This document shows positions 1-64,000 of a stretch of DNA of 64,000 nucleotides, one piece after another (the stretch's first letter is position 1; every line of letters begins with the position of its first letter). The stretch is from the NCBI GenBank assembly GCA_009392915.1, contig CP045477.1, positions 288,001 to 352,000 of the forward strand. The letters are read 5' to 3'. Below the pieces are notes generated by a model. It was not told the origin of the DNA and ran no database searches. It worked only from the letters and a program-made list of their open reading frames with translations. The stretch is from Candidatus Forterrea multitransposorum CG_2015-17_Forterrea_25_41 (GTDB lineage: Archaea > Iainarchaeota > Iainarchaeia > Iainarchaeales > CSSED10-239). Made by a program: the position numbers and the translations under genes.

Positions 1-783
1 AGAAAAAGAAAATATGATATTTCAGAAAAATCAAAAGAACTTCCTTTACATTTAAAAGTTTTTGATATTATTTATTTTGATGAAAAAAAGATTTATCTTT
101 TACCTTTTAAAGAAAGAAGAGAGCTTTTAGAGAAATATTTTAATATTCCTCCAGTAATCTCTCCAACAAAAATATTAATTACAAACAATCTCTTAAATTT
201 AGAAGATTTCTTTCTTGAAATGAAAGATTCAGGTTTTGAAGGTTTAATTGCAAAAGACCTTAATTCTCCTTATAGTGCAGGATCAAGAGGCTTTAATTGG
301 ATTAAATACAAAAAATCTTATGATAAAGAAAATTTAGATACAATTGATGCTGTTATTATTGGTGGTTTTTTTGGACAAGGTAAAAGAACAGTTACTGGTC
401 TAGGTGCAATTTTAGTTGCTTTATATGATGAAACAAAAGATTGTTATTTTTCTCTTGCAAAAGTTGGAAGTGGACTTAAGGATGAAATTTTAGTTGAGCT
501 TTCTGAAAAGTTAAAAAAAATAACAATTCCAAAAAAACAAGATAATATAGTTTCAAACATTGAGCCTGATTTTTATGTTCTTCCAAAAATAGTTGTTGAA
601 GTTAATTATGATGATATTACAGTTAGTTCTGTTCATACAGTTCCATTACTTAACAGAAATGAAACTCTAGCACTTAGATTTCCAAGATTTATAAAATACA
701 GAACAGATAGAACAGAAAAAGATACAACCTCTCTTAAAGAGATTGCAAGACTTTTTTCTCTTCAAGAAAAATCATTTTCTTAA
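1..783 (+). CDS. lig: ATP-dependent DNA ligase, C-terminal portion (5' end lies upstream of the window)
   Basis: The reading frame is open from nt 1 with no stop until 781-783. The translation has the EGLIAK motif (the ligase EGLMVK motif), an OB-fold-like region and the C-terminal ALRFPRFIKYRTDR signature typical of archaeal/eukaryotic ATP-dependent ligases. Confidence 0.8.
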   Translation, partial: RKRKYDISEKSKELPLHLKVFDIIYFDEKKIYLLPFKERRELLEKYFNIPPVISPTKILITNNLLNLEDFFLEMKDSGFEGLIAKDLNSPYSAGSRGFNWIKYKKSYDKENLDTIDAVIIGGFFGQGKRTVTGLGAILVALYDETKDCYFSLAKVGSGLKDEILVELSEKLKKITIPKKQDNIVSNIEPDFYVLPKIVVEVNYDDITVSSVHTVPLLNRNETLALRFPRFIKYRTDRTEKDTTSLKEIARLFSLQEKSFS

Positions 784-1341
784 AAATTTATTTACTTTCT
801 TTTCAGTAAATTTTTGTATATTTAGTTTATCTTTTTCTATGTTTAAAGCACTACCAAATATATAAGAACTTGAGGCAATACCACAAAAACTTAAGATGTT
901 TTTTGTAAGACCTTTTGTAAATTTATTACAAGTAAATAAATTATATATTTTTGGAGCTCCTGAAGTTGTTAAAACTAGTGCTTTTTTATTTTTTAAAAGT
1001 CCTCTTGGAATAGAATTTACATATTTATAAGCAAAACCAGGAGTAAATACTCTATCACAAAATCCTTTTAAAATTGCAGGCATTGTTCCCCACCAAATAG
1101 GGTAGATAAATATTAGTTTATTGCTTTCTTTTATTTTTTCTTGAATTTTTTTAATTTCATTTGAAGTTTCTCTATTAAGTTCTTCTTTTCCTAAAATAGG
1201 ATTAAATTTCATTTTATAAAGATCTAATACTTGATAGTCTATTTTTTGTTTTTTTAAAATTTCTGTTGTTTTTGTAAGTATCTCTTTATTATAGCTTTCT
1301 TTATCTGGATGTGAATACACTATTAATATTTTTGATTTCAT
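772..1341 (-). CDS. flavodoxin-like fold NAD(P)H-dependent oxidoreductase (Flavodoxin_2 / NQO-like)
   Basis: N-terminal MKILIVYSHP...SYN, central IFIYPIWWGTMPAILKGFCDRVF, about 190 aa. An AGAGG Shine-Dalgarno lies upstream. The gene overlaps the ligase 3' end convergently by 12 nt. Confidence 0.65.
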   Translation of the reverse strand: MKSKILIVYSHPDKESYNKEILTKTTEILKKQKIDYQVLDLYKMKFNPILGKEELNRETSNEIKKIQEKIKESNKLIFIYPIWWGTMPAILKGFCDRVFTPGFAYKYVNSIPRGLLKNKKALVLTTSGAPKIYNLFTCNKFTKGLTKNILSFCGIASSSYIFGSALNIEKDKLNIQKFTEKKVNKFLRK

Positions 1342-1421
1342 TTTTTAAAACCTCTTTTTTTCTTCTAAAAATAAAAATAGAAAAGAAGACTTTATTTTAA
1401 AAATCTTCTTTTATTAACGAT

Positions 1422-2132
1422 TTAATATTGTTTAATTGATGACCACATAATTTCATCATGTGGATTAATTTCAATTCCTTTTGGTGTTATAAACAAAGGA
1501 TGTACTTTTTGATCATGTTTAGTTCCTCTTAGTTTTCTAATGAAAATTGATCTGTGAGGTGGTATAAAGTAAAGCATAAAAATTCCATCTACAACAAATT
1601 CTTCAACACCAAATGCAGAAAAGTCATGTGGTCCTCCAGAAGTTTCAGCTGTTAGCATAGTTGTACAATCTAAATCTTTTAAATAATCTGAAAATCTAAA
1701 AAGAAGATTTCTTAATTTTCCAGGATCAGTTATCCATGCAGAAAAAGCTGTTGTTGAGTCAATTGTAAGTCTTTTTGCACCAATATCTTTAACCATAGAT
1801 GTTATAATATCAAGTTCTTTATCTATTTGTGGTTCTATTGGTTTTCTTGGGTCAATATGCATTCTGTATATTTTCATTAAATCTCTTTGTTCAAGTGATT
1901 TAATATCCCATCCAAAGTTTTCCATGTTCCAGACAATATTTTTAAGATTGTCTTCAACAGTTACAAAAAGACCTGGTTCTCCGTATTTTTTAGCCCCTTC
2001 ATAAATAAAAGTGGTTGCAAAAATAGTTTTTGCAGAACCTGCACCTCCTGATACTAAGACAGACGCTCCTCTAGGGATTCCTCCATCTATAAGTTCATCA
2101 AAGCCAATAACACCAGTTGGTACTCTATCCAT
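1422..2132 (-). CDS. KaiC-like RecA-superfamily ATPase (archaeal KaiC/RadA-paralog family)
   Basis: GVIGFDELIDGGIPRGASVLVSGGAGSAKT Walker A followed by GEPGLFVTVEDN. The motif order is that of KaiC-domain proteins. Confidence 0.75.
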   Translation of the reverse strand: MDRVPTGVIGFDELIDGGIPRGASVLVSGGAGSAKTIFATTFIYEGAKKYGEPGLFVTVEDNLKNIVWNMENFGWDIKSLEQRDLMKIYRMHIDPRKPIEPQIDKELDIITSMVKDIGAKRLTIDSTTAFSAWITDPGKLRNLLFRFSDYLKDLDCTTMLTAETSGGPHDFSAFGVEEFVVDGIFMLYFIPPHRSIFIRKLRGTKHDQKVHPLFITPKGIEINPHDEIMWSSIKQY

Positions 2133-2463
2133 TTTTAATACACCTTTTTTTAAATATTTGCTTATATATATTAAATATAAACATATAATATAATGTAAGG
2201 TAAGTTATTTAAAAGTTTACTTTATTTTAAACTAATTTTAATAATATTTATAATACATAAAAAACTCTTAAAAAGCTGTTTTTTGAAGTAAAAAACACAT
2301 CTATTTAAAAAGTTTTTGTATGTAAATTACTTTATGCTCTTATTATCATCTCTCTATTTATCTATACCGACGAATTTTACAAAATATATATATTTATCAC
2401 TATTTAAATTTAGAGCAAAAGAGTTTATGAGATTATATTTATAAGTATAGCTTTTTTAAGAAG
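2133..2463. promoter_or_regulatory. AT-rich divergent intergenic region between the KaiC-like gene and the rpoH operon; likely carries BRE/TATA promoter(s)
   Basis: A 330-bp non-coding stretch with several TTTATATA-like TATA candidates. No ORF is present. It sits upstream of the first gene of the RNAP operon. Confidence 0.3.
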
Positions 2464-2823
2464 GTGTTTATTTTGGATCAAGAAGATTTTATAATGGAAG
2501 AAGAAAATTTAGAAGAAAAAGATTCTTCAGAAGATGAAGAAAAAGTTTCAAAAGTTAGAAAATTAAGTAAGAACAGAAGACAAAGAAGACTTAAGGATGA
2601 AATTGTACATAATTTTATACCTCTTCACACTATTGCTGATGAAAAAGATTTAGCAGAGCTTTCTTTAAAGAATATATTTGTTGAAAAACTTCCTTTAATT
2701 TTAATTACTGATTCTGCTTTAAGACATTTAGAAGTTAAAGTAGGCGATGTCATTAAAATAAAAAGAAAAAATGAAATCATTGGGGATGTTTATTATTATA
2801 GAAGGGTTGTAGCTGATGAATAA
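2464..2823 (+). CDS. rpoH: DNA-directed RNA polymerase subunit H (Rpb5 homolog)
   Basis: C-terminal LPLILITDSALRHLEVKVGDVIKIKR...YYRRVV matches the RpoH/Rpb5 signature. Its position directly upstream of rpoB is the canonical archaeal order. The start is uncertain: GTG at 2464 or ATG at 2494. Confidence 0.75.
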   Translation: MFILDQEDFIMEEENLEEKDSSEDEEKVSKVRKLSKNRRQRRLKDEIVHNFIPLHTIADEKDLAELSLKNIFVEKLPLILITDSALRHLEVKVGDVIKIKRKNEIIGDVYYYRRVVADE

Positions 2824-2885
2824 ATCATTCTTTTTAAGCAACCTTTTTTTTAAATTTTTTAAAAAAAATATAAATGTGATTGTAA

Positions 2886-4340
2886 ATGGATAATTGGCCA
2901 TTAATTGAATCTTATTATAAAACTGCAGGACCTATAGATCAAATTTTAAAATCTTTTGATCAATTTATTGAGGAGAAAATTCCTGAAATTGTTGAAGAAT
3001 ATTCAGATGTTGAATGTAATAACAATGTTAGAATTAAACTTGAAAATGTAGAAATTTTTAAACCTGAAATTGTTGAAGCAGACAGAAGTGCAAGATTAAG
3101 ACTTACACCAATGGAAGCAAGACAAAGAAATATTAATTATGCAGGTGCTATTTATTTAGATATTAAACTTTACAGAAAAGATGTTTTAATTGATGAAAAA
3201 AGAACATATGTTGGTGAAGTTCCTATTTTAGTAAAATCAAAATACTGTAACCTTAATGGTCTTTCAGAAGAAGATTTAATTGAGCAAGGAGAAGATCCTT
3301 TAGATTTTGGTGGTTATTTTATAATTAATGGTTCTGAGAAAGCTTTAATTACTCAAGAAGTTTTAGCACTTGATAGAATTTTAATTAGTGAAACTTCAGG
3401 TGTTGTTAAAGCACAAGTAATCTCTGTTAAAGGAGCTTTTAAAGGTAAAGTTAAAGTTGAAAGAAATTTAGAAGGATTAATGTATATTTCTTTTCCATCT
3501 TCTCCAAGAAAATTAGCTCTTGTTGAACTTTTAAATGCCTTAGGTATTATAAAAGAAAAAGATATTGTTGATCTTTTCTCTGATGAAAAAGTTATAAATA
3601 ATGAAATATTATTAAATATTGATAAAATTGGATGTACAACAGAGCAAGAAGCTTTAGATAAAATTGGAAAAGCAGTTGCTCCTTCTCAAACACAATCCTA
3701 TAGATTAAGAAGAGCACAAGAAGTTATTGATTCTTTCCTTTTACCACACATTGGTCAAGATAAAAAAGATAGAGCTGCAAAGGCTTTCTATTTAGTAACA
3801 ATGACAACAAAAATCATTGAAAAAGTCTATAAGTTAAGAGAAGACGAAGATAAAGATCACTACTCAAACAAAAGACTTGAACTTTCTGGAAAATTAATGG
3901 AAAATTTATTTAGATATTCTTTTAAACATTTTGTAAATGATTTAAAATTCCAGATTGATAGAACAATTTCAAGACATAGAAAATTAAATATTACAACAGT
4001 AATTAGACCAGATGCAATTTCTGATAGAATCAGATTTGCTGTAAGTACAGGAACTTGGGTTGCAAATGTTACTGGTGTTTGTACTTTCATGGATAGAATG
4101 AATTTTATAGCTCCATTAACTAACCTTAGAAAAGTTAAATCAACTCTTGATTCTCAAAGAGAGCTTTATGAAGCAAGAGATGTACATGGAACTCACTGGG
4201 GAAGATTATGTCCAGTTGAAACTCCTGATGGTCCTAATTGTGGTTTATCTAAAAACCTTTCTATTCTTTCAAGAATTACAACTGATGTAAGAAGTGAAAG
4301 TATATTAAAAACAATAGATATTGAAGAAATTAAATTGTGA
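2886..4340 (+). CDS. rpoB2: DNA-directed RNA polymerase subunit B'' (N-terminal half of split RpoB)
   Basis: 484 aa, ending in ...GTHWGRLCPVETPDGPNCGLSKNL (RpoB N-terminal-half motifs). It is followed after 6 nt by the B' gene. Confidence 0.9.
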   Translation: MDNWPLIESYYKTAGPIDQILKSFDQFIEEKIPEIVEEYSDVECNNNVRIKLENVEIFKPEIVEADRSARLRLTPMEARQRNINYAGAIYLDIKLYRKDVLIDEKRTYVGEVPILVKSKYCNLNGLSEEDLIEQGEDPLDFGGYFIINGSEKALITQEVLALDRILISETSGVVKAQVISVKGAFKGKVKVERNLEGLMYISFPSSPRKLALVELLNALGIIKEKDIVDLFSDEKVINNEILLNIDKIGCTTEQEALDKIGKAVAPSQTQSYRLRRAQEVIDSFLLPHIGQDKKDRAAKAFYLVTMTTKIIEKVYKLREDEDKDHYSNKRLELSGKLMENLFRYSFKHFVNDLKFQIDRTISRHRKLNITTVIRPDAISDRIRFAVSTGTWVANVTGVCTFMDRMNFIAPLTNLRKVKSTLDSQRELYEARDVHGTHWGRLCPVETPDGPNCGLSKNLSILSRITTDVRSESILKTIDIEEIKL

Positions 4341-4346
4341 AGACTT

Positions 4347-6164
4347 ATGCCTATTAATAAAAGTAAAATATATATAAATGGAAGTTTAGTTGGATTTCAT
4401 AACAATCCACTAAAATTAAAGCAAGAGCTTTTAAAAAAGAGAAGAAAAGGAGAAGTTGATGACCAAGTAAACATTGCTTTTAATCAAGAGACAAATGAAA
4501 TCTACATCAGTACTGATAGTGGAAGAGTTCAAAGGCCTTTGATTATTGTTGAAAATGGAAAATCAAAATTATCTGCTGATCTTGTAAAAGATATAAAAGA
4601 CCAAAAAATAGTTTGGGATGATCTTGTAAAAGATGGTGTTTTAGAGTATTTAGATGCTGAAGAAGAAGAAAATGCATTAGTTGCTTTAGATGAAAAAGAA
4701 TTAACTCCAGATCATACTCACTTAGAGATTTCTGGAACTGCTATTTTTAGTGTTATTTCATCAATGATTCCATTTATAAATCACAACATGGCTGGTAAAG
4801 CTATTCACGGTGCTAAAGTTTTCAAACAAGGTGTTGGTATTCCTTCTGCAAATTACAGAAATAGATTTGATACTGAAATGCATGTTCTTTATTATCCTCA
4901 AAGAACATTAGTAACTACAAGAACAGAAGAAATGATTCAATCTTATAGAAGACCAATGTCTCAAAATGCAGTTGTTGCTATTATGCCTTTTAAAGGATAT
5001 AATATGACTGATGCTTTAATAATTAATAAAGGTGCAATTGAAAGAGGAGTTGGAAGATCTTCATACTATAGAACTTATTCTGCTCAAGAAAACAGATATC
5101 CTTCAGGACAAGCAGATGAATTTATTGTCCCTGATGAAACAATTGTTGGATATAGAGGAGATGAAGTTTATAAAAATTTAGGTGCAGATGGAATTGCAAA
5201 TGTTGAATCTTATGTTGAAGAAGGTGGAGTTGTTATTGGTATGTCTTCCCCTCCAAGATTTGTTGAAGAAATCTCTGAGTATGGTGTTGTTTCTGAAGAA
5301 AGAAGAGAATCTTCTGTAACTTCTAGAAGACACTTAAAAGGTTATATTGACAAAGTTATGTTAACTCAAACTGTTGGTGGTGTTAAAATTTGTAAAATTA
5401 AAGTTAGATCAGACTTTATCCCACAGACAGGAGATAAATTTTGTTCAAATCACGGACAAAAAGGTGTTATTGGTGCTGTTATAAACGAAGAAGATATGCC
5501 TTTTACATCAAATGGTATGAAACCTGATTTTTTATTAAACCCTCACTCAATTCCTTCAAGAATGACTATTGGTCACTTACTTGAAACTATTGGTGGAAAA
5601 GTTGCTTCTTTAAAAGGAGAAATTATAGATGGTACTCCTTTCTATATTGATAAAGATAATCTTTTAGAAACTTTAAAAGCATATGGTTTTAGAGAAGATG
5701 GTAAAGAAACATTTTATGATGGAACTACTGGAGAAAAAATGGAAATGCCAATTTTTGTAGGTCCAGTTTCATTTAAAAGATTATATCACGTTGTTACAAA
5801 TAAAATACAATCAAGAGATACAGGTTCTATACAATTATTAACCAGACAACCAACCGAAGGTAAAGAAAAAGGTGGTGGACTAAGATTTGGTGAAATGGAA
5901 GGAGATGCTTTAATTGGTCATGGATCAGCTATGCTTTTACATGAAAAATTAATTGATTCTGCTGATGAACTTGAAGTCCATGTATGTTCTGATTGTGGAA
6001 TGATTGCAATTGATGATAAAATTAGAAATAGAAAATATTGTCCTATTTGTACAAATGGTACAATTGAAAAAATAAAAATTAGTTATGGTTTTAAGCTTCT
6101 TTTAGATGAACTTAAAGCTTTAGGTGTGTATCCAAAACTTGAAATTGGAGACAAAATAAATTAA
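4347..6164 (+). CDS. rpoB1: DNA-directed RNA polymerase subunit B' (C-terminal half of split RpoB)
   Basis: Contains NHGQKGV, GEMEGDAL and the C-terminal Zn-ribbon CSDCG...CPIC, all characteristic of the RpoB C-terminal half. Confidence 0.9.
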   Translation: MPINKSKIYINGSLVGFHNNPLKLKQELLKKRRKGEVDDQVNIAFNQETNEIYISTDSGRVQRPLIIVENGKSKLSADLVKDIKDQKIVWDDLVKDGVLEYLDAEEEENALVALDEKELTPDHTHLEISGTAIFSVISSMIPFINHNMAGKAIHGAKVFKQGVGIPSANYRNRFDTEMHVLYYPQRTLVTTRTEEMIQSYRRPMSQNAVVAIMPFKGYNMTDALIINKGAIERGVGRSSYYRTYSAQENRYPSGQADEFIVPDETIVGYRGDEVYKNLGADGIANVESYVEEGGVVIGMSSPPRFVEEISEYGVVSEERRESSVTSRRHLKGYIDKVMLTQTVGGVKICKIKVRSDFIPQTGDKFCSNHGQKGVIGAVINEEDMPFTSNGMKPDFLLNPHSIPSRMTIGHLLETIGGKVASLKGEIIDGTPFYIDKDNLLETLKAYGFREDGKETFYDGTTGEKMEMPIFVGPVSFKRLYHVVTNKIQSRDTGSIQLLTRQPTEGKEKGGGLRFGEMEGDALIGHGSAMLLHEKLIDSADELEVHVCSDCGMIAIDDKIRNRKYCPICTNGTIEKIKISYGFKLLLDELKALGVYPKLEIGDKIN

Positions 6165-6187
6165 AAACTTTATAAAAAGGATTAATT

Positions 6188-8776
6188 ATGAGTGGTGTTA
6201 AAAAAATAAAATCAATTGAGTTTAATATATTAAGCCCAGAAGTTATTAGAAAGATGTCTGGTGTAGAAATTTCTAGATCAGATACTTATGATAAAGATGG
6301 ATATCCAATAGAAAGAGGGGTAATGGATCTTCACTTAGGAGTAATTTCTCCAGGTTTAAGATGTAAGACTTGTGGTCATGGTATGAAAGATTGTCCTGGT
6401 CACTTTGGACATATTGAACTTACAAGACCTGTAATGCATCCTAAGTTTACTGAAAAAATATATCCTATACTTCAATCTAGTTGTAAAGAATGTGGTAAAC
6501 TTTTAATTGAAGATGAAAATAGAACTGAGCTTATGAGATATGCTCAAGATCCTGACAAACTTGCAAAATTCATAATTGATACTTCAAAAACTTTAAAAAA
6601 ATGTCCTCATTGTCAAGCAGAAATTTCAAAAGTTTCTTTAGATAAACCAACTAATTTCTTTGTAGATGGTGAAAGATTATATCCTTCTGATATTTTAGAT
6701 TGGATTTTAAAAATAGAAGATAAAGATTTATTTTTATTTGGATATTCTGAAAAATTAAAACCACAATGGTTTATTTTAAATGTTCTTCCAGTTCCTCCAG
6801 TTTCAATGAGACCTTCTCTTTCTCTTGAAAATGTTGTTACTGCTGAAAATGATTTAACTCACATGCTTTTAAACATTGTAAGAATTAATTCAAGACTTCA
6901 TGAAAACATGAATGCTGGTGCTCCACAAATAATTATTGAAGACTTGTGGGATCTTTTACAATACAATGTTACAACTTATTTTGATAATAATACAGCAGGT
7001 GTACCTCCTGCAAAACACAGATCTGGAAGAGCATTAAATACTTTAGCTCAAAGATTAAAAGGTAAAAAAGGAAGATTTAGATATAACTTAATTGGAAAAA
7101 GAGTTAATTCTGCATCAAGATCTACAATATCACCTTCTACAGAAGTTGCAATTGATGAACTTGGAATTCCTCAAGAAGTTGCAGATACTTTAACAGTTTC
7201 TGAAAGAGTAACTTCTTGGAATATTTCAAAGATTAAAGATTTTATTATGCAAGATAAAGTAAAATATTTAATATCTAAGAATAATAGAAAAAGAATGATT
7301 ACAGAATCAAACAGACAAGAAATAATAGATGCTTTAGAAGAAGGAACTATTGCTAAAAGAAAAATGGTTGATGGAGATTTAGTAATTTTTAACAGACAAC
7401 CAACACTTCATAGATCTTCAATTATGGGACACAAAGTAAAAGTTTTACCTGGTAAAACCTTTAGACTAAATCCAATTTCATGTGCTCCTTACAATGCGGA
7501 CTTTGATGGTGATGAAATGCAAATTCACGCTCCACAAAGTGAATCTTCTATTGCTGAGATTAAAAATCTTTTAATGGTTAATAATCATGTTTTAAGTATT
7601 AGACATGGTAAACCAATTATTACACCTACAGAAGACTTAATTTCTGGTGGATTTTTACTTACAAAACAAGATACTGAATTTACTAAAAAAGAAGCCATGG
7701 AAATGCTTTATTCAATAGGTGTTACAGAACTTCCTGCAGCTGATAGAGGAAGAGGACTTTATTCTGGTAAGTTAATTTTTAGTCAAATCTTACCAAATGA
7801 TCTTAATTTAGAATATGAAAATAAAATGTATACTATTATTAAGAAAATAAAAGGAAAAGTTACTAAAAAAGATATTGAAAAATACGATTGTTACTTTAAA
7901 ATTGAAAAAGGAAAATTAGTTTCTGGAGTCTTTGATGAAAGAGCAACTTCTCCTAAAAACTTAATTGATGTTATTGTAAGACATTATCCTACAGATTTTA
8001 TTTCTGAGTTTTATTATAAATTATCTAAATTAGTTTTTTATGCTTTATCAAAGAAAGGTTTAACTATTGCTTTAGATGAATATAAAACAACTAAAGAATT
8101 ACAAGTTGAAATTGATCAAAAAATAAAAGAATTAATTGTAAGTACAAATGCAATTGTTAAAAAATATGAAAATAAAACATTACCTTTAGTATCTGGTAAA
8201 AATCTAGATGAAACTTTTGAAATTGAAATGATGACAGCAGCATCTAATGTTAAGGATTATATTTCTGACAAAATACTTCTTGAAAAATTCAACGATATGT
8301 ATGATGATAGAAAAGTTTCAAACAATAACACAACTATGCTTTCAAGTGTAGGTGGGTCTAGAGGAAAAGTTTTAAATGTTGTAAACATTATTGGTCTTTG
8401 GGGACAAGTAACTGTTAGAACAGGAAGAGCTAAAAATGGTTTTAAAAATAGACTTTTAAGTTCTAATGTTTTAGGTTCAAATGCATTAATGGATTATGGT
8501 TTTGTTAAAAATAATTTCTATAATGGTATGACCCCTAAAGAATATTTCATCCACTCAATTGGTGGAAGACAAGGTGAAATTGACACTGGTGTTTCTACAA
8601 AAGTATCTGGATATCTTTATAGAAGACTTTCAAATGCTTTAAAAGATCTTGTTGTACAAGATGATTTATCTGTAAAGACAGCAGATGGACAAGTAATACA
8701 ATTTACTTATGGTGATGATGGTCTTTCCCCTGATAAAGCTTATCTTGGAAAGAATATTAATTTCTTCCACGAGTAG
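6188..8776 (+). CDS. rpoA1: DNA-directed RNA polymerase subunit A'
   Basis: N-terminal Zn-binding CKTCGHGMKDCPGHFGHIEL and the catalytic NADFDGDEMQIH motif. 862 aa. Confidence 0.92.
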   Translation: MSGVKKIKSIEFNILSPEVIRKMSGVEISRSDTYDKDGYPIERGVMDLHLGVISPGLRCKTCGHGMKDCPGHFGHIELTRPVMHPKFTEKIYPILQSSCKECGKLLIEDENRTELMRYAQDPDKLAKFIIDTSKTLKKCPHCQAEISKVSLDKPTNFFVDGERLYPSDILDWILKIEDKDLFLFGYSEKLKPQWFILNVLPVPPVSMRPSLSLENVVTAENDLTHMLLNIVRINSRLHENMNAGAPQIIIEDLWDLLQYNVTTYFDNNTAGVPPAKHRSGRALNTLAQRLKGKKGRFRYNLIGKRVNSASRSTISPSTEVAIDELGIPQEVADTLTVSERVTSWNISKIKDFIMQDKVKYLISKNNRKRMITESNRQEIIDALEEGTIAKRKMVDGDLVIFNRQPTLHRSSIMGHKVKVLPGKTFRLNPISCAPYNADFDGDEMQIHAPQSESSIAEIKNLLMVNNHVLSIRHGKPIITPTEDLISGGFLLTKQDTEFTKKEAMEMLYSIGVTELPAADRGRGLYSGKLIFSQILPNDLNLEYENKMYTIIKKIKGKVTKKDIEKYDCYFKIEKGKLVSGVFDERATSPKNLIDVIVRHYPTDFISEFYYKLSKLVFYALSKKGLTIALDEYKTTKELQVEIDQKIKELIVSTNAIVKKYENKTLPLVSGKNLDETFEIEMMTAASNVKDYISDKILLEKFNDMYDDRKVSNNNTTMLSSVGGSRGKVLNVVNIIGLWGQVTVRTGRAKNGFKNRLLSSNVLGSNALMDYGFVKNNFYNGMTPKEYFIHSIGGRQGEIDTGVSTKVSGYLYRRLSNALKDLVVQDDLSVKTADGQVIQFTYGDDGLSPDKAYLGKNINFFHE

Positions 8777-8823
8777 AAATGTTATGTTTGTTGGACAATT
8801 TAAAATATTAAATGTGAAATATT

Positions 8824-9990
8824 ATGAGAGAACTTCCAAAATTAGTTTTAGAGAGAATTGAAAATTATTCTAAAAAGAAAAGTTTTAGTGATGCAAAACA
8901 AAAAAAATTAGTTGAAATTGTAACTAGAAAATACAATGATTCTTTAGTAACTCCTGGAGATGCTATGGGTCTTATTGCTGCTCAATCAATAGGTGAACCT
9001 GGAACACAGTTAACTTTAAGAACAAAGCACTATGCTGGATCTTTAGAAGTATCTGTTGGTCAAGGAATTCAAAGAGTAATTGAAATTGTTGATGGAAGAT
9101 TATCTTCAAAGTTTCCTTCTATGAAGCTTTATTTAAAGAAAGATGTTTTTAATACTGATAAAAAAATAAATAAATTTGCAAAAAGTTTAATAGATATTAA
9201 AGTTGGAGCAATTGGAGAATTCCAAGAAGATTTTTTAAACAGAACTGTTTCTTTTGTCCTAGATCATGAAAAAATTAATGAACTTGATATTGATAAAGAA
9301 GAAGTTATGACACTTATCTATGATAAGATAATTGATGTTTATGTTTCAAAAAGATTTACTCCAAATAAAAATGGTATAAATTTTACTTTTGATAAAGATA
9401 CACCTCTCTTCAATATTAGAAAAGCTATTATTAAATGGAATAAAATACCTTTATTTGGTATAAAAAATATAGAATTAACTGTTGTTTCAGAAGAGAATGG
9501 AGAAAAAGTAATTATTACTAAAGGTTCTAATCTTTCTGAAATTTTAAAAGTTGAAGAACTTGATACTCAAAGAAGTTACACAAATGATATTTTAGAAGTA
9601 AATAAAGTTTTTGGTATTGAAGCTGCAAGAGAATCAATAATAAGAGAACTTTATAATACTTTTGATAGTAATGGAATTGATATTAACAAAAGACATATTG
9701 CAATTTTAGCAGATCTTATGTGCTTTAATGGAAAAGTTAAAGGAATTGTAAGAACTGGAATTACAGGAGAAAAATCAAGTCCATTTGCAAGAGCTTCTTT
9801 TGAAGAAACTGTTAAACATATTCTTTCAGCTGCATTTGATGGTGAGAGAGAAAACTTCAAAGGAATTATTGAAAACCTTATTGTAGGACAACCAATACTT
9901 GCAGGAACTGGTAGAGTAAAACTTACTCTTGATCCTAAAAATCTTAAAAAAATGATAAAAAAACAAGAGAGTTTAATTGAAGATAAATAA
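8824..9990 (+). CDS. rpoA2: DNA-directed RNA polymerase subunit A''
   Basis: Trigger-loop region LIAAQSIGEPGTQLTLRT and C-terminal GITGEKSSPFARASFEET...NLIVGQ motifs. It follows rpoA1. Confidence 0.9.
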   Translation: MRELPKLVLERIENYSKKKSFSDAKQKKLVEIVTRKYNDSLVTPGDAMGLIAAQSIGEPGTQLTLRTKHYAGSLEVSVGQGIQRVIEIVDGRLSSKFPSMKLYLKKDVFNTDKKINKFAKSLIDIKVGAIGEFQEDFLNRTVSFVLDHEKINELDIDKEEVMTLIYDKIIDVYVSKRFTPNKNGINFTFDKDTPLFNIRKAIIKWNKIPLFGIKNIELTVVSEENGEKVIITKGSNLSEILKVEELDTQRSYTNDILEVNKVFGIEAARESIIRELYNTFDSNGIDINKRHIAILADLMCFNGKVKGIVRTGITGEKSSPFARASFEETVKHILSAAFDGERENFKGIIENLIVGQPILAGTGRVKLTLDPKNLKKMIKKQESLIEDK

Positions 9991-10081
9991 ATAAAAAAAG
10001 AGATTCCTTTTTTAAATGTTGTGAAGCATAATTATATATTATATTAAAGGATTTTTTTTAAAAAAAATATAAGTGATTAAT

Positions 10082-10576
10082 ATGGATTGGAATAGATTTA
10101 ATACACAATTAAGAAGTGCAGTTGATACAGGAAAAGTAATTTATGGAACTAAAGAGACTTTAAGAGAATGTCTTGTTGGTGAACCTAAATTAGTTGTTGT
10201 TTCAAAGAATATAAAAAACATTACAAAAAAAGAAATTGAACATTTCTCAAACAAACTTAAGATTCATTTTATTGAATATCCAGAAAATGGTTTTGAATTA
10301 GGTTCTGTTTGTGGAAAACCTTTTAATATTTCTTCACTTGTAATTAAAGATTTAGGTCAATCATCAATTGTTGATGTTATTAACTTAAAAGAAGTTGTTG
10401 AAGAAAAAATGACTAAGTCTAAAATTAAAGCTGAAAAAAGACAAGTTAAAGAAGAAAAGAAAGCTGAAAAATCTAAAGCAAAGAAATTAAAAGAAATACA
10501 AAAAGAAGAAGATGATGAAAAGTCTATTAAAGAAGACGCAGCTTTAAAAGGAATTTTAAAAATTAAAAAGAAATAA
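10082..10576 (+). CDS. rpl30e: ribosomal protein L30e with a ~60-aa K/E-rich C-terminal extension
   Basis: MDWNRFNTQLRSAVDTGKVIYGTKET...LVVVSKN resembles L30e (L7Ae superfamily). Position after rpoA2 is canonical. The track start GTG at 10073 was moved to ATG 10082. Confidence 0.75.
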   Translation: MDWNRFNTQLRSAVDTGKVIYGTKETLRECLVGEPKLVVVSKNIKNITKKEIEHFSNKLKIHFIEYPENGFELGSVCGKPFNISSLVIKDLGQSSIVDVINLKEVVEEKMTKSKIKAEKRQVKEEKKAEKSKAKKLKEIQKEEDDEKSIKEDAALKGILKIKKK

Positions 10577-10580
10577 TTAA

Positions 10581-10841
10581 ATGGCTAGAAAAAATATAAA
10601 TAATTTTAACAGGAAAAAAAAAGTTGTAAAAGAAGCTATACCAGTTTCTGAGCAAAAAGTTAAAAAAATAAAACCTGGTAAAATTACTGCTGAAATTTCT
10701 ACTTTAATGAGTTTTGGTATTTATGTTAATAATCCAAAGAAAGCAGAAATGCTTTTAGCGGAAATATTTAAGGAAGCAAAAATAAGCGGCGAATCTATAT
10801 CTCTTGTTGCTAAGAGATTTAGAAATAAATTAAAAAAATAA
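10581..10841 (+). CDS. small basic hypothetical protein occupying the position where nusA is normally found
   Basis: 86 aa, lysine-rich. It contains PGKITAEISTL (a possible degenerate GxxG-like segment) but no clear KH-domain signature. It is tightly packed between rpl30e and rps12. Confidence 0.4.
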   Translation: MARKNINNFNRKKKVVKEAIPVSEQKVKKIKPGKITAEISTLMSFGIYVNNPKKAEMLLAEIFKEAKISGESISLVAKRFRNKLKK

Positions 10842-10868
10842 AAACTTAAAAAATAAAGGTGAATTTAT

Positions 10869-11294
10869 ATGGCAAACGGAGAATTTGCAGCAAAAAAGAA
10901 TATCAAAGATAGAAAAAAATGGAATAAAAAAGATCCTAGAGAAAAAAGAAGCATTAAAGTTAAAGCTAAGAAAGGACTTTTAAGAGGTGCTCCTCAAGCA
11001 AAAGGTATAGTTCTTGAGAAAAAAGGAATTACTGCAAGACAGCCAAACTCTGGTATTAGAAAATGTGTTAGAGTTAAGCTTATTAAAAATGGTAAGGAAT
11101 TAACTGCTCTTGCACCTAAAGATAAAGCTATTAAATTTATTGAGATACACGACCAAGTAACTGTTGAAGGTATTGGTGGACGTAAAGGAGGTCCAGTTGG
11201 TGATCTTTGGGGTGTAAAATACAAAGTTATCAAAGTTAATGGACAATCTCTTGAAATGCTTAGAACAGGTAAAAAAGAGAAATCTAAAAAATAG
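10869..11294 (+). CDS. rps12: 30S ribosomal protein S12 (uS12)
   Basis: [39 protein letters not shown] is a near-canonical archaeal S12 core. AAGGTGA Shine-Dalgarno lies upstream. Confidence 0.9.
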
Positions 11295-11320
11295 GTAAAA
11301 TTTAAAAATTGGTGTTAAAT

Positions 11321-11920
11321 ATGATGATTTTAGGTAAATGGGCAACAAATGATGTTGTTTGTAAAGATTTAGGTATTGCAAGATATGTAAGTTTTAAAGA
11401 AAAAGAAATTCCTCATACTTTTGGAGTTGCTAAAAGTACTCCTACAGATAAAGCAAAAGTTAATGTTGTTGAAAGACTTATCAATAAAATGATGAGATCT
11501 GGTCAAGGTAAAAAGAAATTATCTGGAAAGTTTATTAGAGGAAAAAATGCTTGTGGTAAAAAAGATCAAATGATAAGAGTTGTTGATGAAGCTTTTGATC
11601 AAGTAAATAAAATTACAAAGCAAAACCCAATACAAGTTTTAGTTGAAGCTATTGAAAATTCTGCTCCTAGAGAAGATATTATCAAACTTCAAAGAGGAGG
11701 AATTAATTATAATCAAGCAGTTGATATTGCTCCTATACAAAGACTTGATGAAGCTTTAAAGAATTTAGCTCTTGCACCTTTCAAGGCAACTTTTAAAACT
11801 AAAAAAGACATGGCTTCAGCTCTTGCAGAAGAACTTATGGCAGCAGCTAAGAATGATCAAAAGAGTTATGGTGTAAAAAGAAAAGATGAAATTGAAAGAA
11901 TTGCACAAGGTTCTAGATAG
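11321..11920 (+). CDS. rps7: 30S ribosomal protein S7 (uS7)
   Basis: GKW...NDVVCKD..IARYV N-terminus, central NNLIVRVVDEAF-like block and C-terminal AAK... tail. The start was moved from TTG 11309 to ATG 11321, which has a GGTG Shine-Dalgarno 6 nt upstream. Confidence 0.88.
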   Translation: MMILGKWATNDVVCKDLGIARYVSFKEKEIPHTFGVAKSTPTDKAKVNVVERLINKMMRSGQGKKKLSGKFIRGKNACGKKDQMIRVVDEAFDQVNKITKQNPIQVLVEAIENSAPREDIIKLQRGGINYNQAVDIAPIQRLDEALKNLALAPFKATFKTKKDMASALAEELMAAAKNDQKSYGVKRKDEIERIAQGSR

Positions 11921-11938
11921 TTTTATTATTTTTGTTTT

Positions 11939-11962
11939 CTCTCTTTTTTTAAAAAAAGAGAG
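11939..11962. terminator. perfect 24-nt palindrome (CTCTCTTTTTTT|AAAAAAAGAGAG) just after rps7 stop, flanked by T-tracts
   Basis: Read directly from the sequence. It lies between the rps7 stop (11920) and the next gene (12032). Oligo-T tracts are typical archaeal termination signals. Confidence 0.3.
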
Positions 11963-12031
11963 GAATTTCTATTTTTTAAAAAAAAAATTCTTTTTTAAAC
12001 TTATTGATTTATTTATATTATTGTATCATTT

Positions 12032-12787
12032 ATGACTAGATTTAAAAATACTTTAAAAAAGTTATTACCAGATAGACTTAGATATGGAAAAGGCTATGTT
12101 CTTGAAAATAAAATGTCTAAAGTTTCAACTTCTTATAATATTAAAGAATATAATATAAATTATTTAAAAGAAGTTAATAATTTTTATAAAACATTTAGAC
12201 TAGATTCTAAAAAATATTCTCTTTCTAAAACTAATTTTAAAGCTTTAAGAAATAAAGACTCAAGAGAGCTTGTTGTTAGAGGAGTTTATTCTCTTTTTAA
12301 ATCTTTTAATGTTTCTGATGAATTAATTTTAAAAAGATTTCCAAATAAAACAAAAAAAGAAAGAGAGCTTATTAAAAATAAGTTATATAATCAGAAATAT
12401 CCTAAACTTGCAAGTGAAGTTATTGAAAGTATTAATTTATTTTTAAAAACTAGAAAACAAGAAATGCAACCAAGATACTTAGAAAAATTTGCAGAAATTT
12501 TTTATGAACTTAATCTTTTAAAAGAAAAAGAAAATTTAAGAATTGAAGGAAATAAATTTTTTTTAGAAGTTTTTAATAAACTTAATGAAATCACAAAACA
12601 AGAAAATAATTCTCAAAAAATAAACAATTCAACTCCTGCTTATGATTATTTATCTTCAATTTCTGGAGATTTTATTGAATTTGTAATTAGAAGTAGAAGT
12701 AATAATAAAAATAAATATGTAACTGTTAAAGAATTTAAAAAAGAACAATTTTCTTTAGATAGAATTAAAAAATATAGTGTTAGGTAA
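12032..12787 (+). CDS. hypothetical protein (no recognisable domain) inserted between rps7 and fusA
   Basis: 251-aa ORF, K/N-rich, predicted largely helical, with no motif I could assign. Confidence 0.5.
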   Translation: MTRFKNTLKKLLPDRLRYGKGYVLENKMSKVSTSYNIKEYNINYLKEVNNFYKTFRLDSKKYSLSKTNFKALRNKDSRELVVRGVYSLFKSFNVSDELILKRFPNKTKKERELIKNKLYNQKYPKLASEVIESINLFLKTRKQEMQPRYLEKFAEIFYELNLLKEKENLRIEGNKFFLEVFNKLNEITKQENNSQKINNSTPAYDYLSSISGDFIEFVIRSRSNNKNKYVTVKEFKKEQFSLDRIKKYSVR

Positions 12788-12821
12788 ATTTTATAATAAT
12801 TTTTAAAAGAAAAGAAAAATC

Positions 12822-13451
12822 ATGCAAAAAGATAATAACTGGGATAATATTTATTCTTCTGTAAAGAATCTTAAAAAACTTCCTTGGGTAAGAACCACAA
12901 TACCAGAGTGGTTTAAACTAATAATTAATTCTAAATGGATAGCCCCTTGTAAAACATTAGATGTTGGGTGTGGAAATGGTTATTTTTCATATTATCTTTC
13001 AAAAAAAGGCTTTAAAGTTACAGGTATTGATGTTTCAAAAGAAATTATTATTTATGCAAAAAAATCTTATCCTCAAAGTAATAATCTAAAATTTATTGTG
13101 TCTAATTTTTTTAATAAAGAAACTCTTTCTGAAAAATATAATTTTATTTTAGATATTGGACTTTTCCATAATATCTTACCAGAGAAAAGAAAAGAATTTT
13201 CAAAAAGACTTTCAGAGCTTCTTTTTGATAAAGGTAAGGTTTTAATCTTTTGTTTTGATAAAAGAGAAGGTACTTTTGAGAATAAAGAAATATACTTTAA
13301 TTCATTAATTAACATGTATTCATATCCTCTTTCAAAAGAAGAAATAATTAAAACTTTTAGTAAAGATTTTATTATTGAAAAAATAGAAGAAATAAGACAT
13401 GGTACAAATAATTATAAAAGACGTTATCTTTGTTTTTTAATTAAAAAATAA
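12822..13451 (+). CDS. class I SAM-dependent methyltransferase
   Basis: Motif I LDVGCGNGYFSYYLSKKGFKVTGIDVS. Small (209 aa) Rossmann-fold methyltransferase. Confidence 0.7.
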   Translation: MQKDNNWDNIYSSVKNLKKLPWVRTTIPEWFKLIINSKWIAPCKTLDVGCGNGYFSYYLSKKGFKVTGIDVSKEIIIYAKKSYPQSNNLKFIVSNFFNKETLSEKYNFILDIGLFHNILPEKRKEFSKRLSELLFDKGKVLIFCFDKREGTFENKEIYFNSLINMYSYPLSKEEIIKTFSKDFIIEKIEEIRHGTNNYKRRYLCFLIKK

Positions 13452-13644
13452 GTGATTTTAAGTAAAATATATGATTTTTTTAAAATAAGAAAAGGTATTT
13501 AAATAAATCTCTACCTATATTATATATAGTATACTATTTTTAGTATTATCCTAAAGAAAAGGTAGTATAGCAAATATTAATATTTTTTTAAAATCATATT
13601 ATAAAAAAATACATTCTAAAAATAACTATAAAGGTGAAAGTAAA

Positions 13645-15843
13645 ATGGGAAGAAAAGAACAAGTTGCTGAGCTTGCAGAAAAGCTTATGGCAAATACAAA
13701 AAATATTAGAAATATTGCAATTATTGCACACATTGATCATGGAAAATCTACTTTAACAGACAATTTAGTTGCAACTGCTGGTTTAATTTCAAAAGATTTA
13801 GCAGGAGAACAAAGATTCATGGATTCATATGTTTTAGAACAAGAAAGAGGAATTACAATTAATTCTGCAAACGTTTCTGTTCCATGTGATATTGATGGTG
13901 AAAAATTTTTAATAAATATTATTGATACACCAGGTCACGTTGATTTCACTGGTGATGTTATAAGAGCGATGAGAGCTGTTGATGGTGCTGTTTTAGTTGT
14001 TGATGCTGTTGAAGGTGTTATGCCACAAACAGAAACTGTATTAAGACAAGCTTTAAGAGAAAAAGTAAAACCTGTACTTTTTATTAATAAAGTTGATAGA
14101 TTAATTACAGAAATGCATGTAACTCCAGAAGATATGCAAAAGAAATTTGTTAAAGTTGTAATGGATATTAATAATTTAATTGCAAAAAATGCTCCTGAAG
14201 AATTCAGAAAAGATTGGTTAGTAAATATTGCAGATGGTTCTGTATGTTTTGGTTCTGGTTTCCATAATTGGTCTCTTTCAGTTCCTGCTATGAAAAAATA
14301 TAATGTAACTTTTAAAGATGTTATTGAGTATGCAGAAAATGAAAAACAAAAAGAACTTGCAGATAAAATTCCAATTTCAGAAGTTTTCTTAGGAATGGTT
14401 GCAAAACATCTTCCTGATCCAAAGACTTCTCAAAAATATAGAATCCCAACTATTTGGAAAGGAGATCCTGAATCCCCAGAAGGAAAAGCAATGTCTGAAT
14501 GTAATACTACATCAGAAGAAGTTTCAATGATGGTAACTGATATTGTTTTAGATAAACATGCAGGAGATATTGCTTCTGGAAGAATTTATTCTGGATCAAT
14601 TAAAAAAGGAATGGATTTAAAAGTTTTAGGAACAGATAGAACAACTAAAGTTCAATATGTTGGTATTTATTTAGGTCCTGAAAGAGTTATTTTAGATGAA
14701 GTAAAATCTGGAAATATTGCTGCAATTATTGGACTTAAAGAAGTTTATGCTGGTCAAACAATTGCAAGTCACGATATTGTTCCATTTGAAGATTTCATGT
14801 CAGATGTTGAACCAGTAATGACTGTTTCTGTTGAAGCTAAAAATTCAAAAGATCTTCCAAGATTAATTCAAGTTATTCATAATATAACTAAAGAAGATCC
14901 AAACATAAAAGCTGAATTAAATCAAGATACAGGAGAACATCTTTTATCAGGTATGGGTGAACTTCACTTAGAAATTACACAATACAAGATTGAAAAAGAT
15001 AATAATATTCCAATAACTGTTTCACCACCAATTGTTGTTTACTATGAAACAACAACACAAGAATCTCCAGTTGTTGAAGGAAAGACTCCAAACAAACACA
15101 ATAAATTTAAAGTTAGAGTTGAACCAATCTCTTCAGAAATGCTTGAAAAAATTAGAAAAATTAAGTTTACTGGAAAGATAAGACCTAACAAAGATTTAGA
15201 TATTATTAAAAAATTACAAGAAGCAGGATTTGATGTTGACGAATCAAAGAATGTTTGGGCAATCAATAATCATTCAATTTTAATTAATAGAACAAAAGGA
15301 ATACAAAACTTAAATGAAGTTAGAGAACTTATAATTGAAGGATTTACAGATGCTACAAATGAAGGTCCTGTTGCTAAAGAAAAAGTATCTGGAATTATTG
15401 TTTCTCTTGAAGATGCAACATTACACGAAGATGCAATCCACAGAGGTCCTGCACAAGTTCTTCCTGCAATAACAAGAGCAATATATGCTGGTGTACTTGC
15501 TGGTAACTATGTTCTTTTAGAACCAAAACAAAGTTTAACTGTTTCAGTTCCTCAAGATTTTATGGGTTCTGTTTCTAAAGTTTTATCTTCAAGAAGAGCA
15601 CAAATTGAAGATATTAAAACAGAAGGAGATTCTTCAATTTTTATTAGTAAGATTCCTGTAAAATCAATGATTGGTTTCTCACAAGAGATGAGAGGAGAAA
15701 CACAAGGTAGAGCTGTTTGGACTGCTGAATATTTTGGTTATGAACAACTTCCAAAAAGTATGCTTAAAGACACAATCATAGATATTAGAAAAAGAAAAGG
15801 TATGGATCCTGAACCAAAACCTGCTGAGTTTTTCATGGATTAA
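13645..15843 (+). CDS. fusA: translation elongation factor 2 (aEF-2)
   Basis: G-domain AHIDHGKST, DTPGHVDF and NKVDR motifs. The diphthamide-loop is DATLHEDAIHRGPAQV. 732 aa. AAGGTGA Shine-Dalgarno lies upstream. Confidence 0.93.
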   Translation: MGRKEQVAELAEKLMANTKNIRNIAIIAHIDHGKSTLTDNLVATAGLISKDLAGEQRFMDSYVLEQERGITINSANVSVPCDIDGEKFLINIIDTPGHVDFTGDVIRAMRAVDGAVLVVDAVEGVMPQTETVLRQALREKVKPVLFINKVDRLITEMHVTPEDMQKKFVKVVMDINNLIAKNAPEEFRKDWLVNIADGSVCFGSGFHNWSLSVPAMKKYNVTFKDVIEYAENEKQKELADKIPISEVFLGMVAKHLPDPKTSQKYRIPTIWKGDPESPEGKAMSECNTTSEEVSMMVTDIVLDKHAGDIASGRIYSGSIKKGMDLKVLGTDRTTKVQYVGIYLGPERVILDEVKSGNIAAIIGLKEVYAGQTIASHDIVPFEDFMSDVEPVMTVSVEAKNSKDLPRLIQVIHNITKEDPNIKAELNQDTGEHLLSGMGELHLEITQYKIEKDNNIPITVSPPIVVYYETTTQESPVVEGKTPNKHNKFKVRVEPISSEMLEKIRKIKFTGKIRPNKDLDIIKKLQEAGFDVDESKNVWAINNHSILINRTKGIQNLNEVRELIIEGFTDATNEGPVAKEKVSGIIVSLEDATLHEDAIHRGPAQVLPAITRAIYAGVLAGNYVLLEPKQSLTVSVPQDFMGSVSKVLSSRRAQIEDIKTEGDSSIFISKIPVKSMIGFSQEMRGETQGRAVWTAEYFGYEQLPKSMLKDTIIDIRKRKGMDPEPKPAEFFMD

Positions 15844-15871
15844 TTTTTCTTTTTCTTTTTTCTTTTATTTT

Positions 15872-15930
15872 TTTGTCCTTCTTTATATCTAGGACAAAGC
15901 TTCTTTTTTTCTTTTCTTTTTCTTTAAAAC
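15872..15930 (+). terminator. hairpin (TTTGTCCT...AGGACAAA, 8-bp stem) followed by T-rich tract downstream of fusA
   Basis: Inverted repeat at 15872-15879 and 15891-15898 with an 11-nt loop. It is followed by CTTCTTTTTTTCTTTTCTTTTTCTTT. Confidence 0.4.
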
Positions 15931-16106
15931 TATTTGTTTTATAATATTCTTCAAACTTTTTCTTGTTTTATTATTTGGACAGTTTATTTTTTTTATTAAA
16001 AATAATTATTTTTAAAAAATATATAACATTTATAAATGTTTACATCTACAGTATATAATATATTTTATTATTCTGCTTTTGCAGAAAAATTGGAGGGAGA
16101 AAAAAA

Positions 16107-16346
16107 ATGGCTGTAAAAAAGAAAGTAGTTGCAAAAAAAGCACCTGCTAAAAAAGCTGTTGTTAAGAAAAAAGCACCTGTTAAAAAAGTAGTTGCTAAAA
16201 AAGCACCAGCTAAAAAAGTAGTTGCAAAAAAAGCACCTGCTAAAAAAGCTGTTGTTAAAAAAGCACCTGCTAAAAAAGTAGTTGCTAAAAAAGCACCAGC
16301 TAAAAAAGTAGTTAAAAAGAAAGCACCTGCTAAAAAGAAAAAATAG
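16107..16346 (+). CDS. lysine/alanine-rich histone H1-like (Hc1/AlgP-like) tandem-repeat DNA-binding protein
   Basis: 79 aa made almost entirely of (V)VAKKAPAKK(A) repeats. A strong GGAGGGAG Shine-Dalgarno lies 6-8 nt upstream. The repeat is encoded by 30-nt tandem DNA repeats. Confidence 0.6.
   Translation: MAVKKKVVAKKAPAKKAVVKKKAPVKKVVAKKAPAKKVVAKKAPAKKAVVKKAPAKKVVAKKAPAKKVVKKKAPAKKKK
16125..16337. repeat. seven tandem copies of a 30-nt unit (GTAGTTGCAAAAAAAGCACCTGCTAAAAAA and variants) inside the H1-like gene
   Basis: Directly visible in the sequence. The units differ by synonymous and near-synonymous substitutions. Confidence 0.8.
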
Positions 16347-16476
16347 GTGTCATCTTTATTTAATAACTATTTTATTTTAATAAGTCTTTTTTTATAAAAG
16401 GCTTATTTTTTCTATTTTTTTAATATTTTCTTTTAAAAAATATATTTAAATACCTTAATATCTATCTATATATATC

Positions 16477-17604
16477 ATGATTAAAAATATAACTTTATTA
16501 GGTTCAAATAATGATATTGGTATTAAGACAATTGAGTTTTTAAAAAACAATACTAATAAGTTTAAAATCTATTCTCTTTCTTATGACTCTAAGGTAGATA
16601 ATCTTGATTTTTTTATATCTCAAATAAAAGATGTTTCTCCAAAGAAAGTTTTTATACCTTTAGAAAAAGATGCTGAATATATAGAATCTAAAACTAAGGT
16701 TGAGATAATTACAGGTACTGAAAATTTTCCTGAGTTTATAAAATCAAATGAAATTGATCAAGTAATTTCTTCTTTATCAGGACTTTCAAGTGTTAAAAAA
16801 ATATTATCAACTATTTATGAGTTTAAAGATATTACTTTACTTAATACATCTCCTTTTCTATATTGTGGAAGAATAATTACAAATGAAGTTAAATCAAAAG
16901 GAGTAAATTTTAATATTTTTTCATATCCAGTTTATTCTTTAGATTTTATTTTAAAATCTTCAAATATTAATTTTATTAAAAATATTAATTTATTTACAAA
17001 ACAAAAAAACAAAAAAGAAAAAATAACTATTAATGATTATAAAGATTTTGGAAGTTATCTTAAAGCATATTATTCTGAAAATAATATAAGACTTGTAAAT
17101 GATATGTTTATTATTTATTATTTATATAATATTCCAATAGATAATTTTAATTTTTATGAACAATCAGAAAGAATAATAAATATTGAAATAAAATTTTTAA
17201 ATGGTACAAGTGTTTTCTTTAAAGCAAATCTAGATATAGATAGTATTTTTAATTATTATTTTTTAGATAATGAAAAAATAGTTGAAAATAAAGAAAAAGA
17301 TCTTGATAAAATATCTTTTTCATATAAAAAAATAGATCCAACTAAAGAAAAGTTTTTAAGTTTAGGTATAGAAACTTTAAAAAAAGGTGGTTCTTTTCCA
17401 ATAATCTATTATATAACAATTGAAACATTACTTTATTATATTTATAAAAGAAAAATTAAAGAAAACATAGATATTTATAAAATTGTTAAAGAATTTTTAG
17501 AAGACAAAACACTTTATGATAAATTCCCTGATTTAAGTTCTGTTTATGCTATTGATAATAAGATAAATGAAAAAATCAAAAATAAATTTAATATTAAAAA
17601 CTAA
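16477..17604 (+). CDS. DXR-like protein (1-deoxy-D-xylulose-5-phosphate reductoisomerase homolog), apparently catalytically degenerate
   Basis: Alignment is collinear with E. coli Dxr as I recall it. ITLLGSNNDIG aligns to LTILGSTGSIG, LLNTSPFLYCGRII to LLANKESLVTCGRLF, and the YPVYSL position to the catalytic PVDSEH. NGTSVFFKANL aligns to DGSVLAQL, and a C-terminal helical domain is present. The GxGxxG and DSEH residues are replaced. Confidence 0.5.
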   Translation: MIKNITLLGSNNDIGIKTIEFLKNNTNKFKIYSLSYDSKVDNLDFFISQIKDVSPKKVFIPLEKDAEYIESKTKVEIITGTENFPEFIKSNEIDQVISSLSGLSSVKKILSTIYEFKDITLLNTSPFLYCGRIITNEVKSKGVNFNIFSYPVYSLDFILKSSNINFIKNINLFTKQKNKKEKITINDYKDFGSYLKAYYSENNIRLVNDMFIIYYLYNIPIDNFNFYEQSERIINIEIKFLNGTSVFFKANLDIDSIFNYYFLDNEKIVENKEKDLDKISFSYKKIDPTKEKFLSLGIETLKKGGSFPIIYYITIETLLYYIYKRKIKENIDIYKIVKEFLEDKTLYDKFPDLSSVYAIDNKINEKIKNKFNIKN

Positions 17605-18380
17605 ATTGATTCTTCATAAATTATAATTCCAGCATTACTTTTTTCTTTAGCTTCTTTTAAAAGATTTTTATTTTCTTCAATATATTTAACACCATAGTTT
17701 GCAACTACATGCCCAAAACAGTATTTATTATTTATATTAAAGGTAAGTCTATTAAATCTTGTACAATAATGACTTCCTCCAACACCAACAGCTTCAATCC
17801 ATTGATTTTTATTTTTAATTTCTTCTTTGTTATAATCTTTAATATTTTCTATTAAGATTTTAATCATATATTTTGAAACTAATTTATTTGTCCAATCATT
17901 TTCACAAGATCCTATTTCATAAAATAAAGTTGGTTCTTCAAGATATGGTCCATGATGCGTTGCTTCTTGTTTAATTTCATATTCTTTTATTTCTTTAGGT
18001 TTATTTTTTTTTAATTCTATTAAAAGTAATCTCATTAATATTGGGTCAGCTTTTACAACTGCATGATCTTTTCCACCTAATTCTGCAATTCCCCAATTAC
18101 CGATTGCATGTACTGTCATACATTTAGGTTTATTTTCAGAAAGAGTAGAATGTCTTGACAAAAAGATAATTTGATCATATTTTTTTTCTCCAACAATATT
18201 TTTTTCTGAAGAATAAATATGTGTTTCTGATATTTCTTTGAAGAATATTTCGTTTTTACTTTCAATATTTATTTTATAGATTTTATCATCTATTTTTTCT
18301 AAAGAATAATAATTAAACAATTCTTCCTTAAGATTAATTGAAGCTAAATCTTCTTTTGAAGTAATTATTAAAATTTTCAT
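17601..18380 (-). CDS. dtdA: D-aminoacyl-tRNA deacylase, archaeal type (DtdA family)
   Basis: MKILIITSKEDLAS N-terminus, LSRHS...HAIGNWG...GG, ATHHGPY, EIGS..NDW and GVGGSHY motifs match the archaeal D-Tyr-tRNA deacylase family. Confidence 0.75.
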   Translation of the reverse strand: MKILIITSKEDLASINLKEELFNYYSLEKIDDKIYKINIESKNEIFFKEISETHIYSSEKNIVGEKKYDQIIFLSRHSTLSENKPKCMTVHAIGNWGIAELGGKDHAVVKADPILMRLLLIELKKNKPKEIKEYEIKQEATHHGPYLEEPTLFYEIGSCENDWTNKLVSKYMIKILIENIKDYNKEEIKNKNQWIEAVGVGGSHYCTRFNRLTFNINNKYCFGHVVANYGVKYIEENKNLLKEAKEKSNAGIIIYEESI

Positions 18381-18491
18381 AAAATTTACACCTTTTTTTC
18401 CAAAAGTTATTTAAATATATTTAAGTATATATATATAATAGACATAAATAATTATAAATTGTTTAGTATATTTAAAAGAAGGTGAATTTAA

Positions 18492-18845
18492 ATGATAAAT
18501 ATTACAAACTCTCTATTTCCGTTTAGATTAAACATTAATGAAAAAAACCCAATAGAATTAACTTTAAAAATAAAAAATATGGGTGTTGAAGATAAATTTA
18601 TAAGTTATGATGTAATTTTAGAAAGAACTCTTTCTTTTGATAAAAGTGGTCTTAAAAAATCAGTTTCAATAAGACACGGAACTTTAAAACCAGATGAAAC
18701 TATATCTGAAAAATTAGACATTTTTCCTTTCCAAGGTATTAAAGCAGGAGACCATAGAGTTTTAGTTATTGTTAACGAACATTATTTAGATTATACTTCT
18801 TTAAAACAAAAAACAGAGAAAGTAATTATCATTAGATCCTTCTAA
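18492..18845 (+). CDS. hypothetical protein
   Basis: 117-aa ORF with an AAGGTGA Shine-Dalgarno. No assignable motif. Confidence 0.4.
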   Translation: MINITNSLFPFRLNINEKNPIELTLKIKNMGVEDKFISYDVILERTLSFDKSGLKKSVSIRHGTLKPDETISEKLDIFPFQGIKAGDHRVLVIVNEHYLDYTSLKQKTEKVIIIRSF

Positions 18846-18899
18846 TTTTTTTATTATTTTTTATTTTAAATAAAATCAATATAAAAAACTGAATAAAAT

Positions 18900-20078
18900 A
18901 TGTCCTTTATATATACTTGTCTTGAAAAATTATCTATTTTTCAAAAAAAATATAAATATTTAATTTTATTAATAACTATACTTATAACTATTTTCTTTAT
19001 ATTAGGTGTTCCAAAAATACAAATGGAAACTGATTTTTCAAAAATGTCTCCTTCAGAACTTGATATCTTTAAATTAAATGAAAAAATAACAGATAAGTTT
19101 GGAGGTTCTGATGTTGTTGTAATTATTTTAAAATATAATGATTCTTTTAATTCAAGTTTTAAAGAATATGATATCAGAAATATTGATGTTATAAATTATT
19201 TAGAAGAACTAGAAACTGAATTTAGAAAAGAAAGTCAAGTTAACACAGTAATTTCTGCATCAACTTATCTTTCTATGTTTTCTTTAAACTCAAATGAAGA
19301 TGTAATTAATTCTATTGATTTACTGCCAGGAATATCAGATTTTTTTAGTAAAGATTATAAAACAACAATTTTGTATTTAACTTCTGATTTATCTGGAAGT
19401 CAAGATAAAACAATTGCTTTTACTGAAATGATTAATGAAAAAATAAATCTTGTAAACAAACCAACTGGTATTGATGTTATGGTTACAGGAACAGCTCCTG
19501 TAGGTGTTACAGTTTTAGATATTTTAGGTAAAGATGCTGTTAAAACATTAATTTATGCGATTATTATTATATTATTTTTATTATTTATTACAGAAGCTTC
19601 TTTTTCAAGAGGTTTTTTAGTATTTTCTCCAATATTTTTAGGTGTTATTTGGACTATTGGAACAATGGGTTGGCTTTCAATTAAACTTTCAGTTGCAACT
19701 GTTGGAATTGGTGCAATGATTTTAGGTTTAGGTGTAGAGTATGGAGTTTTTATGACTTCAAGATACAGAGAAGAAAGAAATAAAGGAAAAACACAAGAAG
19801 AATCCTTAAAAGTTACTGTTCCTTCAATAGGTTCTTCAATTTTAGGTTCTGGCCTTACAACTATTGTTGGTTTCTTAGCATTAACTTTTTCAATTATGCC
19901 AGTTTTAAAAGATCTTGGTAATTCTCTTGCAATTGGAATTGGTTTTAGTTTATTTATTGCAATTTTTATTTCTCCAAGTCTTATAATTCTCTTTGAAGAC
20001 TTTACTTTTTGGTTCTCTAAAAAGATGCATGATACTTATAAAAATATCACTGATAAACAAGGAAGGTTGATAAAATGA
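18900..20078 (+). CDS. RND-superfamily/MMPL-like exporter, first half (N-terminal TM + extracytoplasmic domain + C-terminal TM bundle)
   Basis: Topology and the C-terminal block GLGVEYGVFMTSRYREE resemble COG1033/MMPL and SecDF-type half-transporters. The stop overlaps the next start (ATGA). Confidence 0.5.
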   Translation: MSFIYTCLEKLSIFQKKYKYLILLITILITIFFILGVPKIQMETDFSKMSPSELDIFKLNEKITDKFGGSDVVVIILKYNDSFNSSFKEYDIRNIDVINYLEELETEFRKESQVNTVISASTYLSMFSLNSNEDVINSIDLLPGISDFFSKDYKTTILYLTSDLSGSQDKTIAFTEMINEKINLVNKPTGIDVMVTGTAPVGVTVLDILGKDAVKTLIYAIIIILFLLFITEASFSRGFLVFSPIFLGVIWTIGTMGWLSIKLSVATVGIGAMILGLGVEYGVFMTSRYREERNKGKTQEESLKVTVPSIGSSILGSGLTTIVGFLALTFSIMPVLKDLGNSLAIGIGFSLFIAIFISPSLIILFEDFTFWFSKKMHDTYKNITDKQGRLIK

Positions 20079-21301
20079 GTTGGTATGATAAACCTTTGAG
20101 CAGGTATTCTTATTTTGTATCTCATAGACCTTATCTTGTAATACTAATTGTTATTATACTTATTATTTTTGCAATGTATTTTTCATCAAAAGTAGAATAT
20201 GTTAATTTTAGTAATTCTGATATGGTTCCTGATAATTATGAAGTTGTAAAAGCATTTAATCTTTTAGAAGATACTTTTGGAAATCCATCAAGTATTTTAA
20301 TTGCAATTGAACTTGATGATTCTTTTCAAGGTTATAATAAAGTAAATGATCTTAGAGATTATAAAGTTATTGAATATATTGATGTAATTTCTCAATATAT
20401 TGAAAACACAGATTATATTTTGGAAGTTTCAAGTATTTCAACAGCTGTAAAAGAAGTTAATAATGGAATAATTCCTAAATCTAATCTAGAAATTAATAAA
20501 CTTATTAGTAATAATTTTATTTTTGAAAATATAATTAGTAAAGATTATTCAATGACATTAATTAGAATTTCTTTAACTGATGATTTCAGTGAAGAAGATA
20601 ATGCTGAAGAAGTTGTTTTTAATCTTGAAAAAATAATTTCATCAATAGATGACCCTAATATAGGTCTTAATGTTAATGTAGCAGGAGAAATTTCAGCAGG
20701 ACCAATTGTTGAAAGAGAAATTGGACCTGATATGCAAAAGACAAGTAGTTATTCTATATATGGAATAATTATTTTATTAATATTTATATTTGTAGTTGGA
20801 GAAGTAATTTCTTCATTTAATAAAAAACAATCAAAAAAAATAAAAATTTTAACAGTTCTTGGTTCAATAAGGTTTGGACTTATTCCTCTTTCAACAATAT
20901 TAATTGGAGTAATTTGGACTTTTGGATATCTTGGACTTGTTAAAATGGGTCTTTCTTCAATTACTTCAGGAGTAATTTCAATGATTATGGGTATTGGAAT
21001 TGATTTTGGTATCCAGACAGTTATGAGATTTAAACAAGAAATAAAAGATAAAACTCCTGAAAAAGCAATGGAAGAAACCATGAAAAATGTTTTTATTCCA
21101 ATGGCAACAACAACTATTGCTGCATTAATTGGTTTTAAAGCAATGTCAATGGGAGAATTAACTTTACTTCAAGATTTAGGGAAAATGATGAGTTATGGAG
21201 TTACTGCTTGTTTTTTTGCAGCAATAACATTTGTTCCAGCAATTTTAGTTGTTTTGGAAAAATGGATTTTATCTTTAAAAGTAAAATTTAAAAAGAAATG
21301 A
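20075..21301 (+). CDS. RND-superfamily/MMPL-like exporter, second half
   Basis: Same architecture as the preceding gene. GIGIDFGIQTVMRFKQE resembles the MMPL GIGxDYxI..R..EE motif. The two genes are translationally coupled. Confidence 0.5.
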   Translation: MSWYDKPLSRYSYFVSHRPYLVILIVIILIIFAMYFSSKVEYVNFSNSDMVPDNYEVVKAFNLLEDTFGNPSSILIAIELDDSFQGYNKVNDLRDYKVIEYIDVISQYIENTDYILEVSSISTAVKEVNNGIIPKSNLEINKLISNNFIFENIISKDYSMTLIRISLTDDFSEEDNAEEVVFNLEKIISSIDDPNIGLNVNVAGEISAGPIVEREIGPDMQKTSSYSIYGIIILLIFIFVVGEVISSFNKKQSKKIKILTVLGSIRFGLIPLSTILIGVIWTFGYLGLVKMGLSSITSGVISMIMGIGIDFGIQTVMRFKQEIKDKTPEKAMEETMKNVFIPMATTTIAALIGFKAMSMGELTLLQDLGKMMSYGVTACFFAAITFVPAILVVLEKWILSLKVKFKKK

Positions 21302-21332
21302 AATATTTTTAAAAAAAAAGGTGTGATTAAAT

Positions 21333-22583
21333 ATGAATAAAAAATATATGCTTATAGTTTTGGTTTTATTAACAATGATTTTAATAAAGCCAATTTATGC
21401 AAATGATTTAGATGTAGTTAAATTATCTGCAAATTTGCAAAATCAAGATCCAGATCCTGCAGTTCCTGGAGAATACTTAGAACTAAGATTTAATGTTTAT
21501 AAAACAGGTAATAATTCTGCAGAAAATATTCAATTTTACTTAGATGTTGAACATCCTTTATCATTTGATTTATCAGATACTCCTGATAGAAATATTTCTT
21601 TATGGAAAGGTCAATCAGGAGATGATTGGTATTATACTCTTTACTATAAAGTTTTAGTTGATTCTTTAGCTTTAGAAGGAGATTATGAAATTTCATTAAG
21701 ATATAAATATAATGATATAGATGTATGGAATATTGAAAAATTTAATATTAGAGTTGATAATAAAGAAGTCCCTAATTTTGTTTTTGGAAATTTATTAACA
21801 ACTCCTAGAAAACTTTTAAGTGGTCAAGAAGAAGCAAAAATAGATATTGATTTATTAAATATTGGAAAAGGGGATGCAGAAAATGTAATTCTAGAAGTAA
21901 ATCTTCCAGAAGGGTTTAATCCTACATATGCATATTCAGATAGAATTAATTTAGGGAATATTGATGCTTCTCAAAATAAAACTGGATCAATATATCTTGA
22001 TATTGATGATGAAATCAAATCAGGAATATATCAAGCTAAAGTTAAGGTAAAATATATTGAAGAAAGCGATTCTAAAAAAGAATTAAAAGAAAAAGAAATG
22101 ATTTTAGAAATTCCTGTTAAAGCAAAACCATATCTTAAAGTTACAAGTCAAGAAGTTTTAAATGAAACAAAAACTATATTTCCTGGACAAACTATTGACA
22201 TTAAGATAAATGTTAAAAACTTTGGAGATAAAGATGCAGAATCAGTTTCTTTAAGAGTTTTAAAAGATTCTTCTCATCCTTTTGATTTAGTTGAAAAATC
22301 TGATTTTATAGGTAATTTAGAATCTTTGCAAGAAGGTGAGGCTGTAATATCTATAGAAGTTGATCCTAATGCAAATTTAAAAGAATATAAATTAAATGTA
22401 GAAATTAGATCTATATCTGAAAATACAGTATTTATTGATGATGATTCAATTATTTTAAAAGTTGTTTCTGAAGATAAAAATAAAAATAATTTATTGATTC
22501 CTATTTTAGTAGTCTTATTTTTATTAGCTGGTTTGATTTATTATATATCAATTAAGAAAAAAAATAAAAAAGGAAAAAAATAA
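21333..22583 (+). CDS. secreted cell-surface protein with three CARDB/Ig-like repeats and a C-terminal TM anchor + basic tail
   Basis: N-terminal signal peptide. Three ~100-aa repeats share the pattern L..N.G.GDAENV.LEV. C-terminal LIPILVVLFLLAGLIYYISIKKKNKKGKK. Confidence 0.55.
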   Translation: MNKKYMLIVLVLLTMILIKPIYANDLDVVKLSANLQNQDPDPAVPGEYLELRFNVYKTGNNSAENIQFYLDVEHPLSFDLSDTPDRNISLWKGQSGDDWYYTLYYKVLVDSLALEGDYEISLRYKYNDIDVWNIEKFNIRVDNKEVPNFVFGNLLTTPRKLLSGQEEAKIDIDLLNIGKGDAENVILEVNLPEGFNPTYAYSDRINLGNIDASQNKTGSIYLDIDDEIKSGIYQAKVKVKYIEESDSKKELKEKEMILEIPVKAKPYLKVTSQEVLNETKTIFPGQTIDIKINVKNFGDKDAESVSLRVLKDSSHPFDLVEKSDFIGNLESLQEGEAVISIEVDPNANLKEYKLNVEIRSISENTVFIDDDSIILKVVSEDKNKNNLLIPILVVLFLLAGLIYYISIKKKNKKGKK

Positions 22584-22593
22584 GTGATATTAT

Positions 22594-22920
22594 ATGTTTT
22601 CACATCAATTAAAAATAACTAAGAGTAGATTATATTTTGCTCTTACTTTTATTTTTGTTCTTCTTTTAATTGGTACTTTATTATTTAGTAATATAGAAGA
22701 ATGGTCTTTTGTAGATTCTTTTTATTTCTCTACAGCAACTTTAACAACTGTTGGGTATGGAGATTTAGTTCCTACTCATAATTTAAGTAAGATATTAACT
22801 TCAATATATACTCTTTTAGGTGTAGGTACATTCTTGTATTCTATAGGTATAGTTGCAGAATTTTATTTCTATAAGAGATTTACAATACTAAATAAAAAAA
22901 TAGAAAAAAGAAAGAAGTAG
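22594..22920 (+). CDS. minimal two-TM potassium channel pore subunit
   Basis: Canonical selectivity filter TTVGYGD lies between two hydrophobic helices. Only 108 aa, with no sensor or RCK domain. Confidence 0.75.
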   Translation: MFSHQLKITKSRLYFALTFIFVLLLIGTLLFSNIEEWSFVDSFYFSTATLTTVGYGDLVPTHNLSKILTSIYTLLGVGTFLYSIGIVAEFYFYKRFTILNKKIEKRKK

Positions 22921-22923
22921 AAT

Positions 22924-23613
22924 TTACTTCTTTTTAACTTCTTTTCTTTTTGTAATATAGGTTTCCATAAGTTTACTTGAATAATTCTTTACAGATCCAC
23001 TTAAACCTATACCAATTGCAATTGCGAAAGCTAAAACTACTCCACCTAATATTATTAGAAGTATAGCTTCAATAAATTGTATTTGTACACCTATTTGTCT
23101 TAAAGCAATATTTAAAATTAATATTATGATGATTGCTTGAACAATTTCTGATATTATTTTTGAAAATTTGTGATCTTTTGAAACATGTATACTTCTTGCA
23201 ACAATTTCTGAAAGAACAAGTCCTACAATTGTTAATATTATTGCAAATATTAAATGTGGTATCCACATTGCAAATTTTGTTAATAAATCAGTTAAAACAT
23301 TTATTTTTATTAAACTTGCAGCTGGAGCTAAGAATACTATGAATATACCCCATAAAATTAATTGTTTAATAATTTTTGAAAGTTTAATATGTAATAATAC
23401 GTTTGAAAAATCATTTTTTTTTACCCAATTATCAATTTTCCATTTAGTGATAATTTTGTAAACTATGTGAGCAACTAAAAGACCTATTAGATAACCTATA
23501 ATTATTACAACCAATGCTCCAATAATTCCAGGAATATTTTGAACAATAGATTGCCAAATTGCTTCTAATGGGTTTAATGTAGCTTGCCCAACTTCAACTA
23601 GTGTGCTAACCAT
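22924..23613 (-). CDS. integral membrane protein (repeated TM-helix, MscS-N-terminal-like)
   Basis: Five or six hydrophobic segments. GGAGG Shine-Dalgarno upstream. C-terminal KRKEVKKK. Confidence 0.45.
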   Translation of the reverse strand: MVSTLVEVGQATLNPLEAIWQSIVQNIPGIIGALVVIIIGYLIGLLVAHIVYKIITKWKIDNWVKKNDFSNVLLHIKLSKIIKQLILWGIFIVFLAPAASLIKINVLTDLLTKFAMWIPHLIFAIILTIVGLVLSEIVARSIHVSKDHKFSKIISEIVQAIIIILILNIALRQIGVQIQFIEAILLIILGGVVLAFAIAIGIGLSGSVKNYSSKLMETYITKRKEVKKK

Positions 23614-23731
23614 TTTTTAAAACCTCCTTGTAAGTTTAAAAATAATACATATATATTTAAAGAATATGTTTAAAAATACATTTATTTACTATATTTTTTA
23701 AATATTAACATTATTTTTATTTTGATTAGCT

Positions 23732-24727
23732 ATGAAAAAAGAAAATAAAACAATTATTTCTATTAAAGGTTTAAAAAAAACATTTAAAACAAAAGTTACA
23801 AAACCTGGCATGAGTGGTATTTTTAGAAATATATTTTCTCCAGATTATAAATATATAAAAGCTGTTGATAATATTTCTTTAGATATTAAAAAAGGAGAGC
23901 TTGTTTCTTTTATTGGTCCAAATGGTGCTGGTAAATCAACTACTTTAAAGATGCTTTCAGGTATTCTTTTTCCTGATTCTGGAAAAATAAAGATTCTAGG
24001 TAAAGATCCTTCAAAAAAAAGAAAAGAACTTTCTTATGATATTGGAACTATTTTTGGACAGAAACCACAGTTATGGTTTCATCTTCCACCAATAGATAGT
24101 TTTAATTTATTTGCAAAAATTTACGATATTGATCAAACAATCTATAAAGAAAGACTTGATAATTTAATAAATCTTTTTGAAATATCTGATATTATTAATC
24201 AACCTGTAAGAAAATTATCTCTAGGTCAAAGAATGAGGTGTGAGTTTGTTTTAGCTTTACTTCATAATCCAAAAATATTATTTCTAGATGAACCAACTAT
24301 AGGTATGGATATTATTGTTAAAAAAACAATGAGAGAATTGATTAAAAAGATTAATGAAAAGGAAAAAACAACAATTATTTTAACAAGTCATGATATAGGA
24401 GATATTGAAAATATATCAACAAGGCTTGTTATCATTAATCATGGTGAGATTGTTTATGATGGGGATTTTAAAAATATTAAACAAAAATATCTTTCAAAAA
24501 AGTTATTAAAGATTACAACTGAAGATAAGATTGATGAAAAAGATTTTAAAGATTTAACTGTTATAAAAAAATCAAAGTACTATATTGAGTTTGAAATTGA
24601 AACACATAAATTTCCTTTAAAGAAAGTAATTGATTTTTTGTTTACTAAATATAAGATAACAGATATTGGCATAAATGAAATGCCTATTGAAGATGTTATT
24701 GAAGAGATTTATAGAGATCAAAGATGA
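23732..24727 (+). CDS. ABC transporter ATP-binding protein (COG4586-like, with C-terminal extension)
   Basis: Walker A GPNGAGKST, signature LSLGQRMR, Walker B LFLDEPT and an H-loop. Confidence 0.85.
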   Translation: MKKENKTIISIKGLKKTFKTKVTKPGMSGIFRNIFSPDYKYIKAVDNISLDIKKGELVSFIGPNGAGKSTTLKMLSGILFPDSGKIKILGKDPSKKRKELSYDIGTIFGQKPQLWFHLPPIDSFNLFAKIYDIDQTIYKERLDNLINLFEISDIINQPVRKLSLGQRMRCEFVLALLHNPKILFLDEPTIGMDIIVKKTMRELIKKINEKEKTTIILTSHDIGDIENISTRLVIINHGEIVYDGDFKNIKQKYLSKKLLKITTEDKIDEKDFKDLTVIKKSKYYIEFEIETHKFPLKKVIDFLFTKYKITDIGINEMPIEDVIEEIYRDQR

Positions 24728-25524
24728 GCTCACAGTTAAATAAATATTTGTCTATTTCTTTTATTAATATAAAAGAAAGTTTGACATATATCTGGGACAT
24801 AATATTTGGAAAAGTTATATTTATAGCTTTAATTATTTTTGTTTTTGCAAACCTTTGGACAGTTGTTTTTGCATCAAAAGGAGAAGTTATACCTGGTTTT
24901 ACTCTTGCAATGATGGTCTGGTATTTAGTTTTTGGTGAAGCCATAATTACTTCTATTGGAAGATTTGTAAAAGAGGTTGGAGATGATATTAAGAGCGGAG
25001 AGATTGCAAATTATTTAACAAAGCCATACAACTATATAGTTTACAAAATGTTTGTCTCTTTTGGAAAAGGTTTAATTAATTTTACTTTAATACTTATCTT
25101 TGGTGGACTTGTTGCTTATCTTATGGTTGGTGGTGTTGAAATATCTTTAATCTCAATACCTTTTCTATTAATTGTAGCTTTACTTGCAATGCTGCTTAAT
25201 TTAGTAATTGCATCTGTTATAAGTCTTTTTGCTTTCTGGATAGAGGATGCAAGTTCTCTAAATTATATTTATTCAAAGTTTACTTTTATTTTTGGTGGAA
25301 TGATTGTTCCTTTAGAGGTATATCCTCCTTTAGTTGAAAAAATAGCATCATTCTTACCTTTTAGTTATTCTGCATACCATCCTTCAAAATTAGCTTTAAT
25401 TTTTAGTTTTGAATCTTTTTTTAAAGTTTTTCTTGTTCAAATAGCATGGATAAGTTTTTTTATAATAATTTTAATTTTCTTTTATAAATATATAATTAAA
25501 AAAGTGAGTGTTAATGGCGGTTAG
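24724..25524 (+). CDS. ABC-2 family permease
   Basis: Six hydrophobic segments. Translationally coupled (ATGA) to the ATPase gene. Confidence 0.6.
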   Translation: MSSQLNKYLSISFINIKESLTYIWDIIFGKVIFIALIIFVFANLWTVVFASKGEVIPGFTLAMMVWYLVFGEAIITSIGRFVKEVGDDIKSGEIANYLTKPYNYIVYKMFVSFGKGLINFTLILIFGGLVAYLMVGGVEISLISIPFLLIVALLAMLLNLVIASVISLFAFWIEDASSLNYIYSKFTFIFGGMIVPLEVYPPLVEKIASFLPFSYSAYHPSKLALIFSFESFFKVFLVQIAWISFFIIILIFFYKYIIKKVSVNGG

Positions 25525-26308
25525 AGAAATTATTTCAAATTTTAAATTATTTATAGAGTATCAAAAGATTTTCTTAAAGTCAGCCATAGAATACAGGGCT
25601 AATTTTTTACTGTCCACTTTTTTCATGTTTTTAAATGATGTTATTTGGTTATTTTTTTGGTATCTTTTATATTATAAATTAGGAGATATTAATGGATGGG
25701 TCTTTCAAGATTTAATATACATTTATGTTTTTGCAACAATTTCTTTTGGTATTGCAGGTTATTTCTTTGGAAATCATAAAGAAATTGCAGAGCTTGTTGT
25801 TAAAGGAAAATTAGATTTTTATTTAACACTTCCAAAGAAAGATTTAACACATATACTAATATCTAAGAATAGTTGGTTTGATTTAGGAGATCTTTTATTT
25901 GGAATTTTATTACTTATATTTATGGTTTCAGTTACAAAGGTTCCTTTAATATTATTAATGATAATTCCTGGTGTATTAATATTAATTGGTTTTGGTATAC
26001 TTGTAGGTAGTTTATCTTTTTATCTTCAGTCATCAGAGAGCTTTGGTTCAACTCTTTATGAATCACTTATATCTATATCTCTTTACCCTGGTTCAATCTT
26101 TACAGGAGCTACAAAGTTTATAACATTATTTATTCTTCCAGCAGGTTTTATAACAGCTGTTCCTGTTCAGTTACTACATTCTTTTGATTTAACTTGGTTT
26201 ATTTTACTTTTCTTATTCTCAATAGCTTTATTTTTACTTGCTATCTATGTTTTTTATAAGGGATTAAAGAGATATGAGAGTGGAAATCTTCTTTATGTAA
26301 GAATGTAA
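25514..26308 (+). CDS. ABC-2 family permease (second subunit)
   Basis: Multi-TM protein overlapping the previous gene. The track start GTG at 25508 was moved to ATG at 25514. Confidence 0.6.
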   Translation: MAVREIISNFKLFIEYQKIFLKSAIEYRANFLLSTFFMFLNDVIWLFFWYLLYYKLGDINGWVFQDLIYIYVFATISFGIAGYFFGNHKEIAELVVKGKLDFYLTLPKKDLTHILISKNSWFDLGDLLFGILLLIFMVSVTKVPLILLMIIPGVLILIGFGILVGSLSFYLQSSESFGSTLYESLISISLYPGSIFTGATKFITLFILPAGFITAVPVQLLHSFDLTWFILLFLFSIALFLLAIYVFYKGLKRYESGNLLYVRM

Positions 26309-26410
26309 TTTAACTTTTTTAATAATTTTTTAACCTGTGAGATATATCTAACATATTTAAAAACATTTTGGTGTTATATATATCTAACAAGTACAATTGG
26401 AGGAAAAATT

Positions 26411-26809
26411 ATGATAAATAAAAATTATTCAAAAAAATTTAAAATTTCTTTAATATTTGGTGTTATTATTTTATTATTAGGTATTCTTTTAACTGCTTTA
26501 AATGTATTAACTGAAAGTTTTTCAAGTGTTTTAATATCTGTAGGTTTAGTTTTAATAATAGTTAGTTATGTTAGAATGATTAAATATAAAGATGGTCCTG
26601 CAAAAGATGAACTTACAAGGAAAATTGCAGATAGGGCGGCAGCATATAGTTGGTTTTATACTTTAATTGTTCTTTTTATTATTTTTTGGATAGATTATTT
26701 TAAATTAATAGTTTTAACAGTAGAGGGTGTTATTAGTATATTATATATTGTAATGATCTTTACAATGATATTCTATCAACAATGGTTCTGGAAAAAAGGT
26801 GATGTATAG
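26411..26809 (+). CDS. small membrane protein (DUF2178-like partner of XRE regulators)
   Basis: Three or four TM segments. GGAGG Shine-Dalgarno. Its stop is immediately followed by the XRE gene. Confidence 0.45.
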   Translation: MINKNYSKKFKISLIFGVIILLLGILLTALNVLTESFSSVLISVGLVLIIVSYVRMIKYKDGPAKDELTRKIADRAAAYSWFYTLIVLFIIFWIDYFKLIVLTVEGVISILYIVMIFTMIFYQQWFWKKGDV

Positions 26810-27019
26810 TTGAAAACAATAATTAAAGCACTAAGACAAAAATATAATTTAACACAAGAAGACCTTGCTTTAAAGGTAGGGGTTAGAAGAGAAACAATTG
26901 TCTTTATTGAGAAAGGATCTTACAATCCTTCTTTAAAACTTGCAAAAAAGATCTCCTTAGTTTTAAAAGAAAAAATAGATAATATCTTTATATTTAGTAA
27001 AGGAGATTTAGATTTTTAA
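26810..27019 (+). CDS. XRE-family (Cro/C1-type) helix-turn-helix transcriptional regulator
   Basis: [29 protein letters not shown] is a textbook HTH_3. TTG start with AAGGTGA 6 nt upstream. Confidence 0.7.
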
Positions 27020-28033
27020 TATCTTTCTAAAACTTTCTATTTTTTTATCAATATATCCTTTATCATAAAGATATTTATAATTTTTTAAAATATCTTTAAT
27101 TATTTTCTTTCTATCATATAAATTATATTTAGTTTCTTCAAAGATTAAATGTAAATAATATTCAGAACTTGTAACAAGCCAAAAATATACTTGTAAATCT
27201 TTAAAAAAGAAATATTTTTTAGAAACATTTTTTATTTTTTTAAAATTTTTTATATATTCTTTAAGAAATAATTTTTCAAATGTTTTAAATTTATTAGAGT
27301 GAGATAATTTTGCAATATCAAGTATAGGATTACCTACTTTCAAATATTCCCAATCAATAAAATTTATTTTTTTATTATTTTCAATAATATTTTTTGAATT
27401 TAAATCTCCATGTGTTAAATAATTATCTTTATTTATATCATTTGGTTTATTTACTTCAATATTTTTTCTTATTCTTTTATACATTTTTGAAACATCTAAA
27501 CATCTATGACTAATATACGTCTCTTTAATTTTAAATTCTGATATAAGTTTATTATAATTTTGTTTATCAATATTTATTTTTTCTAAAAATGATAATTTTG
27601 TATTATTTGATTTTGCTAATTTTTTAGCAATAATTGAAATATTTTTTTTATTTAAAACTATATTTTTTCCTTTAACGTATGTAATTATTATATATGAATA
27701 AGAACAAAATCTACCTTTTTTTGAAAAATAGATTTTTTTTGTATCTGATAAATTATATTTTTCAACAATTTTTAGTTTATTATACTCTTTTTTTGATTTT
27801 TTATAAGAATCATTATTTAATCCTTTGATATTTATTCTAAAAATATATTCTTTTTTATTTATTTTAAAATAAATGTTTATATTTTTTCTATTAATTTTAA
27901 GAAATTTAATATTTTTCACTTGTATTTTTTCATTAATACCAAATATATCTGAAGATAAATTTTCAATTTCTTTTTTAACATCGACAAGCTTTATTTCCAT
28001 AATTATTTTATAATTAATTAAGTTTTTAAACAT
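27008..28033 (-). CDS. aminoglycoside-phosphotransferase/choline-kinase-like (protein-kinase-fold) phosphotransferase
   Basis: Catalytic-loop [10 protein letters not shown] and DFG-equivalent IDWEY, spaced as in the APH family. Confidence 0.55.
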
Positions 28034-28123
28034 AATTATTTAATATTTATATTAAATAATTTATTTAAAATAAGAAAAGAGTTTATATAAGTATCTATCT
28101 TATATATTAATTATTAAAATACA

Positions 28124-29521
28124 ATGAAGGTCTTTTTAATGAATGAAATTGAATTTGATTATGAAAATAAAGAATTTAATGAAATAATTTATAAAATAAT
28201 GTTACATACTATAGAAATATCTGATTTTGATAATTATTTTACTAAAGGTCTTACAAATGAAGATAAAGAAAAAGTATTGACTGAAATAAAAAATTTAGAT
28301 TTTAGTATTATAGCAATTAATGAAGTTATTGTAGAAACTAAAAACTTTTTTAAAAAATATTTAGAATCAGATTTTACAGAATATTTAATTGATTATTTGA
28401 TAGGTTATAAAGAATTAGCACCGATCATGAAAAGTGATGATTATGAAGAAATAATGGTTAATGATTATAATAAAGTATTTGTAATTTCAAGAAAAAATAT
28501 ATATTATAAAACAAATATCGTTTTTGATAGAAGAAGTTTTAATGTTTTTTTAGAATATATTAAAAAAACAATTAATGGTGACTTTAATAAAAGAAAATTT
28601 ATTGATGGTGTACTACCTGATAACTCAAGAATAAATATTGTTTCTAAAGAGATTGCAAGATTTAATGTTATAACTATTAGAAAATTTTTAAGTAAACCAT
28701 TAACAATAGTTGATTTAATTAATAATAATACTTTTAATTATGAAGTTGCAGCTTATTTATGGACTGTAATTGAAGGATTTAATTTAAAACCAGCAAATCT
28801 TTTTATTTGTGGTGGAACAAGTACAGGTAAGACAACTCTTTTAAATATTTTACTTAACTTTGTACATCCAAAAGAAAGAGTTATTTGTGTTGAAGATACT
28901 AAAGAAATAAATACAACTATCTTTGATAATTCTGTAAGTCTTATTAGTGATATTTCTGATCCAGATAGTCTTTATAATATTACTTTAAACATATTAAGAA
29001 TGAGACCAGATAGAATAGTTATTGGTGAAACTAGAGGTAAAGAAGCTAAAGCTTTATTTATGGCAATGGATACAGGGCACCAAGGTTGTATATCTACAAT
29101 TCATGCAAATAATAGTGGAGATTTAATTAATAAATTATTATCTGAACCAATGAATATAGAAGAAAGTTACATTAAATTATTAGACATAATAATTACTTTT
29201 GATAAAAAATATATTGGTAATAAAATGTATAGATATGTTTCTCAAATTTCAGAAATTAGTAGACTTGGAAATATTACATTAAATCACATTTATTCCAATG
29301 ATAATATGGAATTTAGTTCTTCAGTTAATTTTATGAGTTCTCAATTTTTAGAAAAATTATGTAATTATATAAGTATTTCAAAAATAGAACTTCAAATTGT
29401 AATTGATAATAGAATTAAAATACTTAAAAGTATGGTTGATAGAAATATTAAAGATTCTGAAGAAATTAGAAATTTACTTATTGATCCAAGATTTGGTTAT
29501 AAAGAATTATTAAATAAATAA
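28124..29521 (+). CDS. secretion-superfamily ATPase (FlaI/TadA/VirB11-like) with long N-terminal domain
   Basis: Walker A GGTSTGKTT, Asp box VEDTKE, Walker B RMRPDRIVIGETRG and His box HQGCISTIHANN. Confidence 0.8.
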   Translation: MKVFLMNEIEFDYENKEFNEIIYKIMLHTIEISDFDNYFTKGLTNEDKEKVLTEIKNLDFSIIAINEVIVETKNFFKKYLESDFTEYLIDYLIGYKELAPIMKSDDYEEIMVNDYNKVFVISRKNIYYKTNIVFDRRSFNVFLEYIKKTINGDFNKRKFIDGVLPDNSRINIVSKEIARFNVITIRKFLSKPLTIVDLINNNTFNYEVAAYLWTVIEGFNLKPANLFICGGTSTGKTTLLNILLNFVHPKERVICVEDTKEINTTIFDNSVSLISDISDPDSLYNITLNILRMRPDRIVIGETRGKEAKALFMAMDTGHQGCISTIHANNSGDLINKLLSEPMNIEESYIKLLDIIITFDKKYIGNKMYRYVSQISEISRLGNITLNHIYSNDNMEFSSSVNFMSSQFLEKLCNYISISKIELQIVIDNRIKILKSMVDRNIKDSEEIRNLLIDPRFGYKELLNK

Positions 29522-29559
29522 AAAAGAAAGGTTTATAAATAAATTGAATAACAATATAA

Positions 29560-29850
29560 ATGATTATTATGGATATTACAATGATTTATGCTTTATTTAT
29601 AATAGCTTATGCAGTTTTAATATTTTTAGGTTCTACATATCTTGAAGAATCTAATTTATTAAGAAATAAAGGTAAAAGAAAGAAAGTTGATCAAGCAAAG
29701 AAATGGTTTAGTTTTTTTATATTTAGTTTCTTATATGCTGTATTAATATATGCAAGTTTTTATGTGCATTATTTAATAGTAATTTCTCTTCTTTTATATG
29801 CTACCTTATTATTTTTCATAGCGTATTCTATTAGAAGACACTTAAAATAA
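29560..29850 (+). CDS. small membrane protein
   Basis: 96 aa with two or three TM helices, directly downstream of the ATPase. Confidence 0.4.
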   Translation: MIIMDITMIYALFIIAYAVLIFLGSTYLEESNLLRNKGKRKKVDQAKKWFSFFIFSFLYAVLIYASFYVHYLIVISLLLYATLLFFIAYSIRRHLK

Positions 29851-29870
29851 ATGTTTTATTTTTAGGACAT

Positions 29871-30455
29871 TTATTTTATAATTTTTCTTTTTTTTGTATA
29901 ACTATATTTATTATTTTTTTTAATTATTTCAAATAAGTATATAAAATTATTATTAAAACTAGAAATATCTTTATTATATTCTTTATTAGTAATGTATGAT
30001 ATTATTGCTCTTCCTATACCATTGTGACAAGTAATTAATATTGTTTTTTCTTTATAATTTTTATATAAATAGTCTATAAAATTTTTAGCTCTTTTTAAAA
30101 ATTTTTTATTTTTTTCTCCTTCTTTATTTTCATATATAACAAAATAATAACTTTTTAGTGACCAATTAAATTCTTTTTTAGTTTTTCCTGTAAGTTCTCC
30201 TAAATCTTTTTCTCTTAATTTTTCTGTGTAAATTAAAGGTTTAGATTTATGATATTTGTATATTTCTTTAATAGTGTCTTTGGCTCTTTTAAGATCACTT
30301 GAAAAGAAAAAGTCTATTTTTTCATTTTTTAAAGTAATTGCTATTTTTTTTGCTTGTTCTATACCTTTTTTTGTAAGTTTACCTGGTAGATGTCCTTGCA
30401 TTATACCTTTTGTGTTTTCTATTGTTTCTCCATGTCTTGTTATTATTAGTTTCAT
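29871..30455 (-). CDS. histidine phosphatase family protein (phosphoglycerate-mutase-like)
   Basis: N-terminal LIITRHGET catalytic RHG motif and downstream ITCHNGIGRAIISY. Confidence 0.7.
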   Translation of the reverse strand: MKLIITRHGETIENTKGIMQGHLPGKLTKKGIEQAKKIAITLKNEKIDFFFSSDLKRAKDTIKEIYKYHKSKPLIYTEKLREKDLGELTGKTKKEFNWSLKSYYFVIYENKEGEKNKKFLKRAKNFIDYLYKNYKEKTILITCHNGIGRAIISYITNKEYNKDISSFNNNFIYLFEIIKKNNKYSYTKKRKIIK

Positions 30456-30564
30456 ATATTTTTCACATTTTTAAATATTTATAATGTAGACTATATTAAA
30501 AATAGTCTTTTTAATTAGTATAATTTTTTTGTAGTAATTTCTTTTTCTTAAGTATACTATAATT

Positions 30565-31479
30565 TTATTTTATATTTTTAAAATAGATATACTCATTTTC
30601 TATATTTAGATCAAATACTTTTATGAAAAAATTTTTTGCATTAAATTCATTTTTATCATCAAAATTATCTTTATTACCTATAGTATTAAACATTTTTTGA
30701 AAAGCTTCTTTATATGAAATATTTTCTTTTTCAGAAATTTTTTTTAATAAATAATCCATAAATTTACCTGCTGATTGATAATATCTATTTTTAGTTATAT
30801 TACGCTTGTCATAGTCAAAAACATTAATTCTTTCTAAAAATAATTCTTTTGCTGTAATTAATTCTTCATTGAAATCTTTTGAGATTTGATTTGCACATAT
30901 TACTGTTAATCCTTCATTAAATAATAATGGTAATGAATTTAATTTCCCATTTTTTTTTAAATTATATTTGTGAAAAAATATGTGTAACAATTCATGAGCA
31001 TCTCCTAGTATTGATTCTTTAGAATGTACATTTCTTTTTGCATTATCTAAAAGAAATGTTTGAAGATAAATTAAAGTTGTACTAGATACTCTTCCTTTTG
31101 CATTTGATGGTAAATTCATTTTTGTAGTGCGTCCAATTGAACAAAATTCATCAAAGTCTTTAGCCAAAAATATATTAATTGAATAGCATTCTGAATAGAA
31201 TATTTTTTCTGGAGAATAAAAAAATGAAATTAGATGGTCTTTTGCTTTTAAAAATCTTTCTTTAACATATATAAATACATTAGCCTTTTTATAAGTTCCT
31301 TTTAAAATCTCATCTAAATTTTTTTGGAATTCATTAATTAAAGAAGTATAATAAAAATTAAAAGGAATTTCTCCATCTATATTTACTTTGAAAATAGATT
31401 TTTCTTTTGAAATTACAAAATTTTTACATAAATTTTCTTTTTCTTTATCTTTAACTTCATAAAATTTTATTTTAAGCAT
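30565..31479 (-). CDS. hypothetical protein with HExxH motif (putative zinc metallopeptidase)
   Basis: LGDAHELLHIFFHKY lies mid-protein. There is no signal peptide and no other recognisable family signature. Confidence 0.4.
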   Translation of the reverse strand: MLKIKFYEVKDKEKENLCKNFVISKEKSIFKVNIDGEIPFNFYYTSLINEFQKNLDEILKGTYKKANVFIYVKERFLKAKDHLISFFYSPEKIFYSECYSINIFLAKDFDEFCSIGRTTKMNLPSNAKGRVSSTTLIYLQTFLLDNAKRNVHSKESILGDAHELLHIFFHKYNLKKNGKLNSLPLLFNEGLTVICANQISKDFNEELITAKELFLERINVFDYDKRNITKNRYYQSAGKFMDYLLKKISEKENISYKEAFQKMFNTIGNKDNFDDKNEFNAKNFFIKVFDLNIENEYIYFKNIK

Positions 31480-32458
31480 GGTATTCTATTTTAGTATTTT
31501 TTAATTATTTTTAATTATAAATATAATCACATATAATATATTTAAAGCTTTTGATTTAATTTTTATTGATATATTTTTCTCGGCCAGGTAGCCTCTCCTT
31601 GAAAACAGATATATTTTTGTCTTTACACTATATTATTATAATTTATAAAAGGAGGTAATAGATGGTTGTGATAAAATGAACTTTAAACTACATAATATTT
31701 TAGATTATTTGTTTCGGCAAATTTAATATAGATAAAAAGTAAGTAAGTTATGTATAGTTTATAAGATATTAAAAATTAAAAAATTGTTATGTCTTTGGGA
31801 AGTAAATTATTTTATAAAAAATTATTTTTGTGAGAGATGATGATAAGAAATACTTTTTTACAATTATTATTTTTTATAATCTAATTTACTATACATAACA
31901 ATATAATTTTAAAAAATATTTTTTTCTAGAAAGTGTCAAAAAATTAAATTTTCAGCTTCATTCTTCGGTCGGCATAATATCTCTTATGCCGAAAAATAGC
32001 CTAAAAAAGAGGTGTTTTTTGTGCTTTTTTTAACCTTTTTAAGGGATTTGATTTAAGGGAAAAATGTGCTAAAAAATATGTTCTAAATAGGGTAGGGTAT
32101 TTGACCACTAAATGCCCTGTTTTTAAGGGGTTTTGATGGAGTTTCTTAAGATCTTTAAAAAAAGTAGATTTTTTAGTGTTTTTTTACAAAATTTATTTAA
32201 TAAAAATATATTTTTTGAAAAATCTGTTTAAATTGTAAAAATTATAAGATTATAAAAAAATTTAATTATGAAATATTTGTATTAAAATTTGATGGAAATT
32301 AATTGTCCAATATTTAATGAATTTATAAAAATAATAGTTTTTTTATAGATTAAAAAAATTATTTAATATTATTAAAAATAAAAATAATGTGATTTTAGAA
32401 GTAACTCTATATATACATAACGATGTAATAGTATTTCATATAATCATCCTCTTTAAAA
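31480..32458. other. ~980-bp gene-free segment with inverted repeats, direct repeats, a GC-richer core and a stable hairpin (candidate ncRNA / miniature element / att remnant)
   Basis: There is no ORF of 60 aa or more on either strand. A 12-bp inverted repeat GTTATGTATAGT/ACTATACATAAC sits at 31747-31758 and 31888-31899. An imperfect ~17-nt direct repeat ATACATAAC(A/G)AT.TAAT sits at 31891-31907 and 32413-32429. A 9-bp-stem hairpin is at 31969-31992. TTAAGGG(A/G)TTTGAT repeats are at 32039 and 32123. Confidence 0.5.
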
Positions 32459-32875
32459 TTATTTAAAAGGATTAATTACCTTTATTTCTTTGATTTTTTT
32501 AAAAGTTTTGTAATCTTCAGTATATATTGTTTTAATGTTGTTTTCTATCATAGTTTGAGCTAGTAATGCATCAAAAAAAGGTATTTTCTTATTATAACTT
32601 ATATTAATTGCATCTAATATACTGTTTTTATTATATTCTACAATATTAAATAATGTTTTTATTTCAGTTATATAAGTTTCTAGCTCTTTTTTTGATATTT
32701 TTAATTTGTTTATAGAAATATTTGTAAATTCCATTATTGTCTGTATACTTATGTAGCATTCTTTTGTATTAGCAAATTTATCTATTATGTCTATTGCTTT
32801 TTCTTTATTTTTACTATTTACTAAAAAATACGCATTTAACAAGATATTAGTATCTAATAATATTTTTTCAGTCAT
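32459..32875 (-). CDS. vapC: PIN-domain ribonuclease toxin (VapC)
   Basis: N-terminal ILLDTNIL and C-terminal FFDALLAQTMIENNIKTIYTEDYKTF are acidic PIN residues. 138 aa. Confidence 0.75.
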   Translation of the reverse strand: MTEKILLDTNILLNAYFLVNSKNKEKAIDIIDKFANTKECYISIQTIMEFTNISINKLKISKKELETYITEIKTLFNIVEYNKNSILDAINISYNKKIPFFDALLAQTMIENNIKTIYTEDYKTFKKIKEIKVINPFK

Positions 32876-32886
32876 ATTATTCCTCT

Positions 32887-33120
32887 CTATTTATAATAAT
32901 TATCTCTATTTTTTATTTGATTTTTATTTATTTTTTTAGTGTTTTTTTTCAATTTATTAATTAGATTTTTCTTAAGATCGTCTCTACTATTTTCTAGATT
33001 ATTTAGTGCTTTAATAATTGTTTTACTTATAGCATCTTTTCTATTTCCATAGTGTATTTTTGCAGAATCTCTAAGTAATTTTTCAGAATCGTTGTCTAAA
33101 GATATTGTAATTACACCCAT
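32887..33120 (-). CDS. vapB: VapB-like antitoxin (ribbon-helix-helix / CopG-like)
   Basis: MGVITISLDNDSEKLLRDSAK is N-terminal RHH-like. It lies immediately upstream of vapC with an 11-nt gap. The start was moved to the ATG with an AAGGTGG Shine-Dalgarno. Confidence 0.5.
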   Translation of the reverse strand: MGVITISLDNDSEKLLRDSAKIHYGNRKDAISKTIIKALNNLENSRDDLKKNLINKLKKNTKKINKNQIKNRDNYYK

Positions 33121-33446
33121 AATTTCCACCTTATTTTTATTATACCGAAAGTGATTTTTAACAATTATATTTACTATGAAAAGGTTTTTAAATCTATTTA
33201 TTATTTAGTTTAATATTTAAATATATTATTATTTAAATAAACAATTATTTAATAATTTTATAAAATATTTTTGTCCAACAAAAATAGTTTTTTTTATTAA
33301 AATGTTTTTTTATAATTTGATATTTTTTTCTTAATTTATTTGATATTTTTTTTACAAAATATTAATCTTTTTTTATTTAGTGGTTTACTTTTTTAAATGA
33401 CACTACTTATAGAAACTTTTTTAAACTTATAATACTAAAAATATTT

Positions 33447-34250
33447 ATGTCATTAAACTTAGAATTATTTTTAAATGATCTTCCTACAAATATCTCTGAA
33501 AAGCAAGGTATTTATGAATATTTTAAACTATATGCTGTAGAACCTTTTAATAAATTTAATAAAGAACAAACAAAATTTATTTTAGATAAATATAAAGATC
33601 CTTTAAAACTTGAAAAAGCTTTAAAAATAATGATAAATCTACCTAAATCTCTTTCTTTTAAAAATTTAATTAAATCTACTGATTATAATTTAAATTTTAG
33701 AGAAAAATTTAAAGAATTAAATCTAAGAAAAGATTTTAAAATTAAAGTTTCAAGTTATAATTCTCCTCATAATTTTTTTAATGGTACTCAATACGACATG
33801 TATTTTAAAAATGAAGTTATAGGTAATTTTAATTTTATTTTTACTTATGAAAAAAATAATTTAACTTTAAGATTAAAATATATGCAAGGTGTAAAAGGAA
33901 AAGGTAGCCAATTAAGTTCTCTTTCATCAAGATTAAATCAAGACTGGATGTCAAGATTATTAATTTTTTTAAAAAAATATTCTGAAGCTAAAAAAATTAA
34001 TTATGTTTTTGAAATACCTCCTAAATATACTACAGCTAATGAAAAGGTTTATAGAAAATATGCTTTTGAAAATTATTTAAAAAGATATTTAGATAATAAT
34101 ATACCAATATCTAAAATTGATTTTAAAAATGTACCTAAAGAATATCTTCCTGAAATTAAAGAAATAATTAATTCTAGAAAACCAAAAAAAACTATACCAA
34201 GACTTTTACTTAAAACTAAAAGAAATTTGCGTAAATTTCAAAAAAAGTAA
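33447..34250 (+). CDS. hypothetical protein
   Basis: 267 aa with a basic C-terminus. No assignable motif. Confidence 0.45.
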   Translation: MSLNLELFLNDLPTNISEKQGIYEYFKLYAVEPFNKFNKEQTKFILDKYKDPLKLEKALKIMINLPKSLSFKNLIKSTDYNLNFREKFKELNLRKDFKIKVSSYNSPHNFFNGTQYDMYFKNEVIGNFNFIFTYEKNNLTLRLKYMQGVKGKGSQLSSLSSRLNQDWMSRLLIFLKKYSEAKKINYVFEIPPKYTTANEKVYRKYAFENYLKRYLDNNIPISKIDFKNVPKEYLPEIKEIINSRKPKKTIPRLLLKTKRNLRKFQKK

Positions 34251-34309
34251 GCTTTTTAAACATTTTTTAACTATATATAGTTATAGTAAATAATAGGTTT
34301 AGATAAAAA

Positions 34310-34732
34310 ATGAAGCAAGAAGTTAGAATTCTTTTAGGATTATTAATATTTTATTTAATGTATGTTCTACTTGTAGACTTTACAAAGCTTTCAAGTATAC
34401 CTTTAGTAATAGTTGCAGGTATTTTTTTAATTTTTTTATTCTTACCAGATATTTCAAATGAAAATAATATGATAAATAAAAATCAAAAGAATATTTCTAT
34501 TTTATTATTTATAGCAGCTATTTTAGTTTTTATTACAACAAAGCTTCTTTTAATACCTTTAATAATTATAGGAAGTATATTTATTTTAGTATTTTTAACA
34601 ACAAGTCCTGGAATTTATAAGTCTTTAACAACTGGACTTTATTTGTCAGCTCCATTATTTTTATTAAGCCCTTTTTATTTTCTATTTGCTTTCTTAGGCT
34701 TTCTAACATTCTGGATATCTTCAAGAATTTAA
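34310..34732 (+). CDS. membrane protein (4 TM)
   Basis: 140 aa of highly hydrophobic helices. Confidence 0.45.
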   Translation: MKQEVRILLGLLIFYLMYVLLVDFTKLSSIPLVIVAGIFLIFLFLPDISNENNMINKNQKNISILLFIAAILVFITTKLLLIPLIIIGSIFILVFLTTSPGIYKSLTTGLYLSAPLFLLSPFYFLFAFLGFLTFWISSRI

Positions 34733-34743
34733 AATAGATTAAA

Positions 34744-35232
34744 ATGATAAATTATAAAAGATTTATTGATTCAGAAATTAATAATATATCTGAAAACGAT
34801 TTCAAAAATATTTTTAAAATAAGTGATAGACAATTTAGTAAGGACTATTTCTTAGATAAATTTAATAAAAAGAAAAGTTTTTTTAAACCAATTTCAAACT
34901 ATTTGTATCTAGCATATAATGATAAAGAATTAGTAGGATATTTATTTGGAGAAAAAAGAAAGTCAAATTTTAAAATTAAGTGGATGGGAGTTAGTGAAAA
35001 ATATCTTAATCAAAAAATAGGTTTAAAAATAAAAATAAGAGTGCTTTCTGATTTAAGAGTTAGTGGAATTAAACAAGTAATTTCTCAAGCACATACAGAG
35101 CAAATAAAAAATTTAAATGACAAAATAATTAAAAGGAAAGGTAAAACTCATTATCAATTAACTGAAGAAAAATCAAAAAATAGTGCTTTTAAATATAGAT
35201 TTTTTAGTAAATTTAAAATTAAAAGAAAATAA
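34744..35232 (+). CDS. possible GNAT-like acetyltransferase (weak)
   Basis: LVGYLFGEKR...IKWMGVSEKYLNQKIGLKI resembles a GNAT motif A region. The rest is too divergent to be sure. Confidence 0.3.
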   Translation: MINYKRFIDSEINNISENDFKNIFKISDRQFSKDYFLDKFNKKKSFFKPISNYLYLAYNDKELVGYLFGEKRKSNFKIKWMGVSEKYLNQKIGLKIKIRVLSDLRVSGIKQVISQAHTEQIKNLNDKIIKRKGKTHYQLTEEKSKNSAFKYRFFSKFKIKRK

Positions 35233-35239
35233 TTTTTAT

Positions 35240-35947
35240 TTAACCTTTAAGATATTTTAGTCTTTCTTTTTCTTCAAACCTTTCAATAGAATATCTAAGC
35301 ATAGTCCTTGGCATTTCTTTAAAGTGCTTATCTAAAAAATTAGTTTCTTCTTTTAAATCTCTATTTCCAATCTCTCTTAGCATCCAACCAACAGCCTTAT
35401 GGATTAGATCTTCTTTATCTCTTAAAAGTAGCTTAGAAATTTTTAAACTGTCCAAGAAATAGTTCTTTTTAATAAAATAAAAAGTAGAAATAATAGCAAT
35501 TCTTCTAACAAACAACTTCTCTGACTTTACCCATTTGTAAAGAATTTTTCTTTTTGAAGGATTTTCAAACAAATACCACCCTATAATGTTTGGAGCAGAA
35601 GAGTCAACTAAGTCCCAGTTGTTAACCTTATCTATATTCTTAACATAATAGCGATAAATCTCATCCCTTCCTTTCTTATCTTCAATTTCAAACCTATAAA
35701 CCATTAAAAAAAGAGCTACTTGTCTATGTTCATGCACTTTTGAAGAGATAAGGACACTCAAGTCAGTGATTTTAATTTCTTTAAAGTATTTTTTAGCAAT
35801 ACTTCTTTGTGAAGGAACAGATAACCCTAAGAAAATATCCCCTTCTCCATAATCTCCTTTACCAGTCTTAAAGAATCTTTGAAAGTTAAGACTTTTTTCT
35901 GGATCATAAAAAGAGTCTATTTCTTTTTTAATTTTTTTAACATCCAT
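35240..35947 (-). CDS. DNA alkylation repair protein (AlkD/AlkC HEAT-like repeat family)
   Basis: NNWDLVDSSAPNIIG, HKAVGWMLREIG and MPRTMLRYSIERF match the DNA_alkylation family. Confidence 0.7.
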   Translation of the reverse strand: MDVKKIKKEIDSFYDPEKSLNFQRFFKTGKGDYGEGDIFLGLSVPSQRSIAKKYFKEIKITDLSVLISSKVHEHRQVALFLMVYRFEIEDKKGRDEIYRYYVKNIDKVNNWDLVDSSAPNIIGWYLFENPSKRKILYKWVKSEKLFVRRIAIISTFYFIKKNYFLDSLKISKLLLRDKEDLIHKAVGWMLREIGNRDLKEETNFLDKHFKEMPRTMLRYSIERFEEKERLKYLKG

Positions 35948-35950
35948 AAT

Positions 35951-36919
35951 TTATCTTTTAATAATTTTTTCTAATAAACAAAACATTTTATTTCTAACAT
36001 TTATTTTACTATCATAAATATTTATTCTAGAAATATTTGGAAGATATTCAGATCTATTTTCAGAGCAAGCAACTTTATATAATTCCTCAATCCATTTACT
36101 TGCATACCTTTCGTTTACAAGCAGCTGATACCTTGTATTAAGTTCATAGTCATCCAATATCCTTCCTTCACTTCTTTTTTCTCTAAATTTAGTATACTCT
36201 TCTATTTCCCATTTTTCAGGTCCACAAACAATAAATAAATCTGTAGGAGGATATTTAAATGCAATTTTATGCCCAGGAAGAGATATATAGTCTTTTAAAG
36301 AAACTCCACTTTGGTTATATTTTTCATCATATATTTGATAGCAAGCGGATTCTTCAGATCTACTTCTTACAATAATTTTATTATGATCTCTTAATATTTT
36401 TCTAATTCTATAAAATTCATCTATTCTATATGCTTGGTGTAAAAGTACAGCTGAATAAGAATCATGTGTAGGGTAATTAGTTTCTAGAAAATCAAAAGAA
36501 CTTCTATTTTGTTCAATAACTCTATTTGTTTGTCCTGCACTTCTTTTAGAAGGTTCTTCTAATATCCAAACATCTGCAGAATCAGGATTAATATATGTAG
36601 TCACTTTATTTTTTTTAAAAGATCCTACAAGTAAGTCATTATTTCTATTATATCCAGAAAGTAAATAATAGATTTCAAATAATAATTTACTTTTATCTTC
36701 GTCTTTGATTTTTTTTGATTTTAAAAATTCTTTAAAAGATATAAATTCTTTATTATATTCTTTAAAAATTTCTGCATGAAATAATAAATCAATTTCAGTC
36801 CCTCTTAAGTCTTTTACAATATAATTTTTACTTTTAAAAAAATCAATTGTATCTTGAATTTGTGTACTTGTACCAGACATATCTGGCCCACATATAACAA
36901 TATCAGTAAATAATTTCAT
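35951..36919 (-). CDS. P-loop nucleotide-kinase-like protein (thymidylate-kinase-like Walker A) with large C-terminal extension
   Basis: IVICGPDMSGTSTQ resembles the Tmk-type P-loop xEGxDGxGKTTQ. Downstream motifs are not recognisable. It is co-oriented and contiguous with the AlkD-like gene. Confidence 0.35.
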   Translation of the reverse strand: MKLFTDIVICGPDMSGTSTQIQDTIDFFKSKNYIVKDLRGTEIDLLFHAEIFKEYNKEFISFKEFLKSKKIKDEDKSKLLFEIYYLLSGYNRNNDLLVGSFKKNKVTTYINPDSADVWILEEPSKRSAGQTNRVIEQNRSSFDFLETNYPTHDSYSAVLLHQAYRIDEFYRIRKILRDHNKIIVRSRSEESACYQIYDEKYNQSGVSLKDYISLPGHKIAFKYPPTDLFIVCGPEKWEIEEYTKFREKRSEGRILDDYELNTRYQLLVNERYASKWIEELYKVACSENRSEYLPNISRINIYDSKINVRNKMFCLLEKIIKR

Positions 36920-37258
36920 ATAAATTTAGTAGATGATAATGTTTTTATATAAATGTTATTTATGTAGTAAATACTTTCTTAAAAAGCTTTAAATATTTCA
37001 AAAACCATAATATATATATGCTTTTGACTCTTACTTTAATTTTCTTAAAGAGAAAGATAAAGGAGGTGAAAAGAACTGACTAAACAAGGCTTTTGATGTT
37101 TCTCTTTTGTTTGAAAAGATAACCTTATTAATTATTCTTCTAAAATCTATTGAAAGTTTTCTAAAAGAACTTTATTCTTTAAGTGCTTTTATGTTATATT
37201 TAATTGCAATAGCTCTAATATTAATATTATATCTTTTATAGATTGTTAAAGAAAAAGG

Positions 37259-37816
37259 TTAATTATTCATTGGCATTTTAAATAATTTATTAAGTGTGTT
37301 ATTTCCTTTTCTTAATACTTGATAAAATTCTTTCAAATTTTCTGTTTTTTGTGATTCTTTTAAAATAGCTAAAAATGTTTTTTCAAAAACTGTATTCACT
37401 TTGAAAGTACTTTGTAATGTTAGACTTTTTAAAAGATTAATGTCTATACTTCTTTGTGATTTTGGAATTGCTTCCATTTCTTGAATAAAATATTTGGTGT
37501 ATATTGTCATTTCTTTTTGTTTCATATAAAAATTATTAATTGCTTCTATTTGATCGAATGATCTTTTATAATAATTTTGATCATATTTTAAATTATTTAA
37601 TCTTGTATTTAATAAATTAATATTAAAAATAGATTTTGTATGTTCAATCATTTCAGGATTATTTTTATATTTTTTAAGATTTGTTCTATATTCTTTTAGT
37701 ATATTAAAAAATTCATTATAAGAAATTTGTTTATCTACTTTTACATCTTTTTTAATTCTTTCTTTAATTTTTCTTAAGTTTTGTTTCTTTAAAACACTTC
37801 TATTATTTGGTTTCAT
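37259..37816 (-). CDS. hypothetical protein (paralog of the adjacent upstream gene)
   Basis: 185 aa, helical. It shares a NINLLNTRLNNLKY block with NLNILDSRLRVLY of the neighbour. Confidence 0.45.
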   Translation of the reverse strand: MKPNNRSVLKKQNLRKIKERIKKDVKVDKQISYNEFFNILKEYRTNLKKYKNNPEMIEHTKSIFNINLLNTRLNNLKYDQNYYKRSFDQIEAINNFYMKQKEMTIYTKYFIQEMEAIPKSQRSIDINLLKSLTLQSTFKVNTVFEKTFLAILKESQKTENLKEFYQVLRKGNNTLNKLFKMPMNN

Positions 37817-37831
37817 AATTTTAGCACACTT

Positions 37832-38317
37832 TTAATTTAATTTAGGATCTTTTGGTTTATATTTTTTTTCAATTTTTTCAATAAAAGAATTTAATAGTGG
37901 TTCAATTTCTTCAATAAATTCTATTTTTAATCCTTTTCTTGATAATTGTTTAAGATCTTTTATATAATCATTAATAAAAGCATCATGATATTTTTCTTTA
38001 AAATTTGGTTCTGAAGAAATAAATTTAGATGTAAGTATTTCTTTTGATTTACTTAAAAAAATATCATTAGATATGTTTATTAGATTTATATATTTTTTAG
38101 TGATTTTTTTTGCATTATCTGCATTTTTAAATCTACCATTACTATATAATACTCTAAGTCTTGAATCTAGAATATTTAAATTTGTTTTTTCTTTTAAATA
38201 TTTAATATCAATTTTATTAGATAATTTCCCTAAAAATGTTTTATATCTTGTAATATTTGGATTAAATTTTTTCTTTGTTGCAATTTTAATATTTTTTGAA
38301 ACCATAATTCGCACCAT
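37832..38317 (-). CDS. hypothetical protein (paralog of adjacent downstream gene)
   Basis: 161 aa, with a 15-nt gap to the next gene. Confidence 0.45.
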   Translation of the reverse strand: MVRIMVSKNIKIATKKKFNPNITRYKTFLGKLSNKIDIKYLKEKTNLNILDSRLRVLYSNGRFKNADNAKKITKKYINLINISNDIFLSKSKEILTSKFISSEPNFKEKYHDAFINDYIKDLKQLSRKGLKIEFIEEIEPLLNSFIEKIEKKYKPKDPKLN

Positions 38318-38414
38318 ATATTTTATTAATATATTAAATAGTAAAACAAAAAGTATTTTAAACCTAATTATACAACATTAATTTGCAAATATAAAAATAA
38401 GGGGTTTTTATAAT

Positions 38415-39761
38415 ATGTATGATGTAATTATTGTTGGCGCAGGACCTGCTGGTCTTTTTTCTGCTTTAAAGTTTTCACAAAAAAATAAAAATTTAAAAGT
38501 ACTTTTAATAGATAAAGGTAATTTAGTTGAAAATAGACAAAAAACAGAAGTTATGAATGGTTTTGGTGGAGCTGGAACTTTTTCTGATGGAAAATTACAT
38601 TTTACACCTGTTCTTTCTCATGAGAAACTTTTACATCTCTATACAGTTTCAGAATACCAAGAATATTTAGATGCTGTTGAAAAAATATTTTTAGATTATG
38701 GAGTAAACCCAGAATACTATCCAAAAGATTTATCAAAAGCAAAAGATTTAGTTGATAATGCTGAAAGAAACAATATTAAACTATTTATTAGAAAAACTTT
38801 ACATGTTGGAACAGATAAACTTCCAAAAATTATTAAAAAAATGCAAGATGATATTTTAAAAAGTAATATAGAACTTTTACCAAATACAGAAATTAAAGAT
38901 TTAATTATTGAAAATAATAAAATAAAAGGTGTAGTTACAAAAGAAAATAAAGAAATTTTAGGTAAATATGTAATTTGTGCACCTGGAAGATATAATGCTT
39001 CCTGGATTGAAAAAATTACAAATAAATATAATATCAAAACTGTTTATGATAAAATAGAAGTTGGTGTAAGAGTTGAGTTTCCTGCCTCAATTAACAACGG
39101 TCATTCAGAATTAATGTATGAAACTATTTATTCACTTTATACAAAAACTTTTGATGATGTTGTTAGAACTTTTTGTCCATGTCCAAAAGGTTTTGTTGCA
39201 ATTGAAGATTATAAAGATTATGTTTGTGTAAATGGTTATTCAAATTCTAATAATGATGGTAAAAATTCTAATTTTGCATTAGTTGTAGAAGTTGCTTTAA
39301 CAAAACCTTTAGAATCTTCTAGAAAATATGCAGAATTTATAGCTCAAGGTGTAACTCTCTTAGGAGCTGGTAAACCAATTATTCAAAGATTTAAAGATTT
39401 AAAACAAGGTAGAAGATCAACTCCTGATAGAATATTAAAAGCACATATAGAACCTTCTTTAAAAGATGCTATACCTGGAGATATTGGTATGGCAATGCCT
39501 TACAGAATCACTAAAAATCTAATAGAAGGTATTGAAGCTCTTTCAAAAATTTTACCAGGTCTTGATGGAGATTCAACTTTTTTATATGCCCCAGAAGTTA
39601 AATTTAGATCTACAAAAGTTTTTACAAATAAGAAATTAGAAACAGAAATTGAAAATTTATTTATGGCAGGAGATGGTGCTGGAGTTTCAGGAAATATTAT
39701 CGGAGCTGCAATTTCAGGTATTATTGCCGCAGAAGGAATTATTAGTAAGGAATTTACCTAA
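38415..39761 (+). CDS. FAD-dependent oxidoreductase (COG2509-like uncharacterised FAD dehydrogenase)
   Basis: N-terminal MYDVIIVGAGPAGLFSAL dinucleotide-binding motif and a C-terminal GDGAG...GAAISGIIAAEG second FAD-binding segment. Confidence 0.7.
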   Translation: MYDVIIVGAGPAGLFSALKFSQKNKNLKVLLIDKGNLVENRQKTEVMNGFGGAGTFSDGKLHFTPVLSHEKLLHLYTVSEYQEYLDAVEKIFLDYGVNPEYYPKDLSKAKDLVDNAERNNIKLFIRKTLHVGTDKLPKIIKKMQDDILKSNIELLPNTEIKDLIIENNKIKGVVTKENKEILGKYVICAPGRYNASWIEKITNKYNIKTVYDKIEVGVRVEFPASINNGHSELMYETIYSLYTKTFDDVVRTFCPCPKGFVAIEDYKDYVCVNGYSNSNNDGKNSNFALVVEVALTKPLESSRKYAEFIAQGVTLLGAGKPIIQRFKDLKQGRRSTPDRILKAHIEPSLKDAIPGDIGMAMPYRITKNLIEGIEALSKILPGLDGDSTFLYAPEVKFRSTKVFTNKKLETEIENLFMAGDGAGVSGNIIGAAISGIIAAEGIISKEFT

Positions 39762-39805
39762 CTAAATAATTTATTTTAAAAACTAATAATAACAATTGAA
39801 TATAT

Positions 39806-40429
39806 ATGACTGAAGAAAAAATATTAATTGATAGAGAAACTTTAAAAGCTATAGCTTCAGATACAAGATTAGATATTTTGAAATCTTTATCTAAGAGGAA
39901 AAAAACTCTTTCAGAGTTATCAAAAGTATTAGATTTAAAAAGTCCAACAATTAAAGAACATTTAGATCATTTAATTAATTCTAATTTAGTTTTAAAAGAA
40001 GAAACAGAATCTAAATGGAAATATTATTCTTTAACTGATAAAGGTTCAAAATTAATTAAACCAAGAGAAATAAAAGTCTTAATTTCTTTTGTAGTCTCTT
40101 TCATTTCTACATTAGGCCTTATTGGGTTATATTTAATTAAATATGTTTTTTCTTCATCTAAATCAATGATGGCTTCTTCAGATTCTATTGCATCAGACAT
40201 GATAATGTCAAAATCAATTGAAGAAACAATAATGGATACAGCCTCTCAAACAGTTTCACAAGAAATTTCACAAGCACCTCCAATGATTATTTCTAATACT
40301 TCAAATAATACAGAAATATTAATGATAATTGCTATTGGTATTTTATTATCTTTAACAGTATTTTCATTAATCTTATTAATTAAAGATAAACAAAAAAGAA
40401 AAAAAGAATGTGTTTCTGTTATTGATTAA
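39806..40429 (+). CDS. membrane-anchored ArsR-family winged-helix transcriptional regulator
   Basis: LKAIASDTRLDILKSL...LSELSKVLDLKSPTIKEHLDHLINSNLV (ArsR HTH) is followed by a TM helix and a Ser-rich tail. Confidence 0.65.
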   Translation: MTEEKILIDRETLKAIASDTRLDILKSLSKRKKTLSELSKVLDLKSPTIKEHLDHLINSNLVLKEETESKWKYYSLTDKGSKLIKPREIKVLISFVVSFISTLGLIGLYLIKYVFSSSKSMMASSDSIASDMIMSKSIEETIMDTASQTVSQEISQAPPMIISNTSNNTEILMIIAIGILLSLTVFSLILLIKDKQKRKKECVSVID

Positions 40430-40511
40430 ACATTTTTTAAAAACAAATATTTATAAATTCTTTCTTCTTATTTATAATTAGTTAAATAATTATTAAGAGG
40501 ATTGATGTAAT

Positions 40512-40775
40512 ATGGATTTTTGGGTAATGTTAGGTCTTACTTTAATTGTTTTTGGATGGATGATTCAATTACTTGAAGTTTGGGAGCTTGATAAAAAATT
40601 AAATATTTGGTTTATTTTTTTCTATGCTTTAGGTTCAATTTGTTTAGTTATTGATGGTTTTATGACAAGAAATTTAGATATTGCTTTATTAAATATTTTA
40701 GCAGTTATTTTTTCAGGTCTAATTTTTGCAGTAATTCTTTCAAATTCTACAAAAAAGAAAACTAAAAAAAAATAA
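40512..40775 (+). CDS. small membrane protein
   Basis: 87 aa, three TM segments. Confidence 0.4.
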   Translation: MDFWVMLGLTLIVFGWMIQLLEVWELDKKLNIWFIFFYALGSICLVIDGFMTRNLDIALLNILAVIFSGLIFAVILSNSTKKKTKKK

Positions 40776-40784
40776 AGATTAATA

Positions 40785-41144
40785 ATGATTCCAGAAATAA
40801 TTAAAGATACAGAATATGTTGTTTCTGGAATCACAGATATTTTTGTAAAGGCAATAACAGGTATTGTTTTAGCTTTTATATTTTTAATATTTAGTAGATA
40901 TTTAGATGTTGTATTTGGTGTTTATTGGCTTTCAAATCATTATATCTTTTTATTTGGAATTATTATTTTTAGTTTTTATCATATTTTTGTAAATTATAAG
41001 CAATTCACAGCCTATTATTTATTAGGTTGGATTCTTGGTATTTTTGGTATGGTTGTAATAAATCTTATTACAACTTCTAAAGCTTTAATATATATTGCAA
41101 TTCCTTTAGTTGTTCTTGCAATAAAAAGATTATTATTTCATTGA
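40785..41144 (+). CDS. small membrane protein
   Basis: 119 aa, four TM segments. Confidence 0.4.
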   Translation: MIPEIIKDTEYVVSGITDIFVKAITGIVLAFIFLIFSRYLDVVFGVYWLSNHYIFLFGIIIFSFYHIFVNYKQFTAYYLLGWILGIFGMVVINLITTSKALIYIAIPLVVLAIKRLLFH

Positions 41145-41204
41145 TTTTAACCAAAATTATTAAATACTTTTAGTTTTATATTTAATATATAAAAATGATC
41201 ATTT

Positions 41205-42521
41205 ATGAAAAATCCATTACAGTTTATTAAAAAAAGTTCTATTACAGAAAGAGCAAAAAGCATAAGTCATCTTTTACACAATAAATTATATTTAAAAGTA
41301 TTAATTGCTTTATTTTTTGGTATTTTAGTTGGATTTATTTTAGGACCAACATTTGGTTTTGTTTCAACAGATATTTCAAAGATTATAACTGAATGGCTTG
41401 CTCTTCCAGGATATGTTTTTTTAAGTTTAATACAAATGATTGTAATTCCTTTAATTTTTGCATCAATAATAAAAGGTATTGCTTCTAATGAATCTTCTTC
41501 TAAATTAAAAAAAATAGGATTATCTATTACAATTTATTTTATAATTACAACTGTAATTGCAATAATAATTGGAATTGGTGTTGCAAATATTATTCAGCCA
41601 GGAAAATATATAACTTCTGATCAAATTTCAGCAATTAATGTTGATGGTTCTCAAGAAGTTGTTACCACTGAGATGCCAAAAATTGAAAAAATTCCTGAAA
41701 TGATAGGAGATATTTTTCCAAAAAATGTTTTAAGTTCTATGCTAAAAGGGGATATGCTCCCTATAGTTATTTTTTCAATAATTTTTGGTATTGCCTTAAT
41801 TAATCTTAAGAAAACTCAATCAAAACCATTACTTGATGTTTTAAGTTCTATTCAAGATGTCTCAATAATGATTGTTAAGTGGGCTATGGTTCTTGCTCCT
41901 TTAGCAGTTTTTGGACTTATGGCAAAAATTAGTAGTCAGTTTGGGATAAGTACTCTTGTAGGTTTAGGTGTATATATTTTAACAGTAATGCTTGGTTTAA
42001 TATTATTAATTTGTGTTTATTTATTAATAGTTTATTTTTCAACAAAACAAAAACCATTTACTTTTTTAGGAAAAATATCAGAAGCACAATTACTTGCTTT
42101 TTCAACTTCAAGTTCAGCTGTAGTAATGCCTTTATCAATTAAGACTGCTGAAGATAATTTAAAAATTAGAAAATCTATTTCACAATTTATAATTCCTTTA
42201 GGAACAACAATTAATATGGATGGAACTGCTCTTTATCAAGCAATTGCTACAATTTTTTTAGCACAAGTTTTTGGTATTGAAATTAGTTTTTTAGCTTTAG
42301 TTTTATTAATTGTTACAATTGTAGGTGCATCTATTGGAACTCCAGGAACTCCAGGAGTTGGAATTGTAATTCTTTCAATGGCTTTAACAACAGTTGGCGT
42401 ACCATTATCAGGAATTGCTTTAATAATTGGGGTTGATAGAATCCTTGATATGATGAGAACTACTGTAAATGTAACTGGAGATTTAACAGCAGCAACTTTT
42501 ATAAATAAATTTATTAAGTGA
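41205..42521 (+). CDS. gltP: dicarboxylate/amino acid:cation symporter (GltP/GltT, SDF family)
   Basis: NMDGTALYQAIATIFLAQ and the TPGTPGVG region are hallmark motifs. 438 aa with about 8 TM plus re-entrant loops. Confidence 0.85.
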   Translation: MKNPLQFIKKSSITERAKSISHLLHNKLYLKVLIALFFGILVGFILGPTFGFVSTDISKIITEWLALPGYVFLSLIQMIVIPLIFASIIKGIASNESSSKLKKIGLSITIYFIITTVIAIIIGIGVANIIQPGKYITSDQISAINVDGSQEVVTTEMPKIEKIPEMIGDIFPKNVLSSMLKGDMLPIVIFSIIFGIALINLKKTQSKPLLDVLSSIQDVSIMIVKWAMVLAPLAVFGLMAKISSQFGISTLVGLGVYILTVMLGLILLICVYLLIVYFSTKQKPFTFLGKISEAQLLAFSTSSSAVVMPLSIKTAEDNLKIRKSISQFIIPLGTTINMDGTALYQAIATIFLAQVFGIEISFLALVLLIVTIVGASIGTPGTPGVGIVILSMALTTVGVPLSGIALIIGVDRILDMMRTTVNVTGDLTAATFINKFIK

Positions 42522-42531
42522 TAATTAAAAT

Positions 42532-43086
42532 ATGTATTCTTTATTATTCTTAACAATTTATGTTTTAATCTATTATTTTATTATTTATAAGAAAACTAAA
42601 CATTTAGATCTTACAAAAGAAACTATTGAAATGTTTAAAACTGATTTTGCAACTTCTCTTTATATTTCTATTTTTTATTTAGTTTTACTGGTTTCTTTAG
42701 TTTATTATGTTTTCTTTACAAATTTTTTTAAATTAGAAATGTTAGATATTCTTGGTGTTTTTTTAATTATTTTTTCAGGAATAATTGAATATCATGGAAT
42801 AATTAGTTTAAAAGATAATTATTATCCTCAAGTTGGTATGGAAAAATATTTAGTAACTAATGGTATTTTTAAGTATATAAGACATCCAATTTACTTATCA
42901 GGAATTTTTTTAGGAACTGGCATTATTATTCTTTTTTCAAAGGATATTTTTATTTATTTATTTATAATAATAATTATAACTATTATTTATAAAGTAGAAT
43001 CTGAAGAAAAATATTTACTTAAAAGATTTAAAGATTATAAAAAATATACTAAAAAAAGTTATAAGTTAATACCTTATATTTACTAA
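42532..43086 (+). CDS. isoprenylcysteine carboxyl methyltransferase (ICMT/PEMT) family membrane methyltransferase
   Basis: YIRHPIYLSGIFLGTGIII...E matches the ICMT C-terminal motif. Confidence 0.65.
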   Translation: MYSLLFLTIYVLIYYFIIYKKTKHLDLTKETIEMFKTDFATSLYISIFYLVLLVSLVYYVFFTNFFKLEMLDILGVFLIIFSGIIEYHGIISLKDNYYPQVGMEKYLVTNGIFKYIRHPIYLSGIFLGTGIIILFSKDIFIYLFIIIIITIIYKVESEEKYLLKRFKDYKKYTKKSYKLIPYIY

Positions 43087-43153
43087 AAAAGAAAGTATTT
43101 AATAGTAGTTTATACTTAAATATCTATATTTTGAATATTAATGTGATATAACT

Positions 43154-44149
43154 ATGATAGAAACTTATAAAGATTTTAAAAAATATGTTGCAATTGCTAT
43201 AATATTGATTCTTTTTATTTTTATGGTAAAATATCTTTGGCCACATGTTAATGGTTTTTTAGGTGCTTTTATTTTATTTGCTTTATTTTTACCATTACAT
43301 TTATTTTTAACTAAAAAGCTTAATTTTAATAAAAATTTATCTGCAGTTTTAATAATTATTTTAACTTTGTTAATTGTGATTATTCCAAGTTATTTTATAG
43401 TTACTGAATCATATAATCAAGTAAAACAAATAACTTTAGAAAAAAATAAAATAATTTCAGAAATAAGTAAATTTGAAGAAAATTTTCCAGGACTTGAAAT
43501 TTCAGATAAAGTAAATGAATATCTTCCAAGTTTTGCTAATTGGAGTGCAGATGTTTTGTTTAAAAGTATTAATAATGTCATAAAAACTATTATTACTTTA
43601 ATTATAATGTATTTTATTTTATTCTATTTACTTGTATATAATTCTCAATTATATAAAGTACTAAGAGAATATCTTCCATTTAGTTCTAAAAATTCAATAA
43701 TTCTTGCAAAAGAATTTAAAAAAGTAACTTATGCAACTTTAATTTCCACTGGTCTTGTAGCAATTTTCCAAGGGTTATTATTAGGTTTAGGTTTCTGGGC
43801 ACTTAATATTAAGGGTGCTATATTTTGGGGATTTTTAGCAGCAATATTATCTTTCTTACCAGTATTAGGTATTCCTTTAATCTGGGTACCTTATGGTGTT
43901 GTGTATTTAATAAAGCATGATTATTTTACAGCTATTGCAATATTAATTTTAGGACTTATTATTAATTATTCTGAATTCTTTATAAGACCATATCTTCAAA
44001 AAAGAATAGGAGATTTACATCCTTTAGTTTCAATTATTGGAATATTTATTGGAATTCCTGCTTTTGGTTTTGTGGGTATTGTTATTGGTCCTTTAATCAT
44101 TTCTTATTTTGTATTAATATTTAGAATGTTTAAAGATGAATATTTATAA
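43154..44149 (+). CDS. AI-2E family transporter-like membrane protein (UPF0118)
   Basis: 331 aa, 7-8 TM, architecture typical of PF01594. The assignment rests on topology and length, not on a specific motif. Confidence 0.5.
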   Translation: MIETYKDFKKYVAIAIILILFIFMVKYLWPHVNGFLGAFILFALFLPLHLFLTKKLNFNKNLSAVLIIILTLLIVIIPSYFIVTESYNQVKQITLEKNKIISEISKFEENFPGLEISDKVNEYLPSFANWSADVLFKSINNVIKTIITLIIMYFILFYLLVYNSQLYKVLREYLPFSSKNSIILAKEFKKVTYATLISTGLVAIFQGLLLGLGFWALNIKGAIFWGFLAAILSFLPVLGIPLIWVPYGVVYLIKHDYFTAIAILILGLIINYSEFFIRPYLQKRIGDLHPLVSIIGIFIGIPAFGFVGIVIGPLIISYFVLIFRMFKDEYL

Positions 44150-44172
44150 AATAAAAGAAAAATAAAGAATAA

Positions 44173-44775
44173 TTATTTCTTTATTTTTTTAGTTGTTTTT
44201 TTCTTTTTAGAAACTACTTTTTTAGTTTTTGGTTTAGTAGTAGTTTTCTTTTTAGTCATTGGTTTTTCTTTCTTTGCAGATACTTTTTCTTTTTTACTAG
44301 GTTTATCAACCCATGCAACAATACCTAAAACAATTAAGTTTGCAAGGCTTACTAAAGTTAATAAACTTAAAGCACCGTGATAATTTCTTTTTTCAAATAT
44401 TTTCCAAATCCAGTATGTTCTAAAAGACACTAATATTAAAGTTCCAATTAAAATAAGTAAAGATAAAAACATATTTATAAATGGAATTAGTGTAAATGGA
44501 AGGAAAAGTAAAGGTGCAACTATTGGAAGTAAAGCAATAAAACCCCATTCCCATCTTTCTTCAGCTAAAATTGGATAAAGAAAGTATTGTCCTATTGGTA
44601 TCCATGCAAGAAAAGCATATTTAGAGTTTAATTTTTTTGCAATTGTATATAATGCAAATGCTTTATATAAAAATACTGCTAATAAAATTATTATTGCAAA
44701 ATAAAACATAAACACTAATAAAGAACCAAACCCTAAACCAAAAAGAGTTCCAGTTAGTAATTCATCAGTAATCAT
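44173..44775 (-). CDS. membrane protein with lysine-rich C-terminal tail
   Basis: Four TM segments followed by SKKEKVSAKKEKPMTKKKTTTKPKTKKVVSKKKKTTKKIKK. Confidence 0.45.
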   Translation of the reverse strand: MITDELLTGTLFGLGFGSLLVFMFYFAIIILLAVFLYKAFALYTIAKKLNSKYAFLAWIPIGQYFLYPILAEERWEWGFIALLPIVAPLLFLPFTLIPFINMFLSLLILIGTLILVSFRTYWIWKIFEKRNYHGALSLLTLVSLANLIVLGIVAWVDKPSKKEKVSAKKEKPMTKKKTTTKPKTKKVVSKKKKTTKKIKK

Positions 44776-44861
44776 TTTAAATACTCTCCTATATAATTAA
44801 TATATAGTTATTATACTAAAGTATTTATAAATATTTTCTTTAAGTTTAAAAGTGTAAAAAT

Positions 44862-46106
44862 ATGAAAAAACCAATTATTTTAAGCCCAGTTGGAAACTGG
44901 GATATGTTAGTTTCTGCAATTGATGCAGGATGTAATGCTGTTTATTTAGGTATTAAAGGCATAAACATGAGAGAGAGAGCACAAAATTTTACTTTACAAA
45001 ATATAGGTAAAGTTATTAAGTATTCTCATGAAAGAAATGTTGAAGTTTATTTAACATTAAACACAATAATTTTTGATAAAGAAATTAATAAAGTAAAAAA
45101 AATATTAAAAAAAGTTAAAGAATTAAAAATTGATGGAGTGATTGCTTGGGATCTTGCAGTTATAAAACTTGCAAGAGAATATAAAGTTCCAGTTCATTTA
45201 AGCACACAAGCAAGTGTTTCAAATATTGAAGCAATTAAACAATATTATGATTTAGGTGTAAGAAGATTTGTTCTTGCAAGAGAATTAACTTTGGAAGATA
45301 TTAAAAAAATTGTAAAAAATGCAAAAAAAATAGATCCTAAAATTGAAATTGAAATATTTATTCATGGTGCAATGTGTGTTTCTGTTAGTGGAAGATGTTT
45401 TATGTCTCAATTTTTATATGGAGATAAGACTTCTGCAAATAGAGGTAAATGTATTCAACCTTGTAGACGAAAATATTTAGTTTTAGATCCTGAAACTAAA
45501 AAAGAACTTTTAGTTGAAAATAATTATGTTATGAGTCCAAAAGACATGAACACTATTTTATTTATAGATCAATTAATAAAAGCAGGAATTGATGTCTTTA
45601 AAATTGAAGGAAGAATTAAAGGTGCAGAGTATGTTAAAATAGTCACTGAATGTTATAAAGAAGCTATTGATTTATATTTTAAAAAGAAATTAACTTTAAA
45701 TAAAAAGAAAGAACTATATGAAAAATTAGATTCTGTTTATAATAGAGGTTTTTCAGATGGATTCTATCATGGAAAACCAATTAATCAATGGGCTGAACAA
45801 TATGGTAATAAATCAGAAACTAAAAAAACATATATTGGGAAAGTTACTAAGATTTTTAAAAAAATTAATGTTGCAGAAGTTAAAATTGAAGGAACTAAAC
45901 TTAAATTAAATGATAATATTTTATTTATTGGAGAAAAAACAGGTGTTATTGAGCAAAAAATAAATAGTATGCAAAAAGATGTAAATCATCCTTTAACTAT
46001 TGCAAAAAAAGGAGATTTAATTGGAATTAAAATAAATTCAAATAAACTTCCTTATAAAAACGATAAAGTTTATATTTTTCAAAAAGATAAACTTATAAAT
46101 AGTTAA
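44862..46106 (+). CDS. peptidase U32 family protein (PrtC/RlhA/TrhP-like)
   Basis: LSPVGNWDMLVSAIDAGCNAVYLG, E.YLTLN, HLSTQ and the Cys cluster GAMCVSVSGRCFMS...CIQPCRRKY. Confidence 0.85.
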   Translation: MKKPIILSPVGNWDMLVSAIDAGCNAVYLGIKGINMRERAQNFTLQNIGKVIKYSHERNVEVYLTLNTIIFDKEINKVKKILKKVKELKIDGVIAWDLAVIKLAREYKVPVHLSTQASVSNIEAIKQYYDLGVRRFVLARELTLEDIKKIVKNAKKIDPKIEIEIFIHGAMCVSVSGRCFMSQFLYGDKTSANRGKCIQPCRRKYLVLDPETKKELLVENNYVMSPKDMNTILFIDQLIKAGIDVFKIEGRIKGAEYVKIVTECYKEAIDLYFKKKLTLNKKKELYEKLDSVYNRGFSDGFYHGKPINQWAEQYGNKSETKKTYIGKVTKIFKKINVAEVKIEGTKLKLNDNILFIGEKTGVIEQKINSMQKDVNHPLTIAKKGDLIGIKINSNKLPYKNDKVYIFQKDKLINS

Positions 46107-46205
46107 ATTAATAATATATAAATATAATTTTATTAAAAAATGTGATTAGATATTAAAAAAGAAAAAAATATTTCCTTACCTAAAAAAACATTACTTGGAA
46201 TTCAG

Positions 46206-47345
46206 ATGTTATTTGTTGCTTTTGGTGCAACTGTTCTAGTTCCACTTTTAATTGGTATTGATCCTTCTGTTGCTTTATTTACAGCTGGACTTGGAACTTT
46301 AATATTTCATTTAATTACTGGTGGTATTGTACCTATATTTTTAGGAAGTTCTTTTGTTTTTATCGTACCAATTATTGCAGCAACACAGCTATATGGTTAT
46401 TCAGGGGCATTGAGTGGACTTATTGCTGTAGGTTTAGTTTTTATAATTGTATCTTTAATTATTAGAAAAAAAGGTATTGTTTTTATTAAAAAAATATTTC
46501 CTCCAATTGTTGTGGGGCCTGTAATTATGGTTATAGGACTTTCACTTTCTTCAACTGCAGTTGAAATGTCTTCTCATAATTGGATTCTTGCAAGTATAAC
46601 TTTAATTACAGCAATTATTATTTCTATTTTTGGAAGAAGAACAATTAAATTACTTCCAATTATTGGAAGTATAATTTTTACATATATTATAGCAATGATA
46701 TTTGGCATGGTTGATTATTCAAGTATTATTAGTGCTAGTTGGATATCTCTTCCAAACTTTATAACACCAACTTTTAGTCTAGGCGCAATTCTTTTAATTA
46801 TCCCAGTTGCAATAGCTCCAATGATTGAACATGTAGGAGATATGTATGCAATAAGCAAAGCTACAGGAAAAGATTTTATTAAAAAACCAGGAATTCATAA
46901 AACAATGCTTGGAGATGGTCTTACAACTATTATTGCAGCTTTATTTGGTGGTCCTCCAAACACAACATATTCAGAAGTTACAGGTGCAATTGTTTTAACA
47001 AAATTAAAAGATCCTATGATTTTAAGAATTTCTGCAATTACAGCAATATGTTTTGCATTTATAGGAAAAATAAGTGGTTTTTTGCAAACAATTCCAGATT
47101 CAATATTAGGTGGAACTTTAATATTATTATTTGGGATGATTACAATTGTAGGTATAAAATCAATTGTTGAATCAACAACAAATCTTAATAAAACAAAAAA
47201 TATGATAATAGCAGGGGTTATGCTTACAATTGGTGTTGGTGGAGCTGTAATTTCTTCAGGCACATTTTCAATTGAAGGTGTAGGTCTTGCATCAATTGTA
47301 GGAATTGTTTTAAATTTAGTTTTACCAGAAAAAGAAATTATTTAG
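46206..47345 (+). CDS. nucleobase:cation symporter NCS2 family (uracil/xanthine permease)
   Basis: The (Q)MLFVAFGATVLVPLL N-terminal motif aligns to UraA LQHLFAMFGATVLVP. 379 aa with about 12 TM. The N-terminus may begin slightly upstream at a non-canonical start. Confidence 0.85.
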   Translation: MLFVAFGATVLVPLLIGIDPSVALFTAGLGTLIFHLITGGIVPIFLGSSFVFIVPIIAATQLYGYSGALSGLIAVGLVFIIVSLIIRKKGIVFIKKIFPPIVVGPVIMVIGLSLSSTAVEMSSHNWILASITLITAIIISIFGRRTIKLLPIIGSIIFTYIIAMIFGMVDYSSIISASWISLPNFITPTFSLGAILLIIPVAIAPMIEHVGDMYAISKATGKDFIKKPGIHKTMLGDGLTTIIAALFGGPPNTTYSEVTGAIVLTKLKDPMILRISAITAICFAFIGKISGFLQTIPDSILGGTLILLFGMITIVGIKSIVESTTNLNKTKNMIIAGVMLTIGVGGAVISSGTFSIEGVGLASIVGIVLNLVLPEKEII

Positions 47346-48048
47346 GTTTTTTAAATTTTAAAAGATTAGGTATTTTTTTAAAAGATAAAGAATTCTTTTT
47401 TTCTTTTAAGTGATTTGACAATAATCTTTTAACTCTTTCTTTATTTGGATTTAAGTCTCCAAGTTTAGTAAAATATCTATCCCTTATTTTACCATTTATT
47501 GTAATCAATCTATCGATTTTTAAAACTGTTTCTTGAATTTCAATATTTGCTTTCTGATATTGAATTCTTTCTAAAACTAAACTTTTTAATTTAGCTTTGT
47601 CTTTTTCTTTTTTTATTTTCTCTTCTAGTTTTTTTATTATTTTTAAATTTGTTTCTAATTGCTTTTTTTTATTTTTAATATAATTTTTATTATATTCATT
47701 TTGTAAAGAAACTGGATCATATACTATTTTTTTTCCAGTCTTTAGTGAAGCTTTAATAAAAGAATCTAATATTATTTCATAAAAAGGTTTTTCTAAGTTT
47801 TTATAATTAAAATTATTTTCTTCTTGTTTTACACCTTGTATAAAATTAATAATTATTTTATTAGATGTTGGTGAATTAGTGTAATTAATAAGTCCAAGAG
47901 GATTATTTTTATGATATAATACTAGTATTGGAGAATAAAGTTTAGATTTATAAACAAATCCATCAGGAAAAACCCAATAACTTTTTTTTCTAAAATAAAA
48001 ATCATTACTGGGTTTATTTTTTAATAGATCTAAAAATATATTATTCAT
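47338..48048 (-). CDS. hypothetical coiled-coil protein
   Basis: 236 aa with a K/E-rich helical C-terminal half. Convergent 8-nt overlap with the permease. Confidence 0.45.
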   Translation of the reverse strand: MNNIFLDLLKNKPSNDFYFRKKSYWVFPDGFVYKSKLYSPILVLYHKNNPLGLINYTNSPTSNKIIINFIQGVKQEENNFNYKNLEKPFYEIILDSFIKASLKTGKKIVYDPVSLQNEYNKNYIKNKKKQLETNLKIIKKLEEKIKKEKDKAKLKSLVLERIQYQKANIEIQETVLKIDRLITINGKIRDRYFTKLGDLNPNKERVKRLLSNHLKEKKNSLSFKKIPNLLKFKKPK

Positions 48049-48057
48049 ATTTAAAAA

Positions 48058-49248
48058 CTATATAAATCCTCTTACAATTACAACAGGAGTATTAGAATCT
48101 GCAGAACCAGAAACTAAGTCTGCTAAAGATGAAACTAAATTTTCTATTTTTCTAGGTGTAGTTCCTTGAGCTGAAAAAGAATCTTTTTTTTGCTCTCTTA
48201 CAAATTTTTCTTTTTCTTCTTCAATAATTTTTGAAATCTCTTCTTTACTTTTTCCATCATTATATAATTTTTGCATTAAAAATTTAGTTTTAACACCTAT
48301 TCTGTTTCTATTCTTTATTCCAGGAGTAACACCAAAAGCAGAAACAGGATCTGCAAGTTCATATATTCCTGATTCAGGATCTTTATAAGCTCCATCACCA
48401 TAAATAATTACTTCTACATCTTTAGAAAATTCTTCTTTAATCATCTTTTGAACATCAAGACAAACTAAATCTCCATTTTTTGGAGCTAATTTTATTTTTT
48501 CATTTTCAGGATCTAAAATATTTGAACCTAATAAACCATATTCAGAATAAGCTTCTTTTTGTGAATCACTACAAATATTTTGAAGAGTAATAACATTTTG
48601 ATATTCTCTTTTCTTAATTGCATTTAAAGTATCGTTTCTATGATGTACATTTGATACAATTATTCCATCTGGTTTTTTATCAACTAAATATCTAGTAGAA
48701 TTTGCAAGATAAATCTCAACATCACAACCTTCTTTTTTAACAATAGATTCATAGAATGCAATATAGTCAAGTCCAGTTTCTGGATGTAAAAACCTATCTT
48801 TTCCGATTTCTTCAGTTGTTATTTTATCCTCAAAAGTTTTATCTAACTTATGTAACATTTTACTATCAGTGATTGGATTTCCTTGTTCATCATCAGGAAA
48901 CTTAAGTTGAATTATTATTTTTCCTTTAGGAACTGTTTTTGCAATTCCTTTTAATATCATTGAAAATCTATTTCTTGAAAGAATAGGATAAATTATTCCA
49001 ATAGTTGAATCTTCTTTAAGATTTAATTTTTCTTTAATTTCTTTTGAAACATCGTTTAAATAGACATAGTTTTTTTGAGTTATTGCAACAACTGCTTCAG
49101 TCATACAAACAATATCTCCATTGTCTATTAAATCTTTTTCTTTTTTTAAAGAATTTTTAACAACATCAACCATATTATCTTCAAAAGTTATAATTCCTGT
49201 TTTAACACCAAAAGCTATAACTCCTAAATTACTTCTATTTAATTCCAT
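48058..49248 (-). CDS. CofE-like protein (F420-0:gamma-glutamyl ligase family, PF01996-like)
   Basis: GDIVCMTEAVVAITQKN aligns to CofE GDILVISHKIVSKAEGR. C-terminal TPVVIVRGFI resembles the CofE/FbiB C-terminal PVVIVRG. The protein is about 150 aa longer than canonical CofE. Confidence 0.4.
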   Translation of the reverse strand: MELNRSNLGVIAFGVKTGIITFEDNMVDVVKNSLKKEKDLIDNGDIVCMTEAVVAITQKNYVYLNDVSKEIKEKLNLKEDSTIGIIYPILSRNRFSMILKGIAKTVPKGKIIIQLKFPDDEQGNPITDSKMLHKLDKTFEDKITTEEIGKDRFLHPETGLDYIAFYESIVKKEGCDVEIYLANSTRYLVDKKPDGIIVSNVHHRNDTLNAIKKREYQNVITLQNICSDSQKEAYSEYGLLGSNILDPENEKIKLAPKNGDLVCLDVQKMIKEEFSKDVEVIIYGDGAYKDPESGIYELADPVSAFGVTPGIKNRNRIGVKTKFLMQKLYNDGKSKEEISKIIEEEKEKFVREQKKDSFSAQGTTPRKIENLVSSLADLVSGSADSNTPVVIVRGFI

Positions 49249-49333
49249 AAGATTTTCTCCACCTACATTTTTTAATAATATTAATTAAATACATGTAGAT
49301 GGATATCTTAATAAATCTTTTCTTAGAAAAAAA

Positions 49334-49903
49334 TTATTTAAATTTTCCTTCAATTACAATTTCTGAAAGTTCTTTTCTTGAAGAAACAATTTCTTTATCT
49401 TGAAGTTCTACTGGTAAATCTTCAATCTTTCCTTTATTACCTATAGCTAACATTGCAAGTACATGATAATTTTCTGGAATTTCTAAGTTTTCTCTTATTT
49501 TTTTATAATCAAAACCAGACATAGCATGTCCAACAAGTCCTAAATCTTTTGCTTGAAGAGCCATATTTTGCATTGCAGCTCCAGAATCAAATATATTTAT
49601 TATTTCTTCTTTATCATTAAACATTTTATCTGCAATTACAAGAATAATAACAGATGCATTTTTAACCCAAGATTTATTAAAATCAACTAAGCTTTCAAAA
49701 AATAAATCCCATTCTTTTGTTTCTCTTTTTGCATATAAAAATTTCCATGGTTGATAATTATATGCTGAAGGAGCATATCTTCCTGCTTCTAATATTGCAA
49801 AAAGATCATTATTTTCAATAGTTTCTCCATTCATAGCTCTAGGAGAAGTTCTATTTAATATTAATTTGTTAACATTATATTCTGATTTTCTTTCTGATGA
49901 CAT
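49334..49903 (-). CDS. nitroreductase family protein (FMN-dependent)
   Basis: RTSPRAM...AILEAGRYAPSAYNYQPWKF is a canonical nitroreductase N-terminal motif. 189 aa. Confidence 0.8.
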   Translation of the reverse strand: MSSERKSEYNVNKLILNRTSPRAMNGETIENNDLFAILEAGRYAPSAYNYQPWKFLYAKRETKEWDLFFESLVDFNKSWVKNASVIILVIADKMFNDKEEIINIFDSGAAMQNMALQAKDLGLVGHAMSGFDYKKIRENLEIPENYHVLAMLAIGNKGKIEDLPVELQDKEIVSSRKELSEIVIEGKFK

Positions 49904-50183
49904 GTATATTACACCTCTTTATTTTTTTTATAAATTTTATTTATTTTTAAGAAAAAATAAATTATAGAAATAGCTATATATTTAGGTACAGAAGTATATT
50001 TATATGTATTTATTTTCATATATTGTTCAATTAAATAAATATATCCTCATTAACCCTCAATTCTTAACAAAATAATAACTTTTAAGTTTTTTTACCAATA
50101 TCTTTTTAAAGATTTCCAACTACATTTTTTTATCATTTTTAAAAAATAATTGTGAAATTAGAAAAAATAGGTTGTGATAAGAA

Positions 50184-50471
50184 ATGTTATATAAATATTG
50201 TTCAAATTGTTTTTCAATAGATGTTAAATATCTTCCTGCTGAAAAAAAATATCATTGTTTAAAATGTAATTTTAAGGGAGAATTTAAAGAAGATTCAATA
50301 GATAAGATAAATAATTATAAAAAACAAGGTAGTACTGTTATTCAAAGAGATACATTTATTGAAGCAAAAAAAGAAGTTGCGTCAGACACTGAAGAATTCG
50401 ATTCAATTGATGATAAAATAAAAAGTAAGTTTGGTGAAAAATCTAAAAATTCAGATTGGGAACTTTTATAA
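50184..50471 (+). CDS. small zinc-ribbon protein
   Basis: CSNC...17 aa...CLKC forms a four-Cys ribbon at the N-terminus. The C-terminus is acidic. Confidence 0.45.
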   Translation: MLYKYCSNCFSIDVKYLPAEKKYHCLKCNFKGEFKEDSIDKINNYKKQGSTVIQRDTFIEAKKEVASDTEEFDSIDDKIKSKFGEKSKNSDWELL

Positions 50472-50501
50472 GTTTCTTTTCTACTTTTTTTATTTTAAAA
50501 A

Positions 50502-51347
50502 TTATAATTTTTCATAAATTTCTTTTAAAAAAAGTGCATCTTCTACAATTTCTGGAGATTCACAAATAACAGTTCCTGTAGTTTTATTATCTTTTAAATT
50601 TGCTAAAATTTCTTTATAAGGCAAGTCTGCTTCTCTAAAAGGAAGATGATGTTTTTCTCCTTTTTCACCATAGGCAATACCAGACATATGCATATGAAGA
50701 TTTTTAAAAAATTCAGGATAACTTTTTAATTTTTCAAAAAATAAAGATACATTTTTTTTATCTTTAAAATAACCATTTTCTCTTGCATGTTGATGTGCAA
50801 AATCAATAACTGGTTTTACAAATTTAGGATGTTTGTCAATAAAATAAAATATTTCATCAATTGAACCTACTTGTGTTTTTTTACCTGTAAGTTCAATACC
50901 AAGTTTTGTATCTCCTTTATATTTATCTTCAATTAAAGAAATTTGATGAGATATGTTTTCTAAAACTTTTTTAGGTTCTTGTTTTAAAAAATATCCAATA
51001 TGGCAAACAATTGTTTTTGCACCAATTTCATGTCCAACATTTAAGGAATCTAAAATATATCTGTGAGAATTAATTATTTTATGTTCTTCAATAGCATTAA
51101 GGTTTATAAAATAAGGAGCATGTATACTTAAACTAACATTACTATTAATTGCATTATTCTTAATTTCTTCTTTTTTTTCAGGAACACTATTCTTTAAATA
51201 AACAGATCTTACAAATTCAATTTCCATTGCGCTAAGACCTATTTTGGAAACTTCTAAAATAGCATCTGCAGTTGGATTTTTACTATTTTTTGGAATTTCT
51301 AATATTGTTCCTCCAAAACCAGCAGGTCCAAAATTTAATTTATTCAT
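50502..51347 (-). CDS. AP-endonuclease family 2 / endonuclease IV-like TIM-barrel protein
   Basis: SIHAPYFINL (compare Nfo SVHAPYLINL), spaced His/Glu/Asp metal ligands (HIGY, HQHA, HMHMSG) and a C-terminal E. Confidence 0.55.
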   Translation of the reverse strand: MNKLNFGPAGFGGTILEIPKNSKNPTADAILEVSKIGLSAMEIEFVRSVYLKNSVPEKKEEIKNNAINSNVSLSIHAPYFINLNAIEEHKIINSHRYILDSLNVGHEIGAKTIVCHIGYFLKQEPKKVLENISHQISLIEDKYKGDTKLGIELTGKKTQVGSIDEIFYFIDKHPKFVKPVIDFAHQHARENGYFKDKKNVSLFFEKLKSYPEFFKNLHMHMSGIAYGEKGEKHHLPFREADLPYKEILANLKDNKTTGTVICESPEIVEDALFLKEIYEKL

Positions 51348-51535
51348 TCTTCTTCAATAGTTATGCATTGTACAGGGCAAACATCTGCAGCTTGTTTGTT
51401 ACATCCAACTTCTTTAACTTCTGTCTTTATAGGCTTTGGTTTTTCTCCTTGAAATTTCCAATTATCAGCACAAACAGAAACACAAGCTCCGCAACCAATA
51501 CAAGCAGAATAATCTTGTTTAATTTTTACAACCAT
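51344..51535 (-). CDS. small ferredoxin ([4Fe-4S]/[3Fe-4S], single-cluster type)
   Basis: CIGCGACVSVC ... CP motifs in a 63-aa protein. Its stop abuts the endoIV-like start. Confidence 0.7.
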   Translation of the reverse strand: MVVKIKQDYSACIGCGACVSVCADNWKFQGEKPKPIKTEVKEVGCNKQAADVCPVQCITIEEE

Positions 51536-51659
51536 TTTAAAATTACCTCACATATTTTTTTTTAAATATACAATAAAATAATAAATAAACACATATAAAA
51601 ATATATCTATATACAATTTTAATATATATTTTTAAAAAACAAATAAATTAAGAAATTTT

Positions 51660-53900
51660 ATGGATGAAAAAATACCTAGAGGATCTCCTGGACAACTTTA
51701 TAGTTCAATTTCCGTAGAATCCAGAGATTTTTCTTTAGATGAAGATAAACTATCTAAAAAAGTCGAAAATGGATATGTTTTATTTTGTAAAAAAGTATAT
51801 AATCAATTTCCTTCTCTTGGTAACAATACTAAATATGATGAAAAATTACAATCAACAATTGATTTCTTAAAATGGGATTTAAAAGCTGAAGAGTATTTTG
51901 CAGGTTATAAATTTGTAATTTTTGCAGGTATTTTTTTAACTTTTGTAACAGTATTATTATTATATTCTTATCTTCTTCCAACTCTTACAAAAATGTTTGG
52001 AAATGCAATGGTTCCTACAGTTTTTATTTTTGGAGGTCCAATTGTTCTTTTTATTCTAGGAATTGATTCTTTTAAAAATTATCCTCACAAAAAACTTAAT
52101 CTAGAAAAAATATATGCACTAACTTTTGTACCTGAAATCTTAGGGTATATGATAATGTCAATGAAACTTGTTCCAAATCTTGAAAAAGCAATTGAGTTTG
52201 CATCAAGTCATGGTCACGGTAAAATTGCAGATGACTTAAAAACTTTACTTTGGGAAGTAAAGGTTGGAATTAAAACAAGTGTTGCAGAAGCAATAGATGA
52301 ACTTGCTTATAAATGGGGAGATGTTTCTCAAGAATTTAAAAAGTCTTTAATGAAAATAAGGTCTAGTGTTATTGAAATATCTGAATCAAAAAGATATCAA
52401 ATATTAGATCAAACAATGGAAGACACTTTAACCTCTATTAAAGGAAAACTAGAAGAATATGCAAGAGGGCTTTCACAACCTGCAATGGTTATGTTTTATC
52501 TAGGTATTTTACTTCCTTTATTATTAATTATTATATTACCAGTAGGTTCTGCTTTTTCAGATTCAAATCTTGCAAGACCAATTTATTTAATTTTAATTTA
52601 TAATCTAATAATACCTATTGGTTGTTTAATTTTTGCAAGAAAAGTTATAAGAGAAAGACCAATAACATATATTCCTCCAGTTATTCCAGATAATCATCCT
52701 GATCTTCCTGCAAAAAATACAATGGTATTTGGAAGTTTTAAAATAAACATTTATGTTTTATTAATAATTGTTGGAACAATTCTAGTTGCAGGAAGTATTT
52801 TTACACAAGCAACTTTTGGAAAAACAAGATATAATGTTTTACTTTCAGAAGGATATATTCAACAAGGAGAAGATATTTCTCAAGCAGACTTTTTATGTAC
52901 TACAGAAGAACTAGTCTATAAAGCAACAGAACCTAAATTTCAATGTGCTTCTGAAAGAGATTTTTGGCAAAGACCTGAAAACAATACTACTCCTTTTTTC
53001 ATAATTTATGGATCTTTATTAACAATTAGTTTTTTAGTTTCAATTTATTTATATGGTAAAAATATTTACAAAAGAAGAGTTCAAGTTAATTCTCAAAAAA
53101 TGGAAGATGAGTTTAAAGATGCATTATATGTAATTGCAAGTAGATTAGGTGAAAATAAACCAATTGAAGAGGCCTTAAATCATACTAAAAATTTCCTTCC
53201 AAATTCTTTAATTGCACAAAATATTTTTGCAAGAACTTTAGATAATATTAGAATAATGGGTCTTAATTTAAAAGCTTCTTTGTTTGATCCTAATTATGGA
53301 GCTTTAAAAAATAATCCTTCTAGGTTAATTAATAGTGCAATGCTATTAGTCGTAGACTCTGTTCAATTAGGTGTATCTGTAGCTGCAAAAACATTAATGT
53401 CCTATTCAATGCAACTTAGAAATACTGATGAAGTATCTAAAATGCTTACAAGTTTAATTGCAGATATTACTGGAACATTAAATAGTATGGCAAAATTTAT
53501 TGCACCAATTGTTCTTGGTATTACAACTGCTCTTCAAAAAATTGTAATGTCAACATTAAACTCTATATCTTCAAGTAATGTTATGCAAGATATGGAAAAA
53601 ATGGTTCAAGGTATTGGTGAAGGTGCTACTGCTGCAGGACTTGGAAGTGTAAATATAGGTGGTGTTTCAGGTTTAGGAACCTCCATTGATCCTACAAAAA
53701 TAGCACAGTTTGCAAGTGCAACAACATTTTTAATAATTGTTGCAATATATGTTATACAGATTGTAATAATTATTGTATATTTTACAACAATGATAGAACA
53801 AGAAAACATTATCTTAGCAAAGGTAAGAATTGCACAAACTTTACCAATTGCAACAATTTTGTTTATATTAACAACAATTTTATCCAATTTTTTATTTTAA
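51660..53900 (+). CDS. FlaJ/TadC-like type IV pilus platform membrane protein (two T2SS-F domains)
   Basis: Two helical cytoplasmic domains (about 160-300 and 520-660), each followed by TM bundles. 746 aa. Confidence 0.6.
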   Translation: MDEKIPRGSPGQLYSSISVESRDFSLDEDKLSKKVENGYVLFCKKVYNQFPSLGNNTKYDEKLQSTIDFLKWDLKAEEYFAGYKFVIFAGIFLTFVTVLLLYSYLLPTLTKMFGNAMVPTVFIFGGPIVLFILGIDSFKNYPHKKLNLEKIYALTFVPEILGYMIMSMKLVPNLEKAIEFASSHGHGKIADDLKTLLWEVKVGIKTSVAEAIDELAYKWGDVSQEFKKSLMKIRSSVIEISESKRYQILDQTMEDTLTSIKGKLEEYARGLSQPAMVMFYLGILLPLLLIIILPVGSAFSDSNLARPIYLILIYNLIIPIGCLIFARKVIRERPITYIPPVIPDNHPDLPAKNTMVFGSFKINIYVLLIIVGTILVAGSIFTQATFGKTRYNVLLSEGYIQQGEDISQADFLCTTEELVYKATEPKFQCASERDFWQRPENNTTPFFIIYGSLLTISFLVSIYLYGKNIYKRRVQVNSQKMEDEFKDALYVIASRLGENKPIEEALNHTKNFLPNSLIAQNIFARTLDNIRIMGLNLKASLFDPNYGALKNNPSRLINSAMLLVVDSVQLGVSVAAKTLMSYSMQLRNTDEVSKMLTSLIADITGTLNSMAKFIAPIVLGITTALQKIVMSTLNSISSSNVMQDMEKMVQGIGEGATAAGLGSVNIGGVSGLGTSIDPTKIAQFASATTFLIIVAIYVIQIVIIIVYFTTMIEQENIILAKVRIAQTLPIATILFILTTILSNFLF

Positions 53901-53914
53901 AAAAATGAGTATAA

Positions 53915-54433
53915 ATGTTTATAAAAAATAATAAAGGACAAGCTTTTGAAGCATATCAATTATTGATTGCATTTATTATAGCAACTGCTATTTTAGGAAT
54001 TATTGTAATGATGATTTCAAAAACAAATAGTCAAGCAATAATTATTAGTAATCAAAAGATTGAAGATGCTTTTACTTCTGCAATAAATAGTCCTGTAATT
54101 AGTATGGAAAAACCTTTTGTTGTAAAAGATGTTTTAATAACAGGTATTTTAAGTTATGAAAGATATGAACAAATTTCAGGTATTGAAGAAGGGTGCTTTG
54201 GGTTTATTGTAGGGCCTGGAGTTACTTTACAACCATATGGAGTTATTGTTGATAAAAAATATTTAAAAACAAATGTTTATTTTTCATGTGGTTTAAGAAA
54301 CATGAGTGGTCTTCCTGATGAAATTTATCCAGGTGTATCTGGAAATAGGCCTTTTCAAGATGATCCTTCAAGGGAATGTGAAAGATTATTTTGTGTAATG
54401 TATATTAATAAAACTCCAGAAGTTTTAAATTAG
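53915..54433 (+). CDS. type IV pilin-like protein (class III signal peptide), Cys-containing
   Basis: MFIKNNKGQAFEAYQLLIAFIIATAILGIIVMMI has a KG|QAFE prepilin cleavage motif and a hydrophobic helix. Six Cys in the globular part. Confidence 0.6.
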   Translation: MFIKNNKGQAFEAYQLLIAFIIATAILGIIVMMISKTNSQAIIISNQKIEDAFTSAINSPVISMEKPFVVKDVLITGILSYERYEQISGIEEGCFGFIVGPGVTLQPYGVIVDKKYLKTNVYFSCGLRNMSGLPDEIYPGVSGNRPFQDDPSRECERLFCVMYINKTPEVLN

Positions 54434-54449
54434 ATTAAAAGAAGTAATT

Positions 54450-54953
54450 ATGAATAAAAATAAATGGACAAGAAATATTAAATATTTTTTAATTGCTATA
54501 ATAATACTTGTTTTTGGATATTTTTTTGGAATAATTATTTTAGGTATAATTGCGTTAATTATTGTTTTAATGAGTATTTTATTTTTAATATCTTTATTAT
54601 TTAATAAATCATTAGATTTTTTCTTAAATAAAAAAGTAAGATTGTTTATAACAATGTTTTTTTCTCTTGCAATATCTTATGGATTTATTATGTTATTTTG
54701 GAAAAGTATAGATTCTATTTTAAATGTAGTTTTAAAAATTTCTGTTATCTGGGCAATTACTGCTTTTATTTTTGGATCTCTTTGGAATATTTTTGTTATT
54801 AGAAAAAGAGTAGTTTATAAAAATAAAGTTTTTGATTATAAAGAAAAAGATTTAAAGATTGGAATTCAGTTTAAAGATATTATATTTATGATTTTAATTC
54901 CTTTAATCTTTAGTTTAACATTTAGTATTTTAAAAGGAATTTTAATAATATAA
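54450..54953 (+). CDS. polytopic membrane protein inside pilus locus
   Basis: 167 aa with 4-5 TM segments. No peptidase Asp motifs. Confidence 0.4.
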   Translation: MNKNKWTRNIKYFLIAIIILVFGYFFGIIILGIIALIIVLMSILFLISLLFNKSLDFFLNKKVRLFITMFFSLAISYGFIMLFWKSIDSILNVVLKISVIWAITAFIFGSLWNIFVIRKRVVYKNKVFDYKEKDLKIGIQFKDIIFMILIPLIFSLTFSILKGILII

Positions 54954-55019
54954 TAACATTTAAATATCTTTTGGACTAAAAAATTAATAAATATTATATT
55001 ATTGAGGTGAAAAATAATT

Positions 55020-55553
55020 ATGAAATTAATATCTTTAAAAAATAGTAAAGGTCAAGCTTTCTCAACATTTCAGTTATTAATTGCTGCTGTTGTTGCTTTA
55101 GCTTTATTAGGTGTATTAATGCCAATTATTGGTGGAATTAATCCTGGTACAGACCGTTTAGTTGATGCTTTAAAAGAAAGAATTAATACTCAACAAGATC
55201 AACCAGGAACTTTAACCTTAACTGATGAAATAAAAGTATCTTCAAAAGGAGATCCGTATGTTTCTGCAGCAACAATTACAGAAGGAACAGGACTAGCTGA
55301 TGATCAAGTAAAATTTATGTTAAATGGATATGAAAATGATTTTGCAGTTAACGAAGGTAATAATGTTTTAGAAGTTAGAGCTTCAAGTTCAGTAACATAT
55401 CAATTTGGAGTTTTATGTCATAGAAATTTTGAAGAACTTGAAAACTCTATAAATGATTATTCATCAATTATTAAAGAAACAGAAGATCTTCCTACATTTG
55501 ATGAAGAAAACGATAATGTAAGAGTATGTGTTGTTGTTCCAGTAAAAAGATAA
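55020..55553 (+). CDS. type IV pilin-like protein (class III signal peptide)
   Basis: MKLISLKNSKGQAFSTFQLLIAAVVALALLGVLM. GAGGTGA Shine-Dalgarno. Confidence 0.65.
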   Translation: MKLISLKNSKGQAFSTFQLLIAAVVALALLGVLMPIIGGINPGTDRLVDALKERINTQQDQPGTLTLTDEIKVSSKGDPYVSAATITEGTGLADDQVKFMLNGYENDFAVNEGNNVLEVRASSSVTYQFGVLCHRNFEELENSINDYSSIIKETEDLPTFDEENDNVRVCVVVPVKR

Positions 55554-55576
55554 AATTAGTTTAAAAAAGATAATAT

Positions 55577-55777
55577 ATGAAAACAATTAAAAAGAAAATT
55601 TTAATGATCCTAAAAGATCAAAAAGGACAAACAGAGTCTAATACAGTTTTCTTTTTAATTGTTGTCGCTATTGTTGCAATAATTTTGATTGCTGTTGTAA
55701 AACCAATGTTTAATAAATCAGTAAAAACTTCAGCAAAACAAGCAGCACTTCCTTCTCAAACGATACCTGTTGAATAA
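55577..55777 (+). CDS. short pilin-like protein
   Basis: KDQKGQTESNTVFFLIVVAIVAIILIAV with only about 25 aa beyond the helix. Confidence 0.5.
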   Translation: MKTIKKKILMILKDQKGQTESNTVFFLIVVAIVAIILIAVVKPMFNKSVKTSAKQAALPSQTIPVE

Positions 55778-55836
55778 ATAATTTTATTTAAAAAAGAAAA
55801 CTATTTTAAATACTTCTTATAATATCTTTATAATAT

Positions 55837-56418
55837 ATGTTATTAAAGATATCAAATAAAGCACAAATGAGTGCACCTTTTGAATTATTAGTTGCAATTA
55901 TAGTTATGATTTTTGTAGTTGCTGCAGGAAGCTATGCTCTTGCAAACTTAAATGAAAATACTTGTCTTGGAAATAAAAGACAAGAAATGAGTAATCTTGT
56001 TTCTTCTTTAAGAGAAGTTGTTTTAGGATCAGATCTAGCATACAGAACAATTGATTTTTCAACAAAAGCATGTTATAATGAAAATAATGAACAAACATAT
56101 CTAAGAGTGGTTGATAATGATAGAGATGTTTGTGAAAGATTTTGTGGGTCTGGAACAAGCTGTATTCTTTTACAATACCAGTATGTTGATGAAGTTAAAC
56201 TTGATTATAAATATCCAATAGATCCTGTTTGTACATATCTTCCTACAAATTTAGTTTTTGGTTCAGATACAGATTGTGGAATAGACCCAGATGTTACTAA
56301 TGAAGAAACTATTGATCCTACTGAAGATAATTCAAATATAAAAAGAGGAACATATAAAATATATAAACTATCAAATTCAGGTCCTTTATATAAAGTTTGT
56401 ATGATAAAAATAAGGTGA
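55837..56418 (+). CDS. pilin-like protein, cysteine-rich (10 Cys)
   Basis: NKAQMSAPFELLVAIIVMIFVVAAG N-terminus (A at -1). Globular part has CxxxC/CxxC pairs. Confidence 0.5.
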   Translation: MLLKISNKAQMSAPFELLVAIIVMIFVVAAGSYALANLNENTCLGNKRQEMSNLVSSLREVVLGSDLAYRTIDFSTKACYNENNEQTYLRVVDNDRDVCERFCGSGTSCILLQYQYVDEVKLDYKYPIDPVCTYLPTNLVFGSDTDCGIDPDVTNEETIDPTEDNSNIKRGTYKIYKLSNSGPLYKVCMIKIR

Positions 56419-56426
56419 TTTTTTAA

Positions 56427-57074
56427 ATGTTTGATTTTGCTCTTTCAAAAATAAATATGTTAATTTTTGTAACTGCAATAGCTGTAGTTGTAATTTTTTT
56501 TATGAATACCTTAAATGATACTCTTAAAACAAGACAAAGTTATGAACTTGCATTTAAAATAGGTAAAGAAATCAAGACTGTAATTGATTCAGATAGTTAT
56601 TGTTCAATAAAATTTATTGAAGTTCCTAAAACAATAAGAATTAGAGAAGGAAGTAGTCTTTCTGGAATTACTTATAAGCTAGGATTAAAAAGTTATATGC
56701 AACTTGATAATCAATCACTAATTATTTATTTAACTGATTTAAAAGAAAAAAATATTCTTGGAGCTTATAATTTAGATTATAATGGAACAATTAATTTTTT
56801 TTCTTCAGAATATAATAACACAGAATATAGATTTAATAATGAAGGTGAAGAAGAAATAGTTTATTACCCTAGAGAAGAAAATTCAAATACTACAAGTTTA
56901 TTAATTCTTAAAAATATTGAAAACAATGAAAATAATTATTTTGTAATACCATGTGAAAAAAAATATGGTGAATATAGTTGTAAGAGATATGTTTGTCAAG
57001 ATAATGATGATATAAAAGATTTTTCTTGTTTAAATGATTTCTGTAGCACATCTATGGAGGAAAATAATACATGA
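56427..57074 (+). CDS. pilin-like / pilus-associated protein, Cys-rich C-terminus
   Basis: N-terminal hydrophobic helix MLIFVTAIAVVVIFF without a KGQ motif. C-terminal CEKKYGEYSCKRYVCQDNDDIKDFSCLNDFC. Confidence 0.4.
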   Translation: MFDFALSKINMLIFVTAIAVVVIFFMNTLNDTLKTRQSYELAFKIGKEIKTVIDSDSYCSIKFIEVPKTIRIREGSSLSGITYKLGLKSYMQLDNQSLIIYLTDLKEKNILGAYNLDYNGTINFFSSEYNNTEYRFNNEGEEEIVYYPREENSNTTSLLILKNIENNENNYFVIPCEKKYGEYSCKRYVCQDNDDIKDFSCLNDFCSTSMEENNT

Positions 57075-57592
57075 ATCAAAAAGGATTTATAGGATCAATT
57101 GGAGATGATCTTCCAAGTCTTATTCCAATCTTTTTAGGTTTAGTTGTATTTTTTTCTGTATTCTTAGGTGTATTTAATGATTATAATGCAAAAAATAGAG
57201 TTTATACTTTAAATCAAGAAGCTGTTGAAATTTCTATGCAACTTAAATCAGATCCTGTTATTGTTAGTTATGATCATTTTATTGAAAAATGTAATGAGAT
57301 TAATACTCCAAAAAACTGGAATGCTTTTTTAGTTGATCTGCCACAAAATACTGAAGATTTTAAGTCTATAACTTTAGAAGATATTTATGATGATTATCAA
57401 AATAATGTAATAAAAATAGAAAATCCTGATTTTGGCACAGAAAATTATTTTATCTGTAATGAAGATGAAGAGAACTTAGATCAATTAAAAGATACTTCTA
57501 AAAATATAATTAATTTTTTATATCCTGTAGTTTTACAAAACCAGGATGGTTATTCAACAACTGCAAGATTATATATTTTAATATGGGAATAA
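57071..57592 (+). CDS. pilin-like / pilus-associated protein
   Basis: MNQKGFIGSIGDDLPSLIPIFLGLVVFFSVFLGVF. Overlaps the previous stop (ATGA). Confidence 0.4.
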   Translation: MNQKGFIGSIGDDLPSLIPIFLGLVVFFSVFLGVFNDYNAKNRVYTLNQEAVEISMQLKSDPVIVSYDHFIEKCNEINTPKNWNAFLVDLPQNTEDFKSITLEDIYDDYQNNVIKIENPDFGTENYFICNEDEENLDQLKDTSKNIINFLYPVVLQNQDGYSTTARLYILIWE

Positions 57593-57593
57593 A

Positions 57594-58343
57594 ATGAAAC
57601 TGAAATTAAAAAATTATAAAGGCCAAGCTGCAATGACAGATTCTTTGTTTTTTTTAACAATAATTGTAGCTTTGTGTGTTTTATTATTTCAATTTTCTGC
57701 AACATATGGAGAAAGAGTAGATCTTGCAATTAATAATTTATATTTTAAAGAATACACAAATTCAAGTCTTAAGACAATTTATTATACAGATATACCCTTA
57801 GATAATACTAAAGATATAGAGGATAGTTTAGAAACTGATTATTTAATTACATCTTTAAAAAGTGATTATTTAAGTGATGAAAAAATAGGTTATAGTGATA
57901 TTAATTCTTTAAATAAAGATGATGTTAAGGATCTTTCAAAATATAATTTATTCCATACAATTAAATCTTTAATGTATGCACTTCCAAATTATGATTATAT
58001 TTATTATATACAAGAATCAAGTGGACAAAAATTTATTTATTTTATGCTAAAAATAAATAATTTTGAAGATAATGAGCTTGAACAACTTTATTATTTATGT
58101 GAACCTACATCTATTAATCCAGTAAGAAATGTTGTTCAGAGAACAAATAAAATATATTCATCTTCTTCTCCTCAAATATATCAAACAAAAGATACTGGAG
58201 AAGTAAGAGCAACTTCTAATTTAACAATATGGCCTTCAACAAGCAGTATTAATAAAGAATATCTAGAAGGAAGATTAGACTCTCTTACTGATAATGAAAT
58301 TGAAAATATAACTAATTTAAAATGTAAAGAATATATTGAATAA
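57594..58343 (+). CDS. type IV pilin-like protein (class III signal peptide)
   Basis: MKLKLKNYKGQAAMTDSLFFLTIIVALCVLLF. Confidence 0.6.
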   Translation: MKLKLKNYKGQAAMTDSLFFLTIIVALCVLLFQFSATYGERVDLAINNLYFKEYTNSSLKTIYYTDIPLDNTKDIEDSLETDYLITSLKSDYLSDEKIGYSDINSLNKDDVKDLSKYNLFHTIKSLMYALPNYDYIYYIQESSGQKFIYFMLKINNFEDNELEQLYYLCEPTSINPVRNVVQRTNKIYSSSSPQIYQTKDTGEVRATSNLTIWPSTSSINKEYLEGRLDSLTDNEIENITNLKCKEYIE

Positions 58344-58348
58344 GAAGA

Positions 58349-59002
58349 CTAAAACTTTAAACCTAAGTCATCTTCATTATCTTCTTCAAGATCTAAAGAA
58401 TCAGAATCATCGTCCAATAAATCTTGTATATCAGAATCTTCTTTTTTCTTAGTTTTCTTTTCTTCTTTAACATTTTTTTTAGAAGGTTCTTCTTTCTTTT
58501 TTGAAGTTTCTTTTTTTGGTGCTAATTTATTTTCATTTCTTATTTCTTCAGATTCAAGTTGATTAAAAACATCTTCAACTAAAGATTTCATATTGTCTGT
58601 TTCAACTATTTCTCCTGATTCATCTTTAGAGGCTCTATAATGTTTACTACTTTTAATAGTTTCTTGAATTTCTTCTTTTTTAAAATTATTTAAATTATCA
58701 TCATTACTTACTTGAGAATAAATAGCATCAGCAATACTATCTATGTCAGGAGCTACAATATCTGAAATGTTTCTTAAAACTTTTTGAATCTTTTCATCTT
58801 TATGTACAATTAGTTTTTTCTTTTGACCAACATCTAAAAGACTTTTAATATTATCCTCTTCTTCACTGTTATCTTGATAAGTTTTAGAAGAATAATTATG
58901 TTTTTCTTCATGTCCAAAAGGTACATCTGAATAAACAATTTCTCCATTTATATATTTTCTAAAATGTCTTCTTTCTCTTCTAGGTACTTTTTCAATTTCC
59001 AT
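58349..59002 (-). CDS. acidic/lysine-rich hypothetical protein with poly-acidic C-terminal tail (...DDDSDSLDLEEDNEDDLGLKF)
   Basis: The ORF-track start at 59074 adds a hydrophobic leader overlapping the promoter. The ATG at 59002 (MEIEKVPRRERRHF) is more plausible. Confidence 0.4.
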   Translation of the reverse strand: MEIEKVPRRERRHFRKYINGEIVYSDVPFGHEEKHNYSSKTYQDNSEEEDNIKSLLDVGQKKKLIVHKDEKIQKVLRNISDIVAPDIDSIADAIYSQVSNDDNLNNFKKEEIQETIKSSKHYRASKDESGEIVETDNMKSLVEDVFNQLESEEIRNENKLAPKKETSKKKEEPSKKNVKEEKKTKKKEDSDIQDLLDDDSDSLDLEEDNEDDLGLKF

Positions 59003-59117
59003 ATTTAATTTTCTCTTTAATTTTCTTATTTTTATATAAATTAATATATATAATAAGCCTTTTAAATCTTTCAATTAATATATATTATAGATATATTATA
59101 TTTTTGGGGATAAATTA

Positions 59118-59618
59118 ATGGAAAACATATTTCAAACAATCTTAAATTATTTATTATTTATTTTAAAGTTAGTTGGTGTTTCAATACTTTTCTCAATTCC
59201 TTTCTTTATAATTGTAAAAATATTCAAATCTAAATTTATTAATTTAAGAAAGAAATTTAGTGTTATTGGTTCTCTTTTTATAATTATTTATATAATTTCA
59301 TACATTATTTTATTATTAATTTATTTTTTACCAATTATTTCAACTTTTTATCAAGATTTAACATTTTGGCAATCAGTAGGTTTTATTTTCTATCATTTAA
59401 TAAGATTAATTTTAATTAACATAATAATTTCAGGAGTTATTCTTTCCTTTTCATTTATAACTCTTGCAATTTATGATAAGTCTGAAACAAATAAAAAGAA
59501 ACCTTATCATAATCTTAATTTATTTAAAAGTCTAATAATTACAAATATAATTATATTTTTTATATTATTAGTCTTTCCAAAATTAATAGCATTATTAGTT
59601 TATTTAATATATATATAA
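59118..59618 (+). CDS. membrane protein (4-5 TM)
   Basis: 166 aa, hydrophobic. GGGGA Shine-Dalgarno. Immediately upstream of the giant ORF. Confidence 0.45.
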   Translation: MENIFQTILNYLLFILKLVGVSILFSIPFFIIVKIFKSKFINLRKKFSVIGSLFIIIYIISYIILLLIYFLPIISTFYQDLTFWQSVGFIFYHLIRLILINIIISGVILSFSFITLAIYDKSETNKKKPYHNLNLFKSLIITNIIIFFILLVFPKLIALLVYLIYI

Positions 59619-59631
59619 AAAAAGAGAAACT

Positions 59632-62600
59632 ATGAAAACAAAAAGACTTTGGGCAATATTTTTTTTAATATTAATGATAAATGGAGTTTTTGCATCTACA
59701 ATAGATCCAAACAGAGTATTTTCAACTGAAGATACATCTTATTATTTTGATGATGCTATTCCAATTAATTATACAGATGAACCTATAAACTATACTCAAG
59801 ATAAAGTTATTTCAGAATGTTACACAGAAGAGCTTTCTCCTGAAGCTGTAGAAAATATTTGGAATGAGATTTTAGTTAATGGTTTTAAAGCTGATTTAAT
59901 AACAAGTGATCAACCTGCAAACTTAAATAGAGAAACATTAAAAGCAAATGAAGTTATAATTACAGACAAAGATACAAAATCAGGAGATGTTGTAGGAAAA
60001 ACAGAAATTCCTGATAAAATAATGGATCCTTTAGAAGTTCCAACTATTTTAGGTCAAGTATGTTATGGTCCTTTTTCAAGTGGACTTGATCTTGATAGTA
60101 CCCTAAGAGTTGGAAGATGTGCTGGTGGAGACCAAGCAGCTTGTTATCTTGAAGGAGAAGGATTATTTAGACAAAATGGAAGTTATGGTTTTATTGATCA
60201 AACTTTTTCTGTAAGTAAAGATTTTTTAGATATGTTAGGTCTTAAAAAATTAGAAGAAGTTTCAAATGAATTAATTGACCCAGAGTTAGATTATGATACA
60301 AATGTTGATTTAGGTTTATTTTCTGATATGTCTTATGAAGAACTTGCAGAGTTTAGAAAAAGTCAATTTCAAGATAGTAATTTAACTGAAATAGATATTA
60401 AAAAAATGGAATTAGTTTTAGATAAAGCTATTGAAAACAGTATGTTTACTGATTCTTTTAATGCAAGTATGGAAAGCACTTGTAATTCTGATAATTGTTA
60501 TATTAACATGTATTCTCTTTTTGACAAAGTTTTTAATCAATATTATTCTGCTGATATGGTATTTACTTCAGCATCTCCTGTTCTTTGGAAATTTACTGGA
60601 AAAATATTTAGAAATGTACCAAATAAACTTGGAGCTCAAAAATTAATTGCATCTGATAAGATTGGTGGAATAAGAGGTAAAAATGGTTTTTTAGATAATT
60701 TTTTAAATAAAGATATGAGTGCAGTAAGTTCTGCAGTACAAACCTATAAATATTCAAAGATTACAAAAAACATTGATGATTATGCTGCTAAACTTGCAAA
60801 AAGTAATGACAATATAATCAAGAATATTAATAGATATAACATGAAACCAGAGTTTGATAAATATGTAAATGCTTTAAACTCTAAAAAGAATGCAGACACA
60901 ATTAAAAATGAATTCTTTAAAGATGGAGCTTTTGCAAAAATGAATAAACCTCAACAAAGAGTGTTCATGGAATCTGTTCTTGAATATCAAAACAATATTA
61001 GAACAGTTAGAATGGTACAAGATTTTACAACTGATAATTTAAAAAATACTTTAAAAGAACCTCTTGAAAATTTATTTAATAAATCTAAAACAATGGAAGA
61101 CTTTTATCAATCTTTAACAAAAGAAGAATATGATCTTTTACTTGAAGAAACAAAAAGATTAAATGGTCTTAATAAATCATTTTCAACATTTACTGAAAAT
61201 AAATTTAAATGGGATGATGGTGCTGATAATATCACTCTTTTAAAAGAAAGAGGAAAAATAATTAATGATGAAGAAGTTTTATTAAATAAAGTAAGACTTA
61301 AAAATGAAGTAACTTCAACAGAACTTACAGGATCTTCTAAATTTGGAGATATTATTTCTGAAAATAAAGTTTCTCCTTTCCAAACTAAAAAAATAACTGT
61401 TAATTTTAAAGATGGTCCAAGTGAGGTTGAAGTAATTATTCCTTTTAAAGAAAAAATAAGTGATACTTCAACTATGCTTAATTATAATGATATAATATAT
61501 AACAAAAAACCAGATGTATTAATAGAATATGTTGCAAAAGATGGAACTGCAAAAAAAGTGAGAGGCTCTGTAATTGATATTGGAGATGTTGATCCTGGTA
61601 AACAAATAAATATGAGAGATATTAAAGATACTGCAGTTCCTGATGCAGAACTTTCAAAATATGGAATTAATCCTTTAGAAGTATCTTATGGTTATTTACA
61701 AGAACTTGGAATTAAAAAAATAAAAGATGCAGAAATAGTAACTGATGGTGTCGTAAGTGTTTTAAAAGACCAAGGATGGAGTACAGGAAGAGGATTAAGT
61801 TATATAAATCAAAGAATGAAACAACAAACTGTAACTCAATGGGATAAAAGAGGATTTAATATAATGTCAGATTCTGCAAAAGCTTATCTTTATAATTTTG
61901 GATATTGGCAATTTAAAACAGCTGGTTCAACTATATTTGGTGGAGCTTTTGATAGATATAGTATGTTTAGAATACCAGAAACATATACTTCTATTATTTT
62001 TAAACATGGTGAAAGTGGAGATATATACAATGATTCTTATATAGATTTCTTTGCAAATGATGGTTCTGATCAAGGAGATCTTTTTATGGATTATTTTAAT
62101 TCAATTATATTTTGGATGGTAAATCTTCCTAAAGGTGCTTTAGAAAACACAGAGTGGGAAACAACACAAGGTTTTTCAAACTGGATAACAGAACTAACTG
62201 AAGGACATATAAGAAGAAGTTCTACAGATAATATTGCAATATTAACTGATGCAATGAACAATAATTGTTCAACAACTTCTTGTCATATAAAAGTTGGAGA
62301 CTCTTCTCTTCTTGAAGAAGTTACAAGAAGTAAATCTATGGATGCAAATAATTCAACATCTACAAGTCTTAAGAAAAATATTGAAGTTAATTATGCAACT
62401 GGAAATGCAATAAAAACAACAAGTTATATTTTAGAAAACACAAGTGAAGAAAACTTTGAAGAAGAAGGACAAACATTAATTGCATTTTCTCATCATACAG
62501 ATTATGATGGTTCTCTTGCAGGTTTTAACTCTACAGATTCAGTAAATCTTTTACAATCAATTAACGAAGAAGAAACTTGTTCTGATAAACTTAAAAATTT

Positions 62601-64000
62601 AGAAGTCATGGGAATACCAATAGGTTGGACAAACCAAATAACAGGAAAATCATATAGAGCAGGTGCTGTTGCAGCTGGTTTTTCAAATATTGTTTATTAT
62701 TCTTTAAGTGTTCCTCAACACAGAGTAGTTTTAGGAGCAATTTTTGGTGATATTTTACCACAAGTTGTAATTGTTCCAGAAATTTATAATTGTGTAGATC
62801 ATGAAGAAGGTTATTATTCACATTTCTTTGTTGCCTCTGAAGAATATGAAAGAATTGAAAAAGATCCAAAAAATAAAGTTGGAGATGCAATTTCAAAAGG
62901 AGCAGATTCTGTTGAAAAGAGTTTAACAAATATTACAAAGAACACAGAACTTCAAGAATCAATTTCAAAAACAACACAAGAAGTAAAACAATTTGCTGAA
63001 ACTGAAATTAAAGATAATCCAATTATGCAATCAAGAATAGAAACACAAGGTAATACTTCTGGATCAATGAATGCTAAACTTTTCTTCCTTGAAATTGGAG
63101 AAAGTTCAATGTGTAGAGCAAGTGGTTATAATGATAAAGGTGTTGAACATTTAGTTGATTCTAAAACAGGAGAAACTTTAGTTGTTGATAAAGAAGAAGG
63201 TGTTGTTGAAATTGTTGATAAAGATGGAAATGTTAAAGAAATAATTTCTTCAAAAAATAAAGATTGGGTAAGACTAATGGCAACTAACTTAGGAATTCCT
63301 GCAAAAGTAATTCCTCATAGTCTTTCATATATCCCTGTACCTGACACAAATACTCCTTTGTTTAATATTGATGTTTATGGTAATCTAAAGATAGATGATG
63401 CTGAATTTTTAAGTTGTTTAAAAAGAAATTACTATGAACAAACTGGTCTTGAAATGAGTGGTAATACTTTAACAGAATATTTAGGTTCTGTAAAACAAGT
63501 AATCACAACAAATAATTTAAACCCAGATAGTCAATATGACATAATACCAAAAGGAATGAATAGTTCAGCAGAAATAATAGCAGAAGGAACTCCAAGAAAA
63601 ATAGCTTCTGGTGAATCTGCAAGAATAAATGTTCTAGGAAACAGAACTACAAAATTATATCCTATTGAAGGAAAAGAAGTCACTCTTGGTAAAAATATTT
63701 CTGTTCAATTTGAAAGAGGACAATTAATCTATAATGGAGAAAAGAATAGTTATATTATGTGGGTTGAACAAACCTATGTAATGCATCAATCTGAAATAAA
63801 AGGAATGGATGTTGATCCTATAAAAGAAACTAATCCTGAAACTGGTTGTGAAGAAGATGCCTTTGAAATTAGTGTTTCACCAGATACTTCTAACCCTGAA
63901 GCTGTTAAAAAGTCAGAAAATATGAATAAAGCTTTAGAAAAAGTTGGACCATTTAAGATGTTTGATACACCTACAAAAACATTTATTTTCTATACAACAG
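59632..64000 (+). CDS. giant secreted/cell-surface protein, at least 1456 aa (3' end beyond window)
   Basis: ATG at 59632 after AAAGAGAAAC. Signal peptide MKTKRLWAIFFLILMINGVFAS. Frame 1 is open without a stop to the window edge by manual translation. The protein is Cys-containing and Asn/Thr-rich. It is absent from the ORF track only because it lacks a stop in the window. Confidence 0.7.
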   Translation, partial: MKTKRLWAIFFLILMINGVFASTIDPNRVFSTEDTSYYFDDAIPINYTDEPINYTQDKVISECYTEELSPEAVENIWNEILVNGFKADLITSDQPANLNRETLKANEVIITDKDTKSGDVVGKTEIPDKIMDPLEVPTILGQVCYGPFSSGLDLDSTLRVGRCAGGDQAACYLEGEGLFRQNGSYGFIDQTFSVSKDFLDMLGLKKLEEVSNELIDPELDYDTNVDLGLFSDMSYEELAEFRKSQFQDSNLTEIDIKKMELVLDKAIENSMFTDSFNASMESTCNSDNCYINMYSLFDKVFNQYYSADMVFTSASPVLWKFTGKIFRNVPNKLGAQKLIASDKIGGIRGKNGFLDNFLNKDMSAVSSAVQTYKYSKITKNIDDYAAKLAKSNDNIIKNINRYNMKPEFDKYVNALNSKKNADTIKNEFFKDGAFAKMNKPQQRVFMESVLEYQNNIRTVRMVQDFTTDNLKNTLKEPLENLFNKSKTMEDFYQSLTKEEYDLLLEETKRLNGLNKSFSTFTENKFKWDDGADNITLLKERGKIINDEEVLLNKVRLKNEVTSTELTGSSKFGDIISENKVSPFQTKKITVNFKDGPSEVEVIIPFKEKISDTSTMLNYNDIIYNKKPDVLIEYVAKDGTAKKVRGSVIDIGDVDPGKQINMRDIKDTAVPDAELSKYGINPLEVSYGYLQELGIKKIKDAEIVTDGVVSVLKDQGWSTGRGLSYINQRMKQQTVTQWDKRGFNIMSDSAKAYLYNFGYWQFKTAGSTIFGGAFDRYSMFRIPETYTSIIFKHGESGDIYNDSYIDFFANDGSDQGDLFMDYFNSIIFWMVNLPKGALENTEWETTQGFSNWITELTEGHIRRSSTDNIAILTDAMNNNCSTTSCHIKVGDSSLLEEVTRSKSMDANNSTSTSLKKNIEVNYATGNAIKTTSYILENTSEENFEEEGQTLIAFSHHTDYDGSLAGFNSTDSVNLLQSINEEETCSDKLKNLEVMGIPIGWTNQITGKSYRAGAVAAGFSNIVYYSLSVPQHRVVLGAIFGDILPQVVIVPEIYNCVDHEEGYYSHFFVASEEYERIEKDPKNKVGDAISKGADSVEKSLTNITKNTELQESISKTTQEVKQFAETEIKDNPIMQSRIETQGNTSGSMNAKLFFLEIGESSMCRASGYNDKGVEHLVDSKTGETLVVDKEEGVVEIVDKDGNVKEIISSKNKDWVRLMATNLGIPAKVIPHSLSYIPVPDTNTPLFNIDVYGNLKIDDAEFLSCLKRNYYEQTGLEMSGNTLTEYLGSVKQVITTNNLNPDSQYDIIPKGMNSSAEIIAEGTPRKIASGESARINVLGNRTTKLYPIEGKEVTLGKNISVQFERGQLIYNGEKNSYIMWVEQTYVMHQSEIKGMDVDPIKETNPETGCEEDAFEISVSPDTSNPEAVKKSENMNKALEKVGPFKMFDTPTKTFIFYTT

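Follow-up and report, generated by a model that had tools for sequence, protein, structure and literature searches.

A conserved lysine-rich repeat gene of Iainarchaeota, a candidate nucleic acid-neutralising polycation

Bacteria and eukaryotes are well known to have lysine-, alanine- and proline-rich proteins that resemble the tail of histone H1. A 64-kb stretch of DNA (here termed the window; ~24% GC) from an archaeon of the Nanobdellati (DPANN), phylum Iainarchaeota, contains a small open reading frame that would encode such a tail and nothing else, directly behind the gene for elongation factor EF-2, where a sequence-only reading had expected the genes for EF-1alpha (tuf) and ribosomal protein S10 (rps10). 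That reading took the ORF for an expressed, H1-like protein gene placed at the end of a str-like operon. The locus raises the questions of whether this is a genuine gene, whether it belongs to the operon it appears to follow, and what a protein of such simple composition may do.

The 79-residue protein and its tandem array

The limits proposed for the ORF are exact; the ORF and its array lie as follows.

16107–16346, forward strand: coding sequence of a 79-amino acid polycationic protein (ORF list and translation)
16122–16336, forward strand: tandem array within the coding sequence, 30-nt (10-codon) unit, 7.1 copies (Tandem Repeats Finder, TRF; codon table)

The translated product, MAVKKKVVAKKAPAKKAVVKKKAPVKKVVAKKAPAKKVVAKKAPAKKAVVKKAPAKKVVAKKAPAKKVVKKKAPAKKKK, is laid out as MAVKKK, seven units of the form [V/A][V][A/V/K]KKAP[A/V]KK and a final KK. 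It is composed of 35 lysines, 20 alanines, 16 valines, seven prolines and one methionine (44% K, 25% A, 9% P), with no acidic or aromatic residue, a net charge of +35 and a pI of 11.5. Successive prolines are 11, 10, 10, 10, 10 and 10 residues apart; PAKK occurs six times and PVKK once, and SPKK or TPKK not at all. TRF scored the array at 298 with 83% matches, in agreement with the seven-fold repetition of 30 nt described earlier; its longest exact internal repeat is 44 nt and AAA codons predominate in the ORF. A single-sequence AlphaFold model, which says little beyond disorder, gave a mean pLDDT of 63 and a pTM of 0.12 without any DSSP element, and the protein is predicted to be intrinsically disordered. 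Its sequence shows neither a signal peptide nor a hydrophobic segment, and it lacks any amphipathic pattern.

Only one of the 893 ATG-initiated ORFs of at least 11 codons in the window combines K ≥ 40% with KAPV ≥ 80%, and none did so in 100 second-order Markov simulations; these counts and simulations rule out a chance origin of the ORF from AT-rich sequence. The ORF has a GC content of 31.7%, about twice the 17.5% and 13.1% of the sequences on either side. The product is on record, letter for letter, in 58 collection blocks, from which 24 contigs were read (one is a JGI contig of 663,621 bp). A one-off assembly artefact is unlikely given this recurrence and the modest length of the longest exact repeat.

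Orthologues, flanking signals and neighbouring genes

Relatives with EF-2 identities of 74–99% are metagenome-assembled genomes labelled Candidatus Iainarchaeum, ainarchaeum, Diapherotrites or merely archaea. We scanned 23 EF-2-anchored loci, plus two from metagenomes, for orthologues (handles beginning with L). Wherever a relative offered enough downstream sequence, a syntenic, lysine-rich ORF preceded by a Shine–Dalgarno (SD) element was found (19 Iainarchaeota assemblies). The family was defined by an SD-preceded ATG, a length of 11–80 amino acids, at least 44% K+R, no acidic or aromatic residue, a TATA-like box and a DXR-like gene 100–130 nt downstream; in addition to the window gene it comprises 20 ORFs from the 19 assemblies. 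The last feature was excepted for L013, where the contig ends before the DXR-like gene. The lengths of the orthologues are as follows.

Long and intermediate forms: L016, 78 aa; L026, 68 aa; L002, 42 aa; L018, 70 aa; L025, 80 aa; L003, 56 aa; L004, 79 aa; L015, 74 aa; L005, 34 aa; L013, at least 33 aa (the contig end cuts the ORF)
Two ORFs each: L006, 26 and 11 aa; L007, 16 and 11 aa
Short forms: L008, 14 aa; L009, 11 aa; L011, 19 aa; L012, 13 aa; L014, 12 aa; L019, 13 aa; L020, 20 aa

The proteins begin with MAVKKK, MVVKKK or MAAKKK and end in poly-K; the shortest, MAAKKKKAKKK, has 11 residues, of which 64% are lysine. In L006 and L007 the gene is present twice in complete form, and each copy has a promoter-like box and a terminator to itself. 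A composition scan of ~300 kb returned these ORFs and one K/T-rich internal tail of a membrane protein of the window. An exact-sequence look-up of 10 orthologues in a clustered protein collection found none of them; such mini-genes are missing from the clustered collections searched and hence are easily overlooked.

The signals around the gene were called from the conservation of archaeal TATA-like sequences and from RNAfold predictions, and are as follows.

15844–15874, forward strand: T-rich tract directly past the EF-2 stop codon (sequence; TRF T-rich rows)
16025–16043, forward strand: BRE/TATA-like block AACATTTATAAATGTTTAC, ~70 nt 5' of the ATG (leader alignment)
16054–16064, forward strand: second AT block TATAATATAT (invariant columns T37 A38 T40 A41 T42 A43, alignment A2)
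16071–16086, forward strand: 5'-leader stem-loop UUCUGC-UUUU-GCAGAA (RNAfold, −7.7 kcal/mol; z = −2.5)
16092–16099, forward strand: SD element GGAGGGAG, 7–10 nt before the ATG, with GGAGG at 16092–16096
16379–16425, forward strand: 3' stem-loop AAUAAGUCUUUU...AAAAGGCUUAUU (16379–16407) followed by a U-run (RNAfold, −10.3 kcal/mol)

The T-rich tract is likely to mark the end of the EF-2 transcript by archaeal oligo-T termination. The block at 16025–16043, with the TATA-like box TTTATAAA at 16029–16036, is the most strongly conserved upstream sequence in 10 aligned orthologous leaders and may serve the small gene as an archaeal promoter; all orthologues have the box, as cATTTATAAATGTTTa or gcTTTATATATCT, 70–80 nt upstream. 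The second AT block lies ~20–27 nt 3' of the box, a spacing that suggests a putative transcription start region. The leader hairpin recurs at the same place in relatives with arms that differ by lineage (UCUGUA/UACAGA in L004, UUCUUU/GAAGAA in L005 and L015, UUUGCAAA/UUUGCAAA in L006, CUGUAAA/UUUACAG in L007), and its z-scores range from −1.8 to −3.7 in the subclade of the window and are weak elsewhere; they derive from per-sequence folding against dinucleotide shuffles, the MAFFT alignment (A3) being out of structural register.

GGAGG or GGGGG stands 7–10 nt before the ATG in 21/21 orthologous ORFs. The strong GGAGG noted in the first reading is present, an SD core of at least 5 nt being found in just 11 of 65 genes of the window, and the gene is probably strongly translated. 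The 3' element is putatively terminator-like or mRNA-stabilising; an equivalent hairpin and U-run with lineage-specific arms occurs in L016, L002, L018, L006, L009, L011, L014 and L019, and most orthologues have either a hairpin and U-run or a long T-run past the stop codon. A consensus promoter and terminator scan, built for sigma-70 promoters and G+C-rich terminators (not archaeal), reported nothing relevant, and as it demands at least three G–C pairs it missed the hairpin at 16379–16407. ARAGORN detected no tRNA in the window. The T-run past EF-2, the conserved TATA-like box and the gene's own 3' hairpin and U-run all point to the small gene being a separate transcription unit. The earlier suggestion of expression can be strengthened to very probable, judging by promoter-like, SD and terminator-like elements and a reading frame that are conserved in all relatives.

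The recurrence of syntenic orthologues with a TATA-like box, SD, ATG, lysine-rich ORF and hairpin/U-run or T-run demonstrates that 16107–16346 is a real, conserved gene; absence of the ORF from relatives, which the first reading had named as grounds for abandoning its view, is contradicted. The contrary explanation denies that this is a functional coding gene and sees in it a spurious ORF on a slippage-prone, A-rich repeat, or else a non-coding RNA or an artefact of assembly. It could draw on the low complexity of the sequence, on +1 and +2 frames that are also open in some orthologous arrays (L004), on the absence of the orthologues from the clustered collections and on exact repeats of 58–116 nt in some arrays, which short-read assemblers could collapse. 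Against this, 21 ORFs have kept the SD, the ATG and the stop codon, all repeat units are multiples of 3 nt, the arrays of L003 and L004 differ synonymously only, and acidic and aromatic residues are absent. Such an ORF has a chance expectation of ~0, the identical product recurs in the collection blocks noted above, exact repeats in the window array do not exceed 44 nt, and no Rfam family was matched in the window. We consider this explanation barely credible.

The position of the gene was then compared with that of its neighbours. The window cluster runs rpoH, rpoB'', rpoB', rpoA', rpoA'', L30e, an 86-amino acid ORF, S12 and S7, and EF-2 (13645–15843) is already parted from S7 by two unrelated genes, one for a 251-amino acid protein of unknown function and one for a SAM methyltransferase. 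EF-2 is followed by the small ORF and then by the DXR-like gene, beyond which lie a convergent gene for an archaeal D-aminoacyl-tRNA deacylase (DTD) and MMPL transporter genes.

16477–17604, forward strand: DXR-like gene, the downstream neighbour (Pfam PF02670 at 4e-15)

EF-1alpha and S10 gave no tblastn match across the 64-kb window, and tuf and rps10 are absent from the 6 kb 3' of EF-2 in all members of the clade. The order EF-2–EF-1alpha–S10 is kept in a more distant Iainarchaeum (L017) and in a Methanosarcinales genome (L023), indicating that it was broken in the ancestor of this clade. The observation that tuf and rps10 have been displaced from behind EF-2 was therefore correct; the accompanying view of the small gene as the tail of a str-like operon was not, given the T-run past EF-2 and the gene's own TATA-like box and 3' hairpin/U-run. 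The ORF as a 'replacement' of tuf and rps10 in the str operon was likewise rejected, on its own signals, its linkage to the DXR-like gene and the comparison with L017 and L023.

In L007, L008 and L012, 1.5–2.3 kb of other genes are inserted past EF-2 and the mini-gene still lies 100–130 nt 5' of the DXR-like gene; the adjacency of these two genes is found in all relatives with enough sequence, rearranged loci included. As this linkage survives the insertions that break the one with EF-2, the DXR-like gene, not EF-2, is the conserved partner of the small gene. DTD is equally conserved as a neighbour, and the synteny of the mini-gene may be passive.

This constant spacing, the hairpin and U-run between the two genes and the dominance of AAA codons could be explained by a leader peptide or uORF in which translation of AAA lysine codons is coupled to read-through of the terminator-like hairpin into the DXR-like gene. 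The DXR-like gene, however, lacks an SD, and a TATA-like box of its own stands ~30 nt ahead of its ATG; it is apparently leaderless and independently transcribed. Leader peptides moreover seldom reach 80 amino acids or keep their composition across differing units, the two copies in L006 and L007 are each complete with promoter-like box and terminator, and the equal conservation of DTD again allows for passive synteny. A leader peptide is on these grounds highly unlikely.

In-frame repeat growth and selection on the peptide

The repeat unit is 30 nt in the window, L016 and L018, 33 nt in L003 and L004 and 51 nt in L015, in each case a multiple of three. L003 and L004 encode an identical unit, KKKAPVKKAVV, with two to three synonymous differences per unit (GCT/GCA, GTG/GTT, AAA/AAG) and no non-synonymous difference, a pattern that is expected for purifying selection together with within-lineage homogenisation. 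D, E, F, W and Y are absent across the 21 orthologues, in which lysine is replaced by R and T alone; codons for Glu, Asn, Ile and Gln and a stop codon are each one mutation from AAA. The in-frame unit lengths, the synonymous-only differences between L003 and L004 and the complete lack of acidic and aromatic residues demonstrate that selection acts on the peptide, for a purely cationic, non-aromatic composition.

Within these bounds the family varies about eight-fold in length, from 11 to 80 amino acids. In a rough neighbour-joining tree of EF-2, the subclade of the window has mostly long forms, and the long forms of L015, L005 and L013 are nested among genomes with forms of 11–20 amino acids. 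As the nested long forms are built from a different unit, the amplifications must have been independent. The short forms resemble the two termini of the long forms, joined either directly or through one or two units. Long forms therefore arose several times by in-frame amplification and were then homogenised in each lineage, and the sequences suggest that the gene grew in this way from an 11-residue ancestor.

Changes in repeat number, which the sequence-only reading had anticipated from the tandem structure, do take place, in whole in-frame units: species range from 39 to 80 amino acids, with a unit of 30, 33 or 51 nt, and near-identical strains differ as well. Over 4,749 nt, a single 30-nt unit is all that separates L025 from L018 (80 versus 70 amino acids), and L026 and L016, which are 99.2% identical, also differ by one unit (68 versus 78 amino acids); the arrays of both pairs contain exact repeats of 44–64 nt, for which short-read collapse is possible.

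Family resemblances, proposed function and alternatives

The likeness to H1 tails, Hc2 and AlgP had been put forward on composition, and the only family matches obtained are indeed to H1-like models, all of them below cutoff. Pfam HC2 (PF07382) gave 35.4 bits (E = 1.5e-8) against a gathering cutoff of 40 bits, and matched 5/12 orthologues at E < 0.01; NCBIfam NF038053 (Burkholderiales histone H1-like) gave 33.7 bits against a cutoff of 80, NF038052 (Hc2) 21.7 against 135, and the Rv3852 family 29.7 against 100. No linker-histone winged-helix domain was matched in Pfam at E ≤ 0.01 and the predicted structure lacks secondary structure. The protein had also been judged to be neither an archaeal histone nor Alba, which is consistent with the lack of any histone-fold or Alba match in Pfam and NCBIfam and with a model devoid of fold. 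The resemblance to H1 and Hc2 is compositional and of low complexity, and membership of those families is not established; homology is beyond proof precisely because the sequence is of low complexity. The independent expansions within Iainarchaeota indicate that such sequences converge readily, and the same conclusion was reached for PAKKA tails by Kushwaha and Grove (PMC3553676).

A word-indexed homologue search returned compositional look-alikes only, and not the query's own cluster. In these look-alikes the K/A/P decapeptide of the window protein recurs as a tail fused to 4-OT tautomerase, L30p, SWIB, HU or DksA-like domains; DNA-related proteins are among them, one architecture being a DdbA-like H1 domain with DksA. 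HMMER against 1.84 billion representatives gave 319 hits, the best 148 of which have a median length of ~360 amino acids and include no pure K/A/P/V protein, a list that is no proof of rarity as the bias correction of HMMER probably hides true analogues.

Among characterised systems, the Hc2/HC2/BpH1-type proteins are likewise Lys/Ala-rich, highly basic, built from repeats of variable number and devoid of a globular fold, but their profiles span roughly 170–200 amino acids, whereas the window protein has 79, is archaeal and is built on a decapeptide with Pro and Val-Val. The C-terminal domain of H1 (about 40% Lys, with Ala and Pro) is similar in K/A/P composition, disorder and size range, as is kinetoplastid H1, which lacks a globular domain; the window protein differs from H1 in being Val-rich and in having neither a winged-helix domain nor the S/TPKK minor-groove motif. 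The KPAA domains of AlgP and PhaF are also tandem K/P/A repeats, but AlgP, which is associated with polyphosphate (polyP) granules, joins a tetrapeptide unit to a 124-amino acid helical N-terminal domain and the window protein is the repeat alone. A PAKK core is shared with the tails of actinobacterial HU/Hlp (HupB, HupS), Mycobacterium smegmatis Ku and Streptomyces DdbA; such PAKKA-type tails are appended to folded DNA-binding domains, the nearest database look-alikes sharing this arrangement of a tail on a domain, and the window protein has no folded partner domain. The chromatin-related tails of the Asgard histones HLoB and HMpB are archaeal, disordered and Lys-rich too (>30% Lys in the N-terminal tails; bioRxiv 10.64898/2026.07.02.735847), but comprise 16–32 amino acids fused to a histone fold, in contrast to a free-standing DPANN gene without one.

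By analogy with these systems, the best explanation, which we hold with about even confidence, is that we are dealing with a disordered polycation whose role is to neutralise and condense nucleic acid, DNA being the likeliest target. Its action would depend on bulk charge, not on a fold: it would bind the backbone phosphates of the 24%-GC genome without specificity, neutralise their charge and bridge or condense the DNA, which is how the H1 C-terminal domain, chlamydial Hc2, the KPAA tails of AlgP and PhaF and mycobacterial PAKKA tails operate; each molecule would deliver a charge fixed by its repeat number. DNA is favoured as the target by experimental precedents. KPAA peptides and the domain at the C terminus of AlgP, a protein predicted to be disordered and with a repeat number that differs among isolates, bind DNA (PMC9239181); PAKKA repeats touch DNA and draw segments of it together (PMC3553676); DdbA has a K-rich H1-like domain that binds plasmid DNA and condenses it (PMC3643593); and chromatin compaction needs the C-terminal domain of H1, which resembles bacterial Lys-rich proteins (PMC8015243) and acts in charge neutralisation and DNA condensation (PMC8015243; PMC3643593). 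A linker-like partnership with histones is conceivable, given that Diapherotrites genomes are listed as encoding histones (PMC6136690, Table 1). A tblastn search of ~325 kb with HMfA/B and Alba query sequences, a weak test that bears on this DNA only, gave no match.

The main difficulty for a nucleoid protein is posed by the members of 11–14 amino acids, which are far shorter than characterised nucleoid proteins, and the ancestral role of the family may be unrelated to chromatin. Nor would a nucleoid role account for the constant adjacency to the DXR-like gene. Polycations bind RNA, ribosomes and polyP as readily as DNA. An RNA- or ribosome-associated polycation, or an encoded polyamine surrogate, might neutralise the phosphate of rRNA, tRNA or mRNA in the manner of small lineage-specific basic ribosomal proteins or spermidine, in a reduced genome from which polyamine synthesis may be missing. 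MAAKKKKAKKK has the look of an oligolysine rather than of a chromatin protein, the strong SD on a compact mRNA flanked by hairpins points to high expression, translation genes are nearby in most genomes, and tolerance of 11–80 amino acids fits a bulk-charge role. In opposition to this, neither the window protein nor any of 11 orthologues matched a ribosomal-protein family in Pfam or NCBIfam, the linkage with EF-2 breaks in L007, L008 and L012, and growth to 80 amino acids with ±1-unit polymorphism would be unusual in a ribosome pocket. We regard this reading as possible but rather unlikely.

A third target would be another polyanion or an extracellular one, the protein being an organiser of polyP granules or a cationic peptide acting on host or competitor membranes in episymbiosis. 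AlgP provides the precedent for the former, as a K/P/A-repeat protein that localises to polyP granules and spaces them (PMC9239181), and several look-alikes are membrane-anchored with the same repeat (P0008, P0016). The window protein, however, has neither a signal peptide nor a hydrophobic segment or amphipathic pattern, and a proline every 10 residues and the lack of large hydrophobic residues speak against a membrane-active helix, such that these roles are distinctly improbable.

The preferred DNA-directed polycation and the polyamine surrogate could also both apply, the long forms being highly expressed, H1-tail-like partners of Iainarchaeota histones (a primitive linker or condenser) and the 11-residue forms oligolysines that replace polyamines. 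This combination is unlikely in our estimation, but if true it would offer a living series in which a chromatin polycation was born from a micro-ORF and grew by repeats, and an archaeal counter-example to a bacteria-only origin of H1-like tails; the origin of H1 and of H1-like tails has been attributed to bacteria and their Lys-rich proteins (PMC9239181; PMC8015243). In the literature on archaea, DPANN and Iainarchaeum we found no description of a free-standing H1-tail-like or HC2-type protein. What is new is a familiar physico-chemical solution in another domain of life, without a folded partner. It raises two questions: does archaeal histone chromatin work with a partner of this polycationic kind, and is it mere convergence that gives rise to such proteins? 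The series from 11 to 80 amino acids, with independent amplifications of 30-, 33- and 51-nt units and strains that differ by ±1 unit, represents, unusually clearly, the growth of a micro-ORF under selection for nothing but charge.

Gene neighbourhood of the K-rich mini-gene

The K-rich mini-gene (79-aa product) lies downstream of EF-2, and the ribosomal-protein genes upstream of EF-2 are arranged with the following neighbours:

10073-10576, +, ribosomal protein L30e, with an L7Ae/L30e domain to about residue 100, beyond which the C-terminus is extended by some 65 aa rich in Lys and Glu
10581-10841, +, basic ORF of 86 aa, between L30e and S12
12032-13451, +, two unrelated genes (a 251-aa protein of unknown function and a SAM-dependent methyltransferase), between S7 and EF-2

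The slot between L30e and S12 is normally occupied in archaea by NusA; here it holds the 86-aa basic ORF, for which a Pfam search gave no match. As the two unrelated genes separate S7 from EF-2, the str-type cluster is already broken upstream of EF-2.

On its other side the mini-gene is followed by a DXR-like gene:

16477-17604, +, DXR-like gene, with a DXP reductoisomerase N-terminal domain (4e-15) and a weak C-terminal domain

This gene, which appears from its sequence to be leaderless, is carried by a DPANN archaeon; the mevalonate route is the usual one in archaea. Among the relatives compared, the K-rich mini-gene and a convergent D-aminoacyl-tRNA deacylase are its constant neighbours.

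Duplicated copies and other ORFs

Two sister genomes, represented by the EF-2-anchored loci L006 and L007 (own coordinates), both harbour two copies of the mini-gene:

L006, 2758-3119, tandem pair of 26 and 11 aa
L007, 10211-10556, tandem pair of 16 and 11 aa

Each copy in both pairs has its own TATA-like box, Shine-Dalgarno element and terminator-like hairpin, and the duplication is of the entire mini-gene, extending beyond the repeat alone.

Further ORFs of the window include:

44173-44775, -, predicted membrane protein of 200 aa with a C-terminal Lys/Thr-rich tail, KKKTTTKPKTKKVVSKKKKTTKKIKK
about 59610-64000, +, ORF of at least 1,464 aa in a single frame, open to the window end, with a signal peptide-like N-terminus

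The tail of the 200-aa protein, which had no match in a Pfam search, was the sole additional match, besides mini-gene ORFs, of a composition scan of about 300 kb (window and relatives' loci). The long ORF is probably a giant surface protein.

Database representation and look-alike proteins

No Iainarchaeota mini-protein was found in a clustered collection of 15 billion sequences, nor among the best 148 of 319 matches in the 50% representative library; the window mini-gene was nonetheless called on contigs in 58 collection blocks. Low-complexity micro-proteins of this kind seem to be lost from standard protein resources.

Three metagenomic look-alikes from the homolog search (P0007, P0013 and P0027) begin with KKAPAKKVVA repeats at the N-terminus and end in a DksA-like region, an architecture matching that described for Streptomyces DdbA (PMC3643593). 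Their decapeptide is identical to the unit of the archaeal mini-protein, which suggests that one and the same repeat has been reached repeatedly by convergence.

Follow-up and report, generated by a model that had tools for sequence, protein, structure and literature searches.

A probable Dxr-derived pseudoenzyme encoded convergently to dtdA in a narrow Iainarchaeota lineage

As a drug target, Dxr, the DXP reductoisomerase, has been the subject of intensive study, and it is treated as a uniform, isofunctional family. The window analysed here, a 64-kb stretch (64,000 nucleotides) of the genome of Candidatus Forterrea multitransposorum, a small archaeon of symbiotic type, contains a gene whose product resembles Dxr from end to end. 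The question raised by this locus is whether the gene still encodes a reductoisomerase, is in decay, or has been given another role. The first-pass annotation, made from the sequence alone, considered the gene unexpected in an archaeon. This view must be qualified, as other DPANN archaea carry a transferred dxr; what remains unusual is a state that is degenerate and yet conserved.

Homology to Dxr and the setting of the gene

The homology of the Dxr-like protein to Dxr spans all three domains and is far beyond chance. In the Pfam scan, the ORF was matched by PF02670 (E=4e-15), and Dxr chains of the PDB were matched by phmmer (E=2e-13) with alignments over residues 2-327 and 3-363. A profile of the clade to which the protein belongs was aligned with a profile of true Dxr by hhalign over 371 columns, end to end (99.94% probability, E=3.7e-37). 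Additionally, the AlphaFold2 model (pLDDT 91.3, pTM 0.89) was superposed by Foldseek at full length on solved Dxr crystal structures with TM 0.84-0.86. These lines agree with one another, and the earlier description of a full-length Dxr homolog is borne out by the HMM searches and the structural superposition alike. Its claim of an alignment across three domains holds for the homology itself; the central domain, however, is too diverged for PF08436 (Dxr catalytic domain), which was not detected in the ORF by the Pfam scan, and PF13288 / DXPR_C reached 21.7 bits, under its cutoff of 27.

The architecture and fold are those of Dxr / IspC (DXR-I, EC 1.1.1.267; PF02670+PF08436+PF13288; TIGR00243), and the length is similar. 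In Dxr, a Rossmann N-domain is followed by a central alpha/beta domain, a linker, and a C-terminal helical bundle. Every significant HMM, sequence, and fold match was to DXR-I and no other family was significant, which places the protein outside DXR-II (DRL). Equivalog models were failed by a wide distance: 76.7 bits for TIGR00243 (cutoff 315.7), 82.6 bits for NF009114 (cutoff 461), and 64.9 bits for NF003938 (cutoff 515).

At least 27 full-length sequences, all from a narrow Iainarchaeota (DPANN) lineage, make up the clade. When 1.84 billion representatives were searched exhaustively, the clade scored at least 143 bits and everything else at most 74 bits, and no form bridging the clade and true Dxr was found among the 177 retrieved proteins. 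Two retrieved sequences deserve mention: P0051, with 16 of the 21 key residues, can be counted as a true Dxr in all essentials, and P0124 appears truncated. A profile census of genome contigs, which used a closer subset of the clade alignment and so covers the close subclade, detected the gene only in an Iainarchaeota lineage. Many clade members are labelled Dxr by JGI's pipeline.

The features of the locus are listed in Table 1. Of 9 orthologous loci, 7 carry a counterpart of the TATA-like box at -26 to -33, and this arrangement suggests, from sequence, that the Dxr-like gene is transcribed from a promoter of its own into an mRNA with a short leader or none. The first-pass report that the gene and dtdA converge with an overlap of 4 nt was confirmed: the letters 'ctaa' at 17601-17604 provide TAA on the + strand and TAG on the - strand. 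An Rfam scan of the window gave no match.

Table 1. Features of the Dxr-like gene and its surroundings (positions in the window).
Feature	Position	Strand	Remarks
EF-2	13645..15843	+	Upstream neighbour; conserved in 8/8 relative loci examined
Small Lys-rich repeat protein (44% K)	16107..16346	+	Between EF-2 and Dxr-like gene; position kept in most relatives
TATA-like box tttaaata	16445..16452	+	About 28 nt upstream of ATG
Dxr-like ORF, 375 aa	16477..17604	+	ATG start; stop TAA 17602-17604; three-domain Dxr fold; clade predicted to be non-catalytic
N-terminal Rossmann-like domain, aa 1-147	16477..16917	+	Sole part that Pfam recognises (PF02670)
Degenerate dinucleotide-binding loop GSNNDIG, aa 9-15	16501..16521	+	GSTGSIG in Dxr; from clade alignment
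Most conserved segment of clade, aa 102-141	16780..16899	+	LLNTSP stands where Dxr has LANKES
Central domain, aa 148-265	16918..17271	+	Homologous to Dxr catalytic domain; PF08436 silent
Former metal/substrate motif S149 Y150 P151 V152 Y153 S154	16921..16938	+	Replaces Dxr D150 S151 E152 H153
Helix S200-D209 (YSxNKIRLVND)	17074..17103	+	Homologous to Dxr phosphate-binding/metal helix
Clade-specific aromatic motif SIFNYYFL, aa 256-263	17242..17265	+	Aligned with Dxr linker region
C-terminal helical domain, aa 291-375	17347..17601	+	Weak DXPR_C match, 21.7 bits; conserved KGGSxPII and YPDLS
dtdA (archaeal D-aminoacyl-tRNA deacylase)	17601..18380	-	PF04414, E=2.5e-48; convergent

The cofactor loop and the former active site

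Key residues of Dxr have been described as conserved and required for the binding of metal, substrate, and inhibitor (PMC9782300). Numbered after E. coli Dxr, with the numbering verified against PDB 1k5h, a set of 21 key residues was compared. True Dxr proteins keep 18-21 of them and clade members keep 1-5, a bimodal distribution, and the residue census found positions invariant in 46 of 46 true Dxr to be replaced or deleted in the clade. The weight of conservation has also shifted. The N-domain accounts for 64% of the highly conserved positions of the clade, compared with 26% in true Dxr, and the central domain for 21%, compared with 56%.

The change of GSTGSIG to GSNNDIG, read from the single sequence at first pass, is upheld by the clade alignment. 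The central Gly of the loop (G11) is N/T/R/S across the clade, T10 has become N/D/Q, and S12 is variable. Positions 11-14 differ from member to member (GSNNxxG, GSDTxxG, GSQRKKS), and this variability within the clade argues against any conserved cofactor at the loop. The column of E. coli K37, the basic 2'-phosphate ligand, is D/N/E in 21 of 27 members, a column that also varies among true Dxr. An NADPH site made of G8, G11, and G14 with basic or Asn 2'-phosphate ligands after beta2 is not recognisable in the clade alignment.

The clade possesses strongly conserved motifs of its own. The N-terminal domain carries 36 of the 56 positions conserved at 85% or more within the clade, and the segment 102-141 is the richest in them: G102, S105, K107, I109, L110, S111, E115, K117, D118, L121, P126, and L128, followed by Y129, G131, I133, I134, E137, and K141. 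This segment is a candidate for a new functional surface. No conserved His or Cys is found in the clade alignment, and conserved acidic residues are few.

Compared with Dxr / IspC, the clade is without two of the three metal ligands, S186 and K228, the lid loop, K125/E126, H257, and M276, as well as the central glycine and the basic ligand of the NADPH site. The best supported register (E. coli to ORF) pairs D150 with S149, S151 with Y150, E152 with P151, and H153 with V152, and neither D150 nor E152 is matched by an acidic residue in any alignment register. The first-pass annotation was correct that D, E, and H of PVDSEH are replaced; the register is 'FSYPV', not the 'YPVYSL' it had proposed. 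Within the metal triad, D150 has become S/T in all 27 members and E152 has become P/Q/T, while E231 is plausibly kept (D/E in 24 of 27). In the phosphate pocket, S186 is replaced in a shortened segment and K228 is deleted or changed to L; whether S222 and N227 are retained depends on the alignment register. The lid loop HPNWSMG and the SGGPF motif are replaced or shortened in the central domain, the segment of H209, W212, and M214 being variable and one residue shorter, and M276 is I/L. K125/E126 and H257 are replaced clade-wide. N124 is retained as N in 21 of 27 members. We infer from the sequence comparison that NADPH binding and metal binding have been lost.

Other parts of the central domain are conserved within the clade. 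Y153 and S154 of the former metal/substrate motif are kept, and in the helix S200-D209 the residues S200, K/N203, and R/K205 are conserved, with D209 aligned to the metal ligand E231. In Dxr, the homologous helix holds the substrate phosphate, and the linker forms part of the dimer interface (PMC9782300). It is possible that the helix in the clade is the remnant of an anion-binding site.

Selection and the competing explanations

The Dxr-like gene is not decaying but is kept by purifying selection. Against a 90%-identical ortholog its dN/dS is 0.13, compared with 0.14 for dtdA and 0.09 for EF-2. The values by domain are 0.09/0.14/0.16, indicating purifying selection in all three. At larger distances the synonymous sites show saturation and a bias in composition; the 90% pair is fully trusted and the 62% pair is read more cautiously. 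Every ortholog ORF is intact and full length, down to a divergence of about 30% identity.

The explanation preferred here, with a probability of roughly 0.6, is that the protein is a repurposed Dxr-derived pseudoenzyme, in which the NADPH- and metal-dependent chemistry from DXP to MEP has been lost and which is retained by purifying selection for a different role. The loss of residues needed for the parent activity is clade-wide, the predicted fold is intact, and selection acts on every domain, all of which supports the early suggestion of a pseudoenzyme or repurposed scaffold. The protein is full-length with a predicted stable fold, and would probably still be dimeric. A role without redox chemistry is most likely, namely that of a binding protein such as a ligand sensor, a regulator, or a scaffold. 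It would work through the remodelled cleft that once held nicotinamide and substrate, a surface comprising 102-141, Y153/S154, and the polar S200-K203-R205-D209 helix; these residues were placed in the cleft by homology to published Dxr structures. Certain Dxr-like features that run against the pseudoenzyme reading persist, namely N124 (21/27), the D/E at E231 (24/27), and S222 or N227 according to register. Residual or new catalysis on a phosphorylated substrate may occur, given the conserved polar helix at the old phosphate site, and a new active site built from K107, K117, D118, K141, Y153, S154, K196, and D209 is conceivable.

A neofunctionalised enzyme is the strongest alternative, and a possibility of perhaps one chance in four is how we would weigh it. 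The protein would then have acquired a new activity, cofactor-independent or with a different cofactor, with a phosphorylated sugar or nucleotide as a possible substrate, and would rely on conserved clade-specific residues lining what was the interdomain cleft. The strongly conserved polar residues around that cleft (K107, N123-T124-S125-P126, Y153, S154), the conserved S200, K203, R205, N208, and D209 on the phosphate-helix homolog, the acidic residue kept at one metal-ligand position, and selection on all three domains are consistent with this. Several observations weigh on the other side: the shortage of conserved acidic residues and lack of conserved His or Cys, the shortening and variability of the lid loop, which in Dxr shuts over the active site, and an evolution faster than that of neighbouring enzymes, as the Dxr-like protein is 32-63% identical across genomes in which DtdA is 50-71% and EF-2 77-92% identical. 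Furthermore, no pathway-like gene neighbours were found in the eight relative loci examined.

It is less probable again, and on balance unlikely, that the protein assists DtdA or EF-2, physically or functionally, as an accessory in the quality control of translation, perhaps as a binder of tRNA or aminoacyl-tRNA. Such a role would explain the invariant tail-to-tail pair. When related loci were collected independently by way of DtdA, the 3' end of dtdA touched or overlapped the Dxr-like gene in all 29 that could be assessed, and the arrangement recurs in 8 of 8 relatives found through the Dxr-like protein; outer flanking genes vary while the pair holds, and EF-2 is always upstream. However, convergent genes are not co-transcribed, and this one appears to have its own promoter. 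The carriers form one narrow lineage, as the identity of EF-2 indicates, and because of this the synteny of a tightly packed locus can be explained by simple vertical inheritance. No RNA-binding domain was found in the Pfam scan, and the pI of 8.8 is that of the genome background (median 8.96) and gives no hint of RNA binding. Basic charge had been considered as a sign of nucleic-acid binding, since the clade median pI is 8.9 versus 6.2 in true Dxr, and was rejected on the median of 8.96 for the window proteome. Likewise rejected as a functional link was the thymidylate/folate cluster that lies downstream of dtdA in relatives; it is missing at this position in the window, and dtdA intervenes between it and the Dxr-like gene. 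The more specific proposal, that the Dxr scaffold was recruited as a dedicated partner or sensor of translation quality control with DtdA and/or EF-2, is slightly more doubtful still. In that case a phosphorylated ligand or tRNA would perhaps be bound in the remodelled cleft, the unbroken overlapping pair with dtdA would reflect function beyond descent, and no earlier pseudoenzyme derived from a reductoisomerase would have had a non-metabolic role.

A working but very divergent Dxr, or an NAD(P)H reductase with a non-canonical loop, is highly improbable. The full-length fold, the name Dxr given by JGI's pipeline, and the use of the bacterial MEP pathway by some DPANN (PMC8421398, PMC12892359) speak for it. 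These are opposed by scores of about 65-83 bits where the equivalog models require 316-515, and by the replacement of D150, E152, K125, E126, S186, K228, H209, W212, H257, M276, and the central Gly of the loop. Additionally, none of the MEP genes (dxs, ispD-H) was present among the approximately 56 annotated ORFs of the window, which belongs to a genome of about 0.84 Mb. On these sequence grounds the protein should not be annotated as Dxr, and pipelines that do so appear to mislabel it.

The least probable reading, a functionless decaying relic of a transferred dxr, could draw on the loss of all catalytic motifs and a relatively fast evolution, and is effectively refuted by the selection data, that is, by intact ORFs in every ortholog and a closest-pair dN/dS like that of dtdA in all three domains, as well as by the clade's own conserved motifs and confident structure prediction.

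Origin, known parallels, and meaning

Among true Dxr, the four nearest that were examined lie in the bacterial gene context cdsA-dxr-rseP, and on the basis of this best-hit gene context a bacterial origin of the Dxr-like gene is probable. Whereas bacterial dxr lies in a uppS-cdsA-dxr-rseP context, the archaeal clade adjoins EF-2 and dtdA. Most likely, a bacterial-type dxr was taken up once by an ancestor of the narrow Iainarchaeota lineage and would since have passed down by vertical descent without leaving its place behind EF-2 and tail to tail with dtdA. All 3 loci examined with a distant DtdA lack the gene, and no ancestral true dxr occupies the same slot at the outgroup dtdA loci, which hold unrelated genes there, an HTH regulator in one and an unknown ORF in another.

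Rossmann-fold enzymes that became binders or regulators after the loss of catalytic residues are exemplified by Gal80 (GFO/IDH/MocA fold) and NmrA (SDR fold), families unrelated to Dxr. Both still bind dinucleotides as signals, whereas the dinucleotide loop of the Dxr-like clade is degenerate and variable. Functional divergence around DXP reductoisomerase activity in Rossmann-fold families is also seen in DXR-II (DRL) and its sister oxidoreductase families DLO1/DLO2 (PMC3847144). DXR-II, however, is non-homologous to DXR-I, arose by convergent evolution (PMC3847144), and retains NAD(P)-dependent catalysis, while the Dxr-like protein is a true DXR-I homolog that appears to have lost it.

Within the DPANN, a complete bacterial MEP pathway including dxr, obtained through horizontal transfer, has been reported in Woesearchaeota subgroup J (PMC8421398), and a horizontally acquired bacterial pathway including dxr in the Norongarragalinales, Zaosheniarchaeales, and Micrarchaeales of the Micrarchaeota (PMC12892359); sparse MEP homologs had been noted earlier (PMC6107057). 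These genuine Dxr likewise represent a bacterial dxr lineage in DPANN genomes and offer both a precedent for transfer and a plausible source type. They are reported from complete or nearly complete MEP pathways and are taken as functional, in contrast to the Iainarchaeota clade, which is degenerate and stands alone.

Full-text literature searches found no earlier description of a Dxr-derived pseudoenzyme. The reach of the finding is limited by the narrowness of the clade. The presence of MEP and mevalonate genes in DPANN informs arguments on lipid autonomy and host dependence, and Dxr labels on clade members can yield false calls of a partial MEP pathway. The locus of EF-2, the Dxr-like gene, and dtdA provides a precise lineage marker, and the clade shows plainly how a gene of probable bacterial descent became established in an archaeon with a reduced genome and was turned to another use. 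For the family, a conserved clade that appears to have kept the fold and discarded the chemistry would serve as a natural experiment on the other uses of the Dxr scaffold.

Homology, fold and residue loss

The first-pass annotation had described the Dxr-like protein as a full-length homolog of DXP reductoisomerase (Dxr), and both profile comparison and structure prediction bear this out. In the Pfam scan, the N-terminal Dxr domain PF02670 was detected (57 bits, E=4e-15), the C-terminal domain PF13288 was sub-threshold (21.7 bits vs a cutoff of 27), and the catalytic-domain model PF08436 gave no match. Against the NCBIfam Dxr equivalogs, 65-83 bits were obtained vs cutoffs of 316-515. Among PDB sequences, phmmer nevertheless aligned nearly the whole protein with chains of Dxr (6mh4, E=2e-13; 1r0k, residues 3-363). 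A profile of the clade, comprising the protein and its Iainarchaeota relatives, aligned with that of 25 true (catalytic) Dxr over 371 columns (99.94% probability, E=3.7e-37). The AlphaFold2 model, for which clade sequences alone and no templates were used, is confident (pLDDT 91.3, pTM 0.89), and its best 50 PDB matches are all Dxr (full-length TM 0.81-0.86, 13-18% identity). Together, the profile alignment and the model indicate that the predicted Dxr fold and all three domains are kept. On sequence criteria, the protein is a Dxr homolog that fails to qualify as Dxr.

For the residue census, 27 clade sequences were aligned with 46 true Dxr in E. coli numbering (reference identical to PDB 1k5h_A). 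None of the seven Dxr sequence motifs is carried by any clade sequence. G11, K125, E126, D150, S151, E152, H153, S186, H209, P210, G215, K228, H257 and M276, invariant in 46/46 true Dxr, are replaced or deleted in the clade. The same residue is kept at G8, G14 (23/27), N38 and N124 (21/27); E231 is D/E in 24/27, and S222 or N227 is kept or lost according to the alignment register. Of the 21 residues counted as key, 1-5 survive in clade members and 18-21 in true Dxr; two strays alone score in between, and no bridge connects the groups. Both were retrieved outside the clade by exhaustive search: P0051 (386 aa) keeps 16/21, with S151 changed to D, H153 to P and M276 to T but otherwise intact, and P0124 (355 aa) keeps 7/21. 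They may represent other divergent or degenerating Dxr lineages.

In Dxr, which needs NADPH and a divalent cation, the metal is coordinated by Asp150, Glu152 and Glu231, the phosph(on)ate is held by Ser186, Ser222, Asn227 and Lys228, and the site is closed by Trp212, Met214 and Met276 (PMC9782300). The loss of catalytic residues noted at first pass thus extends across the clade, and the accompanying claim for NADPH-binding residues agrees with the replaced G11. Because the dinucleotide loop is altered and variable within the clade (GSNNxxG, GSDTxxG, GSDSYRG, GSQRKKS/ASQRKKS) and the acidic residue after beta2 is unconserved in its divergent half, we infer that clade proteins bind no dinucleotide. 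With metal site, lid and dinucleotide loop gone, along with most of the phosphate pocket, the residue census shows a protein that could not use the Dxr mechanism.

Distribution, locus and origin

Among 5.8 billion proteins, a word-indexed search recovered 21 clusters at 32-100% identity, 371-384 aa long with the sole exception of 338 aa on a 1.2-kb contig; in each of the 21, PF02670 is the only domain detected. Directly below the clade follow true three-domain Dxr at ~26% identity. In exhaustive phmmer (1.84 billion representatives), full-length clade members score at least 143 bits and all else at most 74. Genome records with the clade either bear the name 'Candidatus Iainarchaeum' or 'ainarchaeum' or are unclassified archaeon MAGs. 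The carriers are Iainarchaeota (Diapherotrites), within DPANN, and the protein represents a clade, not an accident, confined to a narrow archaeal lineage.

The window has a G+C of ~24%, and the gene is single-copy there, with no second Dxr copy found by tblastn using true Dxr as query. The 4-nt overlap with dtdA reported earlier is real, as 'ctaa' at 17601-17604 reads TAA on the plus and TAG on the minus strand. In 7/9 loci, a TATA-like TTTAAA(A/T)A is present 26-33 nt 5' of the ATG, which suggests transcription of the gene from a promoter of its own, with an mRNA that is leaderless or has a short leader. Farther upstream lie the genes for RNA polymerase subunits and for an L7Ae-family ribosomal protein; the counterpart in relatives is rpoA, L7Ae-domain ribosomal protein, S12, S7, a variable insert and EF-2.

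All eight relative loci (down to ~32% identity) have the order EF-2, Dxr-like gene, convergent dtdA, usually with a small Lys-rich ORF between the first two. These loci were found through the Dxr-like protein, a sample biased towards the gene, and the test was repeated from DtdA with 39 metagenomic dtdA loci, 32 of which had sufficient flank to judge. A convergent Dxr-like gene directly follows dtdA in 29/29 loci whose DtdA is >=47% identical to the window's (gaps of -13 to +125 nt by tblastn). It is absent there in 3/3 loci with DtdA <=35% identical, and in the two of these examined the slot holds unrelated genes. Thus one lineage carries the gene as a fixed character with a single origin. 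For the four nearest true Dxr with readable context, the arrangement is always the bacterial cdsA-dxr-rseP, which fits a putative bacterial donor.

Features of the window and counterparts in related loci (L numbers) of other genomes
Feature	Locus	Position	Strand	Remarks
187-aa ORF	window	220..783	+	ATP-dependent DNA ligase C-terminal domain only, plus last 29 adenylation-domain positions
EF-2 gene	window	13645..15843	+	upstream of Dxr-like gene
79-aa protein, 44% lysine	window	16107..16346	+	upstream of Dxr-like gene
Lys-rich protein	L001	7707-7835
Lys-rich protein	L004	7682-7921
Lys-rich protein	L005	3960-4130
Lys-rich protein	L006	7587-7895
Lys-rich protein	L015	6690-6917
Dxr-like ORF, 375 codons	window	16477..17604	+	ATG start
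dtdA	window	17601..18380	-	PF04414, E=2.5e-48; downstream of Dxr-like gene, opposite strand
117-aa ORF	window	18492..18845	+	divergent from dtdA; no Pfam match
117-aa ORF	L001	10029-10382
117-aa ORF	L005	6387-6740
117-aa ORF	L006	10013-10366
117-aa ORF	L015	9210-9563
117-aa ORF	L016	9065-9397
Two MMPL-family transporter genes, CARDB-domain protein	window	18900..22583		in place of thymidylate/folate cluster
CofE-like (F420-0:gamma-glutamyl ligase) protein, 396 aa	window	48058..49248	-
ORF >=1,464 aa	window	59608..64000	+	runs off window end; hydrophobic signal-like N-terminal segment MKTKRLWAIFFLILMINGVFA

The Lys-rich repeat protein (43-47% Lys; AKKAPAKK / KKAPVKKAVV repeats) varies from 42 to 102 aa across genomes and matches the histone H1-like HC2 family weakly and sub-threshold (35 bits vs a cutoff of 40). 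A possible role is that of a chromatin or nucleic-acid-binding protein with a varying number of repeats. The divergent ORF beside dtdA is conserved, with a length of exactly 117 aa in five genomes and 110 aa in one more; its motifs include DKSGLKK, PFQGIKPG and VNEHYxDY. In relatives L003, L005, L006, L015, L016 and L017, this block is followed by a thymidylate/folate cluster of SHMT, thymidylate kinase, ThyA or ThyX (differing between relatives), DHFR and dCMP deaminase. The missing N-terminal part does not fit into the 219 nt upstream of the ligase ORF, which points to a possible truncation, frameshift or split of the gene. The 218-position Pfam match of the CofE-like protein is spread over residues 14-394, implying large insertions; no other F420 genes were seen in the window, and the gene is odd for a reduced genome. 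The ORF at the window end probably encodes a giant protein, secreted or on the cell surface, of a kind common in DPANN archaea.

Constraint and proposed role

All orthologs examined are intact, full-length ORFs. Against the 90%-identical ortholog (L007), dN/dS of the Dxr-like gene is 0.13 (0.09, 0.14 and 0.16 for the three domains), and that genome pair gives 0.14 for dtdA, 0.09 for EF-2 and 0.08 for the 117-aa ORF. These results show that the protein is functional and that selection preserves it in its folded three-domain form. It evolves faster than its neighbours, with identities across the same genomes of 32-63%, vs 50-71% for DtdA and 77-92% for EF-2. In true Dxr, the catalytic domain holds 56% of positions conserved at >=85%, including 4 His, 5 Glu, 4 Asn and 3 Asp. 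For the clade, the N-domain accounts for 64% of such positions, most densely in residues 102-141, and the catalytic domain for only 21%. Clade-specific, strongly conserved motifs are SVKKILS..E.KDITLLNTSPLLYSG.II, YPxYS, YSxNKIRLVND, SIFNYYFL, KGGSxPII and YPDLS.

Clade-wide residue loss, retained fold and purifying dN/dS support the earlier reading of a pseudoenzyme or repurposed scaffold. Three elements would now bear the constraint: the loops that follow beta4 and beta5 (residues 102-141) at the C-terminal edge of the Rossmann sheet, the first turn of the central domain (Y153, S154), and a helix that has remained polar (S200, K203, R205, N208, D209) and is homologous to the Dxr helix that holds the substrate phosphate and E231. 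Because the Dxr counterparts of these elements line the interdomain cleft, we propose that the old cleft was reshaped to bind a different ligand, possibly anionic, or a partner, and that the protein would serve in binding, regulation or scaffolding with no redox role. Dimerisation may be kept, since the aromatic motif SIFNYYFL lines up with the linker of Dxr, a contributor to its dimer interface (PMC9782300).

The main alternative, a new enzymatic activity on the Dxr scaffold, is disfavored because no His or Cys is found among clade positions conserved at >=85%, conserved acidic residues are scarce and the lid is degenerate. The unbroken gene pair is the sole hint of a link to DtdA or translation, and a tightly packed locus inherited by vertical descent accounts for the pair just as well.

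Mevalonate is indeed the general archaeal pathway, and its genes are reported in Diapherotrites (PMC6107057, PMC11052028). However, the view that a Dxr-like gene is unexpected here is softened for DPANN, where such a gene has precedent: complete bacterial MEP pathways are reported as transfer-acquired in Woesearchaeota subgroup J (PMC8421398) and in three orders of Micrarchaeota, a phylum grouped with Iainarchaeota (PMC12892359). The literature search found no paper on a degenerate, non-catalytic Dxr. Judged from its residues, the protein represents a new, apparently non-catalytic variant of a well-known enzyme family, confined to a narrow archaeal lineage. Many clade members are named Dxr by the JGI pipeline; for P0006, P0007, P0010, P0013, P0017, P0018, P0021, P0033, P0036 and P0186 this is likely a systematic mis-annotation, which could yield false calls of partial MEP pathways in DPANN genomes.

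Follow-up and report, generated by a model that had tools for sequence, protein, structure and literature searches.

A candidate dif locus with extended accessory DNA in a DPANN archaeon

The gene-free island at positions 31480-32458 of the window (the whole 64-kb stretch of archaeal DNA analyzed here) is best read as the dif locus of the chromosome together with extended accessory DNA, a reading whose probability we put at about 0.55. It centers on a 28-bp element at 31967-31994, a candidate core site for an Xer-type (XerA-like) tyrosine recombinase. The element lies in a non-coding block of 558 bp (31573-32130) that is kept at the same place, downstream of vapBC, in all five lineages of related DPANN archaea. 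We infer from these sequences that a host XerA would act at this site, that chromosome dimers would be resolved at the core and that the conserved flanks would play an accessory role.

Results and Discussion

A gene-free island with repeats

The island is bordered on its left by a HExxH gene (30565-31479, minus strand) and on its right by vapC (32459-32875, minus strand), and the locus sits within an 8-kb low-GC stretch next to a toxin-antitoxin pair. All of the features that a preliminary description of this DNA had listed exist, with shifts of at most 1 nt. The island lacks ORFs of appreciable size (the longest is of 35 aa), and it contains an inverted repeat formed by GTTATGTATAGT (31747-31758) and ACTATACATAAC (31888-31899), which can be extended to 36 nt at 81% complementarity, a direct repeat (31890-31907 and 32412-32429, 16/18 identical) and a hairpin at 31969-31992 with a 9-bp stem, TCGGCATAA-TATCTC-TTATGCCGA. 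TTAAGGG(A/G)TTT repeats were located at 32036-32049 and 32120-32133; they are not conserved in more distant relatives. The reported rise in GC content is real with respect to the immediate surroundings (0.29-0.33 at 31950-32150 versus 0.09-0.20 around), but it does not exceed the GC content of the window's coding DNA (0.25-0.32).

The longest perfect inverted and direct repeats of the island measure 13 and 12 nt, respectively, and 12 was the commonest value in 500 dinucleotide shuffles. As these lengths are within one base of the shuffle mode, in DNA of ~18% GC, repeat length alone is meaningless. Three features do stand above chance: the palindrome, the clustering of the 10-mer TATACATAAC, which occurs three times in the 64 kb when both strands are considered, each time within the island, and the conservation of both in relatives. 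Scans revealed no tRNA and no terminator, promoter-like sites were no more frequent than in shuffles, and tandem repeats of the island consisted of AT-rich noise only.

A dif-like core site

The best-conserved piece of the island is the 28-bp core GGTCGGCATAA-TATCTC-TTATGCCGAAA (31967-31994). It lies in non-coding DNA and is made up of two 11-bp inverted arms (symmetric at 9 of 11 positions) and a 6-bp spacer, with a TAA-N6-TTA motif at its center. Inverted, imperfect arms of ~11 bp around a 6-bp spacer define Xer/dif sites (PMC2958812; PMC5357621), and a TAA-N(6-8)-TTA inner motif is a published dif criterion (PMC11840125). Another criterion calls for more than four complementary pairs between positions 7-12 and 17-22 (PMC3025954); we counted five out of six in the core sequence. 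The site is also intergenic and shows 85-100% identity across the five lineages, where dif sites are expected to be intergenic and conserved at 80% or more among relatives. The arms are invariant, and all variation is confined to two spacer bases.

Applied to all intergenic DNA of the window (5,965 bp), a Cortez-style filter considered 188 inverted-repeat candidates, of which the core alone combines a 6-bp spacer with TAA-N6-TTA. The palindrome is found once in the window (~9% of the genome), where 0.01 copies are expected by chance, and the fetched locus of each relative likewise carries a single core copy. Plain sequence identity is not discriminating: the core matches E. coli dif (GGTGCGCATAATGTATATTATGTTAAAT; PMC3025954) at 19/28 positions and T. 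kodakarensis dif (TTTTGATATAATGTACCTTATATGACAA; PMC11840125) at 15/28, the latter not significant alone, and random AT-rich 28-mers of the window reach the same levels. Similarly, a crude weight matrix built from four sites ranked the core second, not first, over the window.

Under the established Xer mechanism, each 11-bp arm is bound by one recombinase monomer, cleavage takes place where the arms meet the 6-bp spacer, and the two sites present on a chromosome dimer then exchange strands, which yields two monomers before division. At the present locus, the conserved DNA extending from -395 to +150 of the core would be accessory or architectural. Within it lie five TATACATAAC-type copies together with boxes X and IV and a GGGTAGGG box, all at near-fixed distances, and these flanks would bind more recombinase subunits or partner proteins, so that the geometry of the synapse would be fixed or the locus marked.

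Conservation of the block and of its motifs

Identity of the 558-bp block to relatives is 91% in L017 and L019 (L numbers designate the loci compared), 67% in L020, 55% in L022 and 53% in L024. Third codon positions of vapC are 79% identical in L017/L019, 55% in L020 and 59% in L022. The block is thus better conserved than these sites in L017/L019 (91% versus 79%) and in L020 (67% versus 55%). VapC proteins themselves are only 62-64% identical across the five lineages. To the right of the block, the spacer (32131-32458) cannot be aligned with that of L017 and L019, the closest relatives (~50% identity); its AT-rich part (32131-32411, 9-15% GC) fills the interval between the block and the last motif copy and vapC.

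The repeats noted previously are copies of a conserved TATACATAAC-type motif, present five times in both orientations, which has CATAA/TTATG in common with the core arms (all coordinates refer to the plus strand). Copy R1 (ACTATACATAACAA, 31888-31901) is at once the inverted repeat's right arm and the direct repeat's left copy. All lineages retain it, and in 7/7 sequences its start precedes the TCGGCATAA of the core by exactly 77 nt, although the intervening DNA of distant lineages is only 41-56% identical. Copy F1 (GTTATGTATAG, 31747-31757) forms the other arm of the inverted repeat and is conserved in all lineages at -217 to -228, as is copy R2 (CTACATAAT, 31688-31696) at -270 to -286. Four lineages also have copy F2 (TTGTTATGTC, 31784-31793), at -178 to -182, whereas L024 lacks it. 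Finally, R3 (TATACATAAC, 32412-32421), the right copy of the direct repeat, is located within the variable AT-rich spacer; it is nevertheless present at +418 to +445 in L017, L020, L022 and L024, despite unalignable surroundings in L017, and was not found in L019/L026.

Three further boxes are conserved. Box X (TTTTTCTCGGCCAGGTAGCCTCTCCTTGAAAACAGATATA, 31573-31612) forms the left edge of the block and is 100% identical in L017 and L019, 77% in L020 and 65% in L024. Box IV (GTGAGAGATGATGA, 31830-31843) is found at -135 to -137 in four lineages. The G-box (AAATAGGGTAGGGTATTTGACC, 32085-32106), which holds the window's only GGGNAGGG, includes 17 bp that are invariant in four lineages and lies at +118 or +119 from the core in 6/7 sequences.

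Gene content next to the block is variable. The HExxH gene and its flanks (30484-31572, minus strand) are a lineage-specific insertion that begins directly left of box X and separates the block from a histidine phosphatase (His_Phos) gene. In L017, L019, L026 and L020 the insertion is absent, and ~100 nt join box X to the start of His_Phos. The HExxH gene is a later insertion, outside the conserved element, and a link between the island and this gene, as had been suggested, does not hold given that the closer relatives lack it. The gene was also considered as a synteny anchor and abandoned: its 13 homologues (48-63% identity) are non-syntenic and their upstream regions are short. On the other side, vapBC adjoins the block in every lineage with a readable neighboring gene, and we found no functional link of the block to vapBC. 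An additional ORF of 158 aa immediately follows vapC in L019 and L026.

Comparison with known Xer/dif systems

Archaeal XerA/dif sites, from T. kodakarensis and from Thermococcales and Sulfolobales (Cortez et al. 2010, PMC2958812), have the same 28-bp layout as the island core. They also have in common with it a large intergenic setting, conserved flanks with inverted repeats, and the lack of an adjacent recombinase gene. The dif site of T. kodakarensis, which has been confirmed by ChIP, is found in an intergenic region of unusual size (~1.9 kb), and the DNA that surrounds it is functional in its own right (PMC11840125). In Thermococcales, dif is accompanied by conserved flanks and flanking inverted repeats, which have been suggested to bind a partner protein, and xerA is located elsewhere (PMC2958812).

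Three points weigh on this comparison. First, tblastn and Pfam searches detected no tyrosine recombinase gene in the 64-kb window or in the fetched archaeal loci, which counts against dif; adjacency is not required (PMC2958812). Second, unlike archaeal dif, the island locus shows no skew inversion. Strand-corrected GC3 skew is positive on either side of the locus (+0.136 +/- 0.043 to the left, +0.038 +/- 0.039 to the right), AT3 skew with the same correction likewise keeps its sign over +/-32 kb, and k-mer skews, which are confounded by gene orientation, exhibit no clean inversion. Because archaeal dif is often not located 180 degrees from the origin (PMC5357621), the absence of an inversion weighs only weakly against dif. 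Third, the island flank spans ~530 bp with five motifs at fixed distances, whereas the Thermococcales dif flank spans ~23 bp; that the conserved 558 bp are so much larger also counts against a dif site.

Bacterial sites provide further similarities. The layout of E. coli dif is the same as that of the island core, the inner CATAA...TTATG is identical in the core and in bacterial XerCD/dif, and the left arm GGTCGGCATAA matches GGTGCGCATAA of bacterial dif at 9/11 positions. In addition, there is a resemblance between the flanking motif TTATGTATAGT and XerD-side arms, for example TTATGTAAACT in B. subtilis dif. In contrast to bacterial XerCD/dif, the arms of the island core are nearly symmetric and the host is an archaeon. 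Archaea possess a single XerA, which acts independently of FtsK (PMC5357621).

The plasmid sites cer and psi (PMC5357621) resemble the island in that they join an Xer core to conserved, non-coding accessory DNA a few hundred bp long; they differ from it in being bacterial and plasmid-borne, with one-sided accessory DNA that binds ArgR, PepA or ArcA. Accessory DNA of this kind could, in the absence of FtsK, restrict recombination to intramolecular (dimer to monomer) events. We mention, tentatively, a more elaborate possibility: a compound resolution site, made of an Xer core set within ~530 bp of accessory DNA. The repeated, half-site-like motifs of this DNA, at fixed distances from the core, would build a defined nucleoprotein synapse. 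Such a site might act as a topological filter, as cer/psi do, or as a boundary element, like the surroundings of T. kodakarensis dif. If it exists, it would endow an FtsK-less archaeon with dimer-to-monomer directionality and would be the first dif system defined in DPANN archaea.

The dif reading bears on how archaea devoid of FtsK confine Xer recombination to dimer resolution. The site would be the first dif candidate in DPANN archaea; in the literature searched, no paper mentions XerA together with DPANN. The locus offers a concrete test object, with a 28-bp core of invariant arms, boxes at fixed distances and alignments from five lineages.

A transcribed element or a replication origin

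The conserved block could instead be transcribed, as one or several small RNAs or as a long regulatory leader of His_Phos, the hairpin then being a protein-binding RNA stem-loop. From the sequences at hand we regard this as unlikely. In its favor, the block is conserved above neutral sites, it lies upstream of His_Phos on the same strand in the ancestral gene order, its GGAGGT box is conserved, and a T-run (32120-32124) marks the end of conservation in all lineages. Folding of the 231-nt core region is also somewhat more stable than that of shuffled sequences (z = -2.05 for the plus strand and -3.5 for the minus strand), and the invariant hairpin, which would fit a protein-bound RNA as well, counts to that extent against dif.

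The preliminary description had proposed a non-coding RNA gene, and neither an Rfam family nor a covariation-supported fold came to its support. The Rfam scan returned nothing in the window at gathering thresholds and, at E<=10, two sub-threshold matches at chance level; the four relatives scanned gave no match at E<=1. RNAalifold consensus energies were weak on both strands, with covariation terms of -1.9 to +2.0 kcal/mol over the five lineages, a number of lineages that limits the power of the test. Besides the palindrome, no supported secondary structure was found in the core, and this only solid helix carries no covariation evidence because it is invariant; the other stems are broken in L022 and L024. 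Further, T-runs of 5-7 occur within the block on both strands, the core lies ~470 bp from the His_Phos start, beyond the usual archaeal leader, and five motif copies in both orientations better suit protein sites on DNA than a single fold.

More specific candidates were examined and rejected. A C/D-box sRNA reading of GAGATGATGA fails because this box lacks both conservation and an accompanying D box, RNase P and SRP RNA gave no match and no conserved motifs, and a mini-ORF after GGAGGT (31663) has a start codon that is not conserved.

Another type of protein-DNA element, such as a replication origin with inverted TATACATAAC origin-recognition boxes, a partition site or an operator cluster for a transcription factor, is in our view rather improbable. 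The arrangement of the motifs speaks in favor of an origin: five conserved copies in both orientations form a cluster that is unique in the 64 kb, and 129 bp of ~85% AT DNA, for which unwinding can be proposed, lie between the oppositely oriented copies F1 and R1. Conserved islands amid variable AT-rich DNA also resemble archaeal origins. Archaeal oriC is otherwise recognized by an adjacent orc1/cdc6 gene, canonical boxes and a skew inversion. At this locus inverted repeats do surround an AT-rich stretch, but no Orc1/Cdc6-type match exists among the window's ORFs of at least 300 aa and skews are not inverted; to our knowledge, the TATACATAAC motif is unlike canonical origin-recognition boxes. 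A reading of this kind would also not account for the best-conserved element, a textbook recombinase-type palindrome.

The same palindrome in bacterial elements, and mobile-element readings

The TCGGCATAA-N6-TTATGCCGA palindrome turned up 17 times outside orthologous loci. At least 9 of these 17 occurrences, on unrelated bacterial or IMG/VR contigs, lie 30-150 bp from tyrosine recombinase genes (Pfam Phage_integrase, often with SAM-like domains), several of which are in tandem. The loci compared (L013-L015, L018, L027, L029, L031, L035 and L036) are of the recombinase-in-trio (RIT) type, elements described from GC-rich bacteria (Ricker et al. 2013, cited in PMC8138268). Their termini consist of the same 9+9-bp palindrome with a 6-bp spacer as the archaeal core, which ties this core to the ends of tandem-recombinase elements in bacteria, and the RIT enzymes are themselves Xer-related 'simple' tyrosine recombinases. 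That bacterial sites with an identical palindrome belong to mobile elements and not to chromosomal dif also counts against the dif reading. The two kinds of sites differ in their surroundings: the bacterial ones have two extra direct TCGGCATAA half-sites and lie 100-150 bp from tandem recombinase genes, whereas the archaeal loci have neither further half-sites nor adjacent recombinase genes, and the site occupies a single chromosomal position.

The palindrome might derive from a mobile element, either as the att site of Xer-exploiting elements or as a leftover RIT-type terminal site. We judge this improbable. Besides the bacterial palindromes themselves, it would accord with the variable gene content on both sides of the block (HExxH insertion, 158-aa ORF, replaced spacer), with the location in low-GC DNA beside toxin-antitoxin genes, and with one metagenome contig that terminates inside motif copy R1, at 31897. 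Against it stand the lack of a recombinase gene nearby, the absence of the direct TCGGCATAA half-sites typical of the bacterial elements, and the fact that the site and its flanks are position-stable and under purifying selection in five lineages. A relic is disfavored, as it would have decayed like the neighboring non-coding DNA. The att scar envisaged in the preliminary description nonetheless comes closest of its three proposals, since the tyrosine-recombinase core-site architecture is there; what does not stand is the scar, as the site is conserved and apparently functional.

A miniature mobile element with target-site duplication, the last of these proposals, is refuted, as the unit is at the same position in all five lineages, with no empty site among them. 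Its 'duplicated' ends are motif copies conserved in every relative with a readable stretch, and the ends of the ~520-bp unit are direct, not inverted, repeats as MITEs would have. A search for further copies in the window and in the public collections scanned recovered orthologous loci only. Sensitive blastn of the island against the loci of HExxH homologues and the rest of the window gave low-complexity matches only, and two viral-contig scans with core patterns gave zero matches.

Finally, a very small plus-strand protein starting at the ATG in the right arm (31986; MPKNSLKKRCFLCFF) is highly improbable: a single frame stays uninterrupted over the core in each of the five lineages, its N-terminus MPK(N/K)xLKK is conserved and a few differences are synonymous (CTA/CTT and AAG/AAA), but predicted lengths vary (15, 18, 22 and 39 aa), small ORFs over the core share no conserved start, a conserved ribosome-binding or promoter signal is absent, T-runs trivially produce the hydrophobic tail, and conservation reaches far past the frame on both sides. 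Even if the dif reading is wrong, the block constitutes a non-coding element of 558 bp under clear purifying selection in very small genomes.

A candidate recombination site at the centre of the island

The centre of the gene-free island (31480-32458) would be a recombination site of the Xer type, most likely dif in this DPANN lineage, set within a region that is conserved and would have an accessory role; judging from sequence comparison, we give this reading a probability of about 0.55. Xer recombinases act on dif to resolve chromosome dimers. In archaea, dif is a non-coding, single-copy site of 28 bp with conserved flanks and flanking inverted repeats, to which xerA is usually not adjacent (PMC2958812; PMC5357621), and the sequence around the T. 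kodakarensis dif, which lies inside a 1.9-kb intergenic region, is itself functional (PMC11840125). By kind, the site described here would join a known class; what could prove new is its extended flanks of fixed geometry.

The core (31967-31994) reads, as double-stranded DNA, GGTCGGCATAA-TATCTC-TTATGCCGAAA, with two 11-bp arms (symmetric at 9 of 11 positions), a 6-bp spacer and a central TAA-N6-TTA, a layout that matches the published dif definition. It contains the hairpin with a 9-bp stem reported in the preliminary description, which we find again at 31969-31992, and forms 5 complementary pairs, where the palindromicity criterion of PMC3025954 asks for more than 4. A Cortez-style filter run over all intergenic DNA of the window (5,965 bp) returned 188 inverted-repeat candidates, 31 of them with a 6-bp spacer and a single one, the core, with TAA-N6-TTA; the chance expectation for the palindrome is 0.01 per window. 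Across five lineages the arms are invariant, and the spacer differs at two bases only (TATCTC versus TATACC). The match to dif is argued from architecture and context, not from sequence similarity: plain identity is 19/28 with the E. coli site and 15/28 with that of T. kodakarensis, values equalled by random AT-rich 28-mers, and a crude weight matrix ranks the core second in the window. A limit on the dif reading is that neither the 64-kb window nor any fetched archaeal locus shows a detectable gene for a tyrosine recombinase.

Conservation in related archaea

The window is very AT-rich (18-30% GC) and encodes split RNA polymerase subunit genes and EF-2. The source organism is a DPANN archaeon, because its relatives are labelled Pacearchaeota, Nanoarchaeia or 'ainarchaeum'. 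Both proteins flanking the island have identical sequences on JAACSK010000001.1 (GCA_009993905.1, 687,636 bp) and on a 663,621-bp JGI contig. On the minus strand, which carries every flanking gene, the order is a vapB-like gene (32887-33129), the PIN-domain gene vapC (32459-32875), the island, a gene for an HExxH protein without Pfam match (30565-31479) and a histidine phosphatase gene (His_Phos; 29871-30455).

Relatives were sought from several anchors. The HExxH gene was discarded, its homologues (48-63% identical) being nowhere syntenic. A degenerate hairpin pattern searched among species-representative genomes identified locus L017, with flanking genes 92-94% identical to the window at the nucleotide level. 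VapC homologues gave L019 (88% VapC identity to the window), L020 (64%), and L022 and L023 (62% each), while L026, similar to L019, and L024, a more distant 1.1-kb contig, came from a second scan of metagenomes. Our comparison set comprises seven orthologous sequences from five lineages, the window included.

A block of 558 bp (31573-32130) is conserved in every orthologous sequence, always in the corresponding position downstream of vapBC, with an identity to the window of 91% in L017/L019, 67% in L020, 55% in L022 and 53% in L024. As the corresponding values at vapC third codon positions are 79% in L017/L019 and 55% in L020, the block is better conserved than these positions in L017, L019 and L020; in L022 (59% at third positions) the whole block is not, but its core is. 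The AT-rich spacer separating the block from vapC (32131-32458) shows about 50% identity in L017/L019, 73% in L020, and 48% in both L022 and L024, and cannot be aligned in L017 and L019, the relatives closest to the window. Purifying selection acts on the block. The island is real, not decayed DNA, and the lack of ORFs initially noted holds (longest ORF, 35 aa).

Conservation is patchy inside the block: the hairpin is the best-kept piece, others being box X (31573-31612), a GGAGGT box, box IV (GTGAGAGATGA) and the G-box (AAATAGGGTAGGGTATTTGACC), found at +118 or +119 from the core in six of seven sequences. The conserved flank of the core is far larger than those described for other archaea, a further limit on the dif reading. 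Within the invariant G-box, GGGTAGGG (32090-32097) is the sole match in the window to GGGNAGGG, the E. coli FtsK-orienting (KOPS) consensus; the match is probably a coincidence. All features of the preliminary description are present. The TTAAGGG repeats are conserved in close relatives only, and GC rises locally to 0.29-0.33, but that of the supposed GC-richer core is no higher than in ordinary genes of the window.

The same palindrome beside bacterial recombinase genes

The remaining genome-scan matches are not noise: they are TCGGCATAA-N6-TTATGCCGA palindromes from GC-rich bacteria and from IMG/VR contigs. Of 17 occurrences examined, at least 9 have two further direct TCGGCATAA half-sites on their flanks and, at a distance of 30-150 bp, tyrosine recombinase genes that often form tandems. 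As this palindrome recurs beside such genes, it is a genuine type of recombinase core site, which provides an independent line of evidence. In nine loci (L013, L014, L015, L018, L027, L029, L031, L035 and L036), palindrome and half-sites adjoin recombinase genes of 403-444 aa, followed, where checked, by recombinase genes of about 310-330 aa. These arrangements look like recombinase-in-trio (RIT) elements; the RIT enzymes belong to the simple tyrosine recombinases and are relatives of Xer (PMC8138268).

Such parallels, together with gene content that varies to either side of the block, fit with the archaeal palindrome being a mobile-element site or relic, but a relic would not persist at one position under selection in five lineages. 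The miniature mobile element proposed initially is refuted, as no further copy turned up in the window or the collections scanned, none of the five lineages shows an empty site, and its ends are direct rather than inverted repeats.

Repeated motif and other readings of the block

Repeat length alone is no evidence: the longest perfect inverted (13) and direct (12) repeats of the island lie within one base of 12, the commonest value in 500 dinucleotide shuffles. Beyond chance expectation, as for the core palindrome, are the three occurrences of the 10-mer TATACATAAC on both strands of the 64 kb, all of them inside the island. Both pairs of repeats in the preliminary description, namely the 12-bp inverted repeat (31747-31758/31888-31899, extending to 36 nt at 81%) and the direct repeat (31890-31907 versus 32412-32429, 16/18 identical), are copies of a single motif, roughly TKGTTATGTATAG, present five times in both orientations (F1, 31747; F2, 31784; R2, 31688; R1, 31888; R3, 32412). 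These copies are kept in relatives, even R3 amid otherwise unalignable DNA, the exceptions being F2 in L024, where it is absent, and R3, which L019/L026 did not yield. The distance from the start of R1 to the core is exactly 77 nt in all seven sequences, while the intervening DNA is 41-56% identical in distant lineages. A 297-kb metagenome contig matching the window (JGI 3300025129, Ga0210027_1000012) ends inside R1, at 31897; this could reflect a heterogeneous population to the right of R1 (e.g., a 522-bp R1-R3 deletion) or an assembler artefact.

Inverted motif copies around an AT-rich stretch would also fit a replication origin, but the window's ORFs of 300 aa or more include no Orc1/Cdc6 match, canonical boxes are lacking and the skew does not switch. 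Strand-corrected third-position skew is positive to either side of the locus (left, +0.136 +/- 0.043; right, +0.038 +/- 0.039), with no sign of an origin there, nor of a termination zone, which is a limit on the dif reading too. The block may instead be an RNA gene, as suggested initially, or a leader, but Rfam gave no match above chance level, and RNAalifold, applied on both strands to six sequences for the whole block and five lineages around the core, returned weak energies and covariation terms near zero or unfavourable (five lineages being few), the sole solid helix being the invariant palindrome. Finally, an open frame is conserved across the core, but the ORF of 15-39 aa that would begin in the right arm varies in length and its start signals are not conserved.

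Variable gene content around the block

In L017, L019, L026 and L020, the His_Phos gene lies about 100 nt past the block, beyond AT-rich DNA starting from box X, and the HExxH gene is absent. The HExxH gene and its flanks (30484-31572) are a recent insertion in the lineage of the window, at the edge of the block. An extra 158-aa ORF directly follows vapC, before the block, in L019 (5434-5910) and L026 (1407-1883), and a 162-aa ORF of the window (34744-35232) is missing in L017 and L019. Between vapB and a 267-aa gene, the window has 318 bp (33130-33446), L019 an ORF of about 298 aa and L017 about 900 bp of extra DNA. Gene content is variable throughout this low-GC stretch of 8 kb (27000-35000; GC 0.15-0.20 versus 0.22-0.32 around it), which encodes an APH-like kinase, a type II/IV secretion ATPase, His_Phos, HExxH, vapBC and several ORFs without family match.

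Elsewhere in the window, seven 30-bp tandem repeats encode a lysine/alanine-rich protein of 79 aa (MAVKKKVVAKKAPAKK...; 16107-16346, plus strand), which resembles basic repeat proteins of the histone H1 kind. On the plus strand, too, an ORF that opens with a signal-peptide-like sequence (about 59630-64000) covers at least 1,464 aa and continues past the end of the window; it probably encodes a giant surface protein.

What the first reader, a model, noticed from the sequence alone, without database searches (positions are those of the whole stretch)
51660..58343. Type IV pilus-like locus: two-domain FlaJ/TadC platform gene followed by seven consecutive pilin-like genes, several cysteine-rich, with no ATPase or prepilin peptidase in cis
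Seven ORFs in a row start with an archaeal class III (prepilin) signal, KG|Q followed by a hydrophobic helix. Three of them carry 6-10 cysteines in the exported part, which is unusual for archaeal pilins and suggests disulfide-stabilised extracellular subunits. The platform protein has duplicated T2SS-F domains. The only secretion ATPase in the window (28124-29521) lies 22 kb away as a stand-alone gene. No PibD/FlaK-like peptidase is present. If this is a small-genome, possibly episymbiotic archaeon, this locus is the prime candidate for a host-attachment appendage.
Basis: partly seen in the sequence, partly recalled or inferred. Interest (0 to 1): 0.6.

Follow-up and report, generated by a model that had tools for sequence, protein, structure and literature searches.

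The report
Archaeal type IV pilus operon, ATPase elsewhere
This is a real but divergent type IV pilus-like assembly operon of a tiny-genome Iainarchaeota (DPANN) archaeon, conserved gene-for-gene across that phylum; its lack of an adjacent motor ATPase is a trait of one sub-lineage, so it is a new member of a known kind of machine.

Summary
The genes exist exactly at the stated coordinates, but the description needs correcting. After the 746-aa platform gene come eight ORFs, not seven. Five (A, B, S, C, F) carry a K-[G/A]|Q class III (Epd/EppA-type) prepilin N-terminus. One (E) has KG|F followed by a conserved polar stretch. One (D) has only an N-terminal anchor with no cleavage motif. One (54450-54953) is a 4-TM membrane protein. 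Cysteine counts are 4, 2, 0, 8, 6, 2, 3, not three proteins with 6-10. The conserved cysteines come in even numbers and are 97-100% invariant across relatives.

The order platform-A-B-S-C-D-E-F-N-giant surface protein is conserved in relatives; platform homologues occur in 285 species genomes. Distant relatives have a 764-aa ATPase directly upstream of the platform. The window's clade does not. Two clade members place an orthologue of the window's stand-alone 465-aa ATPase 2-3 kb upstream.

No prepilin peptidase lies in the window or near the operon in relatives. A host-attachment role is speculative.

The parts
51660..53900 (+). Platform protein (PilC/TadC/FlaJ family), 746 aa, about 8-10 TM helices
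53915..54433 (+). Prepilin-like protein A (172 aa, KG|Q, 4 conserved Cys)
   Evidence: Motif and single N-terminal hydrophobic helix. KGQ and all 4 Cys are conserved in 55 orthologues. It is a full-length paralogue of B (hhalign 99.9%).
54450..54953 (+). 4-TM membrane protein M (167 aa), not pilin-like; present only in the window's clade
   Evidence: No Pfam or NCBIfam hit.
55020..55553 (+). Prepilin-like protein B (177 aa, KG|Q, 2 conserved Cys); candidate major subunit
   Evidence: KGQAFS.F.LLIAAVVA is conserved in 88 orthologues. There are 1-3 copies per genome. It has the strongest Shine-Dalgarno of the operon: 72% of orthologues have a match of at least 5 nt, against 10-44% for the other genes.
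55577..55777 (+). Short prepilin-like protein S (66 aa, KG|Q, no Cys; mature about 49 aa, Flp-like size)
   Evidence: [KR][AG]Q and IKPMF are conserved.
55837..56418 (+). Cys-rich prepilin-like protein C (193 aa, KA|Q, 8 invariant Cys)
56427..57074 (+). N-terminally anchored protein D (215 aa, no canonical cleavage site, 6 Cys of which 4 are family-wide)
   Evidence: LSK.NLLIFVTAI is conserved at 90% or more. No profile similarity to the other families.
57071..57592 (+). N-terminally anchored protein E (173 aa, KG|F then the near-invariant GDDLPSLIP, 2 conserved Cys)
57594..58343 (+). Prepilin-like protein F (249 aa, KG|Q, 2 conserved Cys)
   Evidence: KGQAAITDALFFL is conserved. Only weak N-terminal profile similarity to B and S.
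58349..59074 (-). Conserved neighbour R (charged, probably cytoplasmic protein), function unknown
   Evidence: Orthologues occupy the same position in L001, and by eye in L002. No Pfam hit.
59118..59618 (+). Conserved 4-TM protein N, always between the pilin genes and the giant gene
   Evidence: No conserved Asp, so not a peptidase.
59632..64000 (+). Giant surface protein (runs off the window; 1629 aa in L085): Sec signal, 14 Cys, 20 sequons, C-terminal TM anchor
   Evidence: No Pfam or PDB match. It is a conserved downstream neighbour in both clades.
28124..29521 (+). Stand-alone FlaI/CpaF-like secretion ATPase (465 aa), candidate motor in trans
   Evidence: Pfam T2SSE 1.9e-25. NCBIfam FlaI 199 bits, below the 550 cutoff. 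Intact Walker A GGTSTGKT, Walker B RIVIGE and His box. Its neighbours are an unrelated kinase-like gene and a phosphatase. Orthologues at 50% identity lie 2-3 kb upstream of the platform in L007 and L014.

Best explanation
The locus is the structural and platform operon of an archaeal type IV filament (type IV pilus-like) machine. It is specific to Iainarchaeota (Diapherotrites, DPANN) and is closest in logic to the Methanococcus Epd / 'system 1' pili.

Inferred mechanism:
1. Five prepilins (A, B, S, C, F) are inserted into the membrane.
2. Their short basic leaders (6-13 aa) are cut after Gly/Ala by a class III signal peptidase encoded elsewhere. This leaves an N-terminal Gln, as in EppA substrates.
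3. The polytopic platform protein (51660-53900), driven by a hexameric PilB/FlaI-type ATPase acting in trans, extracts the subunits and stacks them through their N-terminal helices.
4. B is the most likely bulk subunit. A, C and F are minor subunits, and the role of the Flp-sized S is open (minor or alternative bulk subunit). D and E are bitopic accessory or assembly proteins.
5. The conserved, even-numbered cysteines form disulfides that stabilise the exported domains.

The ancestral operon carried its own 764-aa ATPase directly upstream. In the window's small-genome clade (about 0.66 Mb) that gene is no longer adjacent. The stand-alone 465-aa ATPase at 28124 is the only candidate motor in view.

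Shown: platform fold, motif conservation, operon conservation, ATPase distribution. Inferred: cleavage, polymerisation, disulfides, which subunit is major, which ATPase is used, and the biological role (adhesion).
For: Platform:
- Pfam T2SSF hits 33/42 homologues, with 24.5-29 bits in ten of them.

Prepilins:
- The [KR][GA]Q site plus hydrophobic helix is conserved across orthologues, with a pilin-like long helix followed by a beta domain in the C model.
- A, B and C share the N-terminal roughly 75 residues (96-99.9% hhalign).
- The only recurrent NCBIfam hit among 147 orthologues is pilin_ComGC (15 members, best 2.5e-4).
- KG|Q sites match the experimentally characterised Epd pilins of M. maripaludis (PMC4371748).

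Operon:
- The order is identical in L001 and L002 and across the 79 further loci as far as their downstream DNA extends. Platform relatives occur in 285 species genomes.

ATPase:
- A 764-aa T2SSE ATPase abuts the platform in nearly all loci of the distant clade that have enough upstream DNA.
- It is absent within 10 kb in the 17 window-clade loci.
- An orthologue of the window ATPase sits next to the same Zn-ribbon / AP-endonuclease / Fer4 neighbours in L007 and L014.
- The ATPase motifs are intact.
- Both the platform and the ATPase are single-copy in the window.
Against: - No Pfam or NCBIfam pilin or class III model recognises any window protein, and no Pfam pilin family is recurrent among 147 orthologues.
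- The window platform itself is below the Pfam T2SSF cutoff, and Foldseek against PDB gave no significant hit.
- D and E cannot be shown to be pilins.
- No prepilin peptidase was found in the window, in 10 kb downstream, or near the operon in 82 loci.
- The 465-aa-type ATPase is also stand-alone among housekeeping genes in relatives that have the operon-linked ATPase. Its link to this operon is therefore only circumstantial.
- A 764-aa-type ATPase elsewhere in the 0.66-Mb genome is not excluded. The single motif scan was a weak negative.
Confidence: 0.8

Rival explanations
1. It is a short pseudopilus or bindosome-like surface-assembly device rather than a long adhesive pilus. The seven conserved, non-redundant subunits would form a piston or anchoring stalk. 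That stalk would insert, display or organise the adjacent 1629-aa C-terminally anchored surface (S-layer-like) protein, by analogy with T2SS pseudopilins GspG-K or the Sulfolobus Bas bindosome.
For: Seven distinct subunit families are kept in fixed order in the loci whose downstream DNA reaches that far. The 4-TM protein N and the giant secreted, anchored protein are invariably adjacent. Large S-layer-like or adhesin proteins are known companions of archaeal T4P loci (PMC4858521).
Against: Sequence cannot separate a pilus from a pseudopilus. B has a strong ribosome-binding site and is duplicated in many genomes, as expected for a bulk filament subunit. No substrate-binding-protein domains of the Bas type were found.
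Confidence: 0.15
2. It is a DNA-uptake (competence-type) pilus. It would supply nucleotides to an organism with a 0.66-Mb genome, analogous to the Com pseudopilus or the T4P proposed for CPR bacteria.
For: The only recurrent curated-family hit for the subunits is ComGC (15/147). The genome is very small.
Against: The ComGC matches are weak (best 2.5e-4) and probably reflect only the generic N-terminal helix. No ComEC/ComEA-like channel or DNA receptor is in the operon or its conserved neighbourhood.
Confidence: 0.05
3. It is an archaellum (motility) locus.
For: The stand-alone ATPase's best NCBIfam match is FlaI, and some sources name its homologues FlaI.
Against: - The FlaI score of 199 bits is far below the equivalog cutoff of 550.
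- There is no archaellin domain in the operon proteins and no FlaF/G/H-type hit among the window ORFs scanned.
- +1 Gln leaders are the Epd-pilin type, which the archaellin peptidase FlaK does not process (PMC4371748).
Confidence: 0.02

Closest known systems
Epd pili of Methanococcus maripaludis / archaeal TFF 'system 1' (clade 1 of Makarova, Koonin & Albers 2016; bioRxiv 10.64898/2026.04.22.720090)
   Same: Many different prepilin-like genes next to the platform gene. The processing motif is K/R-G/A|Q with an obligatory +1 Gln (EpdA-E: RAQ, KGQ; PMC4371748). System 1 is reported in methanogens and some DPANN archaea. Distant relatives of this locus keep the ATPase-platform-pilins order.
   Different: - One 746-aa platform gene instead of two (EpdJ/K).
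- The acidic residue sits at +3, +4, +6 or +7 rather than +5.
- The pilin globular domains belong to families not in Pfam or NCBIfam.
- No ATPase lies next to the platform in this clade.
- No EppA-like peptidase was seen.
Bacterial PilC/GspF/TadB-TadC platform proteins (Pfam T2SSF, PF00482)
   Different: It is much longer (746 aa). The second half is not recognisable as T2SSF by sequence. A roughly 110-residue segment (about 335-445) sits between the two halves.
Cysteine-rich T4P components of Thermoproteales systems (subclade 4E; PMC4858521)
   Same: The exported subunits carry multiple conserved cysteines predicted to form disulfides, and a large S-layer-like or adhesin protein is encoded alongside.
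   Different: It belongs to a different phylum that is not known to be a thermophile, and no sequence similarity to those systems was demonstrated here.
DPANN 'dark-matter' T4P islands noted by Makarova, Wolf & Koonin 2019 (PMC6393860)
   Same: The concept is the same: an ATPase/TadC signature plus signal-peptide proteins that match no known pilin family.
   Different: That paper gives examples only. I found no paper describing the phylum-wide conserved A-B-S-C-D-E-F order or the clade-specific uncoupling of the ATPase reported here.

Membership tests
Type IV filament (T4P-like) assembly system | Polytopic platform protein of the PilC/GspF/TadC/FlaJ family | tested here: met
Type IV filament (T4P-like) assembly system | Subunits with class III signal peptide: short basic leader, G/A at -1, hydrophobic helix | tested here: met
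   Met by motif and conservation for A, B, S, C and F and by the helix-plus-beta model for C. Not met for D, atypical for E. No curated HMM recognises them.
Type IV filament (T4P-like) assembly system | PilB/FlaI-type hexameric ATPase working with the platform | tested here: inconclusive
   One intact T2SSE ATPase lies 22 kb away. Its orthologue is 2-3 kb from the platform in 2 of 17 clade loci. The ancestral operon ATPase is absent locally. The functional pairing was not tested.
Type IV filament (T4P-like) assembly system | A24-family prepilin peptidase (PibD/FlaK/EppA) | tested here: not met
   None in the 64-kb window, in 10 kb downstream, or near the operon in 82 loci by a crude GxGD/multi-TM screen. 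The rest of the 0.66-Mb genome could not be read.
Pfam T2SSF (PF00482) | Score at or above the gathering threshold (25.2 bits) | tested here: not met
   The window protein scores 17.1 bits, E 0.0054. Homologues at 43-46% identity score 24.5-29.1 bits.
Two-domain FlaJ/TadC architecture | Two T2SSF domains in one polypeptide | tested here: inconclusive
   Only one Pfam stretch (N-half) appears in the window protein and in 10 homologues. C-halves alone give no T2SSF hit at E<=10. hhalign N against C gives 0.5%. The AF2 helix-length pattern does repeat: 30-11-16-13-15-59 in the N-half against 51-11-17-6-16-67 in the C-half.
Epd-type (EppA-dependent) pilins / archaeal TFF system 1 | +1 glutamine after K/R-G/A | tested here: met
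   KGQ or KAQ in 5 ORFs. Q is conserved in 122/131 C-family representatives. Compared with the Epd sites listed in PMC4371748.
Epd-type (EppA-dependent) pilins / archaeal TFF system 1 | +5 glutamate; two platform genes; adjacent ATPase; EppA peptidase | tested here: not met
   The acidic residue is at +3, +4, +6 or +7. There is a single platform gene. There is no adjacent ATPase in this clade. No peptidase was seen.
Archaellum | Archaellin-domain subunits and a FlaI equivalog, plus FlaH/F/G | tested here: not met
   No archaellin hit. FlaI scores 199 bits against a 550 cutoff. No Fla accessory genes among the window ORFs scanned.
Pfam/NCBIfam archaeal pilin or class III signal families | HMM match to the N-terminal domain | tested here: not met
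   No such family appears for the window proteins at E<=1, nor among the 25 most recurrent Pfam families for 147 orthologues at E<=0.1. The only signal is weak ComGC hits in 15/147.

The most novel reading that the evidence does not exclude
In this reduced-genome Iainarchaeota clade, the operon's dedicated 764-aa ATPase has been lost. A seven-subunit, disulfide-bonded filament is instead driven in trans by the phylum's orphan 465-aa FlaI-like ATPase. It would work together with the adjacent 1629-aa anchored surface protein, and with the clade-specific 4-TM protein M, as the cell's host- or surface-contact organelle.
Probability: 0.2. Interest if true: 0.55.

Novelty: new member of a known kind. 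Interest (0 to 1): 0.35.

Why it matters
Iainarchaeota have no cultured representative that I know of, and I found no paper describing their surface structures. This operon is conserved in relatives, with platform homologues in 285 species genomes. It is therefore the phylum's main candidate surface filament, built from subunit families that are absent from Pfam and NCBIfam.

It gives concrete targets for metaproteomics or cryo-ET: B, S and the 8-Cys subunit C. It also offers a natural comparison for asking how a type IV filament platform copes with losing its neighbouring motor gene, since some clades have the ATPase in cis and others do not. It does not change what is known about how such machines work.

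Tried and rejected
- A profile of 42 platform homologues against PDB sequences gave nothing relevant.
- Foldseek of the platform model against PDB gave no significant hit. The best was a T4aP machine model at E 0.64, and SpoIIIAB at probability 0.75.
- The afdb50 library was unavailable.
- hhalign of the platform N-half against its C-half showed no similarity. Pfam on ten isolated C-halves at E<=10 gave no T2SSF hit.
- A look-up of the window's first gene, intended to extend the window upstream, found no record.
- I scanned metagenomes with an AT-biased back-translation of the 764-aa ATPase motif MSGRPFDE.HPVLD, looking for that ATPase in the window's clade. There were three hits, all from the distant clade with the ATPase next to the platform. 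This is a weak negative.
- A crude screen for GxGD multi-TM proteins near the operon in 82 loci found nothing recurrent.
- Proteins M and N were considered as hidden peptidases and rejected. They have one conserved Asp (M) or none (N).
- The archaellum reading was rejected.
- Literature searches for Diapherotrites or Iainarchaeota pili found no specific description.


Full report
**What is in the sequence**

The window is about 24% G+C. On the + strand, a 746-aa membrane protein gene (51660-53900) is followed by eight tightly packed ORFs, spaced -4 to 66 bp apart. I label them as follows:
- A: 53915-54433
- M: 54450-54953
- B: 55020-55553
- S: 55577-55777
- C: 55837-56418
- D: 56427-57074
- E: 57071-57592
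- F: 57594-58343

A, B, S and F begin with a short basic leader ending in KG|Q, followed by a single hydrophobic helix. C has KA|Q. E has KG|F, but about 11 polar residues (IGSIGDDLPSL) precede its hydrophobic segment. D has only an N-terminal hydrophobic anchor (MFDFALSKINMLIFV...) with no G/A site. M is a 4-TM protein with no such motif.

Cysteine counts for A, M, B, S, C, D, E, F are 4, 0, 2, 0, 8, 6, 2, 3. The count of pilin-like genes ('seven in a row') and the cysteine numbers ('three with 6-10') are not.

The clustering is not chance. Among all ORFs of at least 50 aa in the window, the class III-like pattern occurs only here, apart from two dubious cases.

**The organism and the family**

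The platform protein has hundreds of homologues. The named ones are 'Candidatus Diapherotrites / Iainarchaeum / ainarchaeum' MAGs. A scan of one genome per GTDB species found relatives in 285 genomes, and 79 loci were fetched.

Proteins identical to window proteins lie on contigs of 663,598 to 672,501 bp. This is a DPANN archaeon with a genome of at least about 0.66 Mb, probably not much larger.

**The platform protein**

- The window protein itself only grazes Pfam T2SSF: 17.1 bits on residues 164-294, against a cutoff of 25.2.
- 33 of 42 aligned homologues hit T2SSF.
- Ten homologues at 43-46% identity score 24.5-29.1 bits. Each has a single stretch, and it is always in the N-half.
- An AF2 model built from the 42-sequence alignment has pLDDT 77 and pTM 0.71 and is all-helical.
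- Foldseek against PDB found nothing significant.

Membership of the PilC/GspF/TadC/FlaJ superfamily is therefore supported by fold and by family-level sequence evidence.

The claimed duplication is not demonstrated:
- hhalign of N-half against C-half profiles gives 0.5% probability.
- Ten isolated C-halves give no T2SSF hit even at E<=10.
- The only hint is that the helix-length pattern of the model repeats: 30-11-16-13-15-59 against 51-11-17-6-16-67 residues.

**The downstream proteins**

Orthologues were collected from 82 loci by iterative HMM search, then assigned to families and aligned.

| Family | Conserved N-terminal feature | Conserved Cys |
|---|---|---|
| A | [KR][GA]Q | 4 |
| B | [KR][GA]Q | 2 |
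| S | [KR][GA]Q | 0 |
| C | [KR][GA]Q | 8 |
| D | LSK.NLLIFVTAI (>=90%) | 4, plus 2 more in the window's close relatives |
| E | KGFIGPIGDDLPSLIP (>=90%) | 2 |
| F | [KR][GA]Q | 2 |

The conserved cysteines are present in 94-100% of orthologues, and the number is always even.

For C, an exhaustive HMM search of 1.84 billion cluster representatives found only 235 relatives. In 131 of them (no more than 50% mutual identity), K/R, G/A, Q, a Glu at +7 and all eight Cys are conserved. The Cys are at 97-100%.

Profile-profile comparison:
- A and B are full-length paralogues (99.9%).
- A and B share the N-terminal roughly 75 residues with C (96%).
- S and F show only weak N-terminal similarity.
- D and E resemble nothing else in the operon.

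No Pfam pilin or class III family recognises the window proteins, nor is any recurrent among 147 orthologues. The only recurrent NCBIfam hit is ComGC, in 15 of 147 members with a best E-value of 2.5e-4.

Taken together, five genes are credible prepilins of uncatalogued families. Two are N-terminally anchored accessory proteins. One is a polytopic membrane protein.

The K-G/A|Q site is the type described for the EppA-dependent Epd pilins of Methanococcus maripaludis, where the +1 Gln is required for cleavage (PMC4371748).

**Operon conservation and the ATPase question**

The order platform-A-(M)-B(1-3 copies)-S-C-D-E-F-(R on the minus strand)-N-giant protein is kept in both the close and the distant clade. 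M occurs only in the window's clade.

In the distant clade (platform 40-48% identical), a well conserved 764-aa T2SSE ATPase lies immediately upstream of the platform. This holds in nearly every locus with enough upstream sequence. In about a dozen loci the gene is interrupted by inteins.

In the window's clade (57-83% identical, 17 loci), a ferredoxin-like gene sits upstream instead. No 764-aa-type ATPase is found within 10 kb, nor in the 64-kb window.

The window's only secretion ATPase (28124-29521, 465 aa) has these properties:
- It has intact Walker A, Walker B and His-box motifs.
- It is flanked by unrelated genes.
- It is only 22% identical to the operon-type ATPase.
- In L007 and L014, its 50%-identical orthologue lies 2-3 kb upstream of the platform. 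It sits just beyond the same Zn-ribbon / AP-endonuclease / Fer4 genes that flank the window's platform. About 20.6 kb therefore separates these partners in the window.

That is circumstantial support for a link. Against it, 41-47% identical homologues are stand-alone genes among housekeeping genes in other genomes, and orphan PilB homologues are common in archaea (PMC4371748).

A motif scan of metagenomes for an AT-rich 764-aa-type ATPase found only distant-clade loci, which is a weak negative. Which ATPase drives the machine here is unresolved.

**Peptidase**

- No A24-type peptidase is in the window. All multi-TM ORFs have other Pfam identities or lack a GxGD motif.
- None is in the 10 kb downstream.
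- None is recurrent near the operon in 82 loci.
- M has a single conserved Asp and N has none, so neither is a hidden peptidase.

**Which subunit is the bulk one?**

B has by far the best-conserved Shine-Dalgarno: a match of at least 5 nt in 72% of orthologues, against 10-44% for the other genes. It is also duplicated in many genomes. It is my candidate for the major subunit. The Flp-sized S (mature about 49 aa) is the alternative. This is inference only.

**Comparison with what is known**

- Archaeal type IV filament systems are extremely diverse (PMC4858521).
- DPANN islands with an ATPase/TadC signature and unrecognisable pilins were pointed out in 2019 (PMC6393860).
- A 2026 preprint places DPANN systems mainly in 'system 1', the Epd-like group (10.64898/2026.04.22.720090).
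- Conserved multi-cysteine subunits and accompanying large S-layer-like proteins were already described for Thermoproteales systems (PMC4858521). The cysteines here are therefore not unprecedented.
- I found no paper describing this Iainarchaeota operon specifically.

**Verdict**

This is a genuine, phylum-conserved, divergent type IV pilus-like operon, and a new member of a known kind. The specific points of interest are modest:
- subunit families absent from curated databases;
- strictly conserved, even-numbered cysteines;
- a platform whose second half has diverged beyond recognition;
- clade-specific uncoupling of the motor ATPase.

The host-attachment role is plausible for a DPANN archaeon but rests on no evidence here. 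Interest 0.35.

Noticed in passing
window 59632-64000 (continues; full gene in L085:10515-15404): A 1629-aa protein with a Sec signal peptide, 14 Cys, 20 N-glycosylation sequons, and a C-terminal TM anchor with a basic tail. It has no Pfam or PDB match. It is conserved immediately downstream of the pilin operon in both clades, so it is an S-layer-like or adhesin candidate.
   Followed up: partly
L018:1256-5035, L080:4468-9915 (also L019, L028, L037, L042, L053, L054, L059, L065, L076, L081): The operon-linked 764-aa-type ATPase of relatives is interrupted by one intein (L018) or two (L080) that carry LAGLIDADG homing endonucleases. The first insertion is near residue 497, just after the Walker A region.
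   Followed up: partly
window 54450-54953: The 4-TM gene M, inserted between pilin genes A and B, occurs only in the clade that lacks the ATPase next to the platform. Its function is unknown.
   Followed up: partly
window 29521-50184 versus L007 and L014: In two relatives, the 465-aa ATPase orthologue sits directly beside the Zn-ribbon / AP-endonuclease / Fer4 genes that flank the platform. In the window, about 20.6 kb of transporters and other genes lies between them, which suggests an insertion or rearrangement.
   Followed up: partly
window 58349-59074 (-): A conserved, highly charged protein R (N-terminal PRRERRHFRKY motif, acidic Lys/Glu/Asp-rich tail) is always encoded on the opposite strand between the last pilin gene and gene N. 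It has no family match.
   Followed up: no
whole window; contigs Ga0100390_10000002 (663,598 bp) and a 672,501-bp contig: Proteins identical to window proteins recur in many public assemblies (94 index blocks for gene N, 52 of them on 0.2-1 Mb contigs). This suggests a widespread organism with a genome of about 0.66 Mb.
   Followed up: partly
L002:5922-6470 and L002:1-5287: In the 1.19-Mb relative, an archaeosortase-like gene (Exosortase_EpsH) and a 2797-aa surface protein lie just upstream of the ATPase-platform operon.
   Followed up: no
window 18900-21301: Two adjacent MMPL/SecDF-like membrane protein genes (392 and 408 aa).
   Followed up: no
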